Source of the DNA: Ministeria vibrans ATCC 50519
Taxonomy: Eukaryota; Protista; Filasterea
Direction: 5' to 3'
DNA: 64,000 nt
Assembly: GCA_943704425.1 (NCBI GenBank)
Contig: CALSCP010000945.1
Span: forward strand, 220,057-284,056
Shown: piece by piece, positions 1 to 64,000 of the stretch
Layout of the letters: each line of letters starts with the position of its first letter
How positions within the stretch are numbered: the stretch's first letter is position 1
Notes under the pieces: model-generated
Told to the model about the DNA's origin: nothing
What the model saw: only the letters and a program-made list of their open reading frames with translations
The model's database searches: none
Made by a program: the position numbers and the translations under genes

Positions 1-136
1 GCTGGAGCACGAGAATCTAACGGGGAACGGGAGGAGGGGGATGAGAGAAGAGATGAGACGACTAATGAATGACTAATCGTTGATCGTACTCCTCATCGGG
101 AATTCGGCGACGACACGAGCACTTTCCGCCACACAT
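1..136 (-). CDS. Possible first exons of a gene running off the window (MCGGKCSCRRRIPDEE|FSCSS...)
   Basis: ATG at 136, GTACG donor and a pyrimidine-rich TAG acceptor in phase. Too short to identify. Confidence 0.3.
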
Positions 137-398
137 GCGAGAGATACGATGGCACAGAGACTACCTGTCTGTTCGAGGGAACGCACTGCTTCGACTGAGA
201 GGAAAGATTAATTCTATTTAATCATTATTATTTTTAATTTTTATTATAATAATTAAATTAAATTTTTATTATTTTTGTATATTTTTAACGGCAGTAAACA
301 ATAATGACACTATGACTCAAATAATTTTAAATTCGTCTCAAATAATTACTATTAATTATTATAAAATTAATACATAAAATAGCAATGAAACTGTGAAA

Positions 399-2122
399 CT
401 ACTCATTCTCCTCCAACACCCGCAACACCTCGCGCATGGTAGGTCTTCTCACTGCCTCCCTGTGCCAACATGCACGCATCAACGCCGCCAACCACGCTTC
501 GCACGAATCGGGTATCTTAGGGCGTCGCCCGGCCACCACTGCCTCAAACACAGCGTGCGCTGGCATGTCCTTGAACGGTGTCTTGCGCGCCACCATCTCC
601 CACAACAGTACTCCAAACCCATACACATCCACTGCCGCCGACGCCAATTCACCACCACTGACATTTCGTGCAATGAGCATCTCGGGTGCAAGCCAGGCAG
701 GCGTGCCCCGCAGTGCGCCACTTGTGCCCACATGGGATGTCGAGACACGAGCAAACCCAAAGTCCGCCAATTTCGCCGTCACCGATCCAACCGTGAGACT
801 GCTCAGCAACACATTAGCGCTCTTCACATCCCGATGCACCACCTGTGCCGCGCGCGAATGCAAATAGTGCAGTCCACGCGCCACATCCGCAGCCAGTGCG
901 CTCAGAGACACACCCGTAAGCGCAAAAGACGGCACTCGCAACGCACTGTGCAACGTCCCACCCATCATATACTCCATGACCAGCACCACATCATGACACG
1001 CTCCATAGTCCAAACACACGCCAAGCAACTGTACCACATTGGGATGACGCAACGACCACATCACACCCGCTTCAGCGCGAAAATACTCTCCGTCACGCAC
1101 ACTCACTCCCGCACGCAGTCGCTTTACCGCCACCCGCATCTCCGCAAACCTTCCCAAAAACACCTCCCCAACGGCACCCGTGCCCAGTCGTGCGCTTTCA
1201 TCCACTTCAATCGCCTCTTCATCCAACTCATAGCATGTCACTGTCGCCAATACTGCTTCAAGCTGTGCCACACGTCGCTCACTCGCGCGACACTCTTCTT
1301 CCAATTGTTTAATGCGCTCTTCCAGCTTTCCAGTGCGCTGAAAACCCCGTCATATTAGTTATCTGTATTTTTCGTTACGTCGTATGTACTATGTACCTCA
1401 CGTACAGCCTGTGCCGCAGTTGTTTGGGTTGTTGTTGGTACTGTTGCAGTTGATGGTTTTGGTGGTTTTACATTGGACGATCGCAGAAGGGACTGCTCCG
1501 CCTGAGATGCAGTGTACGAGCGCAACCAGCCACTAGCAGCGACAAGAACCCGATTGATTTCGCCCGTGTCACTTAGTCCGGCACGACGAAGAAGTGTTTG
1601 AGCGCGTATGCGAGCCAGGGAACAAAACTGAAGCACCGAATTTACCCCAAGACGATTTAACGAGACACACAACGATTCCGCCTGACAAACTCGACGTCCG
1701 CGCAACCACAACAAGAGCGATTCCTCTTCGGCGGCAACGCTAGGCACACTTGCAAGAGCATCTCCTACAGCGGCAACGGCCGTCTCCGCCACAGTGGTGG
1801 AGGAGGGAGAGAGAGGCGCCAATGGACCAACGTCGCCGTCGTTGTCGTCGTCGTCGTCCGCTGTCGCGTCGCTCACTTCAATCCCATCGTCGCGCGACAT
1901 GACATGCACTCGCCGATGATGCTCCAACGTTGCTCCAATGGTTCTGGCACTCGTCATTGGCTGAGCGGCTCGAGGAAGCGAACTTGACCATCTCGGCTGT
2001 GACGACAGCAAAGAAGATGAAACGGAAGTCGAAGCTGCCCGTTTTTGCCCATGCGACCGTTGCTCCAACAAGTCAACTTCGTGTTCTAGCGTCTTGATGC
2101 TGGGTGCGCCGGTGCGGGGCAT
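399..2122 (-). CDS. TKL-group protein kinase with N-terminal SAM-like domain and short coiled coil (2 exons; intron 1338-1396)
   Basis: Kinase motifs LGTGAVGEV, VAVKRL, HRDVKSANVLL, DFG, GTPAWLAPE. ORF 1355-2128 joins the kinase ORF through a 59-nt GT..AG intron. SAM-like segment LLLWLRG...LRRAGLSDTGEINRVL. Confidence 0.8.
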
Positions 2123-2243
2123 TATCAATCACAAAAAATAATAGAAAAAGATTTAAGAACGTTCCATAATCAATCACAAACGAAAAGCGACAACATAAAT
2201 AAAGAAAGGAAGCGAAATGTACAATAAAATATTGAATATCTCT

Positions 2244-4582
2244 TTATACTACAGACCAAACTCTCGCAGTCTTATCAGCACTCGACGTGGCAAACATTGT
2301 CCCTTCAGGATGCCACCGTGCCTGCACAATCTTTCCAGAGTGCGTTGCCACAATCGACGATTCGAACGTCTAAAAAATCGAAATCAATCACTATCAATCA
2401 AAACAAACACACTGATAATTATATTAATTATTATTATTATTATTTTGTCACTACCGCCATGTCAGTAAGACACACTGAACCATCGTAGGAAGCAGTGAGC
2501 AACCATTTTGAATCAGGCGAAAACCTACTCCACTCAAAATTAACACATTGAAAACAAAAACAAGAACATACCTCACAGAGCGCACATCACTCGAATGAAC
2601 ATCCAACGATCGCACATACGACCCATTTGCGTAGTCAAACAAATGCACGCCACCAGCACCACCACTTCCACTATAGCTAGCAGCATCATTGCCACTCACA
2701 GCCAACCATTTTGTGTGTGCGTCCACATCACACGCAAGCACTGCTCCCAAAGGACTGTCTCGCTGGAGATCAAACACACGCACACACGTCTCACTGCGCA
2801 AATCCCATTCGCGCACAGTCCCATCAAGCGCACCACTCAGCACCGAGTGACTTGGGCTCGCAAGCACACTTGACACATGATCGGAATGCCCTTTGAACAC
2901 ACTCACACACGTCCCACGCCCCACATCGCTTGTCCGCACAGCACAGTCCCCCGCTCCCCCACTCACTACCATTTCATCACCCTTCACAAACACCACATCG
3001 CGCACTGTGCCGTCGTGCACCCACATCTCTCGCTCTGCATCAACACACAGCTCATTCGCATCCACTCCACTCGTGTACCCAACTCGCGCCACTCGCACAC
3101 TCTTGTCATTCGACCCACTCGCAATCAGCCTCCCACTGCCACTCCACGCCGCACAGTAAACTGACCCGTCGTGATACTTATCCCTCTACGCATCACACAC
3201 TCTAATCAGACCTCAAACACCTCATATACTTCCATCTTTTTTACCTTTGCAAGCACAGTGAGTGGTTCGTCGCTCGCACTGCTATCGGGCACTGCACACA
3301 CTCGCAGTGAGCGTGAGTTTGCACCCACCGCCAAGTGTGTTCCATTGTGGGAGAACGACACACAGCGCACCGGCTGAGCATCGCGGAGTACGCCACAGCA
3401 GTGGAATGGGCGCGAGAGCAGGGAGCGAGATTCACTCCAACGAGCAGACGTCGCCGGAGCAACTGCTGCCAGTGTGTTGTACAGCTGTTCCCTTTCTTTT
3501 TCTTCTTCTTCTTCGTCTTCGTTTTGCTGTAGTTGTTGTTGTCGCTCTTGCAGTGCCACCCGAGTGCGCTCGCGTGCTGTCTCCATGGCCGCGCGCAGTC
3601 CACTGTCCGTCTCGTCTGCGTTGGCTGCCAGTCGTTGTGAACTACGAGTCGCGCTTGCCAGTCGCACCACGCTGGAGCACAGTGGTGTGTCGCCTTCTGC
3701 TGCGACTGTTGCAATCTTGTGTTCCTCCCGCTTCTCTCTGTCCCCTTCAATTCTCGCCTTCTCTTCCGACTGCAAACGCTCTGCCCGAATTCGCTCTGCT
3801 CGTGCTTGCTCCACGCGCTGTCTTGCCTCCTCTTCCTTGTTCTGTTCGTCTACACTGCTTGCGCCACATAGATGCATAAGATGCCCGCGAGACACGACAT
3901 AGGGCCAGTCGAGGACGTCGACGTTGACGTCCGCCTTGCCAGTGAGCGCGCGCGAAAACAACGGGACGATCTCAACAAAACACCGCTCGCGACCGATCGC
4001 TACAGTCCAATCGTCAAACTCGGTGTGTGGCGGCTCATCAGCGGTCTGCGGTGATGGATGGCTTAGAAGGAAGCAGAGACGCTCGAAGTCGCTGTCGCTG
4101 ACGCTGGACAACTCACGTAAGCGAGTCAACACTGACACAAGTTGACTGACGAGGCGAGGCGACGACACGCCGCGTTCGCTGCACGCCCCAATAATGCCAG
4201 AGTCGGCATCAGCTCCGTCGCCTGTCTCGCCGATAGCCTCGTCGTCTGTGACGCCGCCGTCGTCCACAATCTCAAAAGCGTCGTTGAAACCGTTGCCAAG
4301 CAACTCGAAAAACTGTGCGCGCAACAGGCAACGCTTCATGGCCGGAAAGACTTCGGGCCACTGGCAAAGATGCTCACTCTCTCGCATCGGGGCAATAAAG
4401 TGAAGCGCCGACGCCCAACGACCGTCCAGGATGCATGCACGCAAAAACCGTACTTCTTCGCTTCCCTTCACACACTCCTCCAAATGCGCCTCCCTCTCAA
4501 GGCTCCTGGCAGTGCCCACATAGCCGCGCTCGTACAGATACCCGAGGACTAGTTGATCTAGATTCGAGAGGATAGTCGCCAT
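2244..4582 (-). CDS. WDR47: WD repeat protein 47 (LisH-CTLH-WD40), multi-exon
   Basis: LisH (LVLGYLYERGYVGTARSLEREA), CTLH (FLRACILDGRW), WD40 blades LRDAQPVRCVSFSHNGTHLAVGANSRSLRVCAVP and HDGSVYCAAWSGSGRLIASGSNDK; last exon HSGKIVQARWHP...SSADKTARVW*. All match the WDR47 family pattern. Confidence 0.85.
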
Positions 4583-4705
4583 GAACAAGAAAATAATTAA
4601 AAGAGATCGTCATGAATAAGATTGTCGAAAACCTTTCTTCTTTTCACTTTTCAGTGAGTTTTCACTTTCTTTTTCGTCTTTTTGACTGAATACGAACAAA
4701 TTCCC

Positions 4706-5903
4706 ATGAGATCTATCGTGTACCTCACGTTGTGCCTCTACATGGCGTCGGCAAGCGAAATGTACGCTGTTCTCTGACATTCCTTCGCCTAAACATTTTT
4801 GTTTTTTTTCGTTTCTCGTTTTCAGTGTTTCGCTCAATGGCAATCTGCAAATGGAGGCCAAGGCGGGCGGCAGCGTCGTGGTGTTGGCTCCCACCAGGGT
4901 CCAGGGGTTGGGTGTCGCCACAGTGAGCAGTCTGGCCGCAGAGCTGGTCGATATCAACGCAAACATGGCGCGACTCGAAGCAGAAGTGGCGGACGGCTGT
5001 TGCACGGTCGCCCTCGACAGTATCAGCCTTGTGGGCGACCCCGTGGCCCTCGACATGTCCCCCTGGTCCGAAACAACGCTTGTTCGCAACGATGTGACGG
5101 TCAGCTCAAACAGTGCACTTGCGTCGCTGACGGGACTCAACAGACTGTGTACTGTCAAGCGACACATCACGATCCACTCCAACCCAGTGATGACCAGCCT
5201 GAATGGCCTCTCTCGTCTGACCATTGTCAATGGTGACCTTGACCTTGAAAATCTCGGGGCCCTCATCTCACTGCGGGATCTCGGCTCGCTGTTGACCGTC
5301 GACGGCAACCTTCGTCTCTCACAACTCCAGCACCTCGGGTCGCTCACTGGCCTCGAATTGCTCGGCTCCGTGGGTGGCAATTTTCACCTTGAACTCCTCC
5401 CTTCTCTCACTACCCTGGGCGCTGCGTCGTCGCTCACCACCATTGGCGGCAATCTCCAACTCAGCAGTCTCACTCAACTCAGCTCGCTCTCTCTCGACTC
5501 TCTCCAGCTCATCTCGGGCTCTCTGTCCATCACCGACGCAGATCTCGTCACCACATCATTCCCCGCTCTGCAGCGCATTGAAGGCAACGCCTTATTCAGC
5601 ATTGGATCGACGGCCGAGCGTCTCTCGCTCCCTCTTCTCACCCACATTACAGGCAACCTTCAAATCTCCCTCAACACCAATCTGCACACCGTCGACGCCT
5701 TTGCTGTCGCCTCCCTCGGCGGAACCCTTCGCATCACCTTCAACGCTCTTACCAGTCTATCCTTCCTCGACTCCCTCCGCTCCTTTTCCGGCCCCCTCGA
5801 CATCTGGGAACCCTCTGCCTCCATCTGCAACTCCACTCTGGTCCGTCTCACTGCTCTCGCCTCCTCTGCCTCCGTCAACGTTGGCCAGATTAACAACTGT
5901 TAA
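4706..5903 (+). CDS. Secreted receptor-L-domain / Ecm33-like leucine-rich beta-helix protein (intron 4762-4825)
   Basis: Signal peptide MRSIVYLTLCLYMASA in exon 1 splices in frame to the 350-aa ORF, which carries about 10 LxxVxGxLxI repeats. No TM segment. Confidence 0.7.
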
Positions 5904-6305
5904 ATTAGTATCGTCATTAAAAATCAAACCCATATTAATACTAGGATATTATGTCGTAATAAAATAAAAATAATAATAATAGTAATAATAATTATATATT
6001 TTTATAAATAAATTTATTATTACTAATATTAATTACTATTATTATTATTAAAAATAATTGTTATTGCTTCTTTCAAATCAAATTGTTTATCATTCAATGG
6101 ATTCAGATCACTCAGAGGAACCCCCACAAGAACAAGAAACCAGCCTTAGTGACACAGTCAAGGCTTTGGGCGGGACGTTCAATGGCGCCTTCAGTGTACG
6201 CTGAGGGGAGAACACTCAAAAGCAAAAATAATATTATAATAATAATAATAATTCTCCAGCAACTCTCTAAGACCCTTTCTCAAACCGTGGAGATTACAGG
6301 CGCCA

Positions 6306-7029
6306 TGAACGGTCTCTTGGAACAGCTTCTTGTTTCCAACATGCACATCGGTAGAATACAAAATTGAGTGTCGTTTGATCGAAACTCAGTTGTGTAGATT
6401 GCTCGATTGGCCCAACGGACACGCCCGACTCCTACACGGTGACAGTGACGTCGCGAAACACCTCTCCGTTCGATGTAGCCTCTGTGAGTCACACGCTGGC
6501 GCTCGCGACTGCCGCCACCGCGACAGCAGTGCCGTTCGACGACGACCACAGCAGTCGAGCCCCGTCCCCTCTCAACAGTCTCCACCACACCATCGACACG
6601 CACCGCATCTCTCTGAAAGGCGCCCCTTCATCTACACTGACTCCTCTTGTACTCACCGCCACCCTCACCGTCCTCAATCCAACGAGCGGCAAAGCACACC
6701 ACAAACAAGCAACTGCGACTCTGTCTCGTCTTGCTCAATGCACCTGTACCGCAAGCGCTCCACAGCACCCTCACTTAGTCGAACCCCTCTACGACCATCA
6801 CACAACATCAGTCGACGCAATGGCACTGCGACATCTCTTCCGTCTGTCGCCACTCAACGCTATCCAGCGCCATCTTCACCTTCACATTGCTCACCCTCCA
6901 TCCACACTCTCCGTCACTTTCACTGTCCTCGACACTGACCCAACTCGCACCGACGCAGTGCTCGTTGTACCGCTCACGGATGATCCCTCGGCGGCGCTAT
7001 TCGCCCAAGAGCTGAGTGCATTGTTATGA
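6306..7029 (+). CDS. Hypothetical protein (2 exons; intron about 6352-6397)
   Basis: ATG 6306 exon splices GT..AG in frame into ORF 6439-7029. GC-rich, coding-like composition; no recognised domain. Confidence 0.45.
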
Positions 7030-7054
7030 AGAAGTAATAAAAAATTGTATTTTA

Positions 7055-10000
7055 TCACTTGTCGTTCGACAGGAGACTGTAGTCGTGAACGGGACGGATT
7101 TTGACCGCAGTATGGCGGCCATGGCGGGGGGATCTTGGGGTGCGGGAGGTGGCAGAGGAAGGAGAGGAAAGAGAGAGGCCGTTTGTGGTGGGGGTGGTGG
7201 TGCTGGGGGAGGAGGAGGAGGAGGGGGAGGAAGGAGGGGGAGGAGATAGGGGTTGGAGGGGAGAGGGAACGGCGGTGGAGGGAGGAGGGGAGAGGGCTTT
7301 GGTGCGTGGCGGTGTGGATGTGAGTGTGGATGTGAGTGTGGGCGTAGGTGTAGATGTGGGTGTGGGTGTGGGTTGCGGTTGAGCGGGTTGTGGTGGCAGT
7401 TGGGGTTGAGCAGATTGCGGGTGTTGTAGGAGAGGATGTTGCGGCTGAGAAGAAGGCGGTTGCTGGTAATGCTGATTTGGTTGCTGCTGTTGCTGATGCT
7501 GATGTTGTTGCTGCTGTTGGAACATTTTCATTTGCTGGTATTGTTGCTGTTGCATCATTATGGCGACCTTCTGCTGTTGTTGTTGCTGATGCTGTTCGCG
7601 CATCATCAAATACTGTAGCATGAGCATCTTCTGGCTAGGTGTCATTTCAGGGCATTGCTGCTGCAGAAGCATCATGGCACTAAACACCGATGGTGACATA
7701 GCAGCAGCGACAGCAGCCACATTCGCTGCAGAGGTAGCGTCGGTGGTGGGAAAGGGCGGCGCACTCTCGACAGGCGCGTTGCCGTCGGTGCTCCAGCGGG
7801 GGGCACTGGCGACGACTCCCGCTCCTGTTTTAATTGTTGGTGTTGCTACTGCTGCTGCTGCTGTTGCTGCTGTTGGTGGTGTTAGTGGCAGTGATGTTGT
7901 TGTTGTCGATGGCGTCGAGGGAGACGTGGATGTGGTGCCGTTAGAGCTGCTGGTGGTCGTAGACATAAAGGGCGTCGCGTGTACATTGAACTTGGACGCG
8001 GCCGACGCAGACTCACTGTCGTCTGCGGACGCAGAGCCATTCGCGCCCATGTCGACGGTAGGCAGAAGCTGTGACTGCGGTTGCGGTTGTGATGCGTATG
8101 GAGCATAGTTGGTCGGCGTACTGTTCATACGCGGCGAAAAGTTGTTTAGCAGCTGCTGCTGATGCTGTTGGTGGTATTGCGCTTGTGCAAGATACTGGGT
8201 TTGTTGCTGAGGAGACACGGCAGACGAAGCTCCAACGGCCGCCGTGCTGTTGGCGTAGTAGAGGAGCTGCTGTTGAGTAAGCGTGTTGGGATTGACATAG
8301 GCTGCGGCAGCGGCTGCTGCTGCTGCGGCGGCGGCAGCGGCAGACGTTGCATGAGTGTTAGCGGGCGCGGATGTGCCCATGGGAGGCCAGCCAGCAAGAC
8401 CCGCTGCGCCAGGCAACACAGATGCTTGGGATTGATGTTGCTGCTGTTGCTGCTGCTGCTGCTGTTGCTGCTGTTGCTGCTGCAGTTGTTGTTGTTGTAG
8501 GTACGCCAGCTGGTGAGGCGAGTACATGGGCATCAGGGGAACTGCTGCAGTCGGGTCAGCAACCAGAGGTGCTCTCGCGGCATCCGCGGTAGTCACAGAA
8601 GGATCGACTACCTGACGGTCCACACCGCCCTCCTTCTTCCTGTCCTCTTCCGCCGCCGCCGCTGCTGCTGCTGCTGCTGCTGCTGCTCCCGCTGCTTCCT
8701 CCTCTTGCTGGCGCTTGGTCGCAGCTAAGGCTTGCTCTTGGAGCTGCTTTGTCTTCTTGCGCTGCTCTTCCTCTTCCTCCTCTTGCTCCTCCTTGGCACG
8801 CGCTGCAGCCTTTTCTTCCTCCTGTTGTACCTTGGCTGCTTGATCAGCAGCACGTCGTGCCAACTCCACAAAGGTGATGGCAGAGCTCATGCTGGGCAGC
8901 TTGAGTCGCGCTTTGGGAGGATCATTGCGCGGAGCCGCCGGCTGTGGTTCAAGGCCCAGAGGACGTAAAGGATCGGGACGTGCTGCGGCCGCCGCTGCCT
9001 GGCTCTGTTCATCGGCAGCTGTGGACACAATGGTGTCAATGCGAGCACTGAGAGCCGAAGCAATGCGTGCGTCGCTGAGTGGTGAGGCACCAGTACTAGC
9101 GCGAGGATTCGAGCGACTGGGAAGACGCACGGTGAAGGGGCAGCGAGGCAACGGAGGCGGCGCGGGACGCTGAGCAACGACGGCGGCCGCAGAGCGACGA
9201 GTTGAAGCGGCAGAGGCAGCAGTGGCGGTAGCAACGGTACTGGTGGTAATGAGAGTCGCGGCAGCACTTGTGGTTACAACGGACACAGATGGCTTCTTGG
9301 TGTTGGAATGCTCGCGGGTCTTGGAAGGTGCGGAAGCGGTAGTTGCAGCACTCGCAGGCCTCACGGTGGGCTTGGCGGTGCGTCGCCAGTCGGTTGAGGC
9401 GTCGGCGGCTACAGCAACGGGTGCTGCTGAGCGAGACGATGATGCTGGAGTAGCAGAGGCAACAGTGGTAGAACTGCTGTTGTTGCTGCTGTTGGTGTTG
9501 GTGGCGGGAGCGGGAGCGGGAGCGGGGGCGGTGGCGGTGGCGGTGGCAGACGGAGTGGCCCAGACAGAGGAGCGGGTGGGTACGGAAGATGAGTCATCGT
9601 CGTCGGTTCGACGCATAATGCGCACCGATGACTCGTCGCGACTGTTGCTTGTGCGTCGTCGCGCCGACGCCGCTGACCCTGTCGCTGGTCCTGTTGATGC
9701 ACCGCTCGCTGCGCTGTCCTTGGCTTCGGGAGAACCACTTGAGCCCCACAAGTGACGCGACGCGTCAGTGCCACTACCACGCGACGCCTGACGGCGGCTA
9801 AACGTGTCGGTGCCCACACTGAGTCGCTGTTGTGGCGATGTCGGGCCCTTTGACGACGAAGTCACCAACAAGGGTTCGGCAGGGGGTGTGGGCTTGCGGC
9901 GCACTTCGAGAGCGGCGAGTTTCTCGAGAGCGCGACGTTTAGTTTCGGCTTCGCGCTCAGCCTGTTCGCGTTCACGACGAGCACGCGCAGCCTCGGCACG

Positions 10001-11409
10001 GGCACGCATCTGCGTCTCGTAGTCGGACAGGTCGGCGGGAGTTTGCTCGGGAGAATTTGCGGCAGCAGTGGGAGCGGCAGTACGAGAAGCTGCGACAGTC
10101 GGAGGGGGAGTACTGGTCGACGACGGAGGGGCGCCGGACGGGCGCGCACGGATGGTGACGGGCGCCTGTTGCTGCTGTTGTCTTAAAAGGGCACGTGTTG
10201 ACAATAATCCACTGGCATTGCTGGCAATGGTGGGACGGGGCGGAGGAATGTCGACGGCAACAAGTCGTTCGGTCGTCGAGCGTGCCTTGGTCGCAGACGA
10301 GACCGACGACGACGATAGTGAGGAGGGTGCTGCCTTTGGCGCAGACGACGATGCCGCTGCCCGTTTCTTTGCGGGTTCTTCAGCAGGAACGTCTTCGACG
10401 AGGTCGCCCCACGCAACCTTGGTGCTCTTCTTGGGCGCCACCTTCTGAGAATCGGGTTCCTTTTTCGTCGCAGGTGGAATTGCACTATTTTTCTGCGGCT
10501 GCTTGATAGGCTCGTCGCCAAAAATGGGTTCGTCAAAGTCCATGTCTTCGCTGGCAAGCCACTCCGAGTCGAGTGCCGATGTGGTCGTCTTCTCAATGGC
10601 TTCGGCACGCACGGTGGAGGGACGAGCGGCGCGTCGAGAGCTGTTGCCGCTCAAAGACGCGGCTGAGGCAGAGGCCGAGCCGGACGTGGACGAGGAGGCG
10701 CTGCCAGCCTTCACGGCGCCCAACGAAGGAAACTCGCGTGCGCTCAATACAGCGTCGACGGCGGGCGTGTCCGAAAGGGTGCTGGACACATTCCACGACC
10801 GCACGGGCGCCGGCGCAACCGACGCCCCGCTGTTGCTCGCACCGCCAGCACCGGCCGCGGCAGCGCTCCCGGCCGCGGCAGCTCCAAGCGGCTGGGCTGT
10901 GGTAGACGCTGCTGCTGCAGTCGCCGCCGCCGCCGATGCCACCGCTGCCGCCGACGACGTGGCGCCAACGTCGTCGCCGGCGTGGAGCGATGCGTCGCCC
11001 TCGACAAGTTCCTTCGCGAGCATGCTTGCCGACAGAACCTGCCCTTTCAGCGCAGACACCACGCCTACACCACACCCAAAGACGTGTCAGTAAGCGCAAA
11101 AGACAGCCCCGGACGCATCCACACGGCCATGGCGCGCACAAACGAATATTCTTTTTTTTTATCAAGCACTTCCCCCACAAAAAAACGTGCAAATAAATTC
11201 CGACCATCGCCGCGCATGAGTGGAGGCGGACACACATGCACACGGGCGTGTCTGGCAGCGGTACAGGACGCAGGGCAGGCAGCACAAGCAAGAATCCCCT
11301 CTAGATCACCTTTTGTGCGACTGGGCGCACCCAGCGTCCCCTTGGAGCGCATCCCGGACGTATTCGTCGCGCCAGCGTCCAATGACGGTGTATCTGAATC
11401 GCCGCTCAT
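7055..11409 (-). CDS. PRRC2/BAT2-like low-complexity protein with PAM2 motif (intron 11065-11309)
   Basis: PRRC2-like motifs in the expected order: GMRSKG, REFPSL, WLASEDMDFDEPIFGDE, ARARREREQAEREAETKRRALEKLAALE. Poly-Q/A tail; PAM2-like SKFNVHATPFMS. Confidence 0.65.
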
Positions 11410-11588
11410 TCAATAACTAATAATAAATCTAATTATTTATTATTCTAAACTAAATCTTCATACTATTTTTTTTCTGGCTGACTCAGCGTCTCTTTGCCTC
11501 TCTCTTGTAACATTGTTTGATCCTACTGTCTACTGAGCTCGATCAAGGCTGTCTAGTTAGTATATACTCGTTTTCATGTCGGTCGAGG

Positions 11589-11623
<35 letters not shown>

Positions 11624-11627
11624 AACA

Positions 11628-13390
11628 ATGGAAACTCCAAGTGATGAGTTGCGTACAAATTGGAATTACCGTACTAGTGCCCACACGGGTGTGAGTAGGA
11701 TAGCGCACGACTGATGAACCTTTTTTTCATTAATTTTCATTTTGTCCTTTTTGCTTCATCTCATCTCACTCTAAATGTGTGTGTGTGTTTTGTAGGAAGA
11801 GCGGATGATCCGCACCGTGATGGTATCGCACCTGCACGCGCGCGCCCGGTCCAACGACCTGCGTGAGTTCTTCAAGCCTGCTGGCCGTATTCGCGATGTG
11901 GTCATTGTCGGTGACAAAAACTCTCGCACCAAAGGTTGGAAAACATTATTTTTATGTTGTGTTTTGCTGTCTGTCGTTGTGTGTGCGTGTTTTGTTTTTG
12001 TGTCGTCTTTTATTGTCCTACCCTGTTTGTTGATTGCTTCTCCTTCGTCATAGTTTCAAAAGGCTGAGAGAAAAAAAGTGTTTTTTTTTTGGGTTAGCAC
12101 TGAAAAAGCAAAACACACAACAAAAGCACAGTCAATCAAACCTGCCCTTCTTCTCATAGCACGCACGCATTTAAAAACACGTTTGTGTCCCATGCGCGGG
12201 TCGTTCCTACGAGTGTGCCAAACAACAGAGAAAAGACATTTTGTGTGTGGTTGTGTGCCTCGTCTTGTATGTGTTGTGTTCTGTTTGCATAGGGAAAGCT
12301 CATTTGTCGCGCGTGCGCCTCTCTCTGTGTTGGTTTGTCTACTCACAATCTTGTTTGTTTTTGCTTCTCTTCTTTTCTCACCTCGTATTCAGGAGTTGCG
12401 TATGTTGAGTTTTATGAGCTAGACTCGACGAACCGCGCCATTGCCATGTCGGGACAGCCCCTCATGGGGATGGCACTGATTGTGCAGGAGACGCAGGCAC
12501 ACAAGAATTTGCTGGCCGAGATGCAGGCCAAGGCGAACGTGGTGCGTCCCGCCGGTCCGTCGCGTCTTGCCGTCTCCAATGTGCACGCATCACTCGAGAG
12601 CAACGACCTCAAGCTCATCTTTGAGCCGTTTGGAGCGCTCTCCGAAGTGACGCTGGACCGTGACGTGGCCGGTCACAGTCGTGGTTCGGGCATTGTGGCC
12701 TTTCGCGACCGTGCCGATGCGACCAAGGCCCTTGAGCAGCTTGATGGCTTTGTGCTGACTGGTCAGCCTCTTGCTATCACCTGGGCGCCAGAGGTCGCCG
12801 ACGTTTCCCATTCCGCACCCACTTCCCTCGACGAGAGTGACAATGGCGTGGCACTGACTGCGTCCGCTCGCTTCCAGCTCATGGCCAAACTTGCTCAGAG
12901 TGGTGGTGGTGTTAGTCAGATGGGCCTGTCGTCGCAGCCGATTCTCTCTGCGGCCACGACGGCTGCTGCGGCTGCGTTTGGTGCGCCTACCATAGCCGTT
13001 GGCGCCCCTGGCGCTCCTCACATGGCCGTCAGTGGTGACTCTTCACTGAGTTCGGGTCTGTCGGTGTGTCCCGATCCGACACCTTTTGTTCTGCTCAAGA
13101 ACATGTTTGACCCGGCCAAGGAGACGGAAGAGGGTTGGGAGCAAGATATTCGTGACGATACGCTCGATGAGTGTTCCAAATACGGTCCTATTTTGCACAT
13201 TTTTGTCGATCCCAAATCCCAGGGATTCGTCTACCTTAAGTTTGCCACTGCGGAGGCCGCACAGGCCGCCCAGCGTGCCCTCCATGGCCGTCATTTTGCC
13301 GGTCTGCTTGTCGTTGCCGATTTTCTTGTTGCAAACGACTACTTTCGTCTCTTTCCCGCTGCGGAAAGTGCGACTCAGCCTTTGCAGTAA
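11628..13390 (+). CDS. RBM39: RBM39/RBM23 (CAPER)-family splicing factor: RRM-RRM-linker-UHM (3 exons)
   Basis: EERMIRTVMV...RTKGVAYVEFY (RRM1), RRM2, linker RFQLMAKLA, UHM LLKNMFDP...WEQDIRDD...SQGFVYLKF. Introns 11691-11795 and 11935-12392. Confidence 0.85.
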
Positions 13391-13606
13391 CAGATTCTCG
13401 AATACACACATCAAGCACCACTTCGTAATTGACAATCCTTCATGAGTTTTATCATTTGACTGAAAGTCGCACACTCCTCCAGAAGCCCCTAGCCAGCTGG
13501 GACGGGGGTTTTTTTTTTGGAAACTGGAAAGTCAAAAGTCTGTCAGAACCAAAAAATTGAAAAATAAAAATAAATAATAGTGAGTTTAGTAACAAAAATT
13601 CTTTGA

Positions 13607-14105
13607 ATGTCGAGTGAATCGATGCAGTCGACCCCCAAGGGTATGTCAAGTGCCAGCTCGGTTGTGAGTTTTCGCAGGAAAAAGCCTCGTTTTCAGGGCG
13701 AGATTCTGTGCAAGACATCCAACACCTTCTCGTCATGGAGACACCGCTGGCTCTACATCGACGGCTGCGAAGGATGCATCGTGAACAAAAAGGGCGACAA
13801 AGTAAGGGGCAGCTGTGCCAATGGCGTGCCGGTGTCAAAAAATAAAATAAAATATAAAAATCTGCCGTTCGCTCACGTGAACGCCCCCGCCCACCTGGCC
13901 CACGCCGTCCACTGACACCTTGCCTGTGTTTGTGTAGTCGTCGGGCTACATCATCGCATTGCCGTCGGCCAAACTCGATTTCTTACCACAGAAAAACCAA
14001 ATCGACATTCGACTGCCGGTCAAATTGCACGCAACAAAGGTTCGCGATTGATGCACTAGCCACCGCGCCCCATTCGTCGCTGTGCTGATGTGAATCTGCA
14101 CATGC

Positions 14106-14172
<67 letters not shown>

Positions 14173-17100
14173 TGTGTGTGTGTGTGTGTGGCGCGCGCTC
14201 GTCAGCTCACCCTCCTCTGCTCTCTGTGTAGTACTACATTCGCGTCAAGTCCGCCAACGAGTTTCAGTGTTGGATGACTGTCTTGAAGCGCGCGCAAACA
14301 TACAAAGAAGTGCGCCGCGACTCTGGTAGGGATTCCTTATCATCTCCACTGTCTCAAGAAGGAGACAGAAAAGTAGAGGAGTCTAACACTCATATATTGT
14401 GCGTGTAACGCTAGGGAGTGTGGTAGACAAGACGACCGTGCTCGAGGGTTCGCTCGACGACGCCCCTACAACTGCCGATCTGATGCGCGGCCAGGGAAGG
14501 TCGCCTGAGAACAGCGAACTTGACGAGGACTCGGACGATGAGTCGGTCTGGGACGACCGTGTCGGTGCTGGTACACACACACACACAAAAAAAAAACATT
14601 AATTTTTTATTTGTGTACTCAGACGACTTGCCTGGAACTGAGCGGGACGAACAGATCGCGCAGCGAATGGAAACGTTGGTGAAGCAAATGTTACACATGA
14701 CAGCAGAAATGATGGCAGACACATCAATGAGCATCGCTCAGCAACGACGCGTAGCAGAGCTCAACGGCACAACGGCAGACCTCAAAGTCGCCATGTTGGG
14801 TATTCAAAGCCTCTTTCTTTCTCTCCGTCGTTTGTACGTCGTTCTGACTGTTGTTTGGTTTGTTTGGTTGTGTGTGTAGATTACACTGAGTCGCTTGAGA
14901 TGAAGGCCAATCTGTGGTACCGTCGGTGCACACAGCAGACGCGACGCAGACAGACCATGGAGGTATACTGTGCGACTGAAACCTCACTCATCCTGTGCTG
15001 ACTCTGTATGTTTCTTTTTTTTTCTCTCTCTCTCTTTCTATTTTTCTTTGTGATTAGGCGACGGTCAACAATCTGGCGACAGAGCAGCATCGACTGGAAA
15101 TTAAGAGCAAATGGGCGGCAGAGGGTCTCACCCAGGCAGAAATCGAACACAAACTCACTGGTACACACACACACACACACAGCACAGTCACTCATGTCTG
15201 CCCCTCTCTCGTTGTGTTTTATTTTGCAGAGGGCGACTCTGACTCGGAAGACATCTACTACGATGCAATGGAGCCGCGCAAGTCGCTTTTTGAATCCGGG
15301 TCTGACGGTTACTCCTCTCCAAAACCCATTGCTCGGTACTTTTTTTTTCTCTTGTTCTTGTTTTTCTTCTTCTCTCTCACACACTCTTTTGTTTGTTTAG
15401 GCGCACTCACCTTCCTGCTGACAGGTCGCAGAATAAGTTCAGTGTGTGGAAACTACTCAAAGTACGCAAAGTGACGAACACTGAAGACGTTTTGAACATA
15501 CGATATAAATTATACTCTAGGACAACATTGGAAAAGACCTGTCGAAGATTGCAATGCCGGTTGTGCTGAACGAGCCACTGAGTGCACTGCAGCGCTTCAG
15601 CGAAGATCTGGAGTACTCACACCTGCTGGATCTGGCATGCGAGACGGAAGACCCAGCACTGCGCATTGCGTACGACGCGCGTGCACACGACTTTAAACTC
15701 ACATCCACTCAATTTATCCGGGGGTTTTCTCTTTATCTGTTCCAGGTACGTTGCTGTGTTTGCAATTGCGAGCAATGGGAGCACTGTGGGGCGACTGGGA
15801 AAGCCATTCAACCCGCTCTTGGGCGAAACCTTTGAGCTTCTGATGCCCGAGCTGGGATTCAGAGCCATCAGCGAACAGGTTTGACTATCAGACTCACTTT
15901 TCACCGACACCGGCGAATGTTAATGGTCGTTTTGTGTCTTGCAATTTCAAACATTGGTTCAGGTGAGCCATCATCCGCCAATTTCAGCGCACTTCGCAGA
16001 GGGGCAGAACGGCTGGCAGTGGTGGAAGCAAGTGCAGGTCAAGAACAAGTTCAGGGGGAAGGACATGGACGTCTTTCCGGCGGGACACAGGTACGAAATA
16101 AGAGCTAAAGGGGCTGCGATAGAGGCATCACTGATTTTTTTTTATACTTACTCTATAATGCCAGCCATGTGCGTCTGAAAGCGTTTGACAACGAGCACTA
16201 TACATGGGAGAAGAACACCACTACCGTCGTCAATGTCATTGTGGGCACAATGTGGATCGACAATGTACATCTCGTGCGCTCTTTCCTTGTTCTATTCTTA
16301 CTCCATCTTCTTTGTTTCTAGTCGGGTGAAATTCGAGTGCAAAACCACCAGAATGGGTTTTACTGCATCATCAAAATGAAGCGCTACTCATACTTTGCAA
16401 AGGTACCAACGCAAATCACATCTCAAAGGTTTCCATGCTGAAGCAACATAATATTAATGAAGACGAGTGTGGGGCGCGTGGAGGCAACAGTGTACTCTCC
16501 ATCAGGGCAGGAGTGCTACGTCGTCGACGGCAAGTGGACCGATGCGCTTTACCTGCGACGCGCCGGCGATGCGGAGGAGGCGGGTCGCTGCGTGTGGAAG
16601 CGCAACGAGCTCCCGGTGTCCACCGACCGCCAGTTCAACTTCACATCCTTTGCCATGATGCTCAATGAGGTAAATAACACACACACGCACATACACAAGA
16701 TAAATTGTGATTGTTTTTTTTCGTTCATCCACTAAAATCAATTCTTGTATTCTTGTGGTGTGTGAAGGCTGTTCCGGGCATGAAGAGTGGGGTGGTTGCG
16801 CCGACCGACTCGCGTCTGCGTCCCGACCAGCGATTCTTTGAAGGGGGCGATCTGGTCGCAGCGCAGAAGGAGAAGAGTCGGCTCGAGGAGAAGCAGCGTG
16901 CGGCCCGTCGCATGCGCGAGGCTAACGGTACGCCCATCTCACTTTGGTGTTTTGCTTTCTTTTCTCTCTTTCTTTTCTCGTTCTCTCGGTTTTGTTTCAA
17001 CACGCACTCTTTCTTATTCTTCCTCTTTTGTGCGGTACACATTTCTGTTCCCTTTCAGGCGAGGTACTATGACATGAAAACGTCTCTTTTTTTATCTGAC

Positions 17101-17244
17101 ACAATTATTTAGGAGTTTTCGCCGCGCTGGTTCAGAATGGTGGAAGACGATGATTTGAGCGGACAGCCCACGTGGGTGACCAAGGGAGATTACTTTGACC
17201 ATCGCATGGGGCAGGACTGGCAGGACTGTCTTGACATTTTCTGA
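13607..17244 (+). CDS. Oxysterol-binding protein-related protein (PH domain, FFAT-like motif, ORD), multi-exon
   Basis: [79 protein letters not shown]-like EDIYYDAME; N-terminal PH-like exons. Confidence 0.9.
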
Positions 17245-17285
17245 CGTGTACCGGACCGCACTTGCACAGTACACAGACTGCACAA

Positions 17286-17922
17286 TCATTTCTTACACAC
17301 TCGCAACTTGAGCCATTGAAGAATCGCTTGCTCGCCTGTCGTGTCACTCATTTTTAGCATACTGCATTCGACTATATGCAAGGGTCGATTGGTGGAGAGT
17401 TCGTCAAGGCGCAGCAGTTGACGACATTGTGCCAGTCCATCACTGTCGCATACATCACTATAATAATAATAATAATAACAGTTAGAATCGCCTCACTCGT
17501 CTTTTGATTTTCACTCGTACGCCTTGTTCAGGACCACCAGCAAGGGGTTTGCGTCAGCCTCCTTGTTCTCCAGCAGCGCCCACAGCTCCGTCGCCGCACT
17601 TGCCGTCTGCGACCCGTTGCTTGCGTCGACCACGAACACCACAGCGACACAATCTCCATAGTAATCTCGCCACACAGGCGCCATACAGCCCCCCAGCTCT
17701 TGAAGAGTCACGCCAACATCGCCTAGCACGTCCGCGTACTCCACTCCAATGGTCGGAAACAGCGCGGGTGGCCAGACGGCGTCCGCTTGAAATGGGTCGC
17801 CTAAACAGTTTGTGTAATGCGCTTTTTTTGGTGAGAAAAATTTCCACCTTACCTCTCAAGCGTCTGAGTAAAACACTCTTTCCAACACCCACGGGCCCTA
17901 TAACAACCACTTGGTCCATCAT
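17286..17922 (-). CDS. ARL16: ADP-ribosylation factor-like GTPase 16
   Basis: P-loop GPVGVGKS and ARL16-typical ELGGCMAPVW..YY, VFVVDASN, LVVLNK; C-terminal ILQWL. Confidence 0.85.
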
Positions 17923-18207
17923 CCTAGTTGAAAAAAAGTGACAGGACAGAGATTGAGAGTCAAACTGACTGATAGTTTCAAAATGAGAAAAAGACAAATC
18001 GTTCGATTGGCCGTCATTGCCGCGAGGGTTGACTTAGTTTATTCAGTTAAGCGTTAACAAGGGGTTAATCAAGCTACACTCGTTTCACCATAATTATTGT
18101 AGTATTTACACTCAGTTACTTAGTTTGATATTAATTTTTTACTCCCAATAGGCAATAATAAATAATAATTAATATTATTATAATATTATTATTATTATAT
18201 ATTGAGA

Positions 18208-22959
<4,752 letters not shown>

Positions 22960-23161
22960 TAATAATATTTTAGTTATCTTTATCAAGGAGCAAGCCTCTT
23001 TTCGTTGTTGCTTGTTTCAAGAAGACGAAGTTTTATTCGATAGTGGGTTAAATTAAGCTAAAATTTTATTGTTCAGGATGCGGAACAAAAGTAGACGAAA
23101 AGGCAAACAAACATAAACACACAACGCGACAAAGAGGGAGTAGAGAGAACCAACTTGGGAA

Positions 23162-25336
23162 TCATCGCGAAGTGCGCTGTTGTGCAAGAGTGAGCTGAAG
23201 GGCAGCAAGTGAGTAGCGTTCGTGACGGTGACGGGCGAGCATGTCACGGTGAGCCGACGCGTAGTGCTGAACGAGCGTCGCAATGCGCTCGTCGACGGAC
23301 GAAAACGAGTTGACCTGTGGCAGTGTGTCACTTGGAAGCGACTGGTGTTGTGGTCTCATGGGCTGCACCTCTGAGCGGCTCAGGGCAATGAGACGTGCAC
23401 AGTCGCGTTCTTTCGCTTCTAGCAGTTGCGACAGTTCGCTGCGTTGTCTAGAGAGAGTACTATTGTTACAAGAGCCCTGACTGAGATGGAAGTTTGATAC
23501 CGTTCTCCGAGCTGCTCTTGGGCAGTAGGCGCAGGAGTGTGGTAGCTGATGGGTGCGTAGTCACACGCTGACACGGCGCTTGGAGCAGACGACTATGAAG
23601 AACAAACAAGAAAGGGCTGTGAATGGACACGCGCGCGATTTGTGTGTTAATTTTGTTTGGCACGACGTACTTCTTTGAGTTGGAACAGACTCAAAGCACA
23701 TTCGCGTTCTGAGGCAGTAAACTGCAAAGAAATGAAAAGATTTAGAGAGCTTTTTTTTTTGGGGAGTCGTGGTTTCAGTATACTCTCGTGGGAAACGGAG
23801 GAAGATCGAAAGTGTCGTCTTCGTCTTCGGTCATGTCGGAAGAAGGAGCCGTAGGGGCAGTGGCAGCAGCAGTAGCAGCAGCAACAGTAGCAGCAGCAGA
23901 AACAACAGCAGAAGCAGCAGTAGTAGTAGTGGTCGTAGAGGTGGCCGTGGATGACGAGACAGGGGTCCAGGGAGTGGGATTGAAGGAGAGAGACGGAGCG
24001 GGTGGTTTGCGACTGACAGGTGCGGATGTGGTGGAGGGCGCAGAAGGTGCTGACGTGGATGGCGCATTGAGGTCGCGGGTTCTCACACGGGACACTTTGG
24101 CAGGTTTGATGGACTGTGTTTTGACGGGGCTCAACGAGCGCTGTTCTTCCAAGGGCTTTTGCGGCGAAGAAAGCGCTGACAGCGAAAGTGGTTCGCCGTT
24201 GGAGAACATGGCAAGAATGTGCGAGATGTTTTTGTTTGCGGCGACATCGCAGGGCGTTTTCCCGGCTTTGTTGCGCGCCATGGGATTTGCACCGTGTTTG
24301 AGAAGGAGACGCACAATGTTGAGGTGACCGTTGACCGCGGCGTCGTGCAAGGGAGTGTCCTTGCCGAGTCCCAGAGCATTCACGTCGGCGCCTCGAGCCA
24401 CCAGACACCGAGCAATCTCAAAGTAGCCGTGATTCGATGCCTCGTGAAGCGAGGTCCAGCCTGCGTAATCCTTGGCGTTGACATCTGCGCCCGCCTCGAT
24501 GAGTTCTTCGACGCGTTCGAGATCGCCTTCGATGGCGGCCACCTTGTATGTGTTTTTTTGTGGTGAATGAGGAGGGAAGGGGTATTAGTCGATGAGACAG
24601 GGGAAACGGGGGATGTTTGTACCTGGAGAGGCGATTCGCCGCGACCGTTTTTGCTGTTGACCTTGACCGGCTTAGCTTTGGCCTTGAGTTTCTCGTCTAG
24701 TTTCGCTAGCAACGCCAGTTGCTGACGTTCGGTGAGGGCTGCGGGAACGACGTGCCCCGGTGCATCTGCAAGCATGCGTGCAGCCTCGTCCAGCATGGTT
24801 TCGTCGGCGCCGCGGCGTGCTCGTTTGGAGGCGGGCGTGGACGAAGAGCGCGCTGATGATGCTGATGCTGATGCTGATGCTGATGCTGATGCTGAGGTTG
24901 ATGTCGACTGTTTCGGTGGCTCAGTCTGCTTATTGGCGTCGCTGGACTCGCTGGCGGCGGCGCCCGTAAAGTCAAGCTTCCTTTTTAGCGACTGCGAGAC
25001 AAGGGAGGAGTCAGAGGAGGCGGCGCTGGCTGTTTTGGGCAGTTGCGCCTTGGACGTTTTTCGGGGCGGCCCGCGCGGCTCCAACGGATCCTGCTGGGGC
25101 TCGCTGGGCGGGTCTGGGGCGCTCTCGGACGGATGGGAGGAGGAAAGACTCGGGGACTGCCCGTTGGCGGCCGTCGGCTGGGCCGGTGGGGGCGACAGAG
25201 AGAGCGAGCGGTCCATGAACGACGTCGAGTCGGAAACGGCCGTTGACTTTTTCGCCAGAGACGCCGCGACGGGCGTCTGGTCAGCCGTCGGCGCCATGGC
25301 CATCAGCGTGTCGCCTTGGAAACCCTGCTCACTCAT
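23162..25336 (-). CDS. ANKRD11/ANKRD12-like ankyrin repeat protein, multi-exon
   Basis: LTERQQLALL motif, then KVNSKNGRGESPLQ..AAIEGD..GADVNAKDYAGWTSLHEA..DTPLHDAAVNGH. Spliced C-terminal exons end in DMLARHRHERYSLAALQ, resembling the ANKRD11/12 C-terminal helix. Confidence 0.75.
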
Positions 25337-25691
25337 CAGGGGCACGGATTGCTGACTTTTTTTTTCTTCTCGTTTTCAATTTTGGCGCCCAAACGATTGG
25401 AAAAAAAAATTAATTGAGATTTGAGTTGAATAAAAAAATGATGTAAAAATTAAAAAGCGGAAATCGCAACGAATGATTGAATCGTCGGACTTGAGACAGT
25501 AAAAAATTGTAGACGATTATTATTGTAGAACTAAGAAGTGAGAACAGTGAGTTGGAACACTAGAATGTAGAATGGAGAAACTATTCGAATTTCGATCAAT
25601 TTTTGTAGTGAAGATCGCTCATCGCTCTCTCTTAATACTGCTGCTACTTGATCATTTGCAGACTGTACTCACTGTGGTGGCATTGTAAGCC

Positions 25692-26422
25692 ATGGAAGAC
25701 GCTTTTGGAGACGAGGTATGATTGCAGCGGCGTTGCGTTGGCAACCGCGTGTGGTGCTGTTCCGCTGTCTTTTGAGGTGTGTCCACCTTCGCCAGAGCCC
25801 GGTGCATTGTTGTGTATCTGCATGCTATGGATTTGAGAGGAGGAACGAAAGGCGGAGAGAGAGAAATGGAAAAGGTTTGCACAATTTGAGACTTTTCGTG
25901 TTCCTTTCTTGCGCCCCTCGTACTATAGACGGCGTTTGTGACGGAAGAAGTCAACGTGATAGTGAAAGAGGTAAGAAGGCGCTGGTCAGGGAGCGACGGG
26001 GTGACTCGAGTTGATCTATGTGTGCGCATGCGGTGGTTGCCTAGACGATTGAAGGCGCACTGGGCACACAGCACTACCAGCAGGCGAAGATTGGACAGTG
26101 GACAAACACCGTTGTCGAGCAGTGCTTGAAGAAGCTTACTGCACTGGGGAAGCCCTTTAAATACGTGGGTAAGGAGCAGGAAGAGGAGGAGAAGGAGGAG
26201 GCGAGCGACCTCTGATGTTTTCTTAGTGACCACCACTATAATGCAAAAGAACGGTGCCGGATTGCACACGGCAAGTTCGTGTCACTGGGACAACTCGACG
26301 GACGGTACATGAAAGTCACTCGAAGACCAATTGTAGTCACTGTTTTTGCAGGGAGTTGTTCGGTGCGATGGGAAAACAAAACGATGCATTGTGTCACGAG
26401 TGTGTATGGTCTTGCGATTTGA
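25692..26422 (+). CDS. DYNLT1: Dynein light chain Tctex-type (5 exons)
   Basis: Spliced product [29 protein letters not shown]...[60 protein letters not shown]. Not present in the ORF track as a single ORF. Confidence 0.92.
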
Positions 26423-26797
26423 ACGGTGTTCCGCCACGCGACTGCGCCACCGCCTTCTTCTTGACTCAACCTTGAACTGTATGATAAAAAGAAAATGAAA
26501 TTGGTTTCATTTCCATTGCGTTGTCGATGCGGTGGGGGACGGATGCAGTTAGTGCGTGCAGATGAGGTGAGGCGGTGCGGAAGATGGCGGGAGACGACGA
26601 GAAGAATGCTCTACTAGTACAGTAGTCAGTAGTAGACTAGTAGTAAGTTATTTGTTAGTCACCCACAGGGCACGCATGTATTAGTGCTTTGTCTCGTACC
26701 AAGCCAGGACATCTTTCCAATCTGAACCAAAATAAATGTTGATTGAAAAGTTCCGAATATATTAAAACTAATTATATTTATTATTGCAGCTCTTCAC

Positions 26798-29308
26798 ATG
26801 CCTTCGATCAAGAGAGGCGTGCGAAACGGCACGCCCTTTGTGGTGGTGCCTGAAGGCAATTTTATTCCGGTGCCGTTGTACAAGCTGATCCACACTCTGG
26901 TCAACAAGGGACTGTCGGTACGGGCCACTCCGCGCGCCGTTTGCTGCTCACTCGTCGCCCATGGCGGTGTGTTTGTCTCTTTTTTTGTTGTGCGGGTGGG
27001 CGTGCAGGACGACAAGGAGCGTCGGTTGTTTCTGGATTTTGCGCGTCGTCTCGAAAGTGTTTACCGGAACCGCTGGTACGACGAGTACAAGTCGCTAAAG
27101 CGGTCCTTCTCGCTCTTCTCCCCACACCTGGAGGTACGTTGATTGGTGTTGTCTGTTTGGGTTGCGTCAGGCCCGCATGGCTGCGTCCCTGATGCCCGTG
27201 GGCCGGGCCAACACGCCCCGCTTGGGTGGCGCCGTGTCCCAGCCGAACACACCGCAACTGCCGCTGTGCCGTTGGGCCGCTGCGGGTCCGTACACCCGGT
27301 GGCGATGGTGTGCTTTGGTGTGGAGCGCATGCGACACCATGCAAACCGTCTTCTTCTTTTCTGTGTTGTGTCTTGTGTTAATGTGTGTTTTCTGCCTTCT
27401 GCGCATCTCTCAGGGTCGCGACTTGTTGGACCTGAAGGATGCCACCATCGATGCCGAGGAGGATGCCTTTCTTGACAAGTTTCACCAAATGATGTTGCGC
27501 GGCAACTACCTCATGCTATCGCAGTCAGAGTACGACATGGCCATGGAGGAAGGTACTCATTAATAATAAAGATGACGATTATTATGCTCCAATCATAATA
27601 ATAATTTTTTGTACGATATTTATTTCGATAGATTACATGTTCAATGTACGAGCGACCGTCAAGTGGAACAAACTGGATTCATCTTTATTTTCTCGCTTTC
27701 TCGAGAGACACGAAGGAGAGGTGCGCACTCATACCACACCCACTCACAACAACGTATTAGACAATAAAATAATATGTATTTTGTGCTTTTTTTTGGTTCT
27801 TTTGTAGTTGTCCGAGTTGGGCCCGGGAGGAGCAGCATCGATTCTGAAGCACTCGCTAATCTACCATCGGGGTGTTGGGTGTGATCGTGTGACGGCGCCC
27901 ATGATGATGGAGAAGATTGATATGATGTTCTATCGTGCGCAAGAGGCACTCTCGAGCATTGTACGTCTCGCTCTCTCACCCAGTTCCTATCTTTGTCTCT
28001 GTGTTTCTCATGGGGGTTCTTTTTCTTTTAGATGTTCTTTTGGCGAAAACGAGAGAGCCAGACGCCGGAAGAGCTTCGTCTTGCGGCGGAAGCGGCAGCC
28101 GCGGCGGACGAGGGCCATGTGCAGGTGGTGGAGCGACGCAATGTGCGGTCGCTGTTGTCGCTGGGCAACCTGCTGCGACCGCTGCGCATGCAAGAGCCGA
28201 CCTTCAAACAGATTATCATTTTGTATCGGCCTGTGGAGCCTCTGATAACGCAGAAGAACGCGTCGCTGCTCAAGACGACGGGAGTGGTAAGCCATGCGGA
28301 CCAGAACCGGCGACGCGTGGCGCGCCGGCCAATCTACATCAAGAGCTTTGTTGACGTGCCCATGGCCGACATGGAGATGGTGCTGCCCGAGAAGGAGATC
28401 CAAATGAACCCCGTCGACCTCATTAAGCTTGTCGTTGCCCTACTCGGCGCCTTTATCGCCGTCTACGTCAAGTTGACGGGCGACATGGACGACTCGGAGC
28501 AGAATGAGAACGCCGCCTTTGCCACTCTTGCGCTCATGGTCTCGTATGTCGTCAAGCTGGTGCTGCAGTTTAACACTCAGAACCAGAAGTATAATCTCAT
28601 GGTCACGCAGAGCATTTACAAGAAGAGCCTAGACAACCACGATGGCGTCATGCTCTATCTTGTCGACTCGGTCCTCGAACAGGAACTCAAAGTAACCCAC
28701 ACTTGCACTATATGAGCAGGTATCTCACACACTTTCTCTCACCTTGTATTACTTGTTTCTCTATCACTTTGTTTCTCTATCACTTTGTTTCACTATCACT
28801 TTGTTCCTCTATCACTTTGTCTCTCTATCACTTTGTCTCTCTATCACTTGTTTCTCTCTCTCTGCATGTGTGTGCTAGGAGTCCCTTTTAGCATACTTCT
28901 TTTTGTGGCGTGAAGGACCCAAGACTATGGAGGAACTTGATGAGATTTGTGAGTCATTTCTACGCAGCGAGTGTGACGAAAAGGTCGATTTTGAGGTGAG
29001 TTTAGAGATTGTGAGCGAGAGAAAGAAACAATAATTAAATTATTGTGAAGGGGAGAGAGGAGGGAGAAAGACACAAAACAATATTAATCAACAGAATGAA
29101 TGTCTGAGATGTTAAATGGGCGCTTATTTTGCGAATGTAGGTTGATGATGCACTTGAAAAGTTGCAGCGCGATGGGTTTGTCAAGTATGTGCACGGAAAA
29201 GTGCGGAGTGTGCCAATCACAATGGCCATTCAGCAGCTGGACACCATTTGGGCGGGAGTGCACACGACCAAGAGTGCCCCTTGTCCGTACTGTCTGCATT
29301 TGAAGTGA
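26798..29308 (+). CDS. TMEM143 / DUF3754 family membrane protein, multi-exon
   Basis: FIPV..KL, IYIKSFVDVPMADMEMVLPEK, two TM helices, KSLDNHDGV..LVDSVLEQELKESLLAYFFL, VDFEVDDALEKL. Confidence 0.8.
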
Positions 29309-29336
29309 GACGGAGAGAGATAGGTCATAGGAGGGG

Positions 29337-29371
<35 letters not shown>

Positions 29372-29446
29372 GGCGTGTGGTAATGAACTGAGCGAAAGTT
29401 TGAACGAAAAAGAAAGGGGGAATGTGTACAGACAGAGTGATTGTAA

Positions 29447-32400
29447 TTAGTCCTTCTCAACCAACTCCATTTCGTGAGCCAACTGCTCAATGGTGAGGGG
29501 TGCAGGAGTGGGGTTGAGTGGGAGCAGTGCAGTGCCATTGGGCGTGACGGTGCCGTGGCGGGGCTCGCGCGGGCGCGGCGGAAGCACGTGAATCAGCTCA
29601 AGCAGATTTCGCATGCGAACCACGCGTGTGAACAAATGTATTTTCCTATGTGTGTAAGAAAGTGTGTTTGTGAGCTCTAGGGCAGCGGCATGGACAAACA
29701 GAAAACAGAGGAAGGTGTGTTGTGATCGTCTGTTTGTCGTGTATCCTTCTAACCTGGCTTTGGGTCCAAGAACACGCCAAATCTCCAAATTTCTGTGCCA
29801 CTGAATCACACTTAGCCCAAAGTCATGCACAGCTTCAATCTACAAACACAATATAAGACTAACAGAGAAAGGAAGAAAAAAATATAGAGGCAGAGAGAGG
29901 GAGAAAGAAAGAAAGAGAGAGAGAGAGAAAGAGAGAAACAAAGTGATACAGAGAGATACAAAGTGATAGAGAGAGAGGGAGAGAAACAAAGTGATAGAGA
30001 GAGAGAAAGAGAGAAAAAAACAGGTGATAGAAAACAGGTGATAGAAACAGGTGGTAGAGATAATCTTACAACTTGCCAATGCTTCCATAGTCCCATGTTG
30101 ATATTTCTTTTTGTGCCATAGTGTTGCCACAGTTCCAGACAGCGCACTTCACTCTACATGCAATGCAACATGATAAGTATGAACTGCTGTGAATTGCCCT
30201 GTTTTATTGTGTCGACGTACAGTGCACTTTGCGACGCCCATGTGAAATTCAAAGCGTGGATCCGCAATTGCAGCCTGAATCATAAGTAGGAAGATATTAA
30301 GTGAGATAGGGGCTGAGTAAGCGAGCGACTGAATGACTGAGTTTTTTTCTTCTTTTCTTATGGGTGGTTTCTCATTGTTTTTCAAGCGTGTACCTCTTCA
30401 AAATCAATCACTGCTGACAAATGTCCTGTTGAATTGAGCAGTACATTTTGCGCGTGCAAATCGCGATGCACTAAAACGCCCTCAAGTTTCTATCATGCGT
30501 TTCTATATCAGTTTTCCATCTCTCGATAAAAATAACTAGAGTCGCCTTACCGGAACTGTTCCGTTTTTGATGAATGCCGTTGCAACTTTTCGCGCACTCT
30601 CAAATGCTCCAAATTTGGTTTCGTCAGACCACTGTTTCCAACGACCCATTAAGGTGTCAAGATCACCCTAAGCATACAGAAGAAGGTACTGTCCAGTTAG
30701 CATCACACGAAACAAGAGAGCAGAAGTTGAGCACAGTACCTTTGGAAGAATATTCTCAGGATCAGAGCCAGTCATATTAATCCTAAATGAGTAGGGAGAG
30801 TGGTGAGTGAGTGACGCAAAGTAAAATAATAATAATTATAATTATTATTATTATTATTGTGTGTGCATTGTCTCAGCGCTTACGAGTGTAGTGCTAGCAT
30901 AGCATCCACTGCCATCTCAGACACGTGACATCGCGTCCGATCGTGTCGATCAACCCTATACAAAACACGATATGTTAATAATAATCATGTGTGGTTATTG
31001 AAATTTTTGTTTATTTCAAACCATTCTTTGTCGGAGTCTAACACTTCCAACAGAGCAAAAAAACTTTTGACTGATTCCAATCGCTCATCTTTTTTGCGCT
31101 GTCTCCTAATTGATCAACATAAAATTAGTTGCTTTCGTTTCTTTTCATCCCTCTCATACATTATATAGCCATTTTTGTAGACTTTCGGAACGCGAATCAC
31201 ATTCGCATTACGAACAATTTGCAGCGCTCTAAAAAAAAAAAAACAAAAGAAATACAGTGAGATTTGTTTTCGGGTTCATTTTTTTCGTGTTTTTTTTTGG
31301 CGCACTTCATTTCGATTTCACCCATTGAGCGTTGAAGGAATCCCTCCCAGAGAGAGACATGGCCGTTCCAGATGCGTAGAATGACGCGCGGGGCGGGCGG
31401 GAATCCACTGACACGCAAAAGAACCACTTCTTGCTGGTACGATCCTATATCCCCGCCAAAGAGGGTTAAGGTTGTGACTTTCGATTTTTCTTTCGTGTTC
31501 CTTTTTACCAAGATTTTTCACCGCTGTGATTTGTGCTTTTGAGTGGCGAAAGAACCATTCGTGGATTTCTCGTGGGACATGAGAAAGAGGAAGATTGCGG
31601 TCATAATTACCGGCACGAAGAACAAAGTCAGGAGCGGGATTGGGACGGATAATAGGATTGGGCGCGAGAGGGAGAGGAGCGTCGCTAGTGGTTGGGGAGT
31701 GGTGGTGGTTGGGAGTGAGCCAGGCGAGATGTTGTTGTGGTGGTGGTCGTAGCTGTGGTGGCGATGGTGGGGTGAAGTTGCTGTGCTGGGGGGCAGACAG
31801 GAGTGAAGGGACGGTGAGGAGAAGAAGAAGCGAGACCACGAGCAGCGCGAAGGGGCTCCTGTTGCCGGCTGGTGCGCTGGCCGAGGGGCTGCGCCGCATG
31901 CGCAGAAGCGGAAGCAGATACAGATCCACCAGAACCACAATCGCCACTATGGCATATTATTAATTGTTTGGAGTGTTTGTGTGAGTATATTGATGCTTGA
32001 GACTGGATAATTATGTGTACCGAACGACTGGACGAAAGAAGAGTGCAACGGACCGTAAAGGGCACAAAATGTGGCAATGAGGAGCGTCAGTAGAACGAAA
32101 GCGGATTGAGGAAGCTCAAGCGACACAAATCGCTATGAAAAAAAAAACACACGATGATTCGTTTGGTTTGGTAGTTTGATTGACTTACCATTGTGACTCG
32201 AGCAAAAGTCCACGAACAAGAAAGGACAATGAGTGGAAGGGAAGCTAAACTCGCAAGGAGGTACGCTAAAGAGAGACGGGTCGAACAGGTTTAATTGATC
32301 ATTATTATTTGTAGGGTTGAGGGTATTATTAGACTAAGAGTTGGGGGTAAGAGTCTCCTGTATCATTAGGCGTAGAGATATTTGTCCTAGACTATACCGA

Positions 32401-33698
32401 TTTTCATGAAGTGAATGATTCCGGTTTCTGAAGACATTAGAGTTGGAAGTTCGCTGTAAGGAATGCTTGGGCCAAACGAAAGCACACCCAACACACCAAT
32501 CTAAAACGAAAAGCAACCCAACATATGAATGAGAAAGAATGAAAGAAAGAAAAAAAAACAAAGTGATACAGAGAGAGAACCAAAGTAAGAGAAGCAAAGT
32601 GAGAGAAGCAAAGTGATAGATAAAGAAACAAAGTGATAGAGACAAAGTGATAGATAAAGAAACAAAGTGATAGAATGGGAGGCGTACAGTGACATAGAAG
32701 AAGGCAAGAAGGGCAAGCGACGATTGGACGGAGCGGAAGAAGGTGGGCGCAAGGTCGCGTCGGAAGCACAGGAACATGTACTGGATTTGACTGCACACAG
32801 CAGGATCAAAAGAGAGAGAAAATGTGTGTGAGTGTGAGGAAAGGGTGCAGTCAATGGGCGTGAATCGGGAGTATTGTGTGGGTACGGTTGGACAGCATAA
32901 GTGAGCACCAGAGTGGGCAGAACACTTGTGAGATTGTCGATGCGCCAGAGGGCAATGTCGTTCCAGGCATCTCTATTGGTAGGTGTGAGAGGGGGAGAGA
33001 GAAACGGGCGTGAGTGAGTGTGTGAAAGAGAGAAGCGAGCAAACCTGTTTTCAAATGCGAGGACGGTGAGAATGCCCAGGAAGGCGGCAAGCAGAACGAA
33101 GATGGTGTAGCAGGCGGGCAAGAGACTTCGCAAGAGTCCCGACGGTGGTCTGTAGGCAACAAAGGCGGTTGCGGCCGGGGTAAGGAGCAGACCGGTGATC
33201 ATGATGGTGTGGGACTGACTGAGAGAGGCGCTGATTTCAACGAGCGTGTGAGTTTGGGCGGTCAGCATGGAAGGGGCTCACCTGGCGCTGTGCTCTCGAG
33301 CAATGTGGGGTGCCAGCTGACCAAAGAAGGTGATCGACGAGACGAGCAGGCTGAAGAGCGTCAGAAGCGCCGCCAGTTCGGTGGAGAAGCGAGCGCCTAA
33401 GGTAGCGGCACATCATGAGAATGATGCGGGTTTCCCAGTGGGCAGTGGCGTACCTTCGCGCGGCACAAGCACGCTATCGGTGCGTGATATACAGTAAGAA
33501 GACAGCCAGAAGTAGCCGAGGACCAAAAGCGGGCCTGTGGAGCAACGCAGCAGCCGGGATGAGGCAGACGGCGGTCTTGCATTGCGACATACCGCCAATC
33601 AGCCCAACCTGGTCCATGATCCACGGCATGGACGCCGCCGCGTTCATGTGGAGACACCCCAACGTTACAAGCGTTGTGATCTCCGGCGATGCCGACAT
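29447..33698 (-). CDS. Fusion: Aa_trans/SLC38-like multi-pass transporter, Pro-rich linker, and APH/choline-kinase-like phosphotransferase
   Basis: Phase-compatible GT-AG exons traced from ATG 33698 through MPWIMDQVGLIGG, VLPTLVLTYAVQP, FYVTIGVLGVLSFG and LASLPLIV to LVHRDLHAQNVLL...VIDFEEAAIADP. The last few exons before the stop at 29447 were read but not phase-checked. Confidence 0.7.
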
Positions 33699-33827
33699 AC
33701 CGCCTCAGATGATGTTGTGCGGTTGCACAAATGAAAACACAGATGAATGAAAAAAAGCTGATTATTTTTGATTTTTCAATTAGTTACGCTGATCAGAATA
33801 AATTTCCAAAAAGCAATTTAAAGAAAA

Positions 33828-36571
33828 ATGGCTGCGGCAGCACAACGAGCTGCTATGAAGCTGTTGCAAACAGCCAGTGGGCTTGTGCCGAAAGCGAGAA
33901 TGGCGGCAGAGAGCACGATTGACCTGGCCAAGGCGGCCAAGGCCAAGGCAGCGCCCCACGTCCACTGGTTCATGCAGCACGCCCCCAAGGAGCTTGGGCC
34001 CCCTTCCCTCGCCAAGTGGGTACGTCTCCATCGTCTTCTCGCTTCTTCACGCCATTTCCTTTCTTTTTTTTTTTTTTTTTTTTTTCCCCTATTTCGTCTC
34101 CACGTCGACATAGGCAAAGGCGAGTGTCTGTTGCGCGCGACGTTGGGCTCACGCAAGTTGAGCACACTGATTGGACCCCGCGACATTACCAAATTTCAGA
34201 TTTCATATGGCAATGTGATTAAGGTGAGAGAGTGTGTGTTGTGTTGTGTGTGTGTTACTGTACAACATGACTGGCTGGGTGCTGAAACATCGTGACAGGC
34301 ACACATTGATGCTTTGAAGAAGAAGGAGAGGCGGCCACGCGGAACGGTCGAGTGATAGTGCACAGTGTGTGGTAAAGTAGGTTTATGTATATTACAAGAC
34401 AAATTGTCATGCTTAAGGAGACGGCGGGTTGAAAAGAAAGTCCTTCTTTGGTGGCAGAGATGCGTGTCGAGCGTCGCGACGCGCACGGTACTGGGCAATG
34501 ACACGCTCACGGTCGTTGGCCAACATTGCTGCTTGGGCTGCTGTTCGATTGCGGTCGAGGGTGGCACGCGCAGCTTTCTGTTGCGCGAGCATTGCGCTGG
34601 CACGACTGCTTGTGTGCGCCGTGCTCTGTTGCTTTTTCTTCGCTGCTGCCGCCACAGGATCCGCAACGCCACCACCACTGCCAGCTGCAAGTTTCTGTTG
34701 AGCAAGCATGGAGCCGGCAATGCGGGACGCCTGAGTGGCCTGAGCTGTGCGAGGCACGGCAGTGATCTTGGGCGGTGCGGTCATTCGGTCACCAAAGCGC
34801 GCTGGAGCCTGTGAAAGTCGTTCGAGAACCTTGTCTTCGGCCTTTTCCGCTCGTCGTGCTTGTGCACGTTGTTCTCGATCCTCTTGGCGCTCCTTGAGTG
34901 TCCTATAATGCAATTGTTTTTTTTTTTGTTTTGTCAACAGCCTGAGTGCGTACTGTGAACGACGTTTGCGTCTCTTGGACACTTTGGTCATTTTGTCAAG
35001 AAGAGAATCTCGCATGGCCTCATCAACGCGCCAGTTGAACGATGAGAGGGACTCGCCCTCCTCGAGAGTGGGCTATGCAGCCGCAAGCAAGCACGAGCAG
35101 TGGTTAGGAGGGCGCAGTGCTTCGAATGCGTCTCAGCGTACCATCACAACCGCTTTCGACGCCGCCTGCTCCGGCTTCTGTTTCTTGGCTTTGGACGATG
35201 ACTCGCCGTCGTCTACACAGTCCCTTGAGCAACGGCACGCCCCACAACACTTCTTTTTTTTTTTTTTTCCGTTCAACCTTCGCGTGCACGCACTCGTTTG
35301 CCGCTCATCGCCGCTTTCAGGTCTTTGAGCTTCCTGGGCGTGTCGGATTTCTTTAGGGCCGCCTCTGACGGAGCCTATGGAAGAGCAGAGAGCGCAGGAA
35401 ATGGCGTGAGAGGCGGACAATGACCACAGCGCCAGTGTGAAGTGTTACGCGTGCAACTTCCTCATCGGGTATCTCCTTTGGCTTGTTCTTGTTGAACGGA
35501 TCGATAGCACGAAGTTTCCGAAATCGTGCAACTCGGCCCATTCTGTATGCAGTCCCGTCAAATAAATTAATGATAACAGATAAATGAATAAATAATTCAA
35601 AATCGAGAGCTGACTGAGCTGGACTCAATGAAAATCTATTCAAGTAAAGCTTGTTAACTGTAATCTGACTAAGAAGAGTGTTGATACTCCACTAGACACT
35701 GTACTCGATGGCATTGCACTCACTAGGCAGTAGACATGACAAAAATACAAAAGGCAGATATGACATAACAACACATAAAAATACATTATGCTGATAAGAC
35801 ATAACAACACTCCCTGGGTATTCTGAAAGAAAGTTGGTTTATTGTGGAGGCAACGAATAAACCACAACGTCGGGGCCAGTGACTTGAATTGTGTGCAAGA
35901 GAGAGTCGTCGGCAGAGAGAAAATCAACACGACCAGCGGCAAAGTAACGCGAGCCGGTGGAGGAGACGAGCGAGAAGGCGGAGGAGACATCGACTTCAAT
36001 GGTGGAGATGAGACGAGACTGCTGGGCGGGCACATGTGTGCGAGAGAAGGCACAGAGAGAGCGCAGTGGAGTGACACTGGAGAAGGTGGATTTGACAGTG
36101 GTAGTGCGTTTGGCAAAGGTCAGGAGAGTATAGTCGGAGGCGATGGTGCTGTGGGTGTTGTTGAGCCTCACGGCGAAGGAGAGACAGGCAAGGGAGCGAG
36201 AGGGCGAGGCAAACGCACTTGCAAGAACCGCTGTCGTGACAGTGGTGCACGACGGACGACGCTCATAGGTGGCCGTAAAAGGAGCATACCTAAACGTCAA
36301 GAAGCGCATAAGTGCACAAAAGATGGTGGAGAAACATACGTGAGGCCGTGGCCAAAGGGAAACACCGGCTTGCCCGTGTAGTAGCGGTATGTGCGACCCG
36401 GAGGTTTAGTGAACGACATGTCAAACATGGACATCTCGTTGACATACGCCGCTGGATACATCTAAAATATAGATATAATATTATAATATGTATAGTTATT
36501 ATAAAATATAAATATAATTATATATAGAGAGGTGGGAGCAACGAAGGAGAAAAGCGTGAGAACACACAACA

Positions 36572-36661
<90 letters not shown>

Positions 36662-37704
36662 TATTTAGCGTACGGTGACGGGAAGACGCCCGGCCGGCGC
36701 ACTGTCGCCGAAAAGGGTGCTGACAATAGCCGAGCCGCCACTCTGGCCTGGATAGCCCACCCATAGGACCGCAAAGCGTTGCTCTTTCTTAATTCGCGTC
36801 AGATCAACCATTCCTCCTCCAAATACAATCATCACAACGCGCTTGTGCGTGTCCAGCACCGTCAGATCGCGCACCAGCTCAATCATCTCCCACTGTGCTT
36901 CGGGCAGTTCCAGCGACGTGCGGTCGTGGCCCTCGGACTCGAGTGACTCGTCCAATCCCACTGCAAGCACAATAAGATCGTGACTGCTCGCAACCACTCG
37001 TGTAATCTCCGCCCGCTCCACATCGCTCAGACGTGTTCCGCCCACTGTACATCCTTGCGTGTGCTCCACGGAGACGCCCTCCAGACTGTCAAGAGCCATC
37101 AGTGGCGTCTCAACGCTCTCCGGCAGTCCAAAGTAGTTTCCAAGCAGCACATTTTTGCTGTTGCCATTGGGGCCAATAAGCCCGACCGATTTCACCGACG
37201 CACGTGACACCGGCAGAGTGCCCTGGGCATTCTGCAGCAAAACAAAGGTCGCCTGGGCGGCACGCAGCGCGAGGGCTTTGTGCGCAGGGCTGTTTGCGGC
37301 ACTGGGTGGTATCTGTGCGTACTGCTGGTGCGCAGGCGCGTCAAACAGCCCCAGTTGCATGCGTGCAGAGAACAGCCGCTCAAGCGAACGATCCACAACA
37401 GCCTCACTCACATCGCCCTGCAGCCAAGAAAAAAAAAAAGAATACCCCCGCCCCCCGCTCAAAGTGAGTGCGGTTGTGCCGTTGAAGTGATGTGTGCGTG
37501 AGTGATTACTTGGCGCACAGCCGTCTGCGTGTGTAGGGGCATGACAAACCCACAGTCGACGTCACAGCCGCCTTTGAGTGCCGCTGCTGCTGCCAGTGGG
37601 AACGACGTCGTGTAGTTGTGTGTCTTGGCAATGTCCCAGATAGCACCACAGTCAGACGAGACAAAACCTTTTTTTTGGTGGTTTAGTAAGTCATACTGTC
37701 TGCG

Positions 37705-37763
<59 letters not shown>

Positions 37764-38326
37764 NNNNNNNNNNTTTTTTTTTTTTTGCTTTCTCGCTCTT
37801 GCTCATTTCGTATCTGTCTCTCTTGTCTGTCTCGATCATTGCAGGGTGCGGCACAGAACGAAGGAAGAGCTGTTGTAAAGACGATCACGACGGGAAGGAT
37901 CTTTTCCATGCCAGTCAGAGATGTAAGTGGCCCGTCGGGTTTGCCCCTCTGCTGTTGTCACCCGGCGAGTGTCTCGCGTCCACTCGCACGCTTGTGGTTG
38001 TAATCCCCACTCCTTATCTTTTTGTGGTCTTTCTTTTTTGTGACAATGGGTGTGCGAAAACGTATTGTTATCACTTTGTTGTTATGTGTTTTGTGCATTG
38101 TGATACACACGCCAGACTCACTCAACCTTCCCTATTCCCCTCCCTTCCTCCCCCTCACTCACTCACATTCTCTCTCTCTCCTTCTCCTTCTCTTTCTTTC
38201 TCTCTTGCTCTCTCTGTGTATGTTCAGGTTGCTGGCGGAGCACTTGTTGCGTTTGAGGTCATGTGCTGGTTCTACGTTGGAGAGATTATTGGCCGAGGGA
38301 ACCTGGTTGGCTACAAGACACATTAG
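33828..38326 (+). CDS. ATP5MG: Mitochondrial ATP synthase subunit g; exons 33828-34019, 37845-37922, 38228-38326 (interrupted by a 3.7-kb block)
   Basis: Phase-0 joins give ...KELGPPSLAKW-GAAQNEGRAVVKTITTGRIFSMPVRD-VAGGALVAFEVMCWFYVGEIIGRGNLVGY, which is the subunit g signature. Confidence 0.85.
34114..34355 (+). CDS. SRP14: Signal recognition particle 14 kDa subunit, 3' half only (exons 34114-34223, 34299-34355)
   Basis: GECLLRATLGSRKLSTLIGPRDITKFQISYGNVIK-AHIDALKKKE matches the SRP14 C-terminal pattern CLLRAT.G.KKIST.V...KFQ..Y.N....D.LKK. No 5' exon found. Confidence 0.8.
34413..35541 (-). CDS. CCDC137: CCDC137-like nucleolar coiled-coil protein, multi-exon
   Basis: GESLSSFNWRV, RFGDRMTAPPKIT and DRERVIAQYR motifs in a basic, charged protein. 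Confidence 0.65.
35839..37667 (-). CDS. GH3 beta-xylosidase-like glycoside hydrolase, 5' part missing at the gap
   Basis: GFVSSDCGAI (GH3 nucleophile motif), ESEGHDRTSLELP, WVGYPGQSGG, PAGRLPVT, PGRTYRYYTG..FPFGHGL. Confidence 0.9.
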
Positions 38327-38794
38327 AGTAAAAGGATCTGTGACGAAGTAGTCTTTGTAAAAACAAAAACGAATCAAACATCTATCAAAGAGAACGACGG
38401 TCTTTCCCAGTTCAGCAAACTCGAGGCGTTTTCCTTCATTTGAGATATCTGGCTTGTGATCGAAGAACTGTGCTGGCGAGCTGAAGAGAAAACGGAACCG
38501 ATTTGCCACTTGTTGTTAAGAATCCCTTGAGCAAGGATGATATTACTGTGTTGTTCAATGTTGTTTACTTCTATAATCTATTCAGTTTTCTACATTAAAT
38601 ATTTTAATAATTATTAATAATATAATTGCCAACCTGTCTCTGTTTTCTCTCGACGCTTCTGTAGCTTAGAAAGTGGTTCTGAGCTGTTTGTGTTGTCGCT
38701 TTTCGTTTGTGATTGATAATAAATTGGAAATGTCTTGTTCGTCTTTTTAATATTATAATAATTATATTTTTTTGCAATCTTCTTCTGCTTTGTC

Positions 38795-39007
38795 ATGTCG
38801 AACACCATTGGACTGGTTGGCTTGGCCGTGATGGGCCAGAACCTTGCGCTGAACATTGCCGAGAAGGGCTTTAAGATTGGTGTTTACAACCGCACTCTGT
38901 CCAAGGTCGACGACGCTGTGCGCCGCGCCGCCGACGAGGGCAACCTGCCTTTGACGGGCTACCAGGACATGGCCTCATTTGTCGCGGTACGTCGTCGACA
39001 TGTCTTC

Positions 39008-39051
<44 letters not shown>

Positions 39052-40155
39052 TCGCCAAAATATACAATCACGCCACTTTTGAGCACATATAAAATAATCA
39101 TGATATGTAATGAGATGGCATGCGTCATCCTTGTGCCAAAGTGAGCGCACCACGGCGAATGGCCTCTGGCCGTGGGCGCCTGACTCCATCCCTTGAGCTG
39201 CTTCCGGCCCTGGCCACACGCTGTTGAGCCATCGCTGGTGTTGTGGCGCATTGTGTTGACTGACTGTGTGTTTCTTTCTGTGTGTGTGTGTGTGCAGTCT
39301 CTGGAGAAGCCGCGACGTGTGATCATTCTGGTGAAGGCCGGCAAGCCTGTTGACCAAACAATCGATGCGTTGCTGGAGCACATGGAGGCGGGCGACGTGA
39401 TTATCGACGGCGGCAACGAGTGGTTTGAGAACACGGTGGGGCGTGCCGAGCGGGTTGCGGCGCAGGGCATTCGCTACATGGGAATGGGCGTCAGCGGCGG
39501 CGAGGAGGGCGCCCGCAACGGCCCGAGCCTCATGCCGGGCGGCGACAAGGAAGCATTTGACCTGGTTGAGCCAGTCCTCAAAAAGGTAAACGCATCATCG
39601 GTGTTGAGTCTTGTTCGTTTTGAATGTTTGTGATAGATTGCAGCGCAAGTGAACGACGGACCGTGTGTGACGTACATTGGGTCGGGGGGTGCAGGCAACT
39701 ACGTGAAGATGGTGCACAACGGCATTGAGTACGGCGACATGCAGCTCATTGCCGAGTCGTACGACATTCTCAAGCAGGTGCGACACCATCATCTACTTCA
39801 TCATGATTCAAACAATGTGTGTGTGTGTGTGTGCGTGCATTGTGAATATTTTAGGTGGGTCATTTGAGCAACGAGGAGCTGCATGAAGTGTTCAACGAGT
39901 GGAACAAAGGAGAAATGGAGTCGTTCCTGATTGAGATTACAGCGCAAATCTTTGCCAAGCGGGATCCGCTGGCGCCCAGCGAGTATCTGGTGGATAAGGT
40001 GCTGGACAAGACGGGAATGAAGGGCACGGGCAAGTGGACGGTGAAGGAGGCTGCTGAGCAGGCGGTTCCCGCGGCGACCATCAGTGCTGCTCTTGACGCA
40101 CGTTATCTCAGTGGTCTCAAGGCGGAACGCGTTGCAGCTGAGAAGGTGACACTCA

Positions 40156-40206
<51 letters not shown>

Positions 40207-40910
40207 TATCTGTCTGTCTGACACTTTTTTTCTCCCTCTTCCTCTCTCTCTCTTTGTGTGTGTTAGCTGTTCACTTTTGAGGCTCCTTCCGGTCCTGTTG
40301 ACAAGAAGCAGCTGATTGACTCCGTCCGAAAGGCTCTTTATGCCTCAAAAATATGCTCATACGCTCAGGTACTACAATTGGTTCAAAACGAATGGGTGAC
40401 TCACCGTTTTGAATTGAAAGGGGATGAACATTATCCGTCTTGCAAGTGAGGCATTTGGCTGGTCACTCAATCTGGGCGAAATTGCGCGCATTTGGAAAGG
40501 TACGCCAAGTGACAGCGAGAGAGCCCTCGAGTATAAATTATAAATAATATGACTGTGTGTGTGTGTGTGTGTTGTCCTTAGGCGGATGTATCATTCGCGC
40601 TGTGTTCCTGGACCGCATTAAGGCAGCCTACGATCGCAATGCGCAGCTGCCGTCGCTGCTGGTTGACGCCGAGTTTGCCGCTGAGCTGCAGTCGCGCCAG
40701 TCCGCCTGGCGTCATGTCGTCACGTTGGCCGTGTCCCATGGCATTGCTGTGCCTGCCTTTAGTGGCTCTCTGGCCTACTTTGACAGCTACCGCCGTGCTC
40801 GTCTGCCCGCCAATCTTGTGCAGGCCCAGCGCGACTTCTTTGGCGCACACACTTTTGAACGCACTGACAAGGAGGGTGCTTTCCACGAGGACTGGGCAAC
40901 GCCCCAATGA
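38795..40910 (+). CDS. PGD: 6-phosphogluconate dehydrogenase (decarboxylating), multi-exon
   Basis: [69 protein letters not shown]. Confidence 0.97.
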
Positions 40911-41156
40911 CTAGCCTCGTCTCTCTAATGAAAAACCTTTATCGAGAAGTGATAAGAGCACATTCAAGTTGAAGTCACTCCGGACTCTACAGTTTGAAGT
41001 CTGAACAGACTTTCGGCACTCTTTCATCTTTGACTGATTGACCAGTCACTCACCTCAGTGACCTCACAGTGATCACACAGACACACACTTGTTTACTTTT
41101 CTTTCTGCACCTGCTGCACCCCTCCTGCTATCTCATCCTCCGCCGCAAGGGCGCAC

Positions 41157-44101
41157 ATGGCAATGGTGCTTCAATTGGTCGGAGTTGGATTGCTCGCGGT
41201 CGTGTTCTTGACCGGCATCTTTTTCAAGCGTGGAGACGACGCGACGACGCTCCTTGGCATTGACGGGTGCCACATTGGCGACAAAGGATGCCGACCACCG
41301 ATTGATCTGGGGCCCACACGGGAAACAGCGCGTACGAGGTTTTTTTTTTATGAGTTGAATGATGATTGCGCACGCACAGCCAATTGCGCTTTCTGCGCTG
41401 CTCAGCTTGCTCTGGCGGGTCCACCTTTAGCACGCCATTGCACTCGCAGGCATGTGCACGTGGTGCGGGGCTTGACGGCGGCGCGCAACTCACCCAATCT
41501 CTCTTATCTAGTGAGTGCGTCGCAACTGGCCACCTTCCTCTCGTGGCTCCTTCTCGTCGCCTGGTTTGCTCTTGCCAAGGCCGTCCCCTCCCGCAATACC
41601 ACACGCACGAAAGCCAGCGGCCCCGCCGACGACTCCAACAAGGGAAAGGAATCATTGGGCGAGGGGAGCGACATTGAGCAGGCTGTGCATCACACGGTGG
41701 AGCGCACGCACTGGCTCTCCCTCTCGCCTGAGGCGACCAAGGCCCTCCACGCCGCTGTTCTCTTTGGTGCCATTTTGATGTACTTTTTCTTATGCGACGT
41801 CTACGAAGCACTGGGCCCCGGTAAGAGCAAAGGAGGGCCGACCGAGACTCAAGACTCTACTTACTCCCCCCCCTTTTTTGGCACAGGAGGAAAAAAGTCA
41901 TACAATCGTGACATTTACGCTTTTATTCTCATTGTCATTCTTCTTCACGCCTTTTCCACATTTGAAGCTCTCAAAGACGACACAGTAACACCTAAAATGA
42001 ATTCTATTTGTGTCACGTTAATGTACTGTTTCGTTAGCTCATGAACCGCCATCAAACGGAAGAATGGAAAGGGTGGATGCAAATTATCTTTGTGCTCTAT
42101 CACTATTTTGCCGCAGGGTATATATAAAACACAAACACTCTGAGCCATTCTTATTGAGTTTCTCAATTGGATTCACTCGCACTGCATCACTCTACTCACT
42201 CTCTGTCTGTGTGTCTCTCCGTGACAGCGAAACATACAATTCGATCCGTATTTACATTGCCGCTTATGTGTTTCTCACTGGCTTCGGTACCTTTTTCTTT
42301 CCTTGTTTTACTGTCATTCAAACTGAGCTGTATATATGTGTGTATATTTATAGGGAATTTCAGTTTCTTTTGGATCAAAAAGGACTATTCATTGTACAGA
42401 GTGTCAAAAATGCTTTTTCGGCTCAACTTTATGGTCAGAGAACTACAACACACATGAAGTGCTGAGTATGCTTATAAATACAACAATATCACATAGGTTG
42501 TATTTGTGTGTCTGGTGACAGGCAATTCGTACATGCTCTACTACATCTGCCCAATGCACACCTTCTTCTTCCTCTCTTGTAAGTTCAATGTGACTGTGTT
42601 TTTTTTAACCTTCTTTTTTCTCTTTATCACGACTTGTATAAATTGTGAGTGTGTAGTGTGAGTATGTGTGTGAATTGTGAGTTTTTGAGAAGAATGTGGT
42701 GTACGAGTGCTTTCCTTCGTTCTGCTTCTCTTGGGTGTAGTCCATATGTGACTGCACTCTAGTGATATTATTGTATTGTTTGTATTGTGCATGAGTGAAA
42801 GTGAGTTAGCGAGAGGCGTATAGTGTATTTCTCTCTCTGTTTGTCGATAGAGTGAGAGTTGTGTGTGTACATGTGTGTATTTACTTCCTATTCTTTTCTT
42901 GGCTGTCTCTTCAAAAACCTTTGTGTTGACTTTTTCTCTTTTGCCTTTTCCCCATCTTTGTTTTTGTTTAGGTTATCTATTTATGCGAATTGGATCGAGT
43001 TGGAACACAATTCCCTACAAAATGGCCATCAAGTTCGCAGTTTACTTTCTACTCTCGTTCCTCATTTGGGACATAAAAGGTACACATAACAAGTAAATGA
43101 GTGATAGAGCTGAATGGAAAGTGATATTTCATAGGAGTGGGAGAGATTGTGTTTGTACCATTGTATTCAATCGTACGGTACCAACAGCAAATGCACGAGT
43201 GGCTGTTCCGGACGGGTCTGGACCACTTTGCAACCCCCGTTGGAATGCTCGTGGCCTACTTCCATCCCAACTTGAGTGCCCTCCTTGCGCGTGCAGAGGT
43301 AGCAGCTGAGCAAGATCTCCTCATCCCCCCCCCCCCCCCCNNNNNNNNNNGGATTCCGCGGAACGTACCTCCGGTGGTAAAGATCTGCGTCCGGCGCTGA
43401 AAATTGTTGATGCTCAGGGCATCACCTTAAATCAAACCTTCACCCTAACGACTACAACACTTTTTTTTATATCATTTTGTAGAATCACCCTCGAGGCACT
43501 CTGTTCAAGTCGCTCGTCGCAGTTCCCGTCGCACTTACATTTGCTCTCTGGGCCTACTACGTTCACTCACTTCCCAAATGGGACTACAACGCCCTCCATC
43601 CGTACCTCTCGTGGATTCCTCTTCTCTCCTATATCTTCTTCCGCAACATCTCTAAATCCGCTCGTGGCTACGCAAGTGCCTTTCTTGTCTGGTGCGGAAA
43701 GGTACAAATTATATATAAATAGACAGGACAGGGTAGATCCTTCTCATTACAACTTTTATAGATTACCCTTGAGACCTATTTGGCACAGCTACACATTTGG
43801 CTGCAGAGCAATGCCAAGGCACTTCTAATCTACATTCCAAACTATCCTCTTGTCAATTTCACCATTGCCAGTGTCATTTACTTTGGTCTGTCATACTACT
43901 GCTTCCTCTTTACCAACACAATTAGTGCTTGGTTCCTTCCTTCGTACGACCGCATGCGATTCTCATACATTGTGATAAGAGATGTGGTGTTTTGTTGTGT
44001 TTAGGAGAGATCGATTAGGCGAAAGCGCGCGCAAGGGAGCCAAGTTGGTCGGCGTCTGGTTGCTGCTCCTGGTCGTGTCGTACGCTATTCTGGCTGTGTA
44101 G
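41157..44101 (+). CDS. Cas1_AcylT / RWA-type multi-pass O-acetyltransferase (10-N gap at 43341-43350 inside)
   Basis: NRHQTEEWKGWMQ, LYHYF, AAYVFLTGFGNF, YYICPMHT, HEWLFRTGLD, HPYLSWIP, GKITLETY. Confidence 0.9.
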
Positions 44102-44286
44102 ATAATCTGACTATCTCGCCCTGACATGAGTGTTTAACCACGTCATTATAATAAAAATACGTCTTATAATACCTTATTAATTTATTATAATAATTATTTT
44201 TATTGTCTTATTTTTTGTATTATTATGACGTACTTATAATGAAGTTCAAAGTAAGTCGAAATTAACTTTTCTTTTTCACTTTTCCT

Positions 44287-45139
44287 ATGAGCCAAATTGA
44301 TCAACTCCGTGCATCGTTGGCTTCGAGCAAGACTCTCCGGATATTCTTGTCGTCGCCCTTTGGTGGGATTGAGAGGGAGCGAGAACGTCTGACGGATTTT
44401 TACGCTCCTCAACTGCGCAAGATCTGCGAAGAAAAGGGAATCATGCTACGATTTGTTGATCTACGCTGGGGTGTAACCGAGCAACAAGCACAGCAGAACC
44501 AAACTATCAATGTTTGTTTGGAGCATATCACAAAATCATCAGTGAGTTTTCTCTCACTCACTCTCACTCACTCTCTCTCACTCTCTCACTCACTCTCCTC
44601 CTTCCCCCCCCTAGATATTCATTGGCATCTACGGACGACGCTATGGATCGACGGACACGGGCGTCGAAGCGACGCACTGGGTGACCGAATGCATTGACGC
44701 TGCTCTGCCTGCGCATCCATGGATTGAGCGCCACCGCAACAAGTCCATCACCGAGCTAGAGTATGCCACTCACTCAACTACTGCGCATGTCTAATCCGCT
44801 TGCTTCAGATTCCGACATGGCACTTTGAACGACCCGACACAGCGCGTCTCGCTGTTCTTCTTCCGTGACCCCACCTACGACTGTGAGCGCGAAGCGTCGT
44901 TTCGCGCCGCTGGCAACGAACACGAAGCACGCAAATACGTAGATGACCACCCGGAGTTTTTGACGGCCTTGAAGGACGAGGTGCGCTCGCTGAATCGTGA
45001 CCAGGCCGTCCATCTCACCGACAGCTATGCAACGCCCGAGGACGGTGCCCGGGCAATCTACGAGAAATTAAAGGATCTCATCGACAGACTACTGCCCGGC
45101 GACCCCGCTACGGAGAGCGTACGACACAGGATGGCACCT

Positions 45140-45233
<94 letters not shown>

Positions 45234-47892
45234 AAAAACTAACGACCTTTGTCGCGTGCAGGAGAAGGAGACGCAGGCGCATCAGGCGTACCAGGAGGTG
45301 CGACGCCAGCTTTTTGTTGGAGGAGACAAGTACATTGATAAGCTCAACAGAATACTCGACAGCAATGACAGGTACATACATGCACACAGACGCGTGCGCA
45401 CGCGATAAACACACCACTTTATATTTTCTCTTTAGAGGGATAGTACTCGTCACAGCGGAAAGTGGAATGGGAAAAAGTGCTCTCTTGTCAAACTGGCTTG
45501 CGCAGGTGCCACCGCAAGAGGCCACGCAACAGGAAACCATTTTTCTGTCACACTTTTGTGGCGCCACGAGTGCGTCGACGCGGCTCTCGTCAATGCTTGC
45601 ACGTCTCTGTGTGGCACTGTCGGAGCGCATTGCATTGACGCCCGAGGAGCATGCGATTGTCGTGGAGATGACGCAGTGCAACGGGGCCATGTTGGGCCAC
45701 GAGCTATTTGAAGGGTTGCTGGTGCGTGCGAGCGAACGTGCATACCGTGTCGTTGTTGTCCTTGACGCTCTCAATCAGCTTGACGACGCGTTGCTCACGG
45801 ACGATCCACTCTTGCTCAGTGCAGCGTCGCTCGAGGAGGTCGTTGTTGACGACAACAGCCAACACAACCGCAGCAGCGACGTCCACAACGACATTACAGA
45901 ATCTGAATCGTTGTCGTCACTTGGCTCGGTCGTCCTGACTGAAAAGCAGCTGAAACGACTGCGTGCGCGCTATACGGAAACCAGCACAGTGCATGCACTT
46001 CAATGGCTGCCTGTGGCCACGAGACACAGGGACACAGTCGTTCTCCCGCCCAACGTGTATCTAGTGCTCTCAGCAACCCCTGATAGCAAAACATCGCGAA
46101 CGCTCAAGGATTGCAGCACGGCCGAGGCTGATGGCAATGTTGCGCACTACGCGATAGAGCTGTCGCCTGTCTCGATGGACGACCGTCGTGCTCTCATCAT
46201 TGCCGTCTTGCAAGGTGCTTCCAAGGCGCTCGACGATGCCAGTGTTGAGTTGATTTTGCAGAATCCACAGACGGAAAATCCCCTCCACTTGCTGCTGGTG
46301 CTCTCCGAACTGCTTATCCACGGCGACTACTTTACCCTGCAGGACAAAGTCAGTGCACTCGCGCAGCACTCATCTATTGCCAGTTTGCTCAGTGCTATTC
46401 TTTCGCGTTTGGAAATCACCTTTAGCGAAGAGCAGATTTCGCGTGTGTCCTCAGTGCCGACCACAAGCGACGAGCCCCTCTGTGACGGCAAGGGTGTCGT
46501 TGGTGCGTTCCTCTCCTGTGTGTTTGCCGCTCACCGTGGAATCACCGAAGAGGAACTCGCGGCACTGCTTCAACTGAGTCCTCACTCGTTTGCACTGCTG
46601 CGCTCTGCACTGGGGCGCTTTCTTATCGAGAGTGCCTCCTCCCACATTGGCTTTCTCCACGATCACGTCCGCCAGGCCGTTCACGAGCGCTACCTCGCCA
46701 ATCGCTTTGACCGCTTCAAATTGCACGCACACCTTGCGCGCTTTTTTGAGCGTTCTCTTGCCACCGCCGAGCCCGAGGTGGAAGGGAGTATGCCTGCTGT
46801 GCACACACATTTGCGCGCGTTGGAAGAGATTCCTTTTCAACATTTGCAGTCGCAGCAGCCTGAGCTTGCACACTCCCTCGTCCGCCTCTGCAGCACGCAT
46901 TCCTCCCTTGCCGACCGTCTCATTTTCAGCAGTCCTCTTCAGCTGACCGCAACACCCCTCAGCGACTTGGATGGGGCCGCCCTTGGACGCCTCCTCAGCA
47001 ATAACGCGTCGCTGACGTCGCTTGCGCTCAACAATGTTCGTTTGGTGGACACCGTCATGGAGGCCCTCAACGGTGTACTGACGAGTTGCTCGACGCTCAC
47101 GTCGCTCTCGCTCATCGACCAGAGCCTGCGCGAGGCGAGTCTTCTGCCACTCCTCAGTGTCCTGGCCGATTCGAATGGCGTCATTCGCTCGCTCACCATC
47201 CACCATGTTCGACCGCTGTCCACTCAGTCGCTTCAAGTCGTGTCACGTCTCCTGTCGCACCGTTCCTTTCCACCGTCGCTGGTGCACCTCGACCTTTCTC
47301 ACTGTATGTTGATGGGCACTAATCTCTCTCTGCTCGTTCCCGCCCTCATGTCGAATCGGACGCTCAAGACACTCATTCTGAATGGAAACCAAATTGGCGA
47401 GTCGGGTACGGTTTGTCAGTCTCCTGGTCAACAACTGTGGTTGTTCATCAAGTCACGATTGATCTTCGTTTACCTCTGTGTCTTTGTTACCAATAGGTCT
47501 CACGCAACTCATCAATGGTCTGCGGCACAACTGGAAGCTGGCGACACTCGAGCTGGAGCGTTGTCAGCTCAGCGGGGCTCGTGCGGTCGCTCGACTCGCC
47601 GAGATGCTCACAGCCCTTTCGCGTTTGCAGTCGCTCAATATGGCACACAACATGATAACATCGGTAGGGTCGACTCCCCTCCCCGCTTCGAGTAGAATGG
47701 AGTTTAATATCTAATAATTGCGGTTTTAAATTTTTTTTATTTTCATAGAAGGATGGCTCGACTTTTGTGACCGCTCTGAAAAATCATCGTGCTCTGCGCT
47801 CTCTAAATTTCCGAGCGGGAAACATGATGCAGGCACTAGAGAAAGATATGTCGGGGGCGGCCCGCTCAATGAAGTGCACAATGTTAAAGTAA
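44287..47892 (+). CDS. STAND NTPase: DUF4062, NACHT/AAA_16 (TEP1/NPHP3-like) and RI-type LRRs, multi-exon
   Basis: RIFLSSPF...ERERL...VDLRWGV (DUF4062), Walker A AESGMGKS, Walker B VVVVLDALNQL, NPLHL. C-terminal LxxLxLxxN repeats (LKTLILNGNQIG, LQSLNMAHNMI). Confidence 0.8.
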
Positions 47893-48221
47893 AATAGAAA
47901 TTATTTTGAAGAATTAATTTTTGGGGGAACCGCAACGATTTTTTTTCCGTGAGGGAATGCGGTGGGTTCAGTGCCCACCGCATTCCCAGCCCCTTTTCCT
48001 CTCTTCCCCCTAGTTCCCACCCACGATCGCCCGTACTCGAACGATACGACATGTACAAGTGAGTCACTTACGAATATGCGTTGAGAGGGCCTCTAACTAC
48101 CGCTGTAGGGTCGACAGAGAAACAAACCGCAATAGTTCCGTCGATCGTTTTAATTTTTTTTCTTCACGATTGAGAAATTCTAAATTTTCAAACCACTTCT
48201 TTTCCCAACTTTTCCAGAACC

Positions 48222-50789
48222 ATGAAGCTTATTATCGCGACGCTGGTCGTCGCTCTGGCTCTGTTGCACCAGGCTCATGCAGGTATGTCGTTCTTTCGCT
48301 CGCTCTCTCTTTCTCTCTCGACTTTTTTTTTTCACTCATCCTCCACCGCTTGAATGAGCGCCTGAAAGCATGCGCGGGTGATGTCAAACAAGTCATAACA
48401 TGCCACAATGTTCAATGATGCCGCAGATGCGGGCAGCGTTGACCCCACAGTCGCGCGTGGTTTGTGGGACATTCGCGGGTTTCTTTTTTTTTTTTTCTTC
48501 TCCCGTGTAGTCATTGTGGGTTTCGTCTGAAAACCCTCATGCCAAGAAATCCGTTGCACATTTCTCGCTTTATTGCTATCCAAACTACGACTTGGGTAGC
48601 TCTTGCCTCCCACAAGTCTGCGTTGTGCTTTAGGACACTTCTATTTTTCACTTTTCGCTTTGCTGGGGTTTTTGACGTTTTCTTTTTCTGTTCGTAGCCT
48701 GCGAAGGAGGAGAGTGGAAGAAAGACTCGTCCAAGTTCAAGAACTGTGTCACCCTCGCCGGTGACCTCGAAATCAATGACGAGGACATTGACACCAGCGA
48801 AGTAAGAACTTTTCTTTTCTTTTTTTTCTTTTTTTTCTCATCTGACTCACACACATTCCCTCTTACTTGTTCTTAGTTTGACAAGATGAAGTCGCAATTG
48901 TCGTCGCTCAAGACTATTAACGGTCGTCTTTACTTGAAAAAGGCCGACGGTATCAAGTCGCTCGAGTTTCTCAACAACCTGCAGTACATTAAGGGCACGT
49001 CGTGGGGCGGCTCGGGTCTTCACATCGACGACTGTGACGACCTCGAGAACGCCAACTTGCCTAACCTCAAAGAGGTGTGGGGCGAGACAATCATCAAAAA
49101 GAACAAAAAACTGCAGCAAGTCCATTTTGCTGCTCTCGTTGCACTCGGTAGCTACGTCTTGATCGACGACAACGATAAGCTCACCGGCGTTCAGATGGCC
49201 CAGCTGTACGCCCTCTCCGGTGGTCTCACCGTCACCAGCAACCCGCTCATGACCAGCCTGACAATGTCAACAATGAGTTCCTTCTCGGGCTACTGCATCA
49301 TCGACGACAACGACGCGCTCGTCAGCAACCAGATTTTCTTCGGTGCCAGCTACATCTACGACCAGTGCTATCCCTGCACATCGAGCACCTGCAAGAACGG
49401 CGGTACCTGTGCCACCACCCAGTCCTCGACAGCTCCTTTCTTCACCTGCGCTTGCGACACGCACTACTCGGGCACCACTTGTGCCACGGCACTCCCATGC
49501 GCCGCGGCACCCTGCAAGAACGGCGCCACTTGTTCCAACGTGGGCTCCACCGGCTACACGTGCGCCTGCGGCGCCGGCTTCTACGGCACCAATTGCGACC
49601 TCTGGCTCACACAGCAGTATGTCGCCGGCTCGAAAACATCCAAACTTGTCTCGGTCTCCATCGACACTGCCACCGGCATCACGTACGCCGCTGGCTTTGC
49701 CGACTCCAAGATTCCCGGCGTCACTACACACAACGATAAGACCGACTTCTTTGTGGTCGCCGTTAACGAAGCGGACGGATCCTCCGTCTACAACTCCATG
49801 TTCGGCTCGGACAAGGAAGACGAAGTGGTCACCATGCAGGTGAACCCCTCCTCATCGACGATCTACCTCGCGGGAAAGTCTAAGGGCGACTTTGGCAACA
49901 GCGACGCCAGCAAGAACAACGGCGACTTTGACACCCTGTTTATGTCGGTGAGCAAGGCGACCGGTGGTCTTAACTGGGCCAAGAGCTTTGGTGACAGCAA
50001 GGACGACATTCCGCTCGATATGGAAATTGACTTTAGCACTGGCCATGCGTACATTGTGGGCAGCACCTTTGGCAAGTGGAGCAACCTCCCCGAGAAGAGC
50101 AAGGCTTTTGGCTACCTGGCCAAGATCAACATCGCCGACGGTTCGCTCGTCTACACCGTAGCACTGGGCCCGCTCGGCAAGACGAGCGCCGCCACCGGCA
50201 TCGCTCTCGACCTGTCCAACTCGCGTGCTTTCATCTCCATGAACACCGACGATGTGCTTCCTAACTCGGGCGCCACTAACGCCGGCAAGGGCGATATTGG
50301 TCTTATTGTGGTGAACACCGCCACAGGCGCCATCACCAGCACCACTCAGTGGGGTACCGCCGTTGAGGACGAGACGGCCGCCATCGCCATCGACACCAAC
50401 CTTGGCCAGGTGTACATTGTCGGCCAGACGCAGGGCGACCTCAACGGTGTGTCAGGCAGTGATGTCAAATTCTACAACGCCATGGTTATGGCTATCGACA
50501 CCACGACTCTTGCCGTCACCTACACTAAGCTGTGGGGCGACAAGGGAGACGCGTTTGCCTCGGACGTTGTCGTCGACTCGACTTCTGGTCGCGTTCTCGT
50601 TACCGGCTCTACCACCGGTATCTTCTACGGAGATGCCATTGGCGGAGACGCTCGTCGTCGCCGTGCATGGGCCAAGGTCGGCACGACGACCACCACCACC
50701 ACCACCACGACAACTTCGTCAGACGATCGTCGTGATGTCACCGTCGCCGAACAAGACTCGCTCCTTTATTCCGTCCACCGTGGAACTCG

Positions 50790-50826
<37 letters not shown>

Positions 50827-53800
50827 AACCCCATCTGTGTCACCGCCACCACCACGACCACCACCACCACGACAACGTCGGGCGACGACCGTCGTGACAT
50901 CAGCGAGGAAGAAGAGGCTGCCGCTGAACTCAAGACCGAGCTCGAAGAGCTTAACAACCTTGCCCACCGGATGCGCCGAAGCGGAAGCAAGAGCGGCAAG
51001 AGCAAGAGTGGCAAGACGTGCAAGAGCACCCCGTCCGTTGACGAGGCTTTCCTCGTTCAGTTCAACGGTGCCAACGGCGAGCGTGTCTACTCGCGCACCT
51101 GGAACAGTGGTTCGGGTGGCAGTGCCTACGGCTTTGGTGTTGCTGTCGATGCCAGCCGCAAGAATGTCTATCTTGCCGGACAATACTCGGGCGGTTCCAC
51201 CATCGACACCAACTTGCTCTCGTTCATCAACACCAAGGCAACCGCCTTTCTCCTTCAAGTCGACCAAGACTTTGCCACGCCCAAGTCGGACGTCAATGAG
51301 TGCGCTTCGAACCCTTGCATCAACGGCGGCACTTGTGTCAATGACCTCCTCTTCTTCACTTGCGTGTGCCCTTCGGGATACGTTGGTGGGATTTGCGAGA
51401 GCGAACAGGACGAGTGCATCAGCTCTCCGTGCAAGAACAACGGCACTTGTGTCGATGGAATCTCCGACTACTCCTGCACCTGTCTGACTGGCTACGAGGG
51501 CACTCGCTGCGAGACCGACATCAACGAGTGCGCCAGTTCGCCTTGTGCCAACGGAGCGACCTGCACCAACCTTGTGGGTTCGTTCTCCTGCTCATGTGCC
51601 ACTGGCTACACCGGTGCCCAGTGCCTCACCAACATTGACGATTGCCCCAGCACAAACGCCTGCCACAGCCACGGCACTTGTAACGATGGCATTGAATCGT
51701 ACACCTGCTCATGCAACGCCGGTTTTACCGGTACCCTCTGCGAGACCAACGTCAACGATTGTCCCACAGGCACCGTTTGCAGCGGTCATGGTACCTGTAA
51801 CGATGGTATTGCCTCGTACACCTGCACCTGTGACACAGGATACACCTCGGCGCTCTGCCAGACAAACATTAACGACTGCGCGTCGAACCCGTGCAAGAAC
51901 CAGGGCGCGTGCAAAGACGGCATTGCCTCGTACACCTGCACTTGCCCCGCCGGCTACACTGGCACACACTGCGAGACGAACATCAATGAGTGTGAGGGCG
52001 TCACCTGCATGAACGGTGGCAACTGCATCGACAAGGTGAACTATTTCAAGTGTGCGTGCGTCACCGGCTTCACCGGCGTGTACTGCGAAACGAACATCGA
52101 TGACTGCACTGCGTCGTCGTGCTCCGCGTACGGCACTTGCCAGGACGGCGTTGCCTCGTTCTTTTGCGCTTGCGCTCCCGGCTACACCGGCACCTCGTGC
52201 TCCAGCAACATTGACGATTGCGCGTCGAACCCGTGCAAGAACCAGGGCGCGTGCAACGACGGCATTACCTCGTACACCTGCACATGCCCCGCCGGCTACA
52301 CTGGCACACACTGCGAGACGAACATCAATGAGTGTGAGGGCGTCACCTGCATGAACGGTGGCAACTGTATCGACCAGGTGAACCATTTCAAGTGTGCGTG
52401 CGTCACCGGCTTCACCGGCGTGTACTGCGAAACGAACATTGATGACTGCACTGCGTCGTCGTGCTCCGCGTACGGCACTTGCCAGGACGGCGTTGCCTCG
52501 TTCTTTTGCGCTTGCGCTCCCGGCTACACTGGCACCTCGTGCTCCAGCAACATTGACGATTGCGCGTCGAACCCGTGCAAGAACCAGGGCGCGTGCAACG
52601 ACGGCATTACCTCGTACACCTGCACATGCCCCGCCGGCTACACTGGCACACACTGCGAGACTGACATTAATGAGTGTGCTTCGAATCCTTGCGAGAACGG
52701 CGGCACTTGCAATGACCATGTCGGCTCTTTCTCGTGCAACTGCGCCGGAACTGGCTTTGTTGGCTCCACATGCAACGCTCAATTCGATGAGTGTGTCTCG
52801 AGCCCGTGCCAGAACAGCGGCGTGTGCTTCTCGGGCATCAACTACTACTCTTGCAACTGCGACGGAACCGGCTACACCGGTACCATGTGCGATGTGGAGG
52901 TCGACGAATGCGAAAGCAGCCCTTGTGCCAACGGTGGCGTCTGCTCCAACCTCATCAATGCATTCTCGTGCTCCTGTGCTGCAGGCTTTGTAGGCACACA
53001 ATGTCAGACCAACACAAACGAGTGTGCCTCGAACCCGTGTGTCTTTGGCGTGTGCACTGACCTCGTCAACGGCTTTTCTTGTGCCTGCACCGCCGGCTAC
53101 GAAGGTGTCGTATGCGACGTGAACACCGACGAGTGCGGATCGTCGCCGTGCCAGAACGGCGGCGTGTGCACCGACCTTGTTAACAGCTTCTCGTGCGGAT
53201 GCCCCAACGGGTTTGCCGGCGATGTGTGCGAGACAAACATTGACGATTGCGCTGTTGCGCCTTGCAAGAACGGCGCGACCTGTGTCGATGGCATTGCACA
53301 GTACACCTGTACGTGTAGCGCCGGCTACGAGGGCACCCGTTGCCAGACAAACACAAACGAGTGTGCCTCAAACCCGTGTGTCTTTGGCGTGTGCACTGAC
53401 CTCGTCAACGGCTTTTCTTGTGCCTGCACTGCCGGCTACGAAGGTGTCGTATGCGACGTGAACACCGACGAGTGCGGATCGTCGCCGTGCCAGAACGGCG
53501 GCGTGTGCACCGACCTTGTCAACAGCTTCTCGTGCGGATGCCCTAACGGGTTTGCCGGCGATGTGTGCGAGACGAACATTGACGATTGCGCTGTTGCGCC
53601 TTGCAAGAACGGCGCGACCTGTGTCGATGGCATTGCACAGTACACGTGTACTTGTAGCGCCGGTTACGAGGGCACCAACTGCGAGACCAACATTGATGAC
53701 TGCGCGACGAGCCCATGCCACCAAGGCGAATGTATCGACGCGGTTCAGGACTTCACCTGTGTGTGTAGCCCGGGCTACACGAACACTCTCTGTGACGAGA

Positions 53801-56800
53801 ACATTGACGATTGTGCATCGAATCCGTGCCAGAACGACGGCACCTGTGCCGACGGTGTTGTTTCCTACACTTGCTCGTGCCCAGGCGGTTTCAAGGGCCG
53901 TCTTTGTGAGGAGAACATCGACGATTGTGCCGTCACGAAACCTTGCAATGGACAAGGCAGCTGCAACGATGGTGTTCAGTCGTCCACGTGCTCATGCGAC
54001 ACAGGCTATACCGGTACCGAATGCGAGACGAACATTGACGACTGCGCCGGAGTCACTTGCCAACACGAGGGCACCTGCGTCGACTCCATTGCCGCTTTCG
54101 CATGCACTTGCGCCGGTGGCTACACCGGCACTGTGTGCGAGACCGAGATCGACGAATGCGCCTCTTCTCCCTGTCAGAACGGCGGAGTGTGCACCGACTT
54201 TGTCAACTACTACACGTGCGCTTGCGAATATGGCTTTGTTGGCAGCAACTGCGAACTTGTTGGCTTTATTCTCTCCCCGGCAGGCGGTGTCTTCACCATT
54301 GGCTCGATCACGGCTGAGTTTCCCGAAGATGCCGTTTCGCAGACCGTCACTGTTTTGGTGGAGCTCGCCGCCGACCTGACGGTGCTCCCGACCGGCCCGA
54401 GCGGCTCCACCTCGCTTTTGACCAGCGCTGTCTCGTTCCGTACTCTCGAACTCCGTACCGCCGACTTCCTCTTGCCCTACTCGGTTGTTCTCACGCTGTC
54501 CACCGCCACCAGCAAGGATGTTGTTCCCCAGATGTACTACACCAACCCAGATGGTCTCTCGACAAGCTGGACTCTCGCTGACGATTTGCCCGCGCGTCGA
54601 CGTGCCCTCTCGTGCAGCGCCGGTCAAGGTTGCGGCACCGTCTCTGGCACTAACATTGCCTTTGGTGTTTTTGTTGTTGACGAGTGCGCTTCGTCGCCCT
54701 GCCAAAATGGCGGCACCTGTGTTGACCTTGTTGACCAGTTCACTTGCACATGCCCTATTGAGTTTCTCGGTACTCTTTGCGAGACTCCGAACCCGTGCGA
54801 ACCGTCGCCGTGCCAGAGCTTTTCTGAGTGCACTATCATTGGCGGTGGTACCGACTTTTTCTGCGACTGCATTGGAGCCGGTCTCACCTGTTTCGACAAG
54901 GTGTGCGGCAACTGTACTATTGACGCGGGAGCCGCTCAAAACGGCGGCGGCGCCTCGGGCACCAGCAGTGGCTCAACGAGCTACGCGGCCGCCGGTGCCG
55001 CCGGTGTTCTTTTGCTTTTGGCGCTCGCGCTGCTTGCTAAACGTCGCCGTCTGCGCAAGACTGCGCTCGGTGATAGCGAGCTGGAGACTGTCGAGAGTGT
55101 TCCCATCATGATCAACCCTGGCTACAAGATGACCAAGGCTGACTCGCTCGTGCTCGGCATGGCTCCCGGCGACCAAATGGAGGACACTGACTCACTCCTC
55201 GACTACGCCGCTCCCATCGACTTTGCCCAGCGTGCCCCGCGTGTCGCTGAGTATCAGGCTCTGGATAACAAGAACAACTCGGCCGGCGAGTACGGATCCC
55301 TGAAGTATGTTGTGCTCAGCCGCGATGGTGCTTACCGCGTTAAAGGCCGCGGCGACCCCGTCGATCTGTCGCTCAAGGTCGACGAATCGACTGGTGCCTA
55401 CACCGATTTTGAGGGCAACCTTGTGTATTCTGGACCGGGCAAGCTCAAGCTTGGTAAGGACGGAATTTACCGCAGCGAGGCTGGCGAGGCTGTGTACGGC
55501 AACCGCTCGCTCACGCGTGGCAGTGATGGTGTGTACCGAAACGCGGAGGGTGACGCCGTGTACGGCAATGGACTCACGCTCGGCCGTGACGGTGTCTGGT
55601 ACTCGGACGACGGTCAACCCATCTATGGAAACCGCGCAGCACACGAGCGTGTGCTGCGCTGCCCCGGCAACGTGATTGAGGGTGACGATCGCATGACAGT
55701 CTACGGTAATGGAAACGGACGAAACCGTCCCGCTCGTGACAAGGACGGTTTTGCCGTGTACGGCAACGGTCAGGCACGCCGCGGACGCGATGGTGCCAAC
55801 AACGCCGACGAAGATGCCATGTACGGCAATGGCCAGGCACGCCGCGGACGCGATGGTGCCAACAACGACAACGAAGATGCCATGTACGGCAATGGCCAGG
55901 CTCGCCGCGGACGCCGCAGTGACAACGGTGACGACATGGACGGTGATGACGTGTACGGCAACCGCAACCGCGACGATGGTGCCGACTATGGTGAGTTTGC
56001 CAACCGCAAGCGTGGACCCCGCGTCGACGCCTACGGCAACCCTGTTGAGGACAATGACGATGTGTACGGCAATCGCAACCGCGGCGACGATGGTGCTGAG
56101 TATGGCGAGTTTGCCAATCGCCAGCGTGGACCGCGACGTGTCGATGCCTACGGCAACCCTGTCGAGGAAGATGATGGCATGTACGGCAATCGCCAGCGCA
56201 CGGACGGACAACAGTACGACGAGGAAGCCTACGGCGAGTTTGCCAACCGCAAGCGTGGACCACGCGTTGATGCCTATGGCAACCCGGTCGAGGACGATGA
56301 CATGGACGGAGTGTATGGCAACCGCGAACGTGACGATGGTGGCGCCGAGTACGGCGAGTTCGCCAACCGACGTCTGCCACCTCGTCGTGGCCCCGGCGGC
56401 ACAGCTGCCGACGATGAGGATATGGATGCCTGGTACGGCAACCGTGACCGTGGTCAGCAGCAGGACGGCGCTGAATACGGCGAGTTTGCCAACCGATCGA
56501 TGCCCCCGCGTGGCTCGCGCCGTCCCGGTGGCGACGACAGCGAGGATGCTTTCTACGGCAACCGCGCTGGCAATGACCAAGATGCCTACTACGGTGCTCT
56601 TCAGGGTGGCGATGCTATGTATGGCAACCGCGCTGGCGGCGAACAGGACGCGTACTATGGTGCGCTGCAGGGTGGCGATGCTATGTATGGCAACCGCGCT
56701 GGCGGCGAACAGGACGCGTACTATGGTGCGCTGCAAGGTGGCGCAGTCTATGGCAACCGTGCCTTTGGCAATGGTGAAGATGAGTATGCCGCCTCGAACG

Positions 56801-58292
56801 TGCGCACACGCGGTCACGACGGTGTGTACCGCAGCCGCTCGGTGCTTCCCGACGAGCAGGGCGTGTTCGACGACGAAGAGGCTGTCTATGGCAACCGCGT
56901 CGACGAGGGTGCTGTCTATGGCAACCGCGCCGTTGACGAGGGCGCCGTCTACGGCAACAACGTTGGCGGTGAGGATGCCACGTACGGCAACCGCAACAAC
57001 TTTGGCGACGACGAAGAGGAGTACGCGGCGACTGCCGTGAAGATTGGCCGCCAGGAAGAGCGTCTGGTGCCCAAGGGCATTCAGCTGTCGGCACCTCAGG
57101 CATCCTCGAGCATTGCCCGTCAATACGACGTTGTGACCTCAGAGCCCGGTGATGACTACCGCAAGTACGCTGAGGCTGCCGCTCGTGGTGATGCCGACGA
57201 GGTCATCTACTCGCGCGTGTTTGTGGCTAAGAAGAGCAAGGCGAAGGGCGACCGTGCCGACTCGCGCAACGTCTTTTCGCTGACGGGCGCCACCGAAGGC
57301 GAGTCGGTGGCGAACAACATGCAGCTGAGCCGCACTCAGTCGTGTTTCCGTTCGGCCAATGCTGCGGCCACGTCGGACTTTGTGCCTGAAATTGCCGATC
57401 TGGCCGGAAACTTTTACCCGCGCGAGTGGCTCACCAAGGTGTGCGAGCTTGGCGACGGCGAGTTCGGTCAGGTGGTGCAGGCGAGCACTGACGACGGTGG
57501 TTCGCGCCCCGAGAAGTACATGGTCGCTGTCAACTTTTTGGACGAGCAGGCGACTCCACGCGAGCGCAGCGCGTTCATCCGCGAGGCTCGTCTTATGGCC
57601 ATGTTCTCTCACCCGAATGTGTTGAACCTCGTTGGTGTGTGCACTCCGGATCAGCCTTGGCTGCTCCTCACCGAGTTCTGCCAGTACGGCGACTTGCGCA
57701 ACTTCCTGCGTCGCTGTGCCACGACCGAGTCGCTCAAGGTTACGTACGCCGACCAACTGGGCATCGCCGCGCAGATTGCCGAGGCTATGCAGTACCTGTC
57801 AACCAAGTTGTTTGTGCATCGCGACGTGTCGGCGCGCAACTGCTACGTGTGTGAAGGTGGCGTCGTCAAGCTTGGTGGCTTCGGTCTAGCTCGTCAGCTC
57901 ATGGGCGAGGAGGACTTTTACTCGGTGCAGTCGCGTGGTCGCCTGCCTGTGCGCTGGATGGCGCTCGAGTCATTGACGCACCAGCGCTTCACCGTCAAGT
58001 CGGATGTGTGGTCGTACGGTGTGCTTCTTTGGGAGATTGCGACGTTTGGTACGGCGCGTCCTTTCAAGGAGCTCAAGCCGCCGCGCATGATTGAGGCACT
58101 GCTCGAAGGGCGCCGTCTGGCACGACCCCGCGGGTGCCCGGTGCAGCTGCACAAGCTCATGTTGGAGTGCTGGAACCGCGACCCGACCATGCGGCCGACC
58201 TTTGTCGAGTTGTCCGAGGAACTCGCGGAGATGGCATCGCGTGCCGAGAAGGCCTGCGGTCACACCGCCGACCTGGGTCTGTCCCTGGACCA
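48222..58292 (+). CDS. Giant receptor tyrosine (pseudo)kinase: signal peptide, L domain, EGF, SBBP-like beta-propeller, 26 tandem EGF, ZU5-like, EGF, TM, Tyr-motif array, TK fold; 3' end lost in the gap
   Basis: Exon 1 MKLIIATLVVALALLHQAHA; L domain FKNCVTLAGDLEI..LKTINGRLYL; Ca-binding EGF repeats; TM about 54985-55038 followed by KRRRLRK; TK motifs LGDGEFG, HRDVSARN, LPVRWMALE, SDVWSYG. Confidence 0.9.
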
Positions 58293-59225
58293 NNNNNNNN
58301 NNNNNNNNNNNNNNNNNNNNNNNNNNNNNNNNNNNNNNNNNNNNNNNNNNNNNNNNNNNNNNNNNNNNNNNNNNNNNNNNNNNNNNNNNNNNNNNNNNNN
58401 NNNNNNNNNNNNNNNNNNNNNNNNNNNNNNNNNNNNNNNNNNNNNNNNNNNNNNNNNNNNNNNNNNNNNNNNNNNNNNNNNNNNNNNNNNNNNNNNNNNN
58501 NNNNNNNNNNNNNNNNNNNNNNNNNNNNNNNNNNNNNNNNNNNNNNNNNNNNNNNNNNNNNNNNNNNNNNNNNNNNNNNNNNNNNNNNNNNNNNNNNNNN
58601 NNNNNNNNNNNNNNNNNNNNNNNNNNNNNNNNNNNNNNNNNNNNNNNNNNNNNNNNNNNNNNNNNNNNNNNNNNNNNNNNNNNNNNNNNNNNNNNNNNNN
58701 NNNNNNNNNNNNNNNNNNNNNNNNNNNNNNNNNNNNNNNNNNNNNNNNNNNNNNNNNNNNNNNNNNNNNNNNNNNNNNNNNNNNNNNNNNNNNNNNNNNN
58801 NNNNNNNNNNNNNNNNNNNNNNNNNNNNNNNNNNNNNNNNNNNNNNNNNNNNNNNNNNNNNNNNNNNNNNNNNNNNNNNNNNNNNNNNNNNNNNNNNNNN
58901 NNNNNNNNNNNNNNNNNNNNNNNNNNNNNNNNNNNNNNNNNNNNNNNNNNNNNNNNNNNNNNNNNNNNNNNNNNNNNNNNNNNNNNNNNNNNNNNNNNNN
59001 NNNNNNNNNNNNNNNNNNNNNNNNNNNNNNNNNNNNNNNNNNNNNNNNNNNNNNNNNNNNNNNNNNNNNNNNNNNNNNNNNNNNNNNNNNNNNNNNNNNN
59101 NNNNNNNNNNNNNNNNNNNNNNNNNNNNNNNNNNNNNNNNNNNNNNNNNNNNNNNNNNNNNNNNNNNNNNNNNNNNNNNNNNNNNNNNNNNNNNNNNNNN
59201 NNNNNNNNNNNNNNNNNNNNNNNNN
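58293..59225. other. Assembly gap (933 N); two further 10-N gaps at 37764-37773 and 43341-43350
   Basis: Runs of N in the sequence. Confidence 1.
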
Positions 59226-59309
59226 ACACACACCACAAAGACACAAAAAAAAAAAACACCGTATTAAAAACATACAACATTTTGTATTTTATTAGAGAGT
59301 TTTTTGTGC

Positions 59310-60298
59310 CTTTTCTTCTTCGCGCAGAGTGTGAAGGGAGACGCGTTGGAGCTCTCTTGCCGTTTCACAATATAATTCAAACTTGGGCGATGCGCCAATA
59401 CCTACAAAGGAGAGAAAAAAGAAAAACGCAATTAGTTTATATTGTTTAAGTATGGGTCGATCTGTTGACCTGAGTAGTCGACGAAGCGACCGTCATCGGA
59501 GAGGAATTCGGCGTAGAGGGAGAGGATGTTTTTTCTGAGGCGTTGAGAGAGGAGGAGGGCGGAGAGGGGAGCTTTGAGGGAGAGAGGGGAGGCATTGAGA
59601 GCGGTGGGGTGGTCGTCCCAGAGGAAGCGATAGAGGATGTCGGGCGAGTCGCTGAAGGAAGCGGTGGCGGCAACGCCGTTGCTGACGACGCGAAGGAACA
59701 TGCGGTTGCGTAGGAGGTCGGCTGTTTCAATGGCGGCCGGGCGTGAGTGGAATTGGTGCTGGACGAGCCAGTCGACTAAGGCGCTCCCGCTGAAGCACCG
59801 CTCGACGTGCGAGTACGCGAATCCAAGGAAGCTTCGCGAGACGGTGGCGACGGGGAGGCCCTCTTGGCCACGGAGCTCTTCGACAAGACTCGCCAGCGGG
59901 TCCTTCCGTTGCTCTGTGTGCCCAGGAGCGGGTGCGTGCTCATTTGATAAGGAGGACGATTTTTCCGGTTGCGCTTCGAGTGGCGCCACGACACGTTTTA
60001 TTGCCACCTGGGGCACGGGGGTCGCCTGCGCACACGAAACACTCACGTCAGGAGTGGATTTCCCCTGCCGCCGAGGTCTCGTGGTCGCTGTGGGCGATGG
60101 CGAGTTGGATGCGGTTGCGGTTGACGGGACCGGATGAAATTCGACAATGGCGCTGTCGTGGGGCTCGCCAACGAGGGCAGCGGCGACGGACGTGACCGTC
60201 TCCGACATGAAGCCGTCTTGGTCCCTGTGGGGAGCGCGTAAGACGCGTCCGTTGTGTGCGCGCACCGTCGTCAATGAAATCTCCGTCTCTGATGACAT
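59310..60298 (-). CDS. DEP domain plus DUF547 protein, 3' part lost in the gap
   Basis: DEP motif CFSGSALVDWL...FSD...LYRF, then FLSDDGRFVDYS-GIGASPKFELY...ELQRVSL...EEK, which leads into DUF547. Confidence 0.75.
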
Positions 60299-60547
60299 GC
60301 CTGAAGAATAGGGGGCGGGGGGCGACACCTATAGCGGAGGGACGTCGAGAGAAAGAGAGAGAGAGAGAGAGAGAGACGCGGAGGAAGACAACAAAAAGTT
60401 AATTTGACAGTATTTATTTTGACTTTCACTTGGGTGATGAATAGCGTGACTGAACATTATAATCGAAACTCAAAAAGGTCATCTTCTTTCTTTTCTTTCT
60501 TTTCTTTTCAAAGATCAATGATTGGTACTATTGATTTTCAGACAGTT

Positions 60548-62773
60548 TCAAGCGTATGAGTCGGTGTTAAAGGGAACGGCCATGTCGGAGTGGTCGTGGA
60601 GCTGGATGTGAGAGGAGGCTGAGGAGGAGGAGCGTCGACGGCTCTTGGCCACAATGACACCCAAGAAGACGCCGCCCACAATAATGCCCAGAATGATACC
60701 GGCGACGGCGGCGTCGGAGAGGCCCTTTGAGGATGGAGACACATTGTTGTTGTTGTTGTTGTTGCTACTGTCGGTGGTGGTGGCGGTGATGACGGTGCAG
60801 GCAAAGTGCTGGCCAAAGGAGTCAACGAGGTACAGGGCGTGACCCACAATGGATTGGGCGCCGTGCAGTGGCACACCCTCGAGCGTGAATACCTGCTGGG
60901 TAGCGCCGGTAGCGGGCAGAATAAGCGGACTGCCCGCCTTACCACTGAGATCGCCCACGGCACAGCCGTCGGTCTGATTGAATGGGGAGCAGTCGGTGGC
61001 GGGATAGACAACGCGTGCGGGATTGTACACACCAGGAGTGCTTGCACACGAGCCACTTGTGTCCACATACCACACGCCGACAGTGACGGCTGCGGCAGAC
61101 ACGCTCAGCGAGATGGACACGGTCGTCTGCGACACGCTCTGCACACCCGATGGGGGCAGGGTCTCGTTGAATTGCACTGTGCCAGACACCTGGTCACTGT
61201 CAAAGTGCGCCAAAGCACTCCACTGAGTGTACGACGACGTGGGAGTGAACGCCAGCGAGGCACACGTGCTGCTATCGGCCACAAAGGCACGGCTCACAAA
61301 CGAGTAGGCGCCCCACAGCGGCGCATTAAAGTCCTGAAGCACGGCCCCGTCGGTAAGCACACCCCATCGGCCCGACAGATCTCCCAGACGACAGTCGGCA
61401 AAGCGAAAGGGGCTCGTGGTGGTGCACCTGTCATCATAGAGCGTCTCATTGACGTGTGTGGGGTCGTACGGGAGCACACCCTGAGCAGACGCCTGACACG
61501 ACGGCGGCGGCTCGTGCACAGCCCACTCGGTGAGAGGAGAGGTGAGCTCGGCCGTGATGAGTGTCGGCGAGAACTCATCCCATTGTGCGAGCGTTACAGT
61601 GCCCTGAGGCACCTGTACACTCACTGTGGGGACATCCACTTCAACCAACGTGGCACATGCGACCATAAAGGGCGACCCATCGGCCACTTCAATCGACACA
61701 CTCCGCCCCACAATGGAGTTGGCACCCGACAGCGACACAAACGGATCGGTGAGGGTGTCACGGGCCGGCACCTGCACATAGTGCGGCTGCTGCGTGAAGT
61801 TGCGTGCCATGCGCGTGCACTCATCCTTGTCGAGTCTATAGACATGAAAGCAAAGAAGTGAGTGTGTAAGCACTTCTTTGTGCTGTATATGTGCATAAGT
61901 GCTTATGCACATGGTGTGTGTTTGTATGTCTTTGCGCAGTGTGTTGTGTGTGTTTGTGTGTGTTTGTATGTCTTTGCGCAGTGTGTGGTGTATGTTTGTG
62001 TGTTTGTGCTGTATATGTGCATGAGTGTGCACATGGTGTGTGTAGTGTGACTTTGGTACTGCGTGTGTTTGTCTTTGTGTTGTGCGTGCGGTTACATGTT
62101 TGCGAGATGACAGAGTCGTTCGATCTCTTTGAAGTCCGTTGAACCAGTGAGAATGTCGAGGAGTGGATCAAAGACGCCACCGGCACTGGCACAGCGTGCC
62201 TCGGCGGGCGTCTCAATGGCTCCATCGCCGTCCTGTTGGAAAATTTCAACAATAATTTTTATGATAACAATAATCATTTACAATACGATAAAGTATTTTC
62301 TCATTATACCGTGACGGGTTTGACGCGAATCTTGTAGACAAAGATGTTGCCAGCGGGACGCTGGAGGATCTCGGGAGGCACTGAGTAGTTTGTGGCGGAG
62401 TTGTAGTCGAGAGTTGTGGTGAGTGTCACCTGGGCGGTGGGGTCGTCATAGGGCTGCGAGAACACCATTGAGCCGGCGAGAATGGAGTCGGGGAGGAACT
62501 CGGCAACGACGTAGCGCATTTTCTTAGCGGGTGCGGTCATGGCAATGTTGGTGCAGGCAAGCGGCCATTTGTGATTCCAAGCGGGATAAGTGGTGAACTG
62601 TTGAAAGATGTACAGTCCATGGCCGACAATAGAAGAAATGCCAATAAGGTGAAGGTTGGGATCGACAATCTGAAAGGCGCCGTTGGGGAAGGCGCCGAAC
62701 TTCATGGCCAGGTCGCCCTCTTTGCAGCCTGAAAGAAAGAAAGAAAAAAAGAAAGAAAGAAAGAAAGAGAGAA

Positions 62774-62804
<31 letters not shown>

Positions 62805-63367
62805 AAACAAAGTGATAGAGAGTGACACACAAAGTGATAGAGAGACACACAAAGTAATAGAGAGACACACAAAGTGATAGAGAGAGACACACAACGTGAT
62901 AGAGAGAGAGACAAAGTAATAGAGAGAGTTCAGAGAGAGGGAGTTAAGAAAAAAAAGTGCAGGTCAAAATTAGGTCTGGCCGGAGCGGACCTTGAGGAAA
63001 GGAGGTTGAGCAGGGGAAGGTAGTGTTGACGACGGTGGGGTTGAAGGGGTCGATGTTGCGCTGGGGGCATTCGTGGGTGATACTGCGTCGAATTCCGACG
63101 ATAAGTCGATTGTTGGACGGCAATCCCTTGAGATTCGATGAAATCACGACGGGACTCGTCGCGTTGAGCTGGAAGAAGCTAACCGTCCCCTGGATAGACG
63201 GGTGGTTCACAAAGACAGCCTCCGCAGTCACTTAGAGCGAAACAAACCGCGTGAGTGATTTTTTTTTTCTCTCTAATTGTCTGTGTGTAAATCGTACTTG
63301 AGCTGTCCGTGGCCCCAACCAGACCAAGGCTGGTTAATGCCACGACAAGACATATAATAGGCGACAT
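60548..63367 (-). CDS. Type I membrane protein with four Cu/Zn-SOD-fold repeats (CSRP-like), multi-exon
   Basis: Signal peptide; repeated GTV.F.Q ... C ... F/YNP ... C..GDL ... L.G..SIVG ... AC units; TM AVAGIILGIIVGGVFLGVIVA followed by KSRRR. Confidence 0.75.
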
Positions 63368-63912
63368 TACACTGGAAGTCTGCAGTGCGCTATTGAAATT
63401 GTTGTGAAATCACTGAAATGTGAAAATTGAAATGTAAAGATAAGGAATAACGACTAACGGAATTTCGGAAGTACGAAACGTACCCGATATCGATCAGTCA
63501 TGAGAATTGAGAATTAGATAATTGTACAATCCTTAAGGGTACTCAAGGCAGGGGGTTGTAAAACAAGTGTTAACCGACGTGAACAATGGTAAGACACACA
63601 CGCAGTACACACATCAGCTGTTGGTTTGACTCTTTCAATGTCAATGCATAGAATCGTCGATGCAACATTCGCCTGAGCGACGCAGACGACCTGGAGAAGC
63701 GCAGCGACCTCCATGTTCGACGGTACCATGTATGGTAAGAAGCATGCATCGACACAAGAGACACTGTTGCTCACATTGGGTTGTTTCAGGCACGCCGAGC
63801 AACATGTGTATGTGACGCGATGGGAAAAGTCGGGCGCACGCGAGAATCTGGCGGGAATTACGTTGTACGTCCATGGCATCAGGTGAGACTGCCACTTGTG
63901 TGTATGCTGTAC

Positions 63913-64000
<88 letters not shown>

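What the first reader, a model, noticed from the sequence alone, without database searches (positions are those of the whole stretch)
55495..56991. Cytoplasmic array of 23 YGN and 5 YGEF motifs: a LAT-like multivalent phosphotyrosine scaffold built into a receptor
Seen: about 500 aa of low-complexity tail between TM and kinase carry 23 YGN motifs, mostly in acidic context (e.g. DEDAMYGN, DDVYGN), plus 5 YGEF, 3 YYGAL, and a juxtamembrane NPGY upstream. The array is built from nested tandem duplications. Established: pY-x-N is the Grb2-family SH2 ligand, EEIYGEF is the optimal Src substrate, NPxY binds PTB domains, and multivalent LAT-Grb2-SOS assemblies phase-separate. Inference: a Src-primed, very high-valency Grb2 docking or condensate platform in a unicellular holozoan.
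Basis: partly seen in the sequence, partly recalled or inferred. Interest (0 to 1): 0.8.

Follow-up and report, generated by a model that had tools for sequence, protein, structure and literature searches.

The report
Tyrosine-x-Asn array in dead-kinase receptor
A giant cell-surface receptor of a single-celled relative of animals has a dead kinase domain and an 800-residue inner tail carrying 23 Tyr-Gly-Asn motifs; its sister genes keep the same Tyr-x-Asn pattern, so the tail is probably a many-site phosphotyrosine docking platform, but no Grb2-type reader was found in this genome.

Summary
Window 55495-56991 (+) encodes 499 residues with 23 YGN, 5 YGEF and 3 YYGAL, and NPGY lies upstream. Shuffles give 0.65 YGN on average and never more than 5.

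The stretch sits between the membrane helix and a tyrosine-kinase domain in one three-exon receptor gene (48222 to at least 58292, then an assembly gap).

- The kinase lacks the VAIK lysine and the DFG aspartate, so phosphorylation must come from another kinase.
- The genome holds three paralogues, and two environmental contigs hold relatives. Four of the five tails carry 15-24 YxN and the fifth 5, all far above chance, with a variable +1 residue. One has no DNA-level repeats. YxN therefore looks selected, not merely copied.
- The first five or so YGN lie in a conserved, possibly beta-hairpin module, where the tyrosines may be structural.
- No SH3-SH2-SH3 adaptor and no Grb2-type tryptophan was seen among 28 SH2 matches.
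- NPGY is not conserved.

Verdict: probably a trans-phosphorylated, high-valency docking tail on a pseudokinase receptor. It is a new variant of a known kind. The Grb2/LAT/condensate part is unsupported.

The scan had noted this same gene before in an overlapping window of the same genome, not on other DNA.

The parts
48222..48282 (+). Exon 1: start codon and signal peptide (about 20 hydrophobic residues), followed by a GT donor
   Evidence: Six-frame reading and sequence
48698..48801 (+). Exon 2: short exon at the start of the receptor L domain, flanked by AG and GT
48877..58292 (+). Exon 3: one open frame of more than 3,100 codons, cut at its 3' end by the N run 58293-59225, so the C-terminus is unknown
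48892..54981 (+). Ectodomain: Recep_L domain, beta-propeller repeat (SBBP) region and about 27 EGF repeats
   Evidence: Pfam scan
54982..55059 (+). Transmembrane helix followed by the basic stop-transfer KRRRLRK, which places the tail in the cytoplasm
55114..55125 (+). Juxtamembrane NPGY. It is NPAF in paralogue C1494 and absent in C313 and C1674
55324..55683 (+). Conserved proximal repeat module (unit roughly V-Y-[G/A]-N..L..G.DG.Y-R). It is shared with three paralogues and a metagenome relative and contains the first few YGN of the finding
   Evidence: Alignments A1-A3; profile search of own genome; no Pfam match; AF2 short strands at pLDDT 50-77
55495..56991 (+). The finding: 499 residues with 23 YGN, 5 YGEF and 3 YYGAL. 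Composition is G 18%, D 13%, R 12%, A 10%, N 9%, Y 8%
55752..55914 (+). 63-nt tandem array (2.6 copies, 94% matches), one YGN per unit. The unit looks like a degenerate copy of the proximal module unit
55938..56369 (+). 117-nt tandem array (3.6 copies, 72% matches). Each unit carries two YGN and one YGEF
56545..56743 (+). 66-nt tandem array (3 copies, 89% matches). Each unit carries one YGN and one YYGAL
56871..56958 (+). 30/33-nt tandem array (about 2-2.4 copies), one YGN per unit
57142..57219 (+). Pre-kinase segment conserved in all four paralogues, with two conserved tyrosines (GDDY and [I/L]-Y-x-x-V)
57436..58224 (+). Tyrosine-kinase-fold domain (PF07714, E 4e-84), predicted pseudokinase. 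The beta3 Lys is replaced by Asn (57532-57534) and the DFG Asp by Gly (57877-57879); HRD is kept (57817-57825)

Best explanation
The stretch is the larger, mostly disordered part of an 800-residue cytoplasmic tail. The tail lies between the membrane helix and a catalytically dead tyrosine-kinase domain of a giant EGF-repeat receptor.

Its repeated element is a short linear motif: an acidic residue, then Ala/Pro, then Val/Met, then Tyr-[Gly/Ala]-Asn.

Most likely mechanism (inferred): the tyrosines are phosphorylated in trans. The kinase would be either a Src-type cytoplasmic kinase or one of the two catalytically intact paralogous receptors, in an ErbB2/ErbB3-like division of labour. The resulting pTyr-x-Asn sites then recruit many copies of an SH2-domain protein that selects Asn at +2. 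The pseudokinase receptor would thus act as a high-valency docking and clustering platform.

Shown here: the motif count, the cytoplasmic position, the loss of catalytic residues, family-wide retention of Tyr and Asn(+2), and Src-like SH2 sequence in the genome.

For: Counts and chance: 23 YGN against 0.65 expected, with no shuffle above 5.

Topology: signal peptide, EGF ectodomain, membrane helix plus KRRRLRK, tail, PK_Tyr domain.

Pseudokinase: alignment to EGFR and RET shows VAVK to VAVN and DFG to GFG. The nearest paralogue has VAVE and GFG at the same positions.

Family: four paralogues in this genome and one metagenome relative.
- Their tails hold 24, 20, 15, 5 and 17 YxN, against shuffle means of 3.8, 2.7, 1.9, 0.8 and 2.4 (z 4.8 to 11).
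- The +1 residue varies: G, A, V, Q, S, W, E, R.
- At aligned proximal sites the +1 residue swaps, for example YGN/YQN and YGN/YAN.
- Paralogue C1494 keeps 20 YxN with no DNA tandem repeat detectable.

Pooled consensus of 81 sites: D/E at -3 and -5, A/P at -2, V at -1 (38/81), G or A at +1 (65/81), N at +2. From established knowledge this fits Src/Abl-type substrates. Filasterean and choanoflagellate Src kinases do phosphorylate AEEEIYGE-type peptides (PMC7298416).

Motif classes: paralogue C313 alternates YANG with five YAMM, a YxxM motif. Grb2 SH2 reads pY-x-N and PI3K SH2 reads pY-x-x-M (PMC3787023).

Disorder: AF2 gives pLDDT below 50 for nearly all of the distal array.

Kinases and readers present: Src-family-like SH2 sequence, SH3-SH2-kinase genes, and Crk-like and Nck-like adaptors exist in the genome. 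Paralogues C313 and C1674 keep VAVK, HRD and DF[T/G].

Precedents: RM2 tyrosine repeats of Monosiga RTKB2 are phosphorylated and bind a Src SH2 (PMC3584944). Choanoflagellate transmembrane proteins carry YxxP arrays that bind Crk SH2 (PMC5043372).
Against: - There are no expression, phosphorylation or binding data.
- No SH3-SH2-SH3 gene was found, and none of the roughly 17 SH2 domains whose C-terminal half could be read has a Trp at the Grb2 EF-loop position.
- Gly or Ala at +1 is not the usual residue in known Grb2 sites, which mostly have V, I, Q or E (own knowledge).
- The first few YGN sit in a conserved repeat with DG and NG turn-like motifs and predicted short strands. There the Tyr and Asn could be structural.
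- Much of the count in this copy comes from recent tandem duplication, with units 89-94% identical.
- The AF2 alignments were very shallow (4-6 rows), so low confidence is weak evidence for disorder.
Confidence: 0.45

Rival explanations
1. Phosphorylation-independent repeat. The YGN units are degenerate copies of a cytoplasmic beta-hairpin repeat (strand, DG turn, strand, NG/NR turn) and/or act as Tyr/Arg 'stickers' in a polyampholyte low-complexity region. Such a region would self-associate or bind a partner without any SH2 reader. The tyrosines would then be structural or adhesive, not signalling sites.
For: - The proximal module is conserved in all five family members, with an invariant V-Y-G-N..L..G.DG.Y-R block.
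- AF2 of the C313 module gives an all-beta pattern of regularly spaced short strands, mean pLDDT 54 with blocks up to 77. In this gene residues 107-153 of the tail reach 54-67 with short strands.
- The 63-nt unit retains both the YGNG and the GRDG turn motifs of the proximal unit.
- The finding region has 59 Arg and 39 Tyr in 499 residues.
- No Grb2-type reader was found.
Against: - There is no match to MORN, YD, cell-wall-binding or any other Pfam repeat even at E up to 10, and no Atlas look-alike.
- Confidence of both models is low.
- In the distal arrays the partner-strand residues are replaced by Gly, Ala, Asp, Gln and Arg, yet Tyr and Asn(+2) persist.
- Gly at +3, needed for an NG turn, is present in only 25 of 81 sites.
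- Acidic residues at -3 and -5 and Val at -1 are what kinases select, not what a hairpin needs.
- The co-occurring YAMM and YGEF motifs are classic phosphotyrosine motifs.
Confidence: 0.25
2. A Src-primed, Grb2-specific docking platform that forms LAT-Grb2-SOS-type condensates, with the juxtamembrane NPGY serving a PTB domain.
For: - 23 pY-x-N-class motifs far exceed the valency of LAT.
- YGEF matches the Src optimal peptide core (PMC7298416).
- Grb2 homologues are reported in choanoflagellates (PMC7260276).
- One SH3-SH2 adaptor here (contig C335) has an SH2 N-terminal half about as close to Grb2 as to SHP2 and Abl.
Against: - No SH3-SH2-SH3 layout appears among 28 SH2 and about 100 SH3 matches, and no Grb2-type Trp was seen.
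- The SH3-SH2 genes examined are kinase-linked or Crk-, Nck- or Vav-like. The kinase-less ones on contigs C335 and C486 have no second SH3.
- NPGY is not conserved.
- YGEF is confined to one 117-nt array in this copy; the nearest paralogue C1494 has none.
- SOS and condensation were not tested.
Confidence: 0.15
3. Functionally neutral low-complexity expansion. Replication slippage amplified a Tyr-Gly-Asn-containing unit in a tolerant linker, and the motif count has no specific role.
For: - There are four adjacent tandem arrays with units up to 94% identical.
- The arrays differ completely between paralogues.
- The reverse strand and other frames are also open across the region because of the repeat composition.
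Against: - YxN enrichment recurs in five independently diverged tails, including one without detectable DNA repeats.
- Aligned sites keep Tyr and Asn while the +1 residue changes.
- Synonymous codon variation within the 23 motifs shows protein-level retention.
- All repeat periods are multiples of three and the frame stays open for more than 3,100 codons.
Confidence: 0.1

Closest known systems
RM2 tyrosine repeats in the tail of Monosiga brevicollis RTKB2 (PMC3584944)
   Same: Both are lineage-specific, disordered, repeated tyrosine modules with acidic residues before the Tyr, built into the cytoplasmic part of an RTK of a unicellular holozoan. RM2 is phosphorylated by a Src-like kinase and then binds a Src SH2 domain. 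Some RTKB members are also predicted pseudokinases.
   Different: RM2 is about 80 residues long, present in 1-6 copies, and lies C-terminal to an active kinase that autophosphorylates it. Here the units are 10-39 residues and carry 23 sites, lie between the membrane and a dead kinase, and have a Y-[G/A]-N core. No sequence relationship was found: the exhaustive HMMER search returned a single environmental relative.
ErbB3/HER3 (pseudokinase receptor with multiple docking tyrosines)
   Same: Both are receptors with an L-domain-containing ectodomain, an impaired kinase and a multi-site docking region that must be phosphorylated by an active family member. Here two paralogues look active and two look dead.
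   Different: ErbB3 has about six YxxM sites in a C-terminal tail, and its lesion is in the HRD motif. Here the VAIK Lys and DFG Asp are lost, the array is juxtamembrane, and the motif is YxN. The kinase domain is only about 35-43% identical to any animal RTK and only one Recep_L domain is detected, so this is not an ErbB family member.
p130Cas/BCAR1 substrate domain and the YxxP-repeat transmembrane proteins of choanoflagellates (PMC5043372)
   Same: Both are disordered arrays of 10-25 copies of one SH2-ligand motif. In p130Cas the array is phosphorylated by Src at many sites, and multiplicity rather than any single site matters. The pre-metazoan examples sit in the cytoplasmic region of transmembrane proteins.
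   Different: Their motif is YxxP, read by Crk, not YxN. They have no kinase-fold domain, and there is no sequence homology.
LAT (and FRS2, Gab, Shc) Grb2-docking scaffolds
   Same: Both are membrane-anchored, disordered and carry multiple pY-x-N sites.
   Different: LAT has 3-4 Grb2 sites, no ectodomain and no kinase fold, and is animal-specific. Its Grb2 sites have V or E at +1. No Grb2-type adaptor was detected in this genome.

Membership tests
Receptor tyrosine kinase (architecture) | Signal peptide, ectodomain, single membrane helix and cytoplasmic tyrosine-kinase-fold domain | tested here: met
   Signal peptide exon at 48222. Recep_L, EGF and SBBP domains. Helix plus KRRRLRK. PF07714 at E 4e-84.
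Receptor tyrosine kinase (catalytically competent) | Beta3 Lys (VAIK), HRD Asp and DFG Asp all present | tested here: not met
   Alignment to EGFR and RET shows Lys replaced by Asn (VAVNFL) and DFG replaced by GFG; HRD is kept. The same two positions are lost in paralogue C1494.
Grb2-family SH2 ligand (pY-x-N) | Tyr with Asn at +2 in an accessible cytoplasmic segment | tested here: met
   24 YxN in the tail. Cytoplasmic side of the helix. pLDDT below 50 over the distal array.
Grb2-family SH2 ligand (pY-x-N) | The tyrosines are phosphorylated | not testable with these tools
   No phosphoproteome or transcript data for this organism are available here.
Grb2-family SH2 ligand (pY-x-N) | A Grb2-type reader in the same genome: SH3-SH2-SH3 layout and a Trp in the SH2 EF loop | tested here: inconclusive
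   28 SH2 and about 100 SH3 matches were mapped, and none shows an SH3-SH2-SH3 layout. No EF-loop Trp appears in the roughly 17 SH2 C-terminal halves that could be read. About 10 SH2 genes are split by introns or gaps, so absence is not proven.
LAT-type condensate scaffold | Valency of at least 3 pYxN sites plus multivalent Grb2-SOS partners that phase-separate | not testable with these tools
   Motif valency is met (23). The partners were not found or not sought, and condensation needs reconstitution.
Monosiga RM2 domain | Sequence homology to the ~80-residue RM2 unit, located C-terminal to the kinase | tested here: not met
   phmmer of the whole tail against 1.84 billion representatives found only one environmental protein. 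The array is N-terminal to the kinase.
ErbB/EGFR family | L domain, furin-like Cys-rich domain, L domain ectodomain and an ErbB-type kinase | tested here: not met
   Only one Recep_L match and no furin-like domain. The kinase is roughly equally distant from EGFR, RET, MuSK, Abl, Met, ROS and InsR.
Known beta-hairpin repeats (MORN, YD/RHS, cell-wall-binding) | Match to the family profile | tested here: not met
   Pfam scan of the proximal module from three genes at E up to 10 gave only chance-level DUF hits.
NPxY PTB-binding site | NPxY conserved in the juxtamembrane region of relatives | tested here: not met
   NPGY here, NPAF in C1494, and no NPx[YF] at the aligned place in C313 or C1674.

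The most novel reading that the evidence does not exclude
A unicellular relative of animals runs an ErbB2/ErbB3-style division of labour. Two catalytically dead receptor paralogues have turned their juxtamembrane region into phosphotyrosine scaffolds of 20 or more Y-x-N sites each. These are written by the two active paralogues or by Src, and read by an SH2 domain that selects Asn(+2) without the Grb2 tryptophan. That would be an independent solution to pYxN recognition, possibly driving receptor clustering or condensation.
Probability: 0.15. Interest if true: 0.8.

Novelty: new variant of a known kind. Interest (0 to 1): 0.5.

Why it matters
Phosphotyrosine signalling arose before animals, but what unicellular receptor tyrosine kinases do downstream is almost unknown. 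Only one, Monosiga RTKB2, has been studied biochemically.

This family would be a clean test system:
- One short motif is repeated 15-24 times per chain in four of the five family tails (5 in the fifth).
- Dead and live kinase paralogues sit side by side in one genome.

If it is, Grb2-type wiring extends to filasterean-like lineages. Either way it bears on when scaffold-based, multivalent receptor signalling appeared.

Tried and rejected
1. Word-index protein searches with the tail and with the pre-kinase segment plus kinase. These found no orthologue. The best kinase hits were generic: 35-43% identity to ROS, InsR and a Capsaspora RTK.
2. Metagenome-contig scan with the proximal-module alignment. 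There were 150 pattern matches but none was confirmed.
3. ESM Atlas look-alike search for the C313 proximal module. No usable hit.
4. Pfam at E up to 10 on the proximal module. No MORN, YD or CW_binding match, so that idea stays a resemblance only.
5. AF2 of the whole tail and of the C313 module. Confidence was too low (mean pLDDT 36 and 54) to justify a fold search, so none was run.
6. Hunt for Grb2. The candidates turned out to be an SH3-SH2-kinase gene (C1507), plus sequences that by eye look Abl-like and Csk-like, and Crk-like (SH2-SH3-SH3), Nck-like (SH3x3-SH2), Vav-like (C1-SH3-SH2), RasGAP-like, PLC-gamma-like and SHP2-like genes. Two kinase-less SH3-SH2 genes (C335, C486) lack a C-terminal SH3.
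7. Organism identity. A literature search for the metagenome sample name gave nothing. 'Filasterean-like' rests on other agents' unchecked notes.
8. The reverse-strand ORF 55192-57123 and the +2-frame ORF 55709-57040 were rejected as genes. They are by-products of the repeat composition inside a 3,100-codon frame that has domain matches on both sides.
9. Exons were never joined for a search. SH2 halves and the three exons of this gene were handled separately by reference. The two frame pieces of the metagenome contig were pooled only for motif counting.


Full report
**1. The observation**

Window 55495-56991 translates in the + strand frame to 499 codons without a stop. A script count gives 23 YGN, 5 YGEF, 3 YYGAL, 39 tyrosines and 24 YxN. 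The single NPGY lies upstream at 55114-55125.

Composition-preserving shuffles (20,000) give a mean of 0.65 YGN (maximum 5) and 3.5 YxN (maximum 13). In the rest of the same open frame only 2 of 74 tyrosines are followed by x-Asn. So this is not a general bias of the gene. Of the 23 YGN, 22 have an acidic residue within the six preceding positions.

Tandem Repeats Finder shows four adjacent arrays: periods of 63, 117, 66 and 30/33 nt at 94, 72, 89 and 84-89% matches. All periods are multiples of three. After collapsing the arrays, about a dozen independent YGN remain. The 23 motifs use five different codon combinations, with TAT in 8 of 23 against 9% elsewhere in the gene. That points to retention at the protein level.

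**2. The gene**

The stretch lies in one open frame of more than 3,100 codons (48877 to 58292), preceded by two short exons:
- Exon 1, 48222-48282, encodes the start codon and a signal peptide.
- Exon 2 is 48698-48801.

An assembly gap (58293-59225) cuts the 3' end just after the kinase domain, so any C-terminal tail is unknown.

Pfam finds a receptor L domain, beta-propeller repeats and about 27 EGF repeats in the N-terminal 2,030 residues. It finds nothing in the 803 residues after the membrane helix. It then finds a tyrosine-kinase domain at E 4e-84. The helix (54982-55038) is followed by KRRRLRK, so the tail is cytoplasmic. GC at the three codon positions in the array matches the flanking coding parts.

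**3. The kinase is predicted dead**

Residue-by-residue alignment to EGFR and RET shows two losses. The beta3 lysine is replaced by asparagine (VAVNFL, 57532-57534). The DFG aspartate is replaced by glycine (GGFG, 57877-57879). HRD-x-x-x-x-N is kept. By the usual criteria this is a pseudokinase.

**4. A small gene family**

Searching the window's own genome (29.7 Mb, 2,860 contigs) with the array, and then with a profile of the conserved proximal part, found three paralogues. They lie on contigs C1494, C313 and C1674. All have EGF-repeat ectodomains, one helix, a 600-700-residue tail and a kinase domain.

| Gene | YxN in tail | Shuffle mean | Kinase residues |
|---|---|---|---|
| This gene (C945) | 24 | 3.8 | VAVN, GFG (dead) |
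| C1494 | 20 | 2.7 | VAVE, GFG (dead) |
| C313 | 15 | 1.9 | VAVK, HRD, DFT (probably active) |
| C1674 | 5 | 0.8 | VAVK, HRD, DFG (probably active) |
| Metagenome relative P0034 | 17 | 2.4 | Lys, HRD and DFG all lost |

Kinase residues are; motif counts are (z 4.8 to 11).

An exhaustive HMMER search of the whole tail against 1.84 billion representative proteins returned exactly one relative. This is P0034, a fragment from a JGI metagenome contig. It has a helix, a YxN-rich tail and an even more degenerate kinase.

A word search with the C313 module returned P0035, which is 99.8% identical to the C1674 gene. It comes from an ENA metagenome assembly. So the organism or a near-identical strain has been sampled environmentally. 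Nothing from Capsaspora, choanoflagellates or animals matched the tail.

**5. Is YxN selected or merely copied?**

- The +1 residue varies across the family: G, A, V, Q, S, W, E, R.
- In the well-aligned proximal part, sites correspond one to one between this gene and C1494 with +1 swaps (YGN/YQN, YGN/YAN). Tyr and Asn stay fixed.
- C1494 has no DNA tandem repeat detectable by TRF in its tail, yet keeps 20 YxN in otherwise diverged sequence.
- The pooled consensus of 81 sites is D/E at -5 and -3, A/P at -2, V at -1 (38/81), G or A at +1 (65/81), N at +2, and R or G at +3.

From established knowledge of tyrosine-kinase substrate preferences, acidic residues at -3, a beta-branched or hydrophobic residue at -1 and Gly/Ala at +1 are the Src/Abl-type signature. 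Src kinases of Monosiga and Capsaspora are routinely assayed on AEEEIYGE-type peptides (PMC7298416). Asn at +2 is the defining ligand feature for the Grb2 SH2 domain, and YxxM is the feature for PI3K SH2 domains (PMC3787023).

Paralogue C313 alternates YANG with five YAMM in a recent 22-residue repeat. The co-occurrence of two textbook SH2-ligand classes favours a docking-site reading.

**6. What argues for caution**

First, part of the array may be structural.
- The first 120-240 residues of the tail in all family members form a conserved repeat. Its unit is roughly V-Y-[G/A]-N..L..G.DG.Y-R, with an 11/22-residue period (alignments A1-A3).
- The first five or so YGN of the finding (55495 to about 55760) belong to it.
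- It matches no Pfam family even at E up to 10 and has no Atlas look-alike.
- AF2 predicts regularly spaced short strands. Confidence is modest: blocks of 54-67 in this gene, and mean 54 with blocks up to 77 in C313.
- DG and NG are classic hairpin-turn dipeptides, so in this module the Tyr and Asn may be structural.
- The 63-nt unit further downstream still shows both YGNG and GRDG. It looks like a degenerate copy of the module unit, so the arrays probably grew out of the module.
- Beyond it, the strand-forming residues are gone and pLDDT is 25-40. Gly at +3 is present in only 25 of 81 sites. That is why I favour a linear-motif reading for the bulk of the array.

Second, I could not find the proposed reader.
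- The genome gives 28 SH2 matches and about 100 SH3 matches.
- Mapping them against each other shows SH3-SH2-kinase genes and Crk-like, Nck-like, Vav-like, RasGAP-like, PLC-gamma-like and SHP2-like layouts. There are also two kinase-less SH3-SH2 genes. No SH3-SH2-SH3 layout appears.
- None of the roughly 17 SH2 domains whose C-terminal half I could read has a tryptophan at the EF-loop position that gives Grb2 its Asn(+2) selectivity.
- About ten SH2 genes are interrupted by introns or gaps, so this is not proof of absence.
- The N-terminal SH2 half of the C335 adaptor is about as close to Grb2 as to SHP2 and Abl, which decides nothing.
- A Src-family-like SH2 half is present.

- NPGY is NPAF in C1494 and absent in C313 and C1674.
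- YGEF is confined to the 117-nt array of this copy; C1494, the paralogue checked for it, has none.

**7. Comparison with what is known**

- The nearest described thing is the RM2 repeat of Monosiga RTKB2. It is a disordered, acidic, tyrosine-bearing module in 1-6 copies behind an active kinase. RTKB2 and MbSrc1 phosphorylate it, and it then binds the MbSrc1 SH2 domain. Three RTKB members are thought to be pseudokinases (PMC3584944).
- Choanoflagellate transmembrane proteins with up to 10 cytoplasmic YxxP motifs bind the Crk SH2 domain. p130Cas has 15 such motifs, of which Src phosphorylates ten or more (PMC5043372).
- ErbB3 is the animal model of a dead receptor that serves as a multi-site scaffold for a live partner.

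The present case shares the logic of all three. It differs in four ways: the motif class (YxN), the valency (23-24 on one chain), the position (between membrane and kinase), and the lack of any detectable sequence relationship to them. I therefore file it as a new variant of a known kind, not as a member of any of these families.

**8. Verdict**

A trans-phosphorylated, high-valency docking tail on a pseudokinase receptor is the best explanation (confidence about 0.45). A phosphorylation-independent hairpin or sticker repeat is the main rival (0.25). The specific Grb2/LAT/condensate version (0.15) and neutral expansion (0.1) come after.

Interest is moderate. The family offers an unusually clean system for asking how phosphotyrosine scaffolding worked before animals, but every functional step is still inference.

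The taxonomic label 'unicellular holozoan, filasterean-like' rests on the gene content seen here (many tyrosine kinases and SH2 genes in a 30-Mb genome) and on other agents' unchecked notes. I did not verify it independently.

No exon joining was done for any search. Split SH2 domains and the three exons of this gene were handled piece by piece.

Noticed in passing
G000:C313 (L040 about 3178-8187) and G000:C1674 (L041, minus strand): Two further paralogues of this receptor keep the VAIK Lys, HRD and DF[T/G], so they look catalytically active. This gene and C1494 are dead at the same two positions. That is a live/dead split within one small family.
   Followed up: partly
L040 (C313), tail residues about 1080-1190 of the 1,418-codon frame: A recent 22-residue tandem repeat alternates YANG with EYAMM. 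One array thus combines a pYxN-class and a pYxxM-class motif.
   Followed up: partly
L042 (ENA ERZ23497376, scaffold_1391) and L033 (JGI 3300071654, Ga0620614_025506): P0035 on the ENA metagenome scaffold is 99.8% identical to the C1674 paralogue, so the same or a near-identical organism is in that sample. The JGI contig carries a more distant family member. Its tail reads in two frames, which suggests a frameshift or a small intron near nt 820-890.
   Followed up: partly
window 57142-57219: A pre-kinase segment with two tyrosines (GDDY and [I/L]-Y-x-x-V) is conserved in all four paralogues. It is a candidate regulatory juxtamembrane element, distinct from the variable arrays.
   Followed up: no
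window 58293-59225: A 933-base N run removes the end of the gene right after the kinase domain. In paralogue C1494 the frame ends about 20 residues after the corresponding point.
   Followed up: partly
G000:C209 (L024): A C1-SH3-SH2 arrangement resembles the C-terminal part of Vav. Its SH2 alpha-B region resembles that of Grb2, but there is no tryptophan in the EF loop.
   Followed up: partly
G000:C335 (L023) and G000:C486 (L018): Two kinase-less SH3-SH2 genes have no second SH3. They are the nearest things to a small adaptor that could read the array.
   Followed up: partly
window 47000-47700 (+): An open frame with leucine-rich-repeat-like sequence (RNI-type pattern) lies just upstream of the receptor gene.
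   Followed up: no
window 55192-57123 (-) and 55709-57040 (+, other frame): Long ORFs of 643 and 443 codons overlap the array in other frames. They are by-products of the GC-rich repeat composition, not genes.
   Followed up: yes
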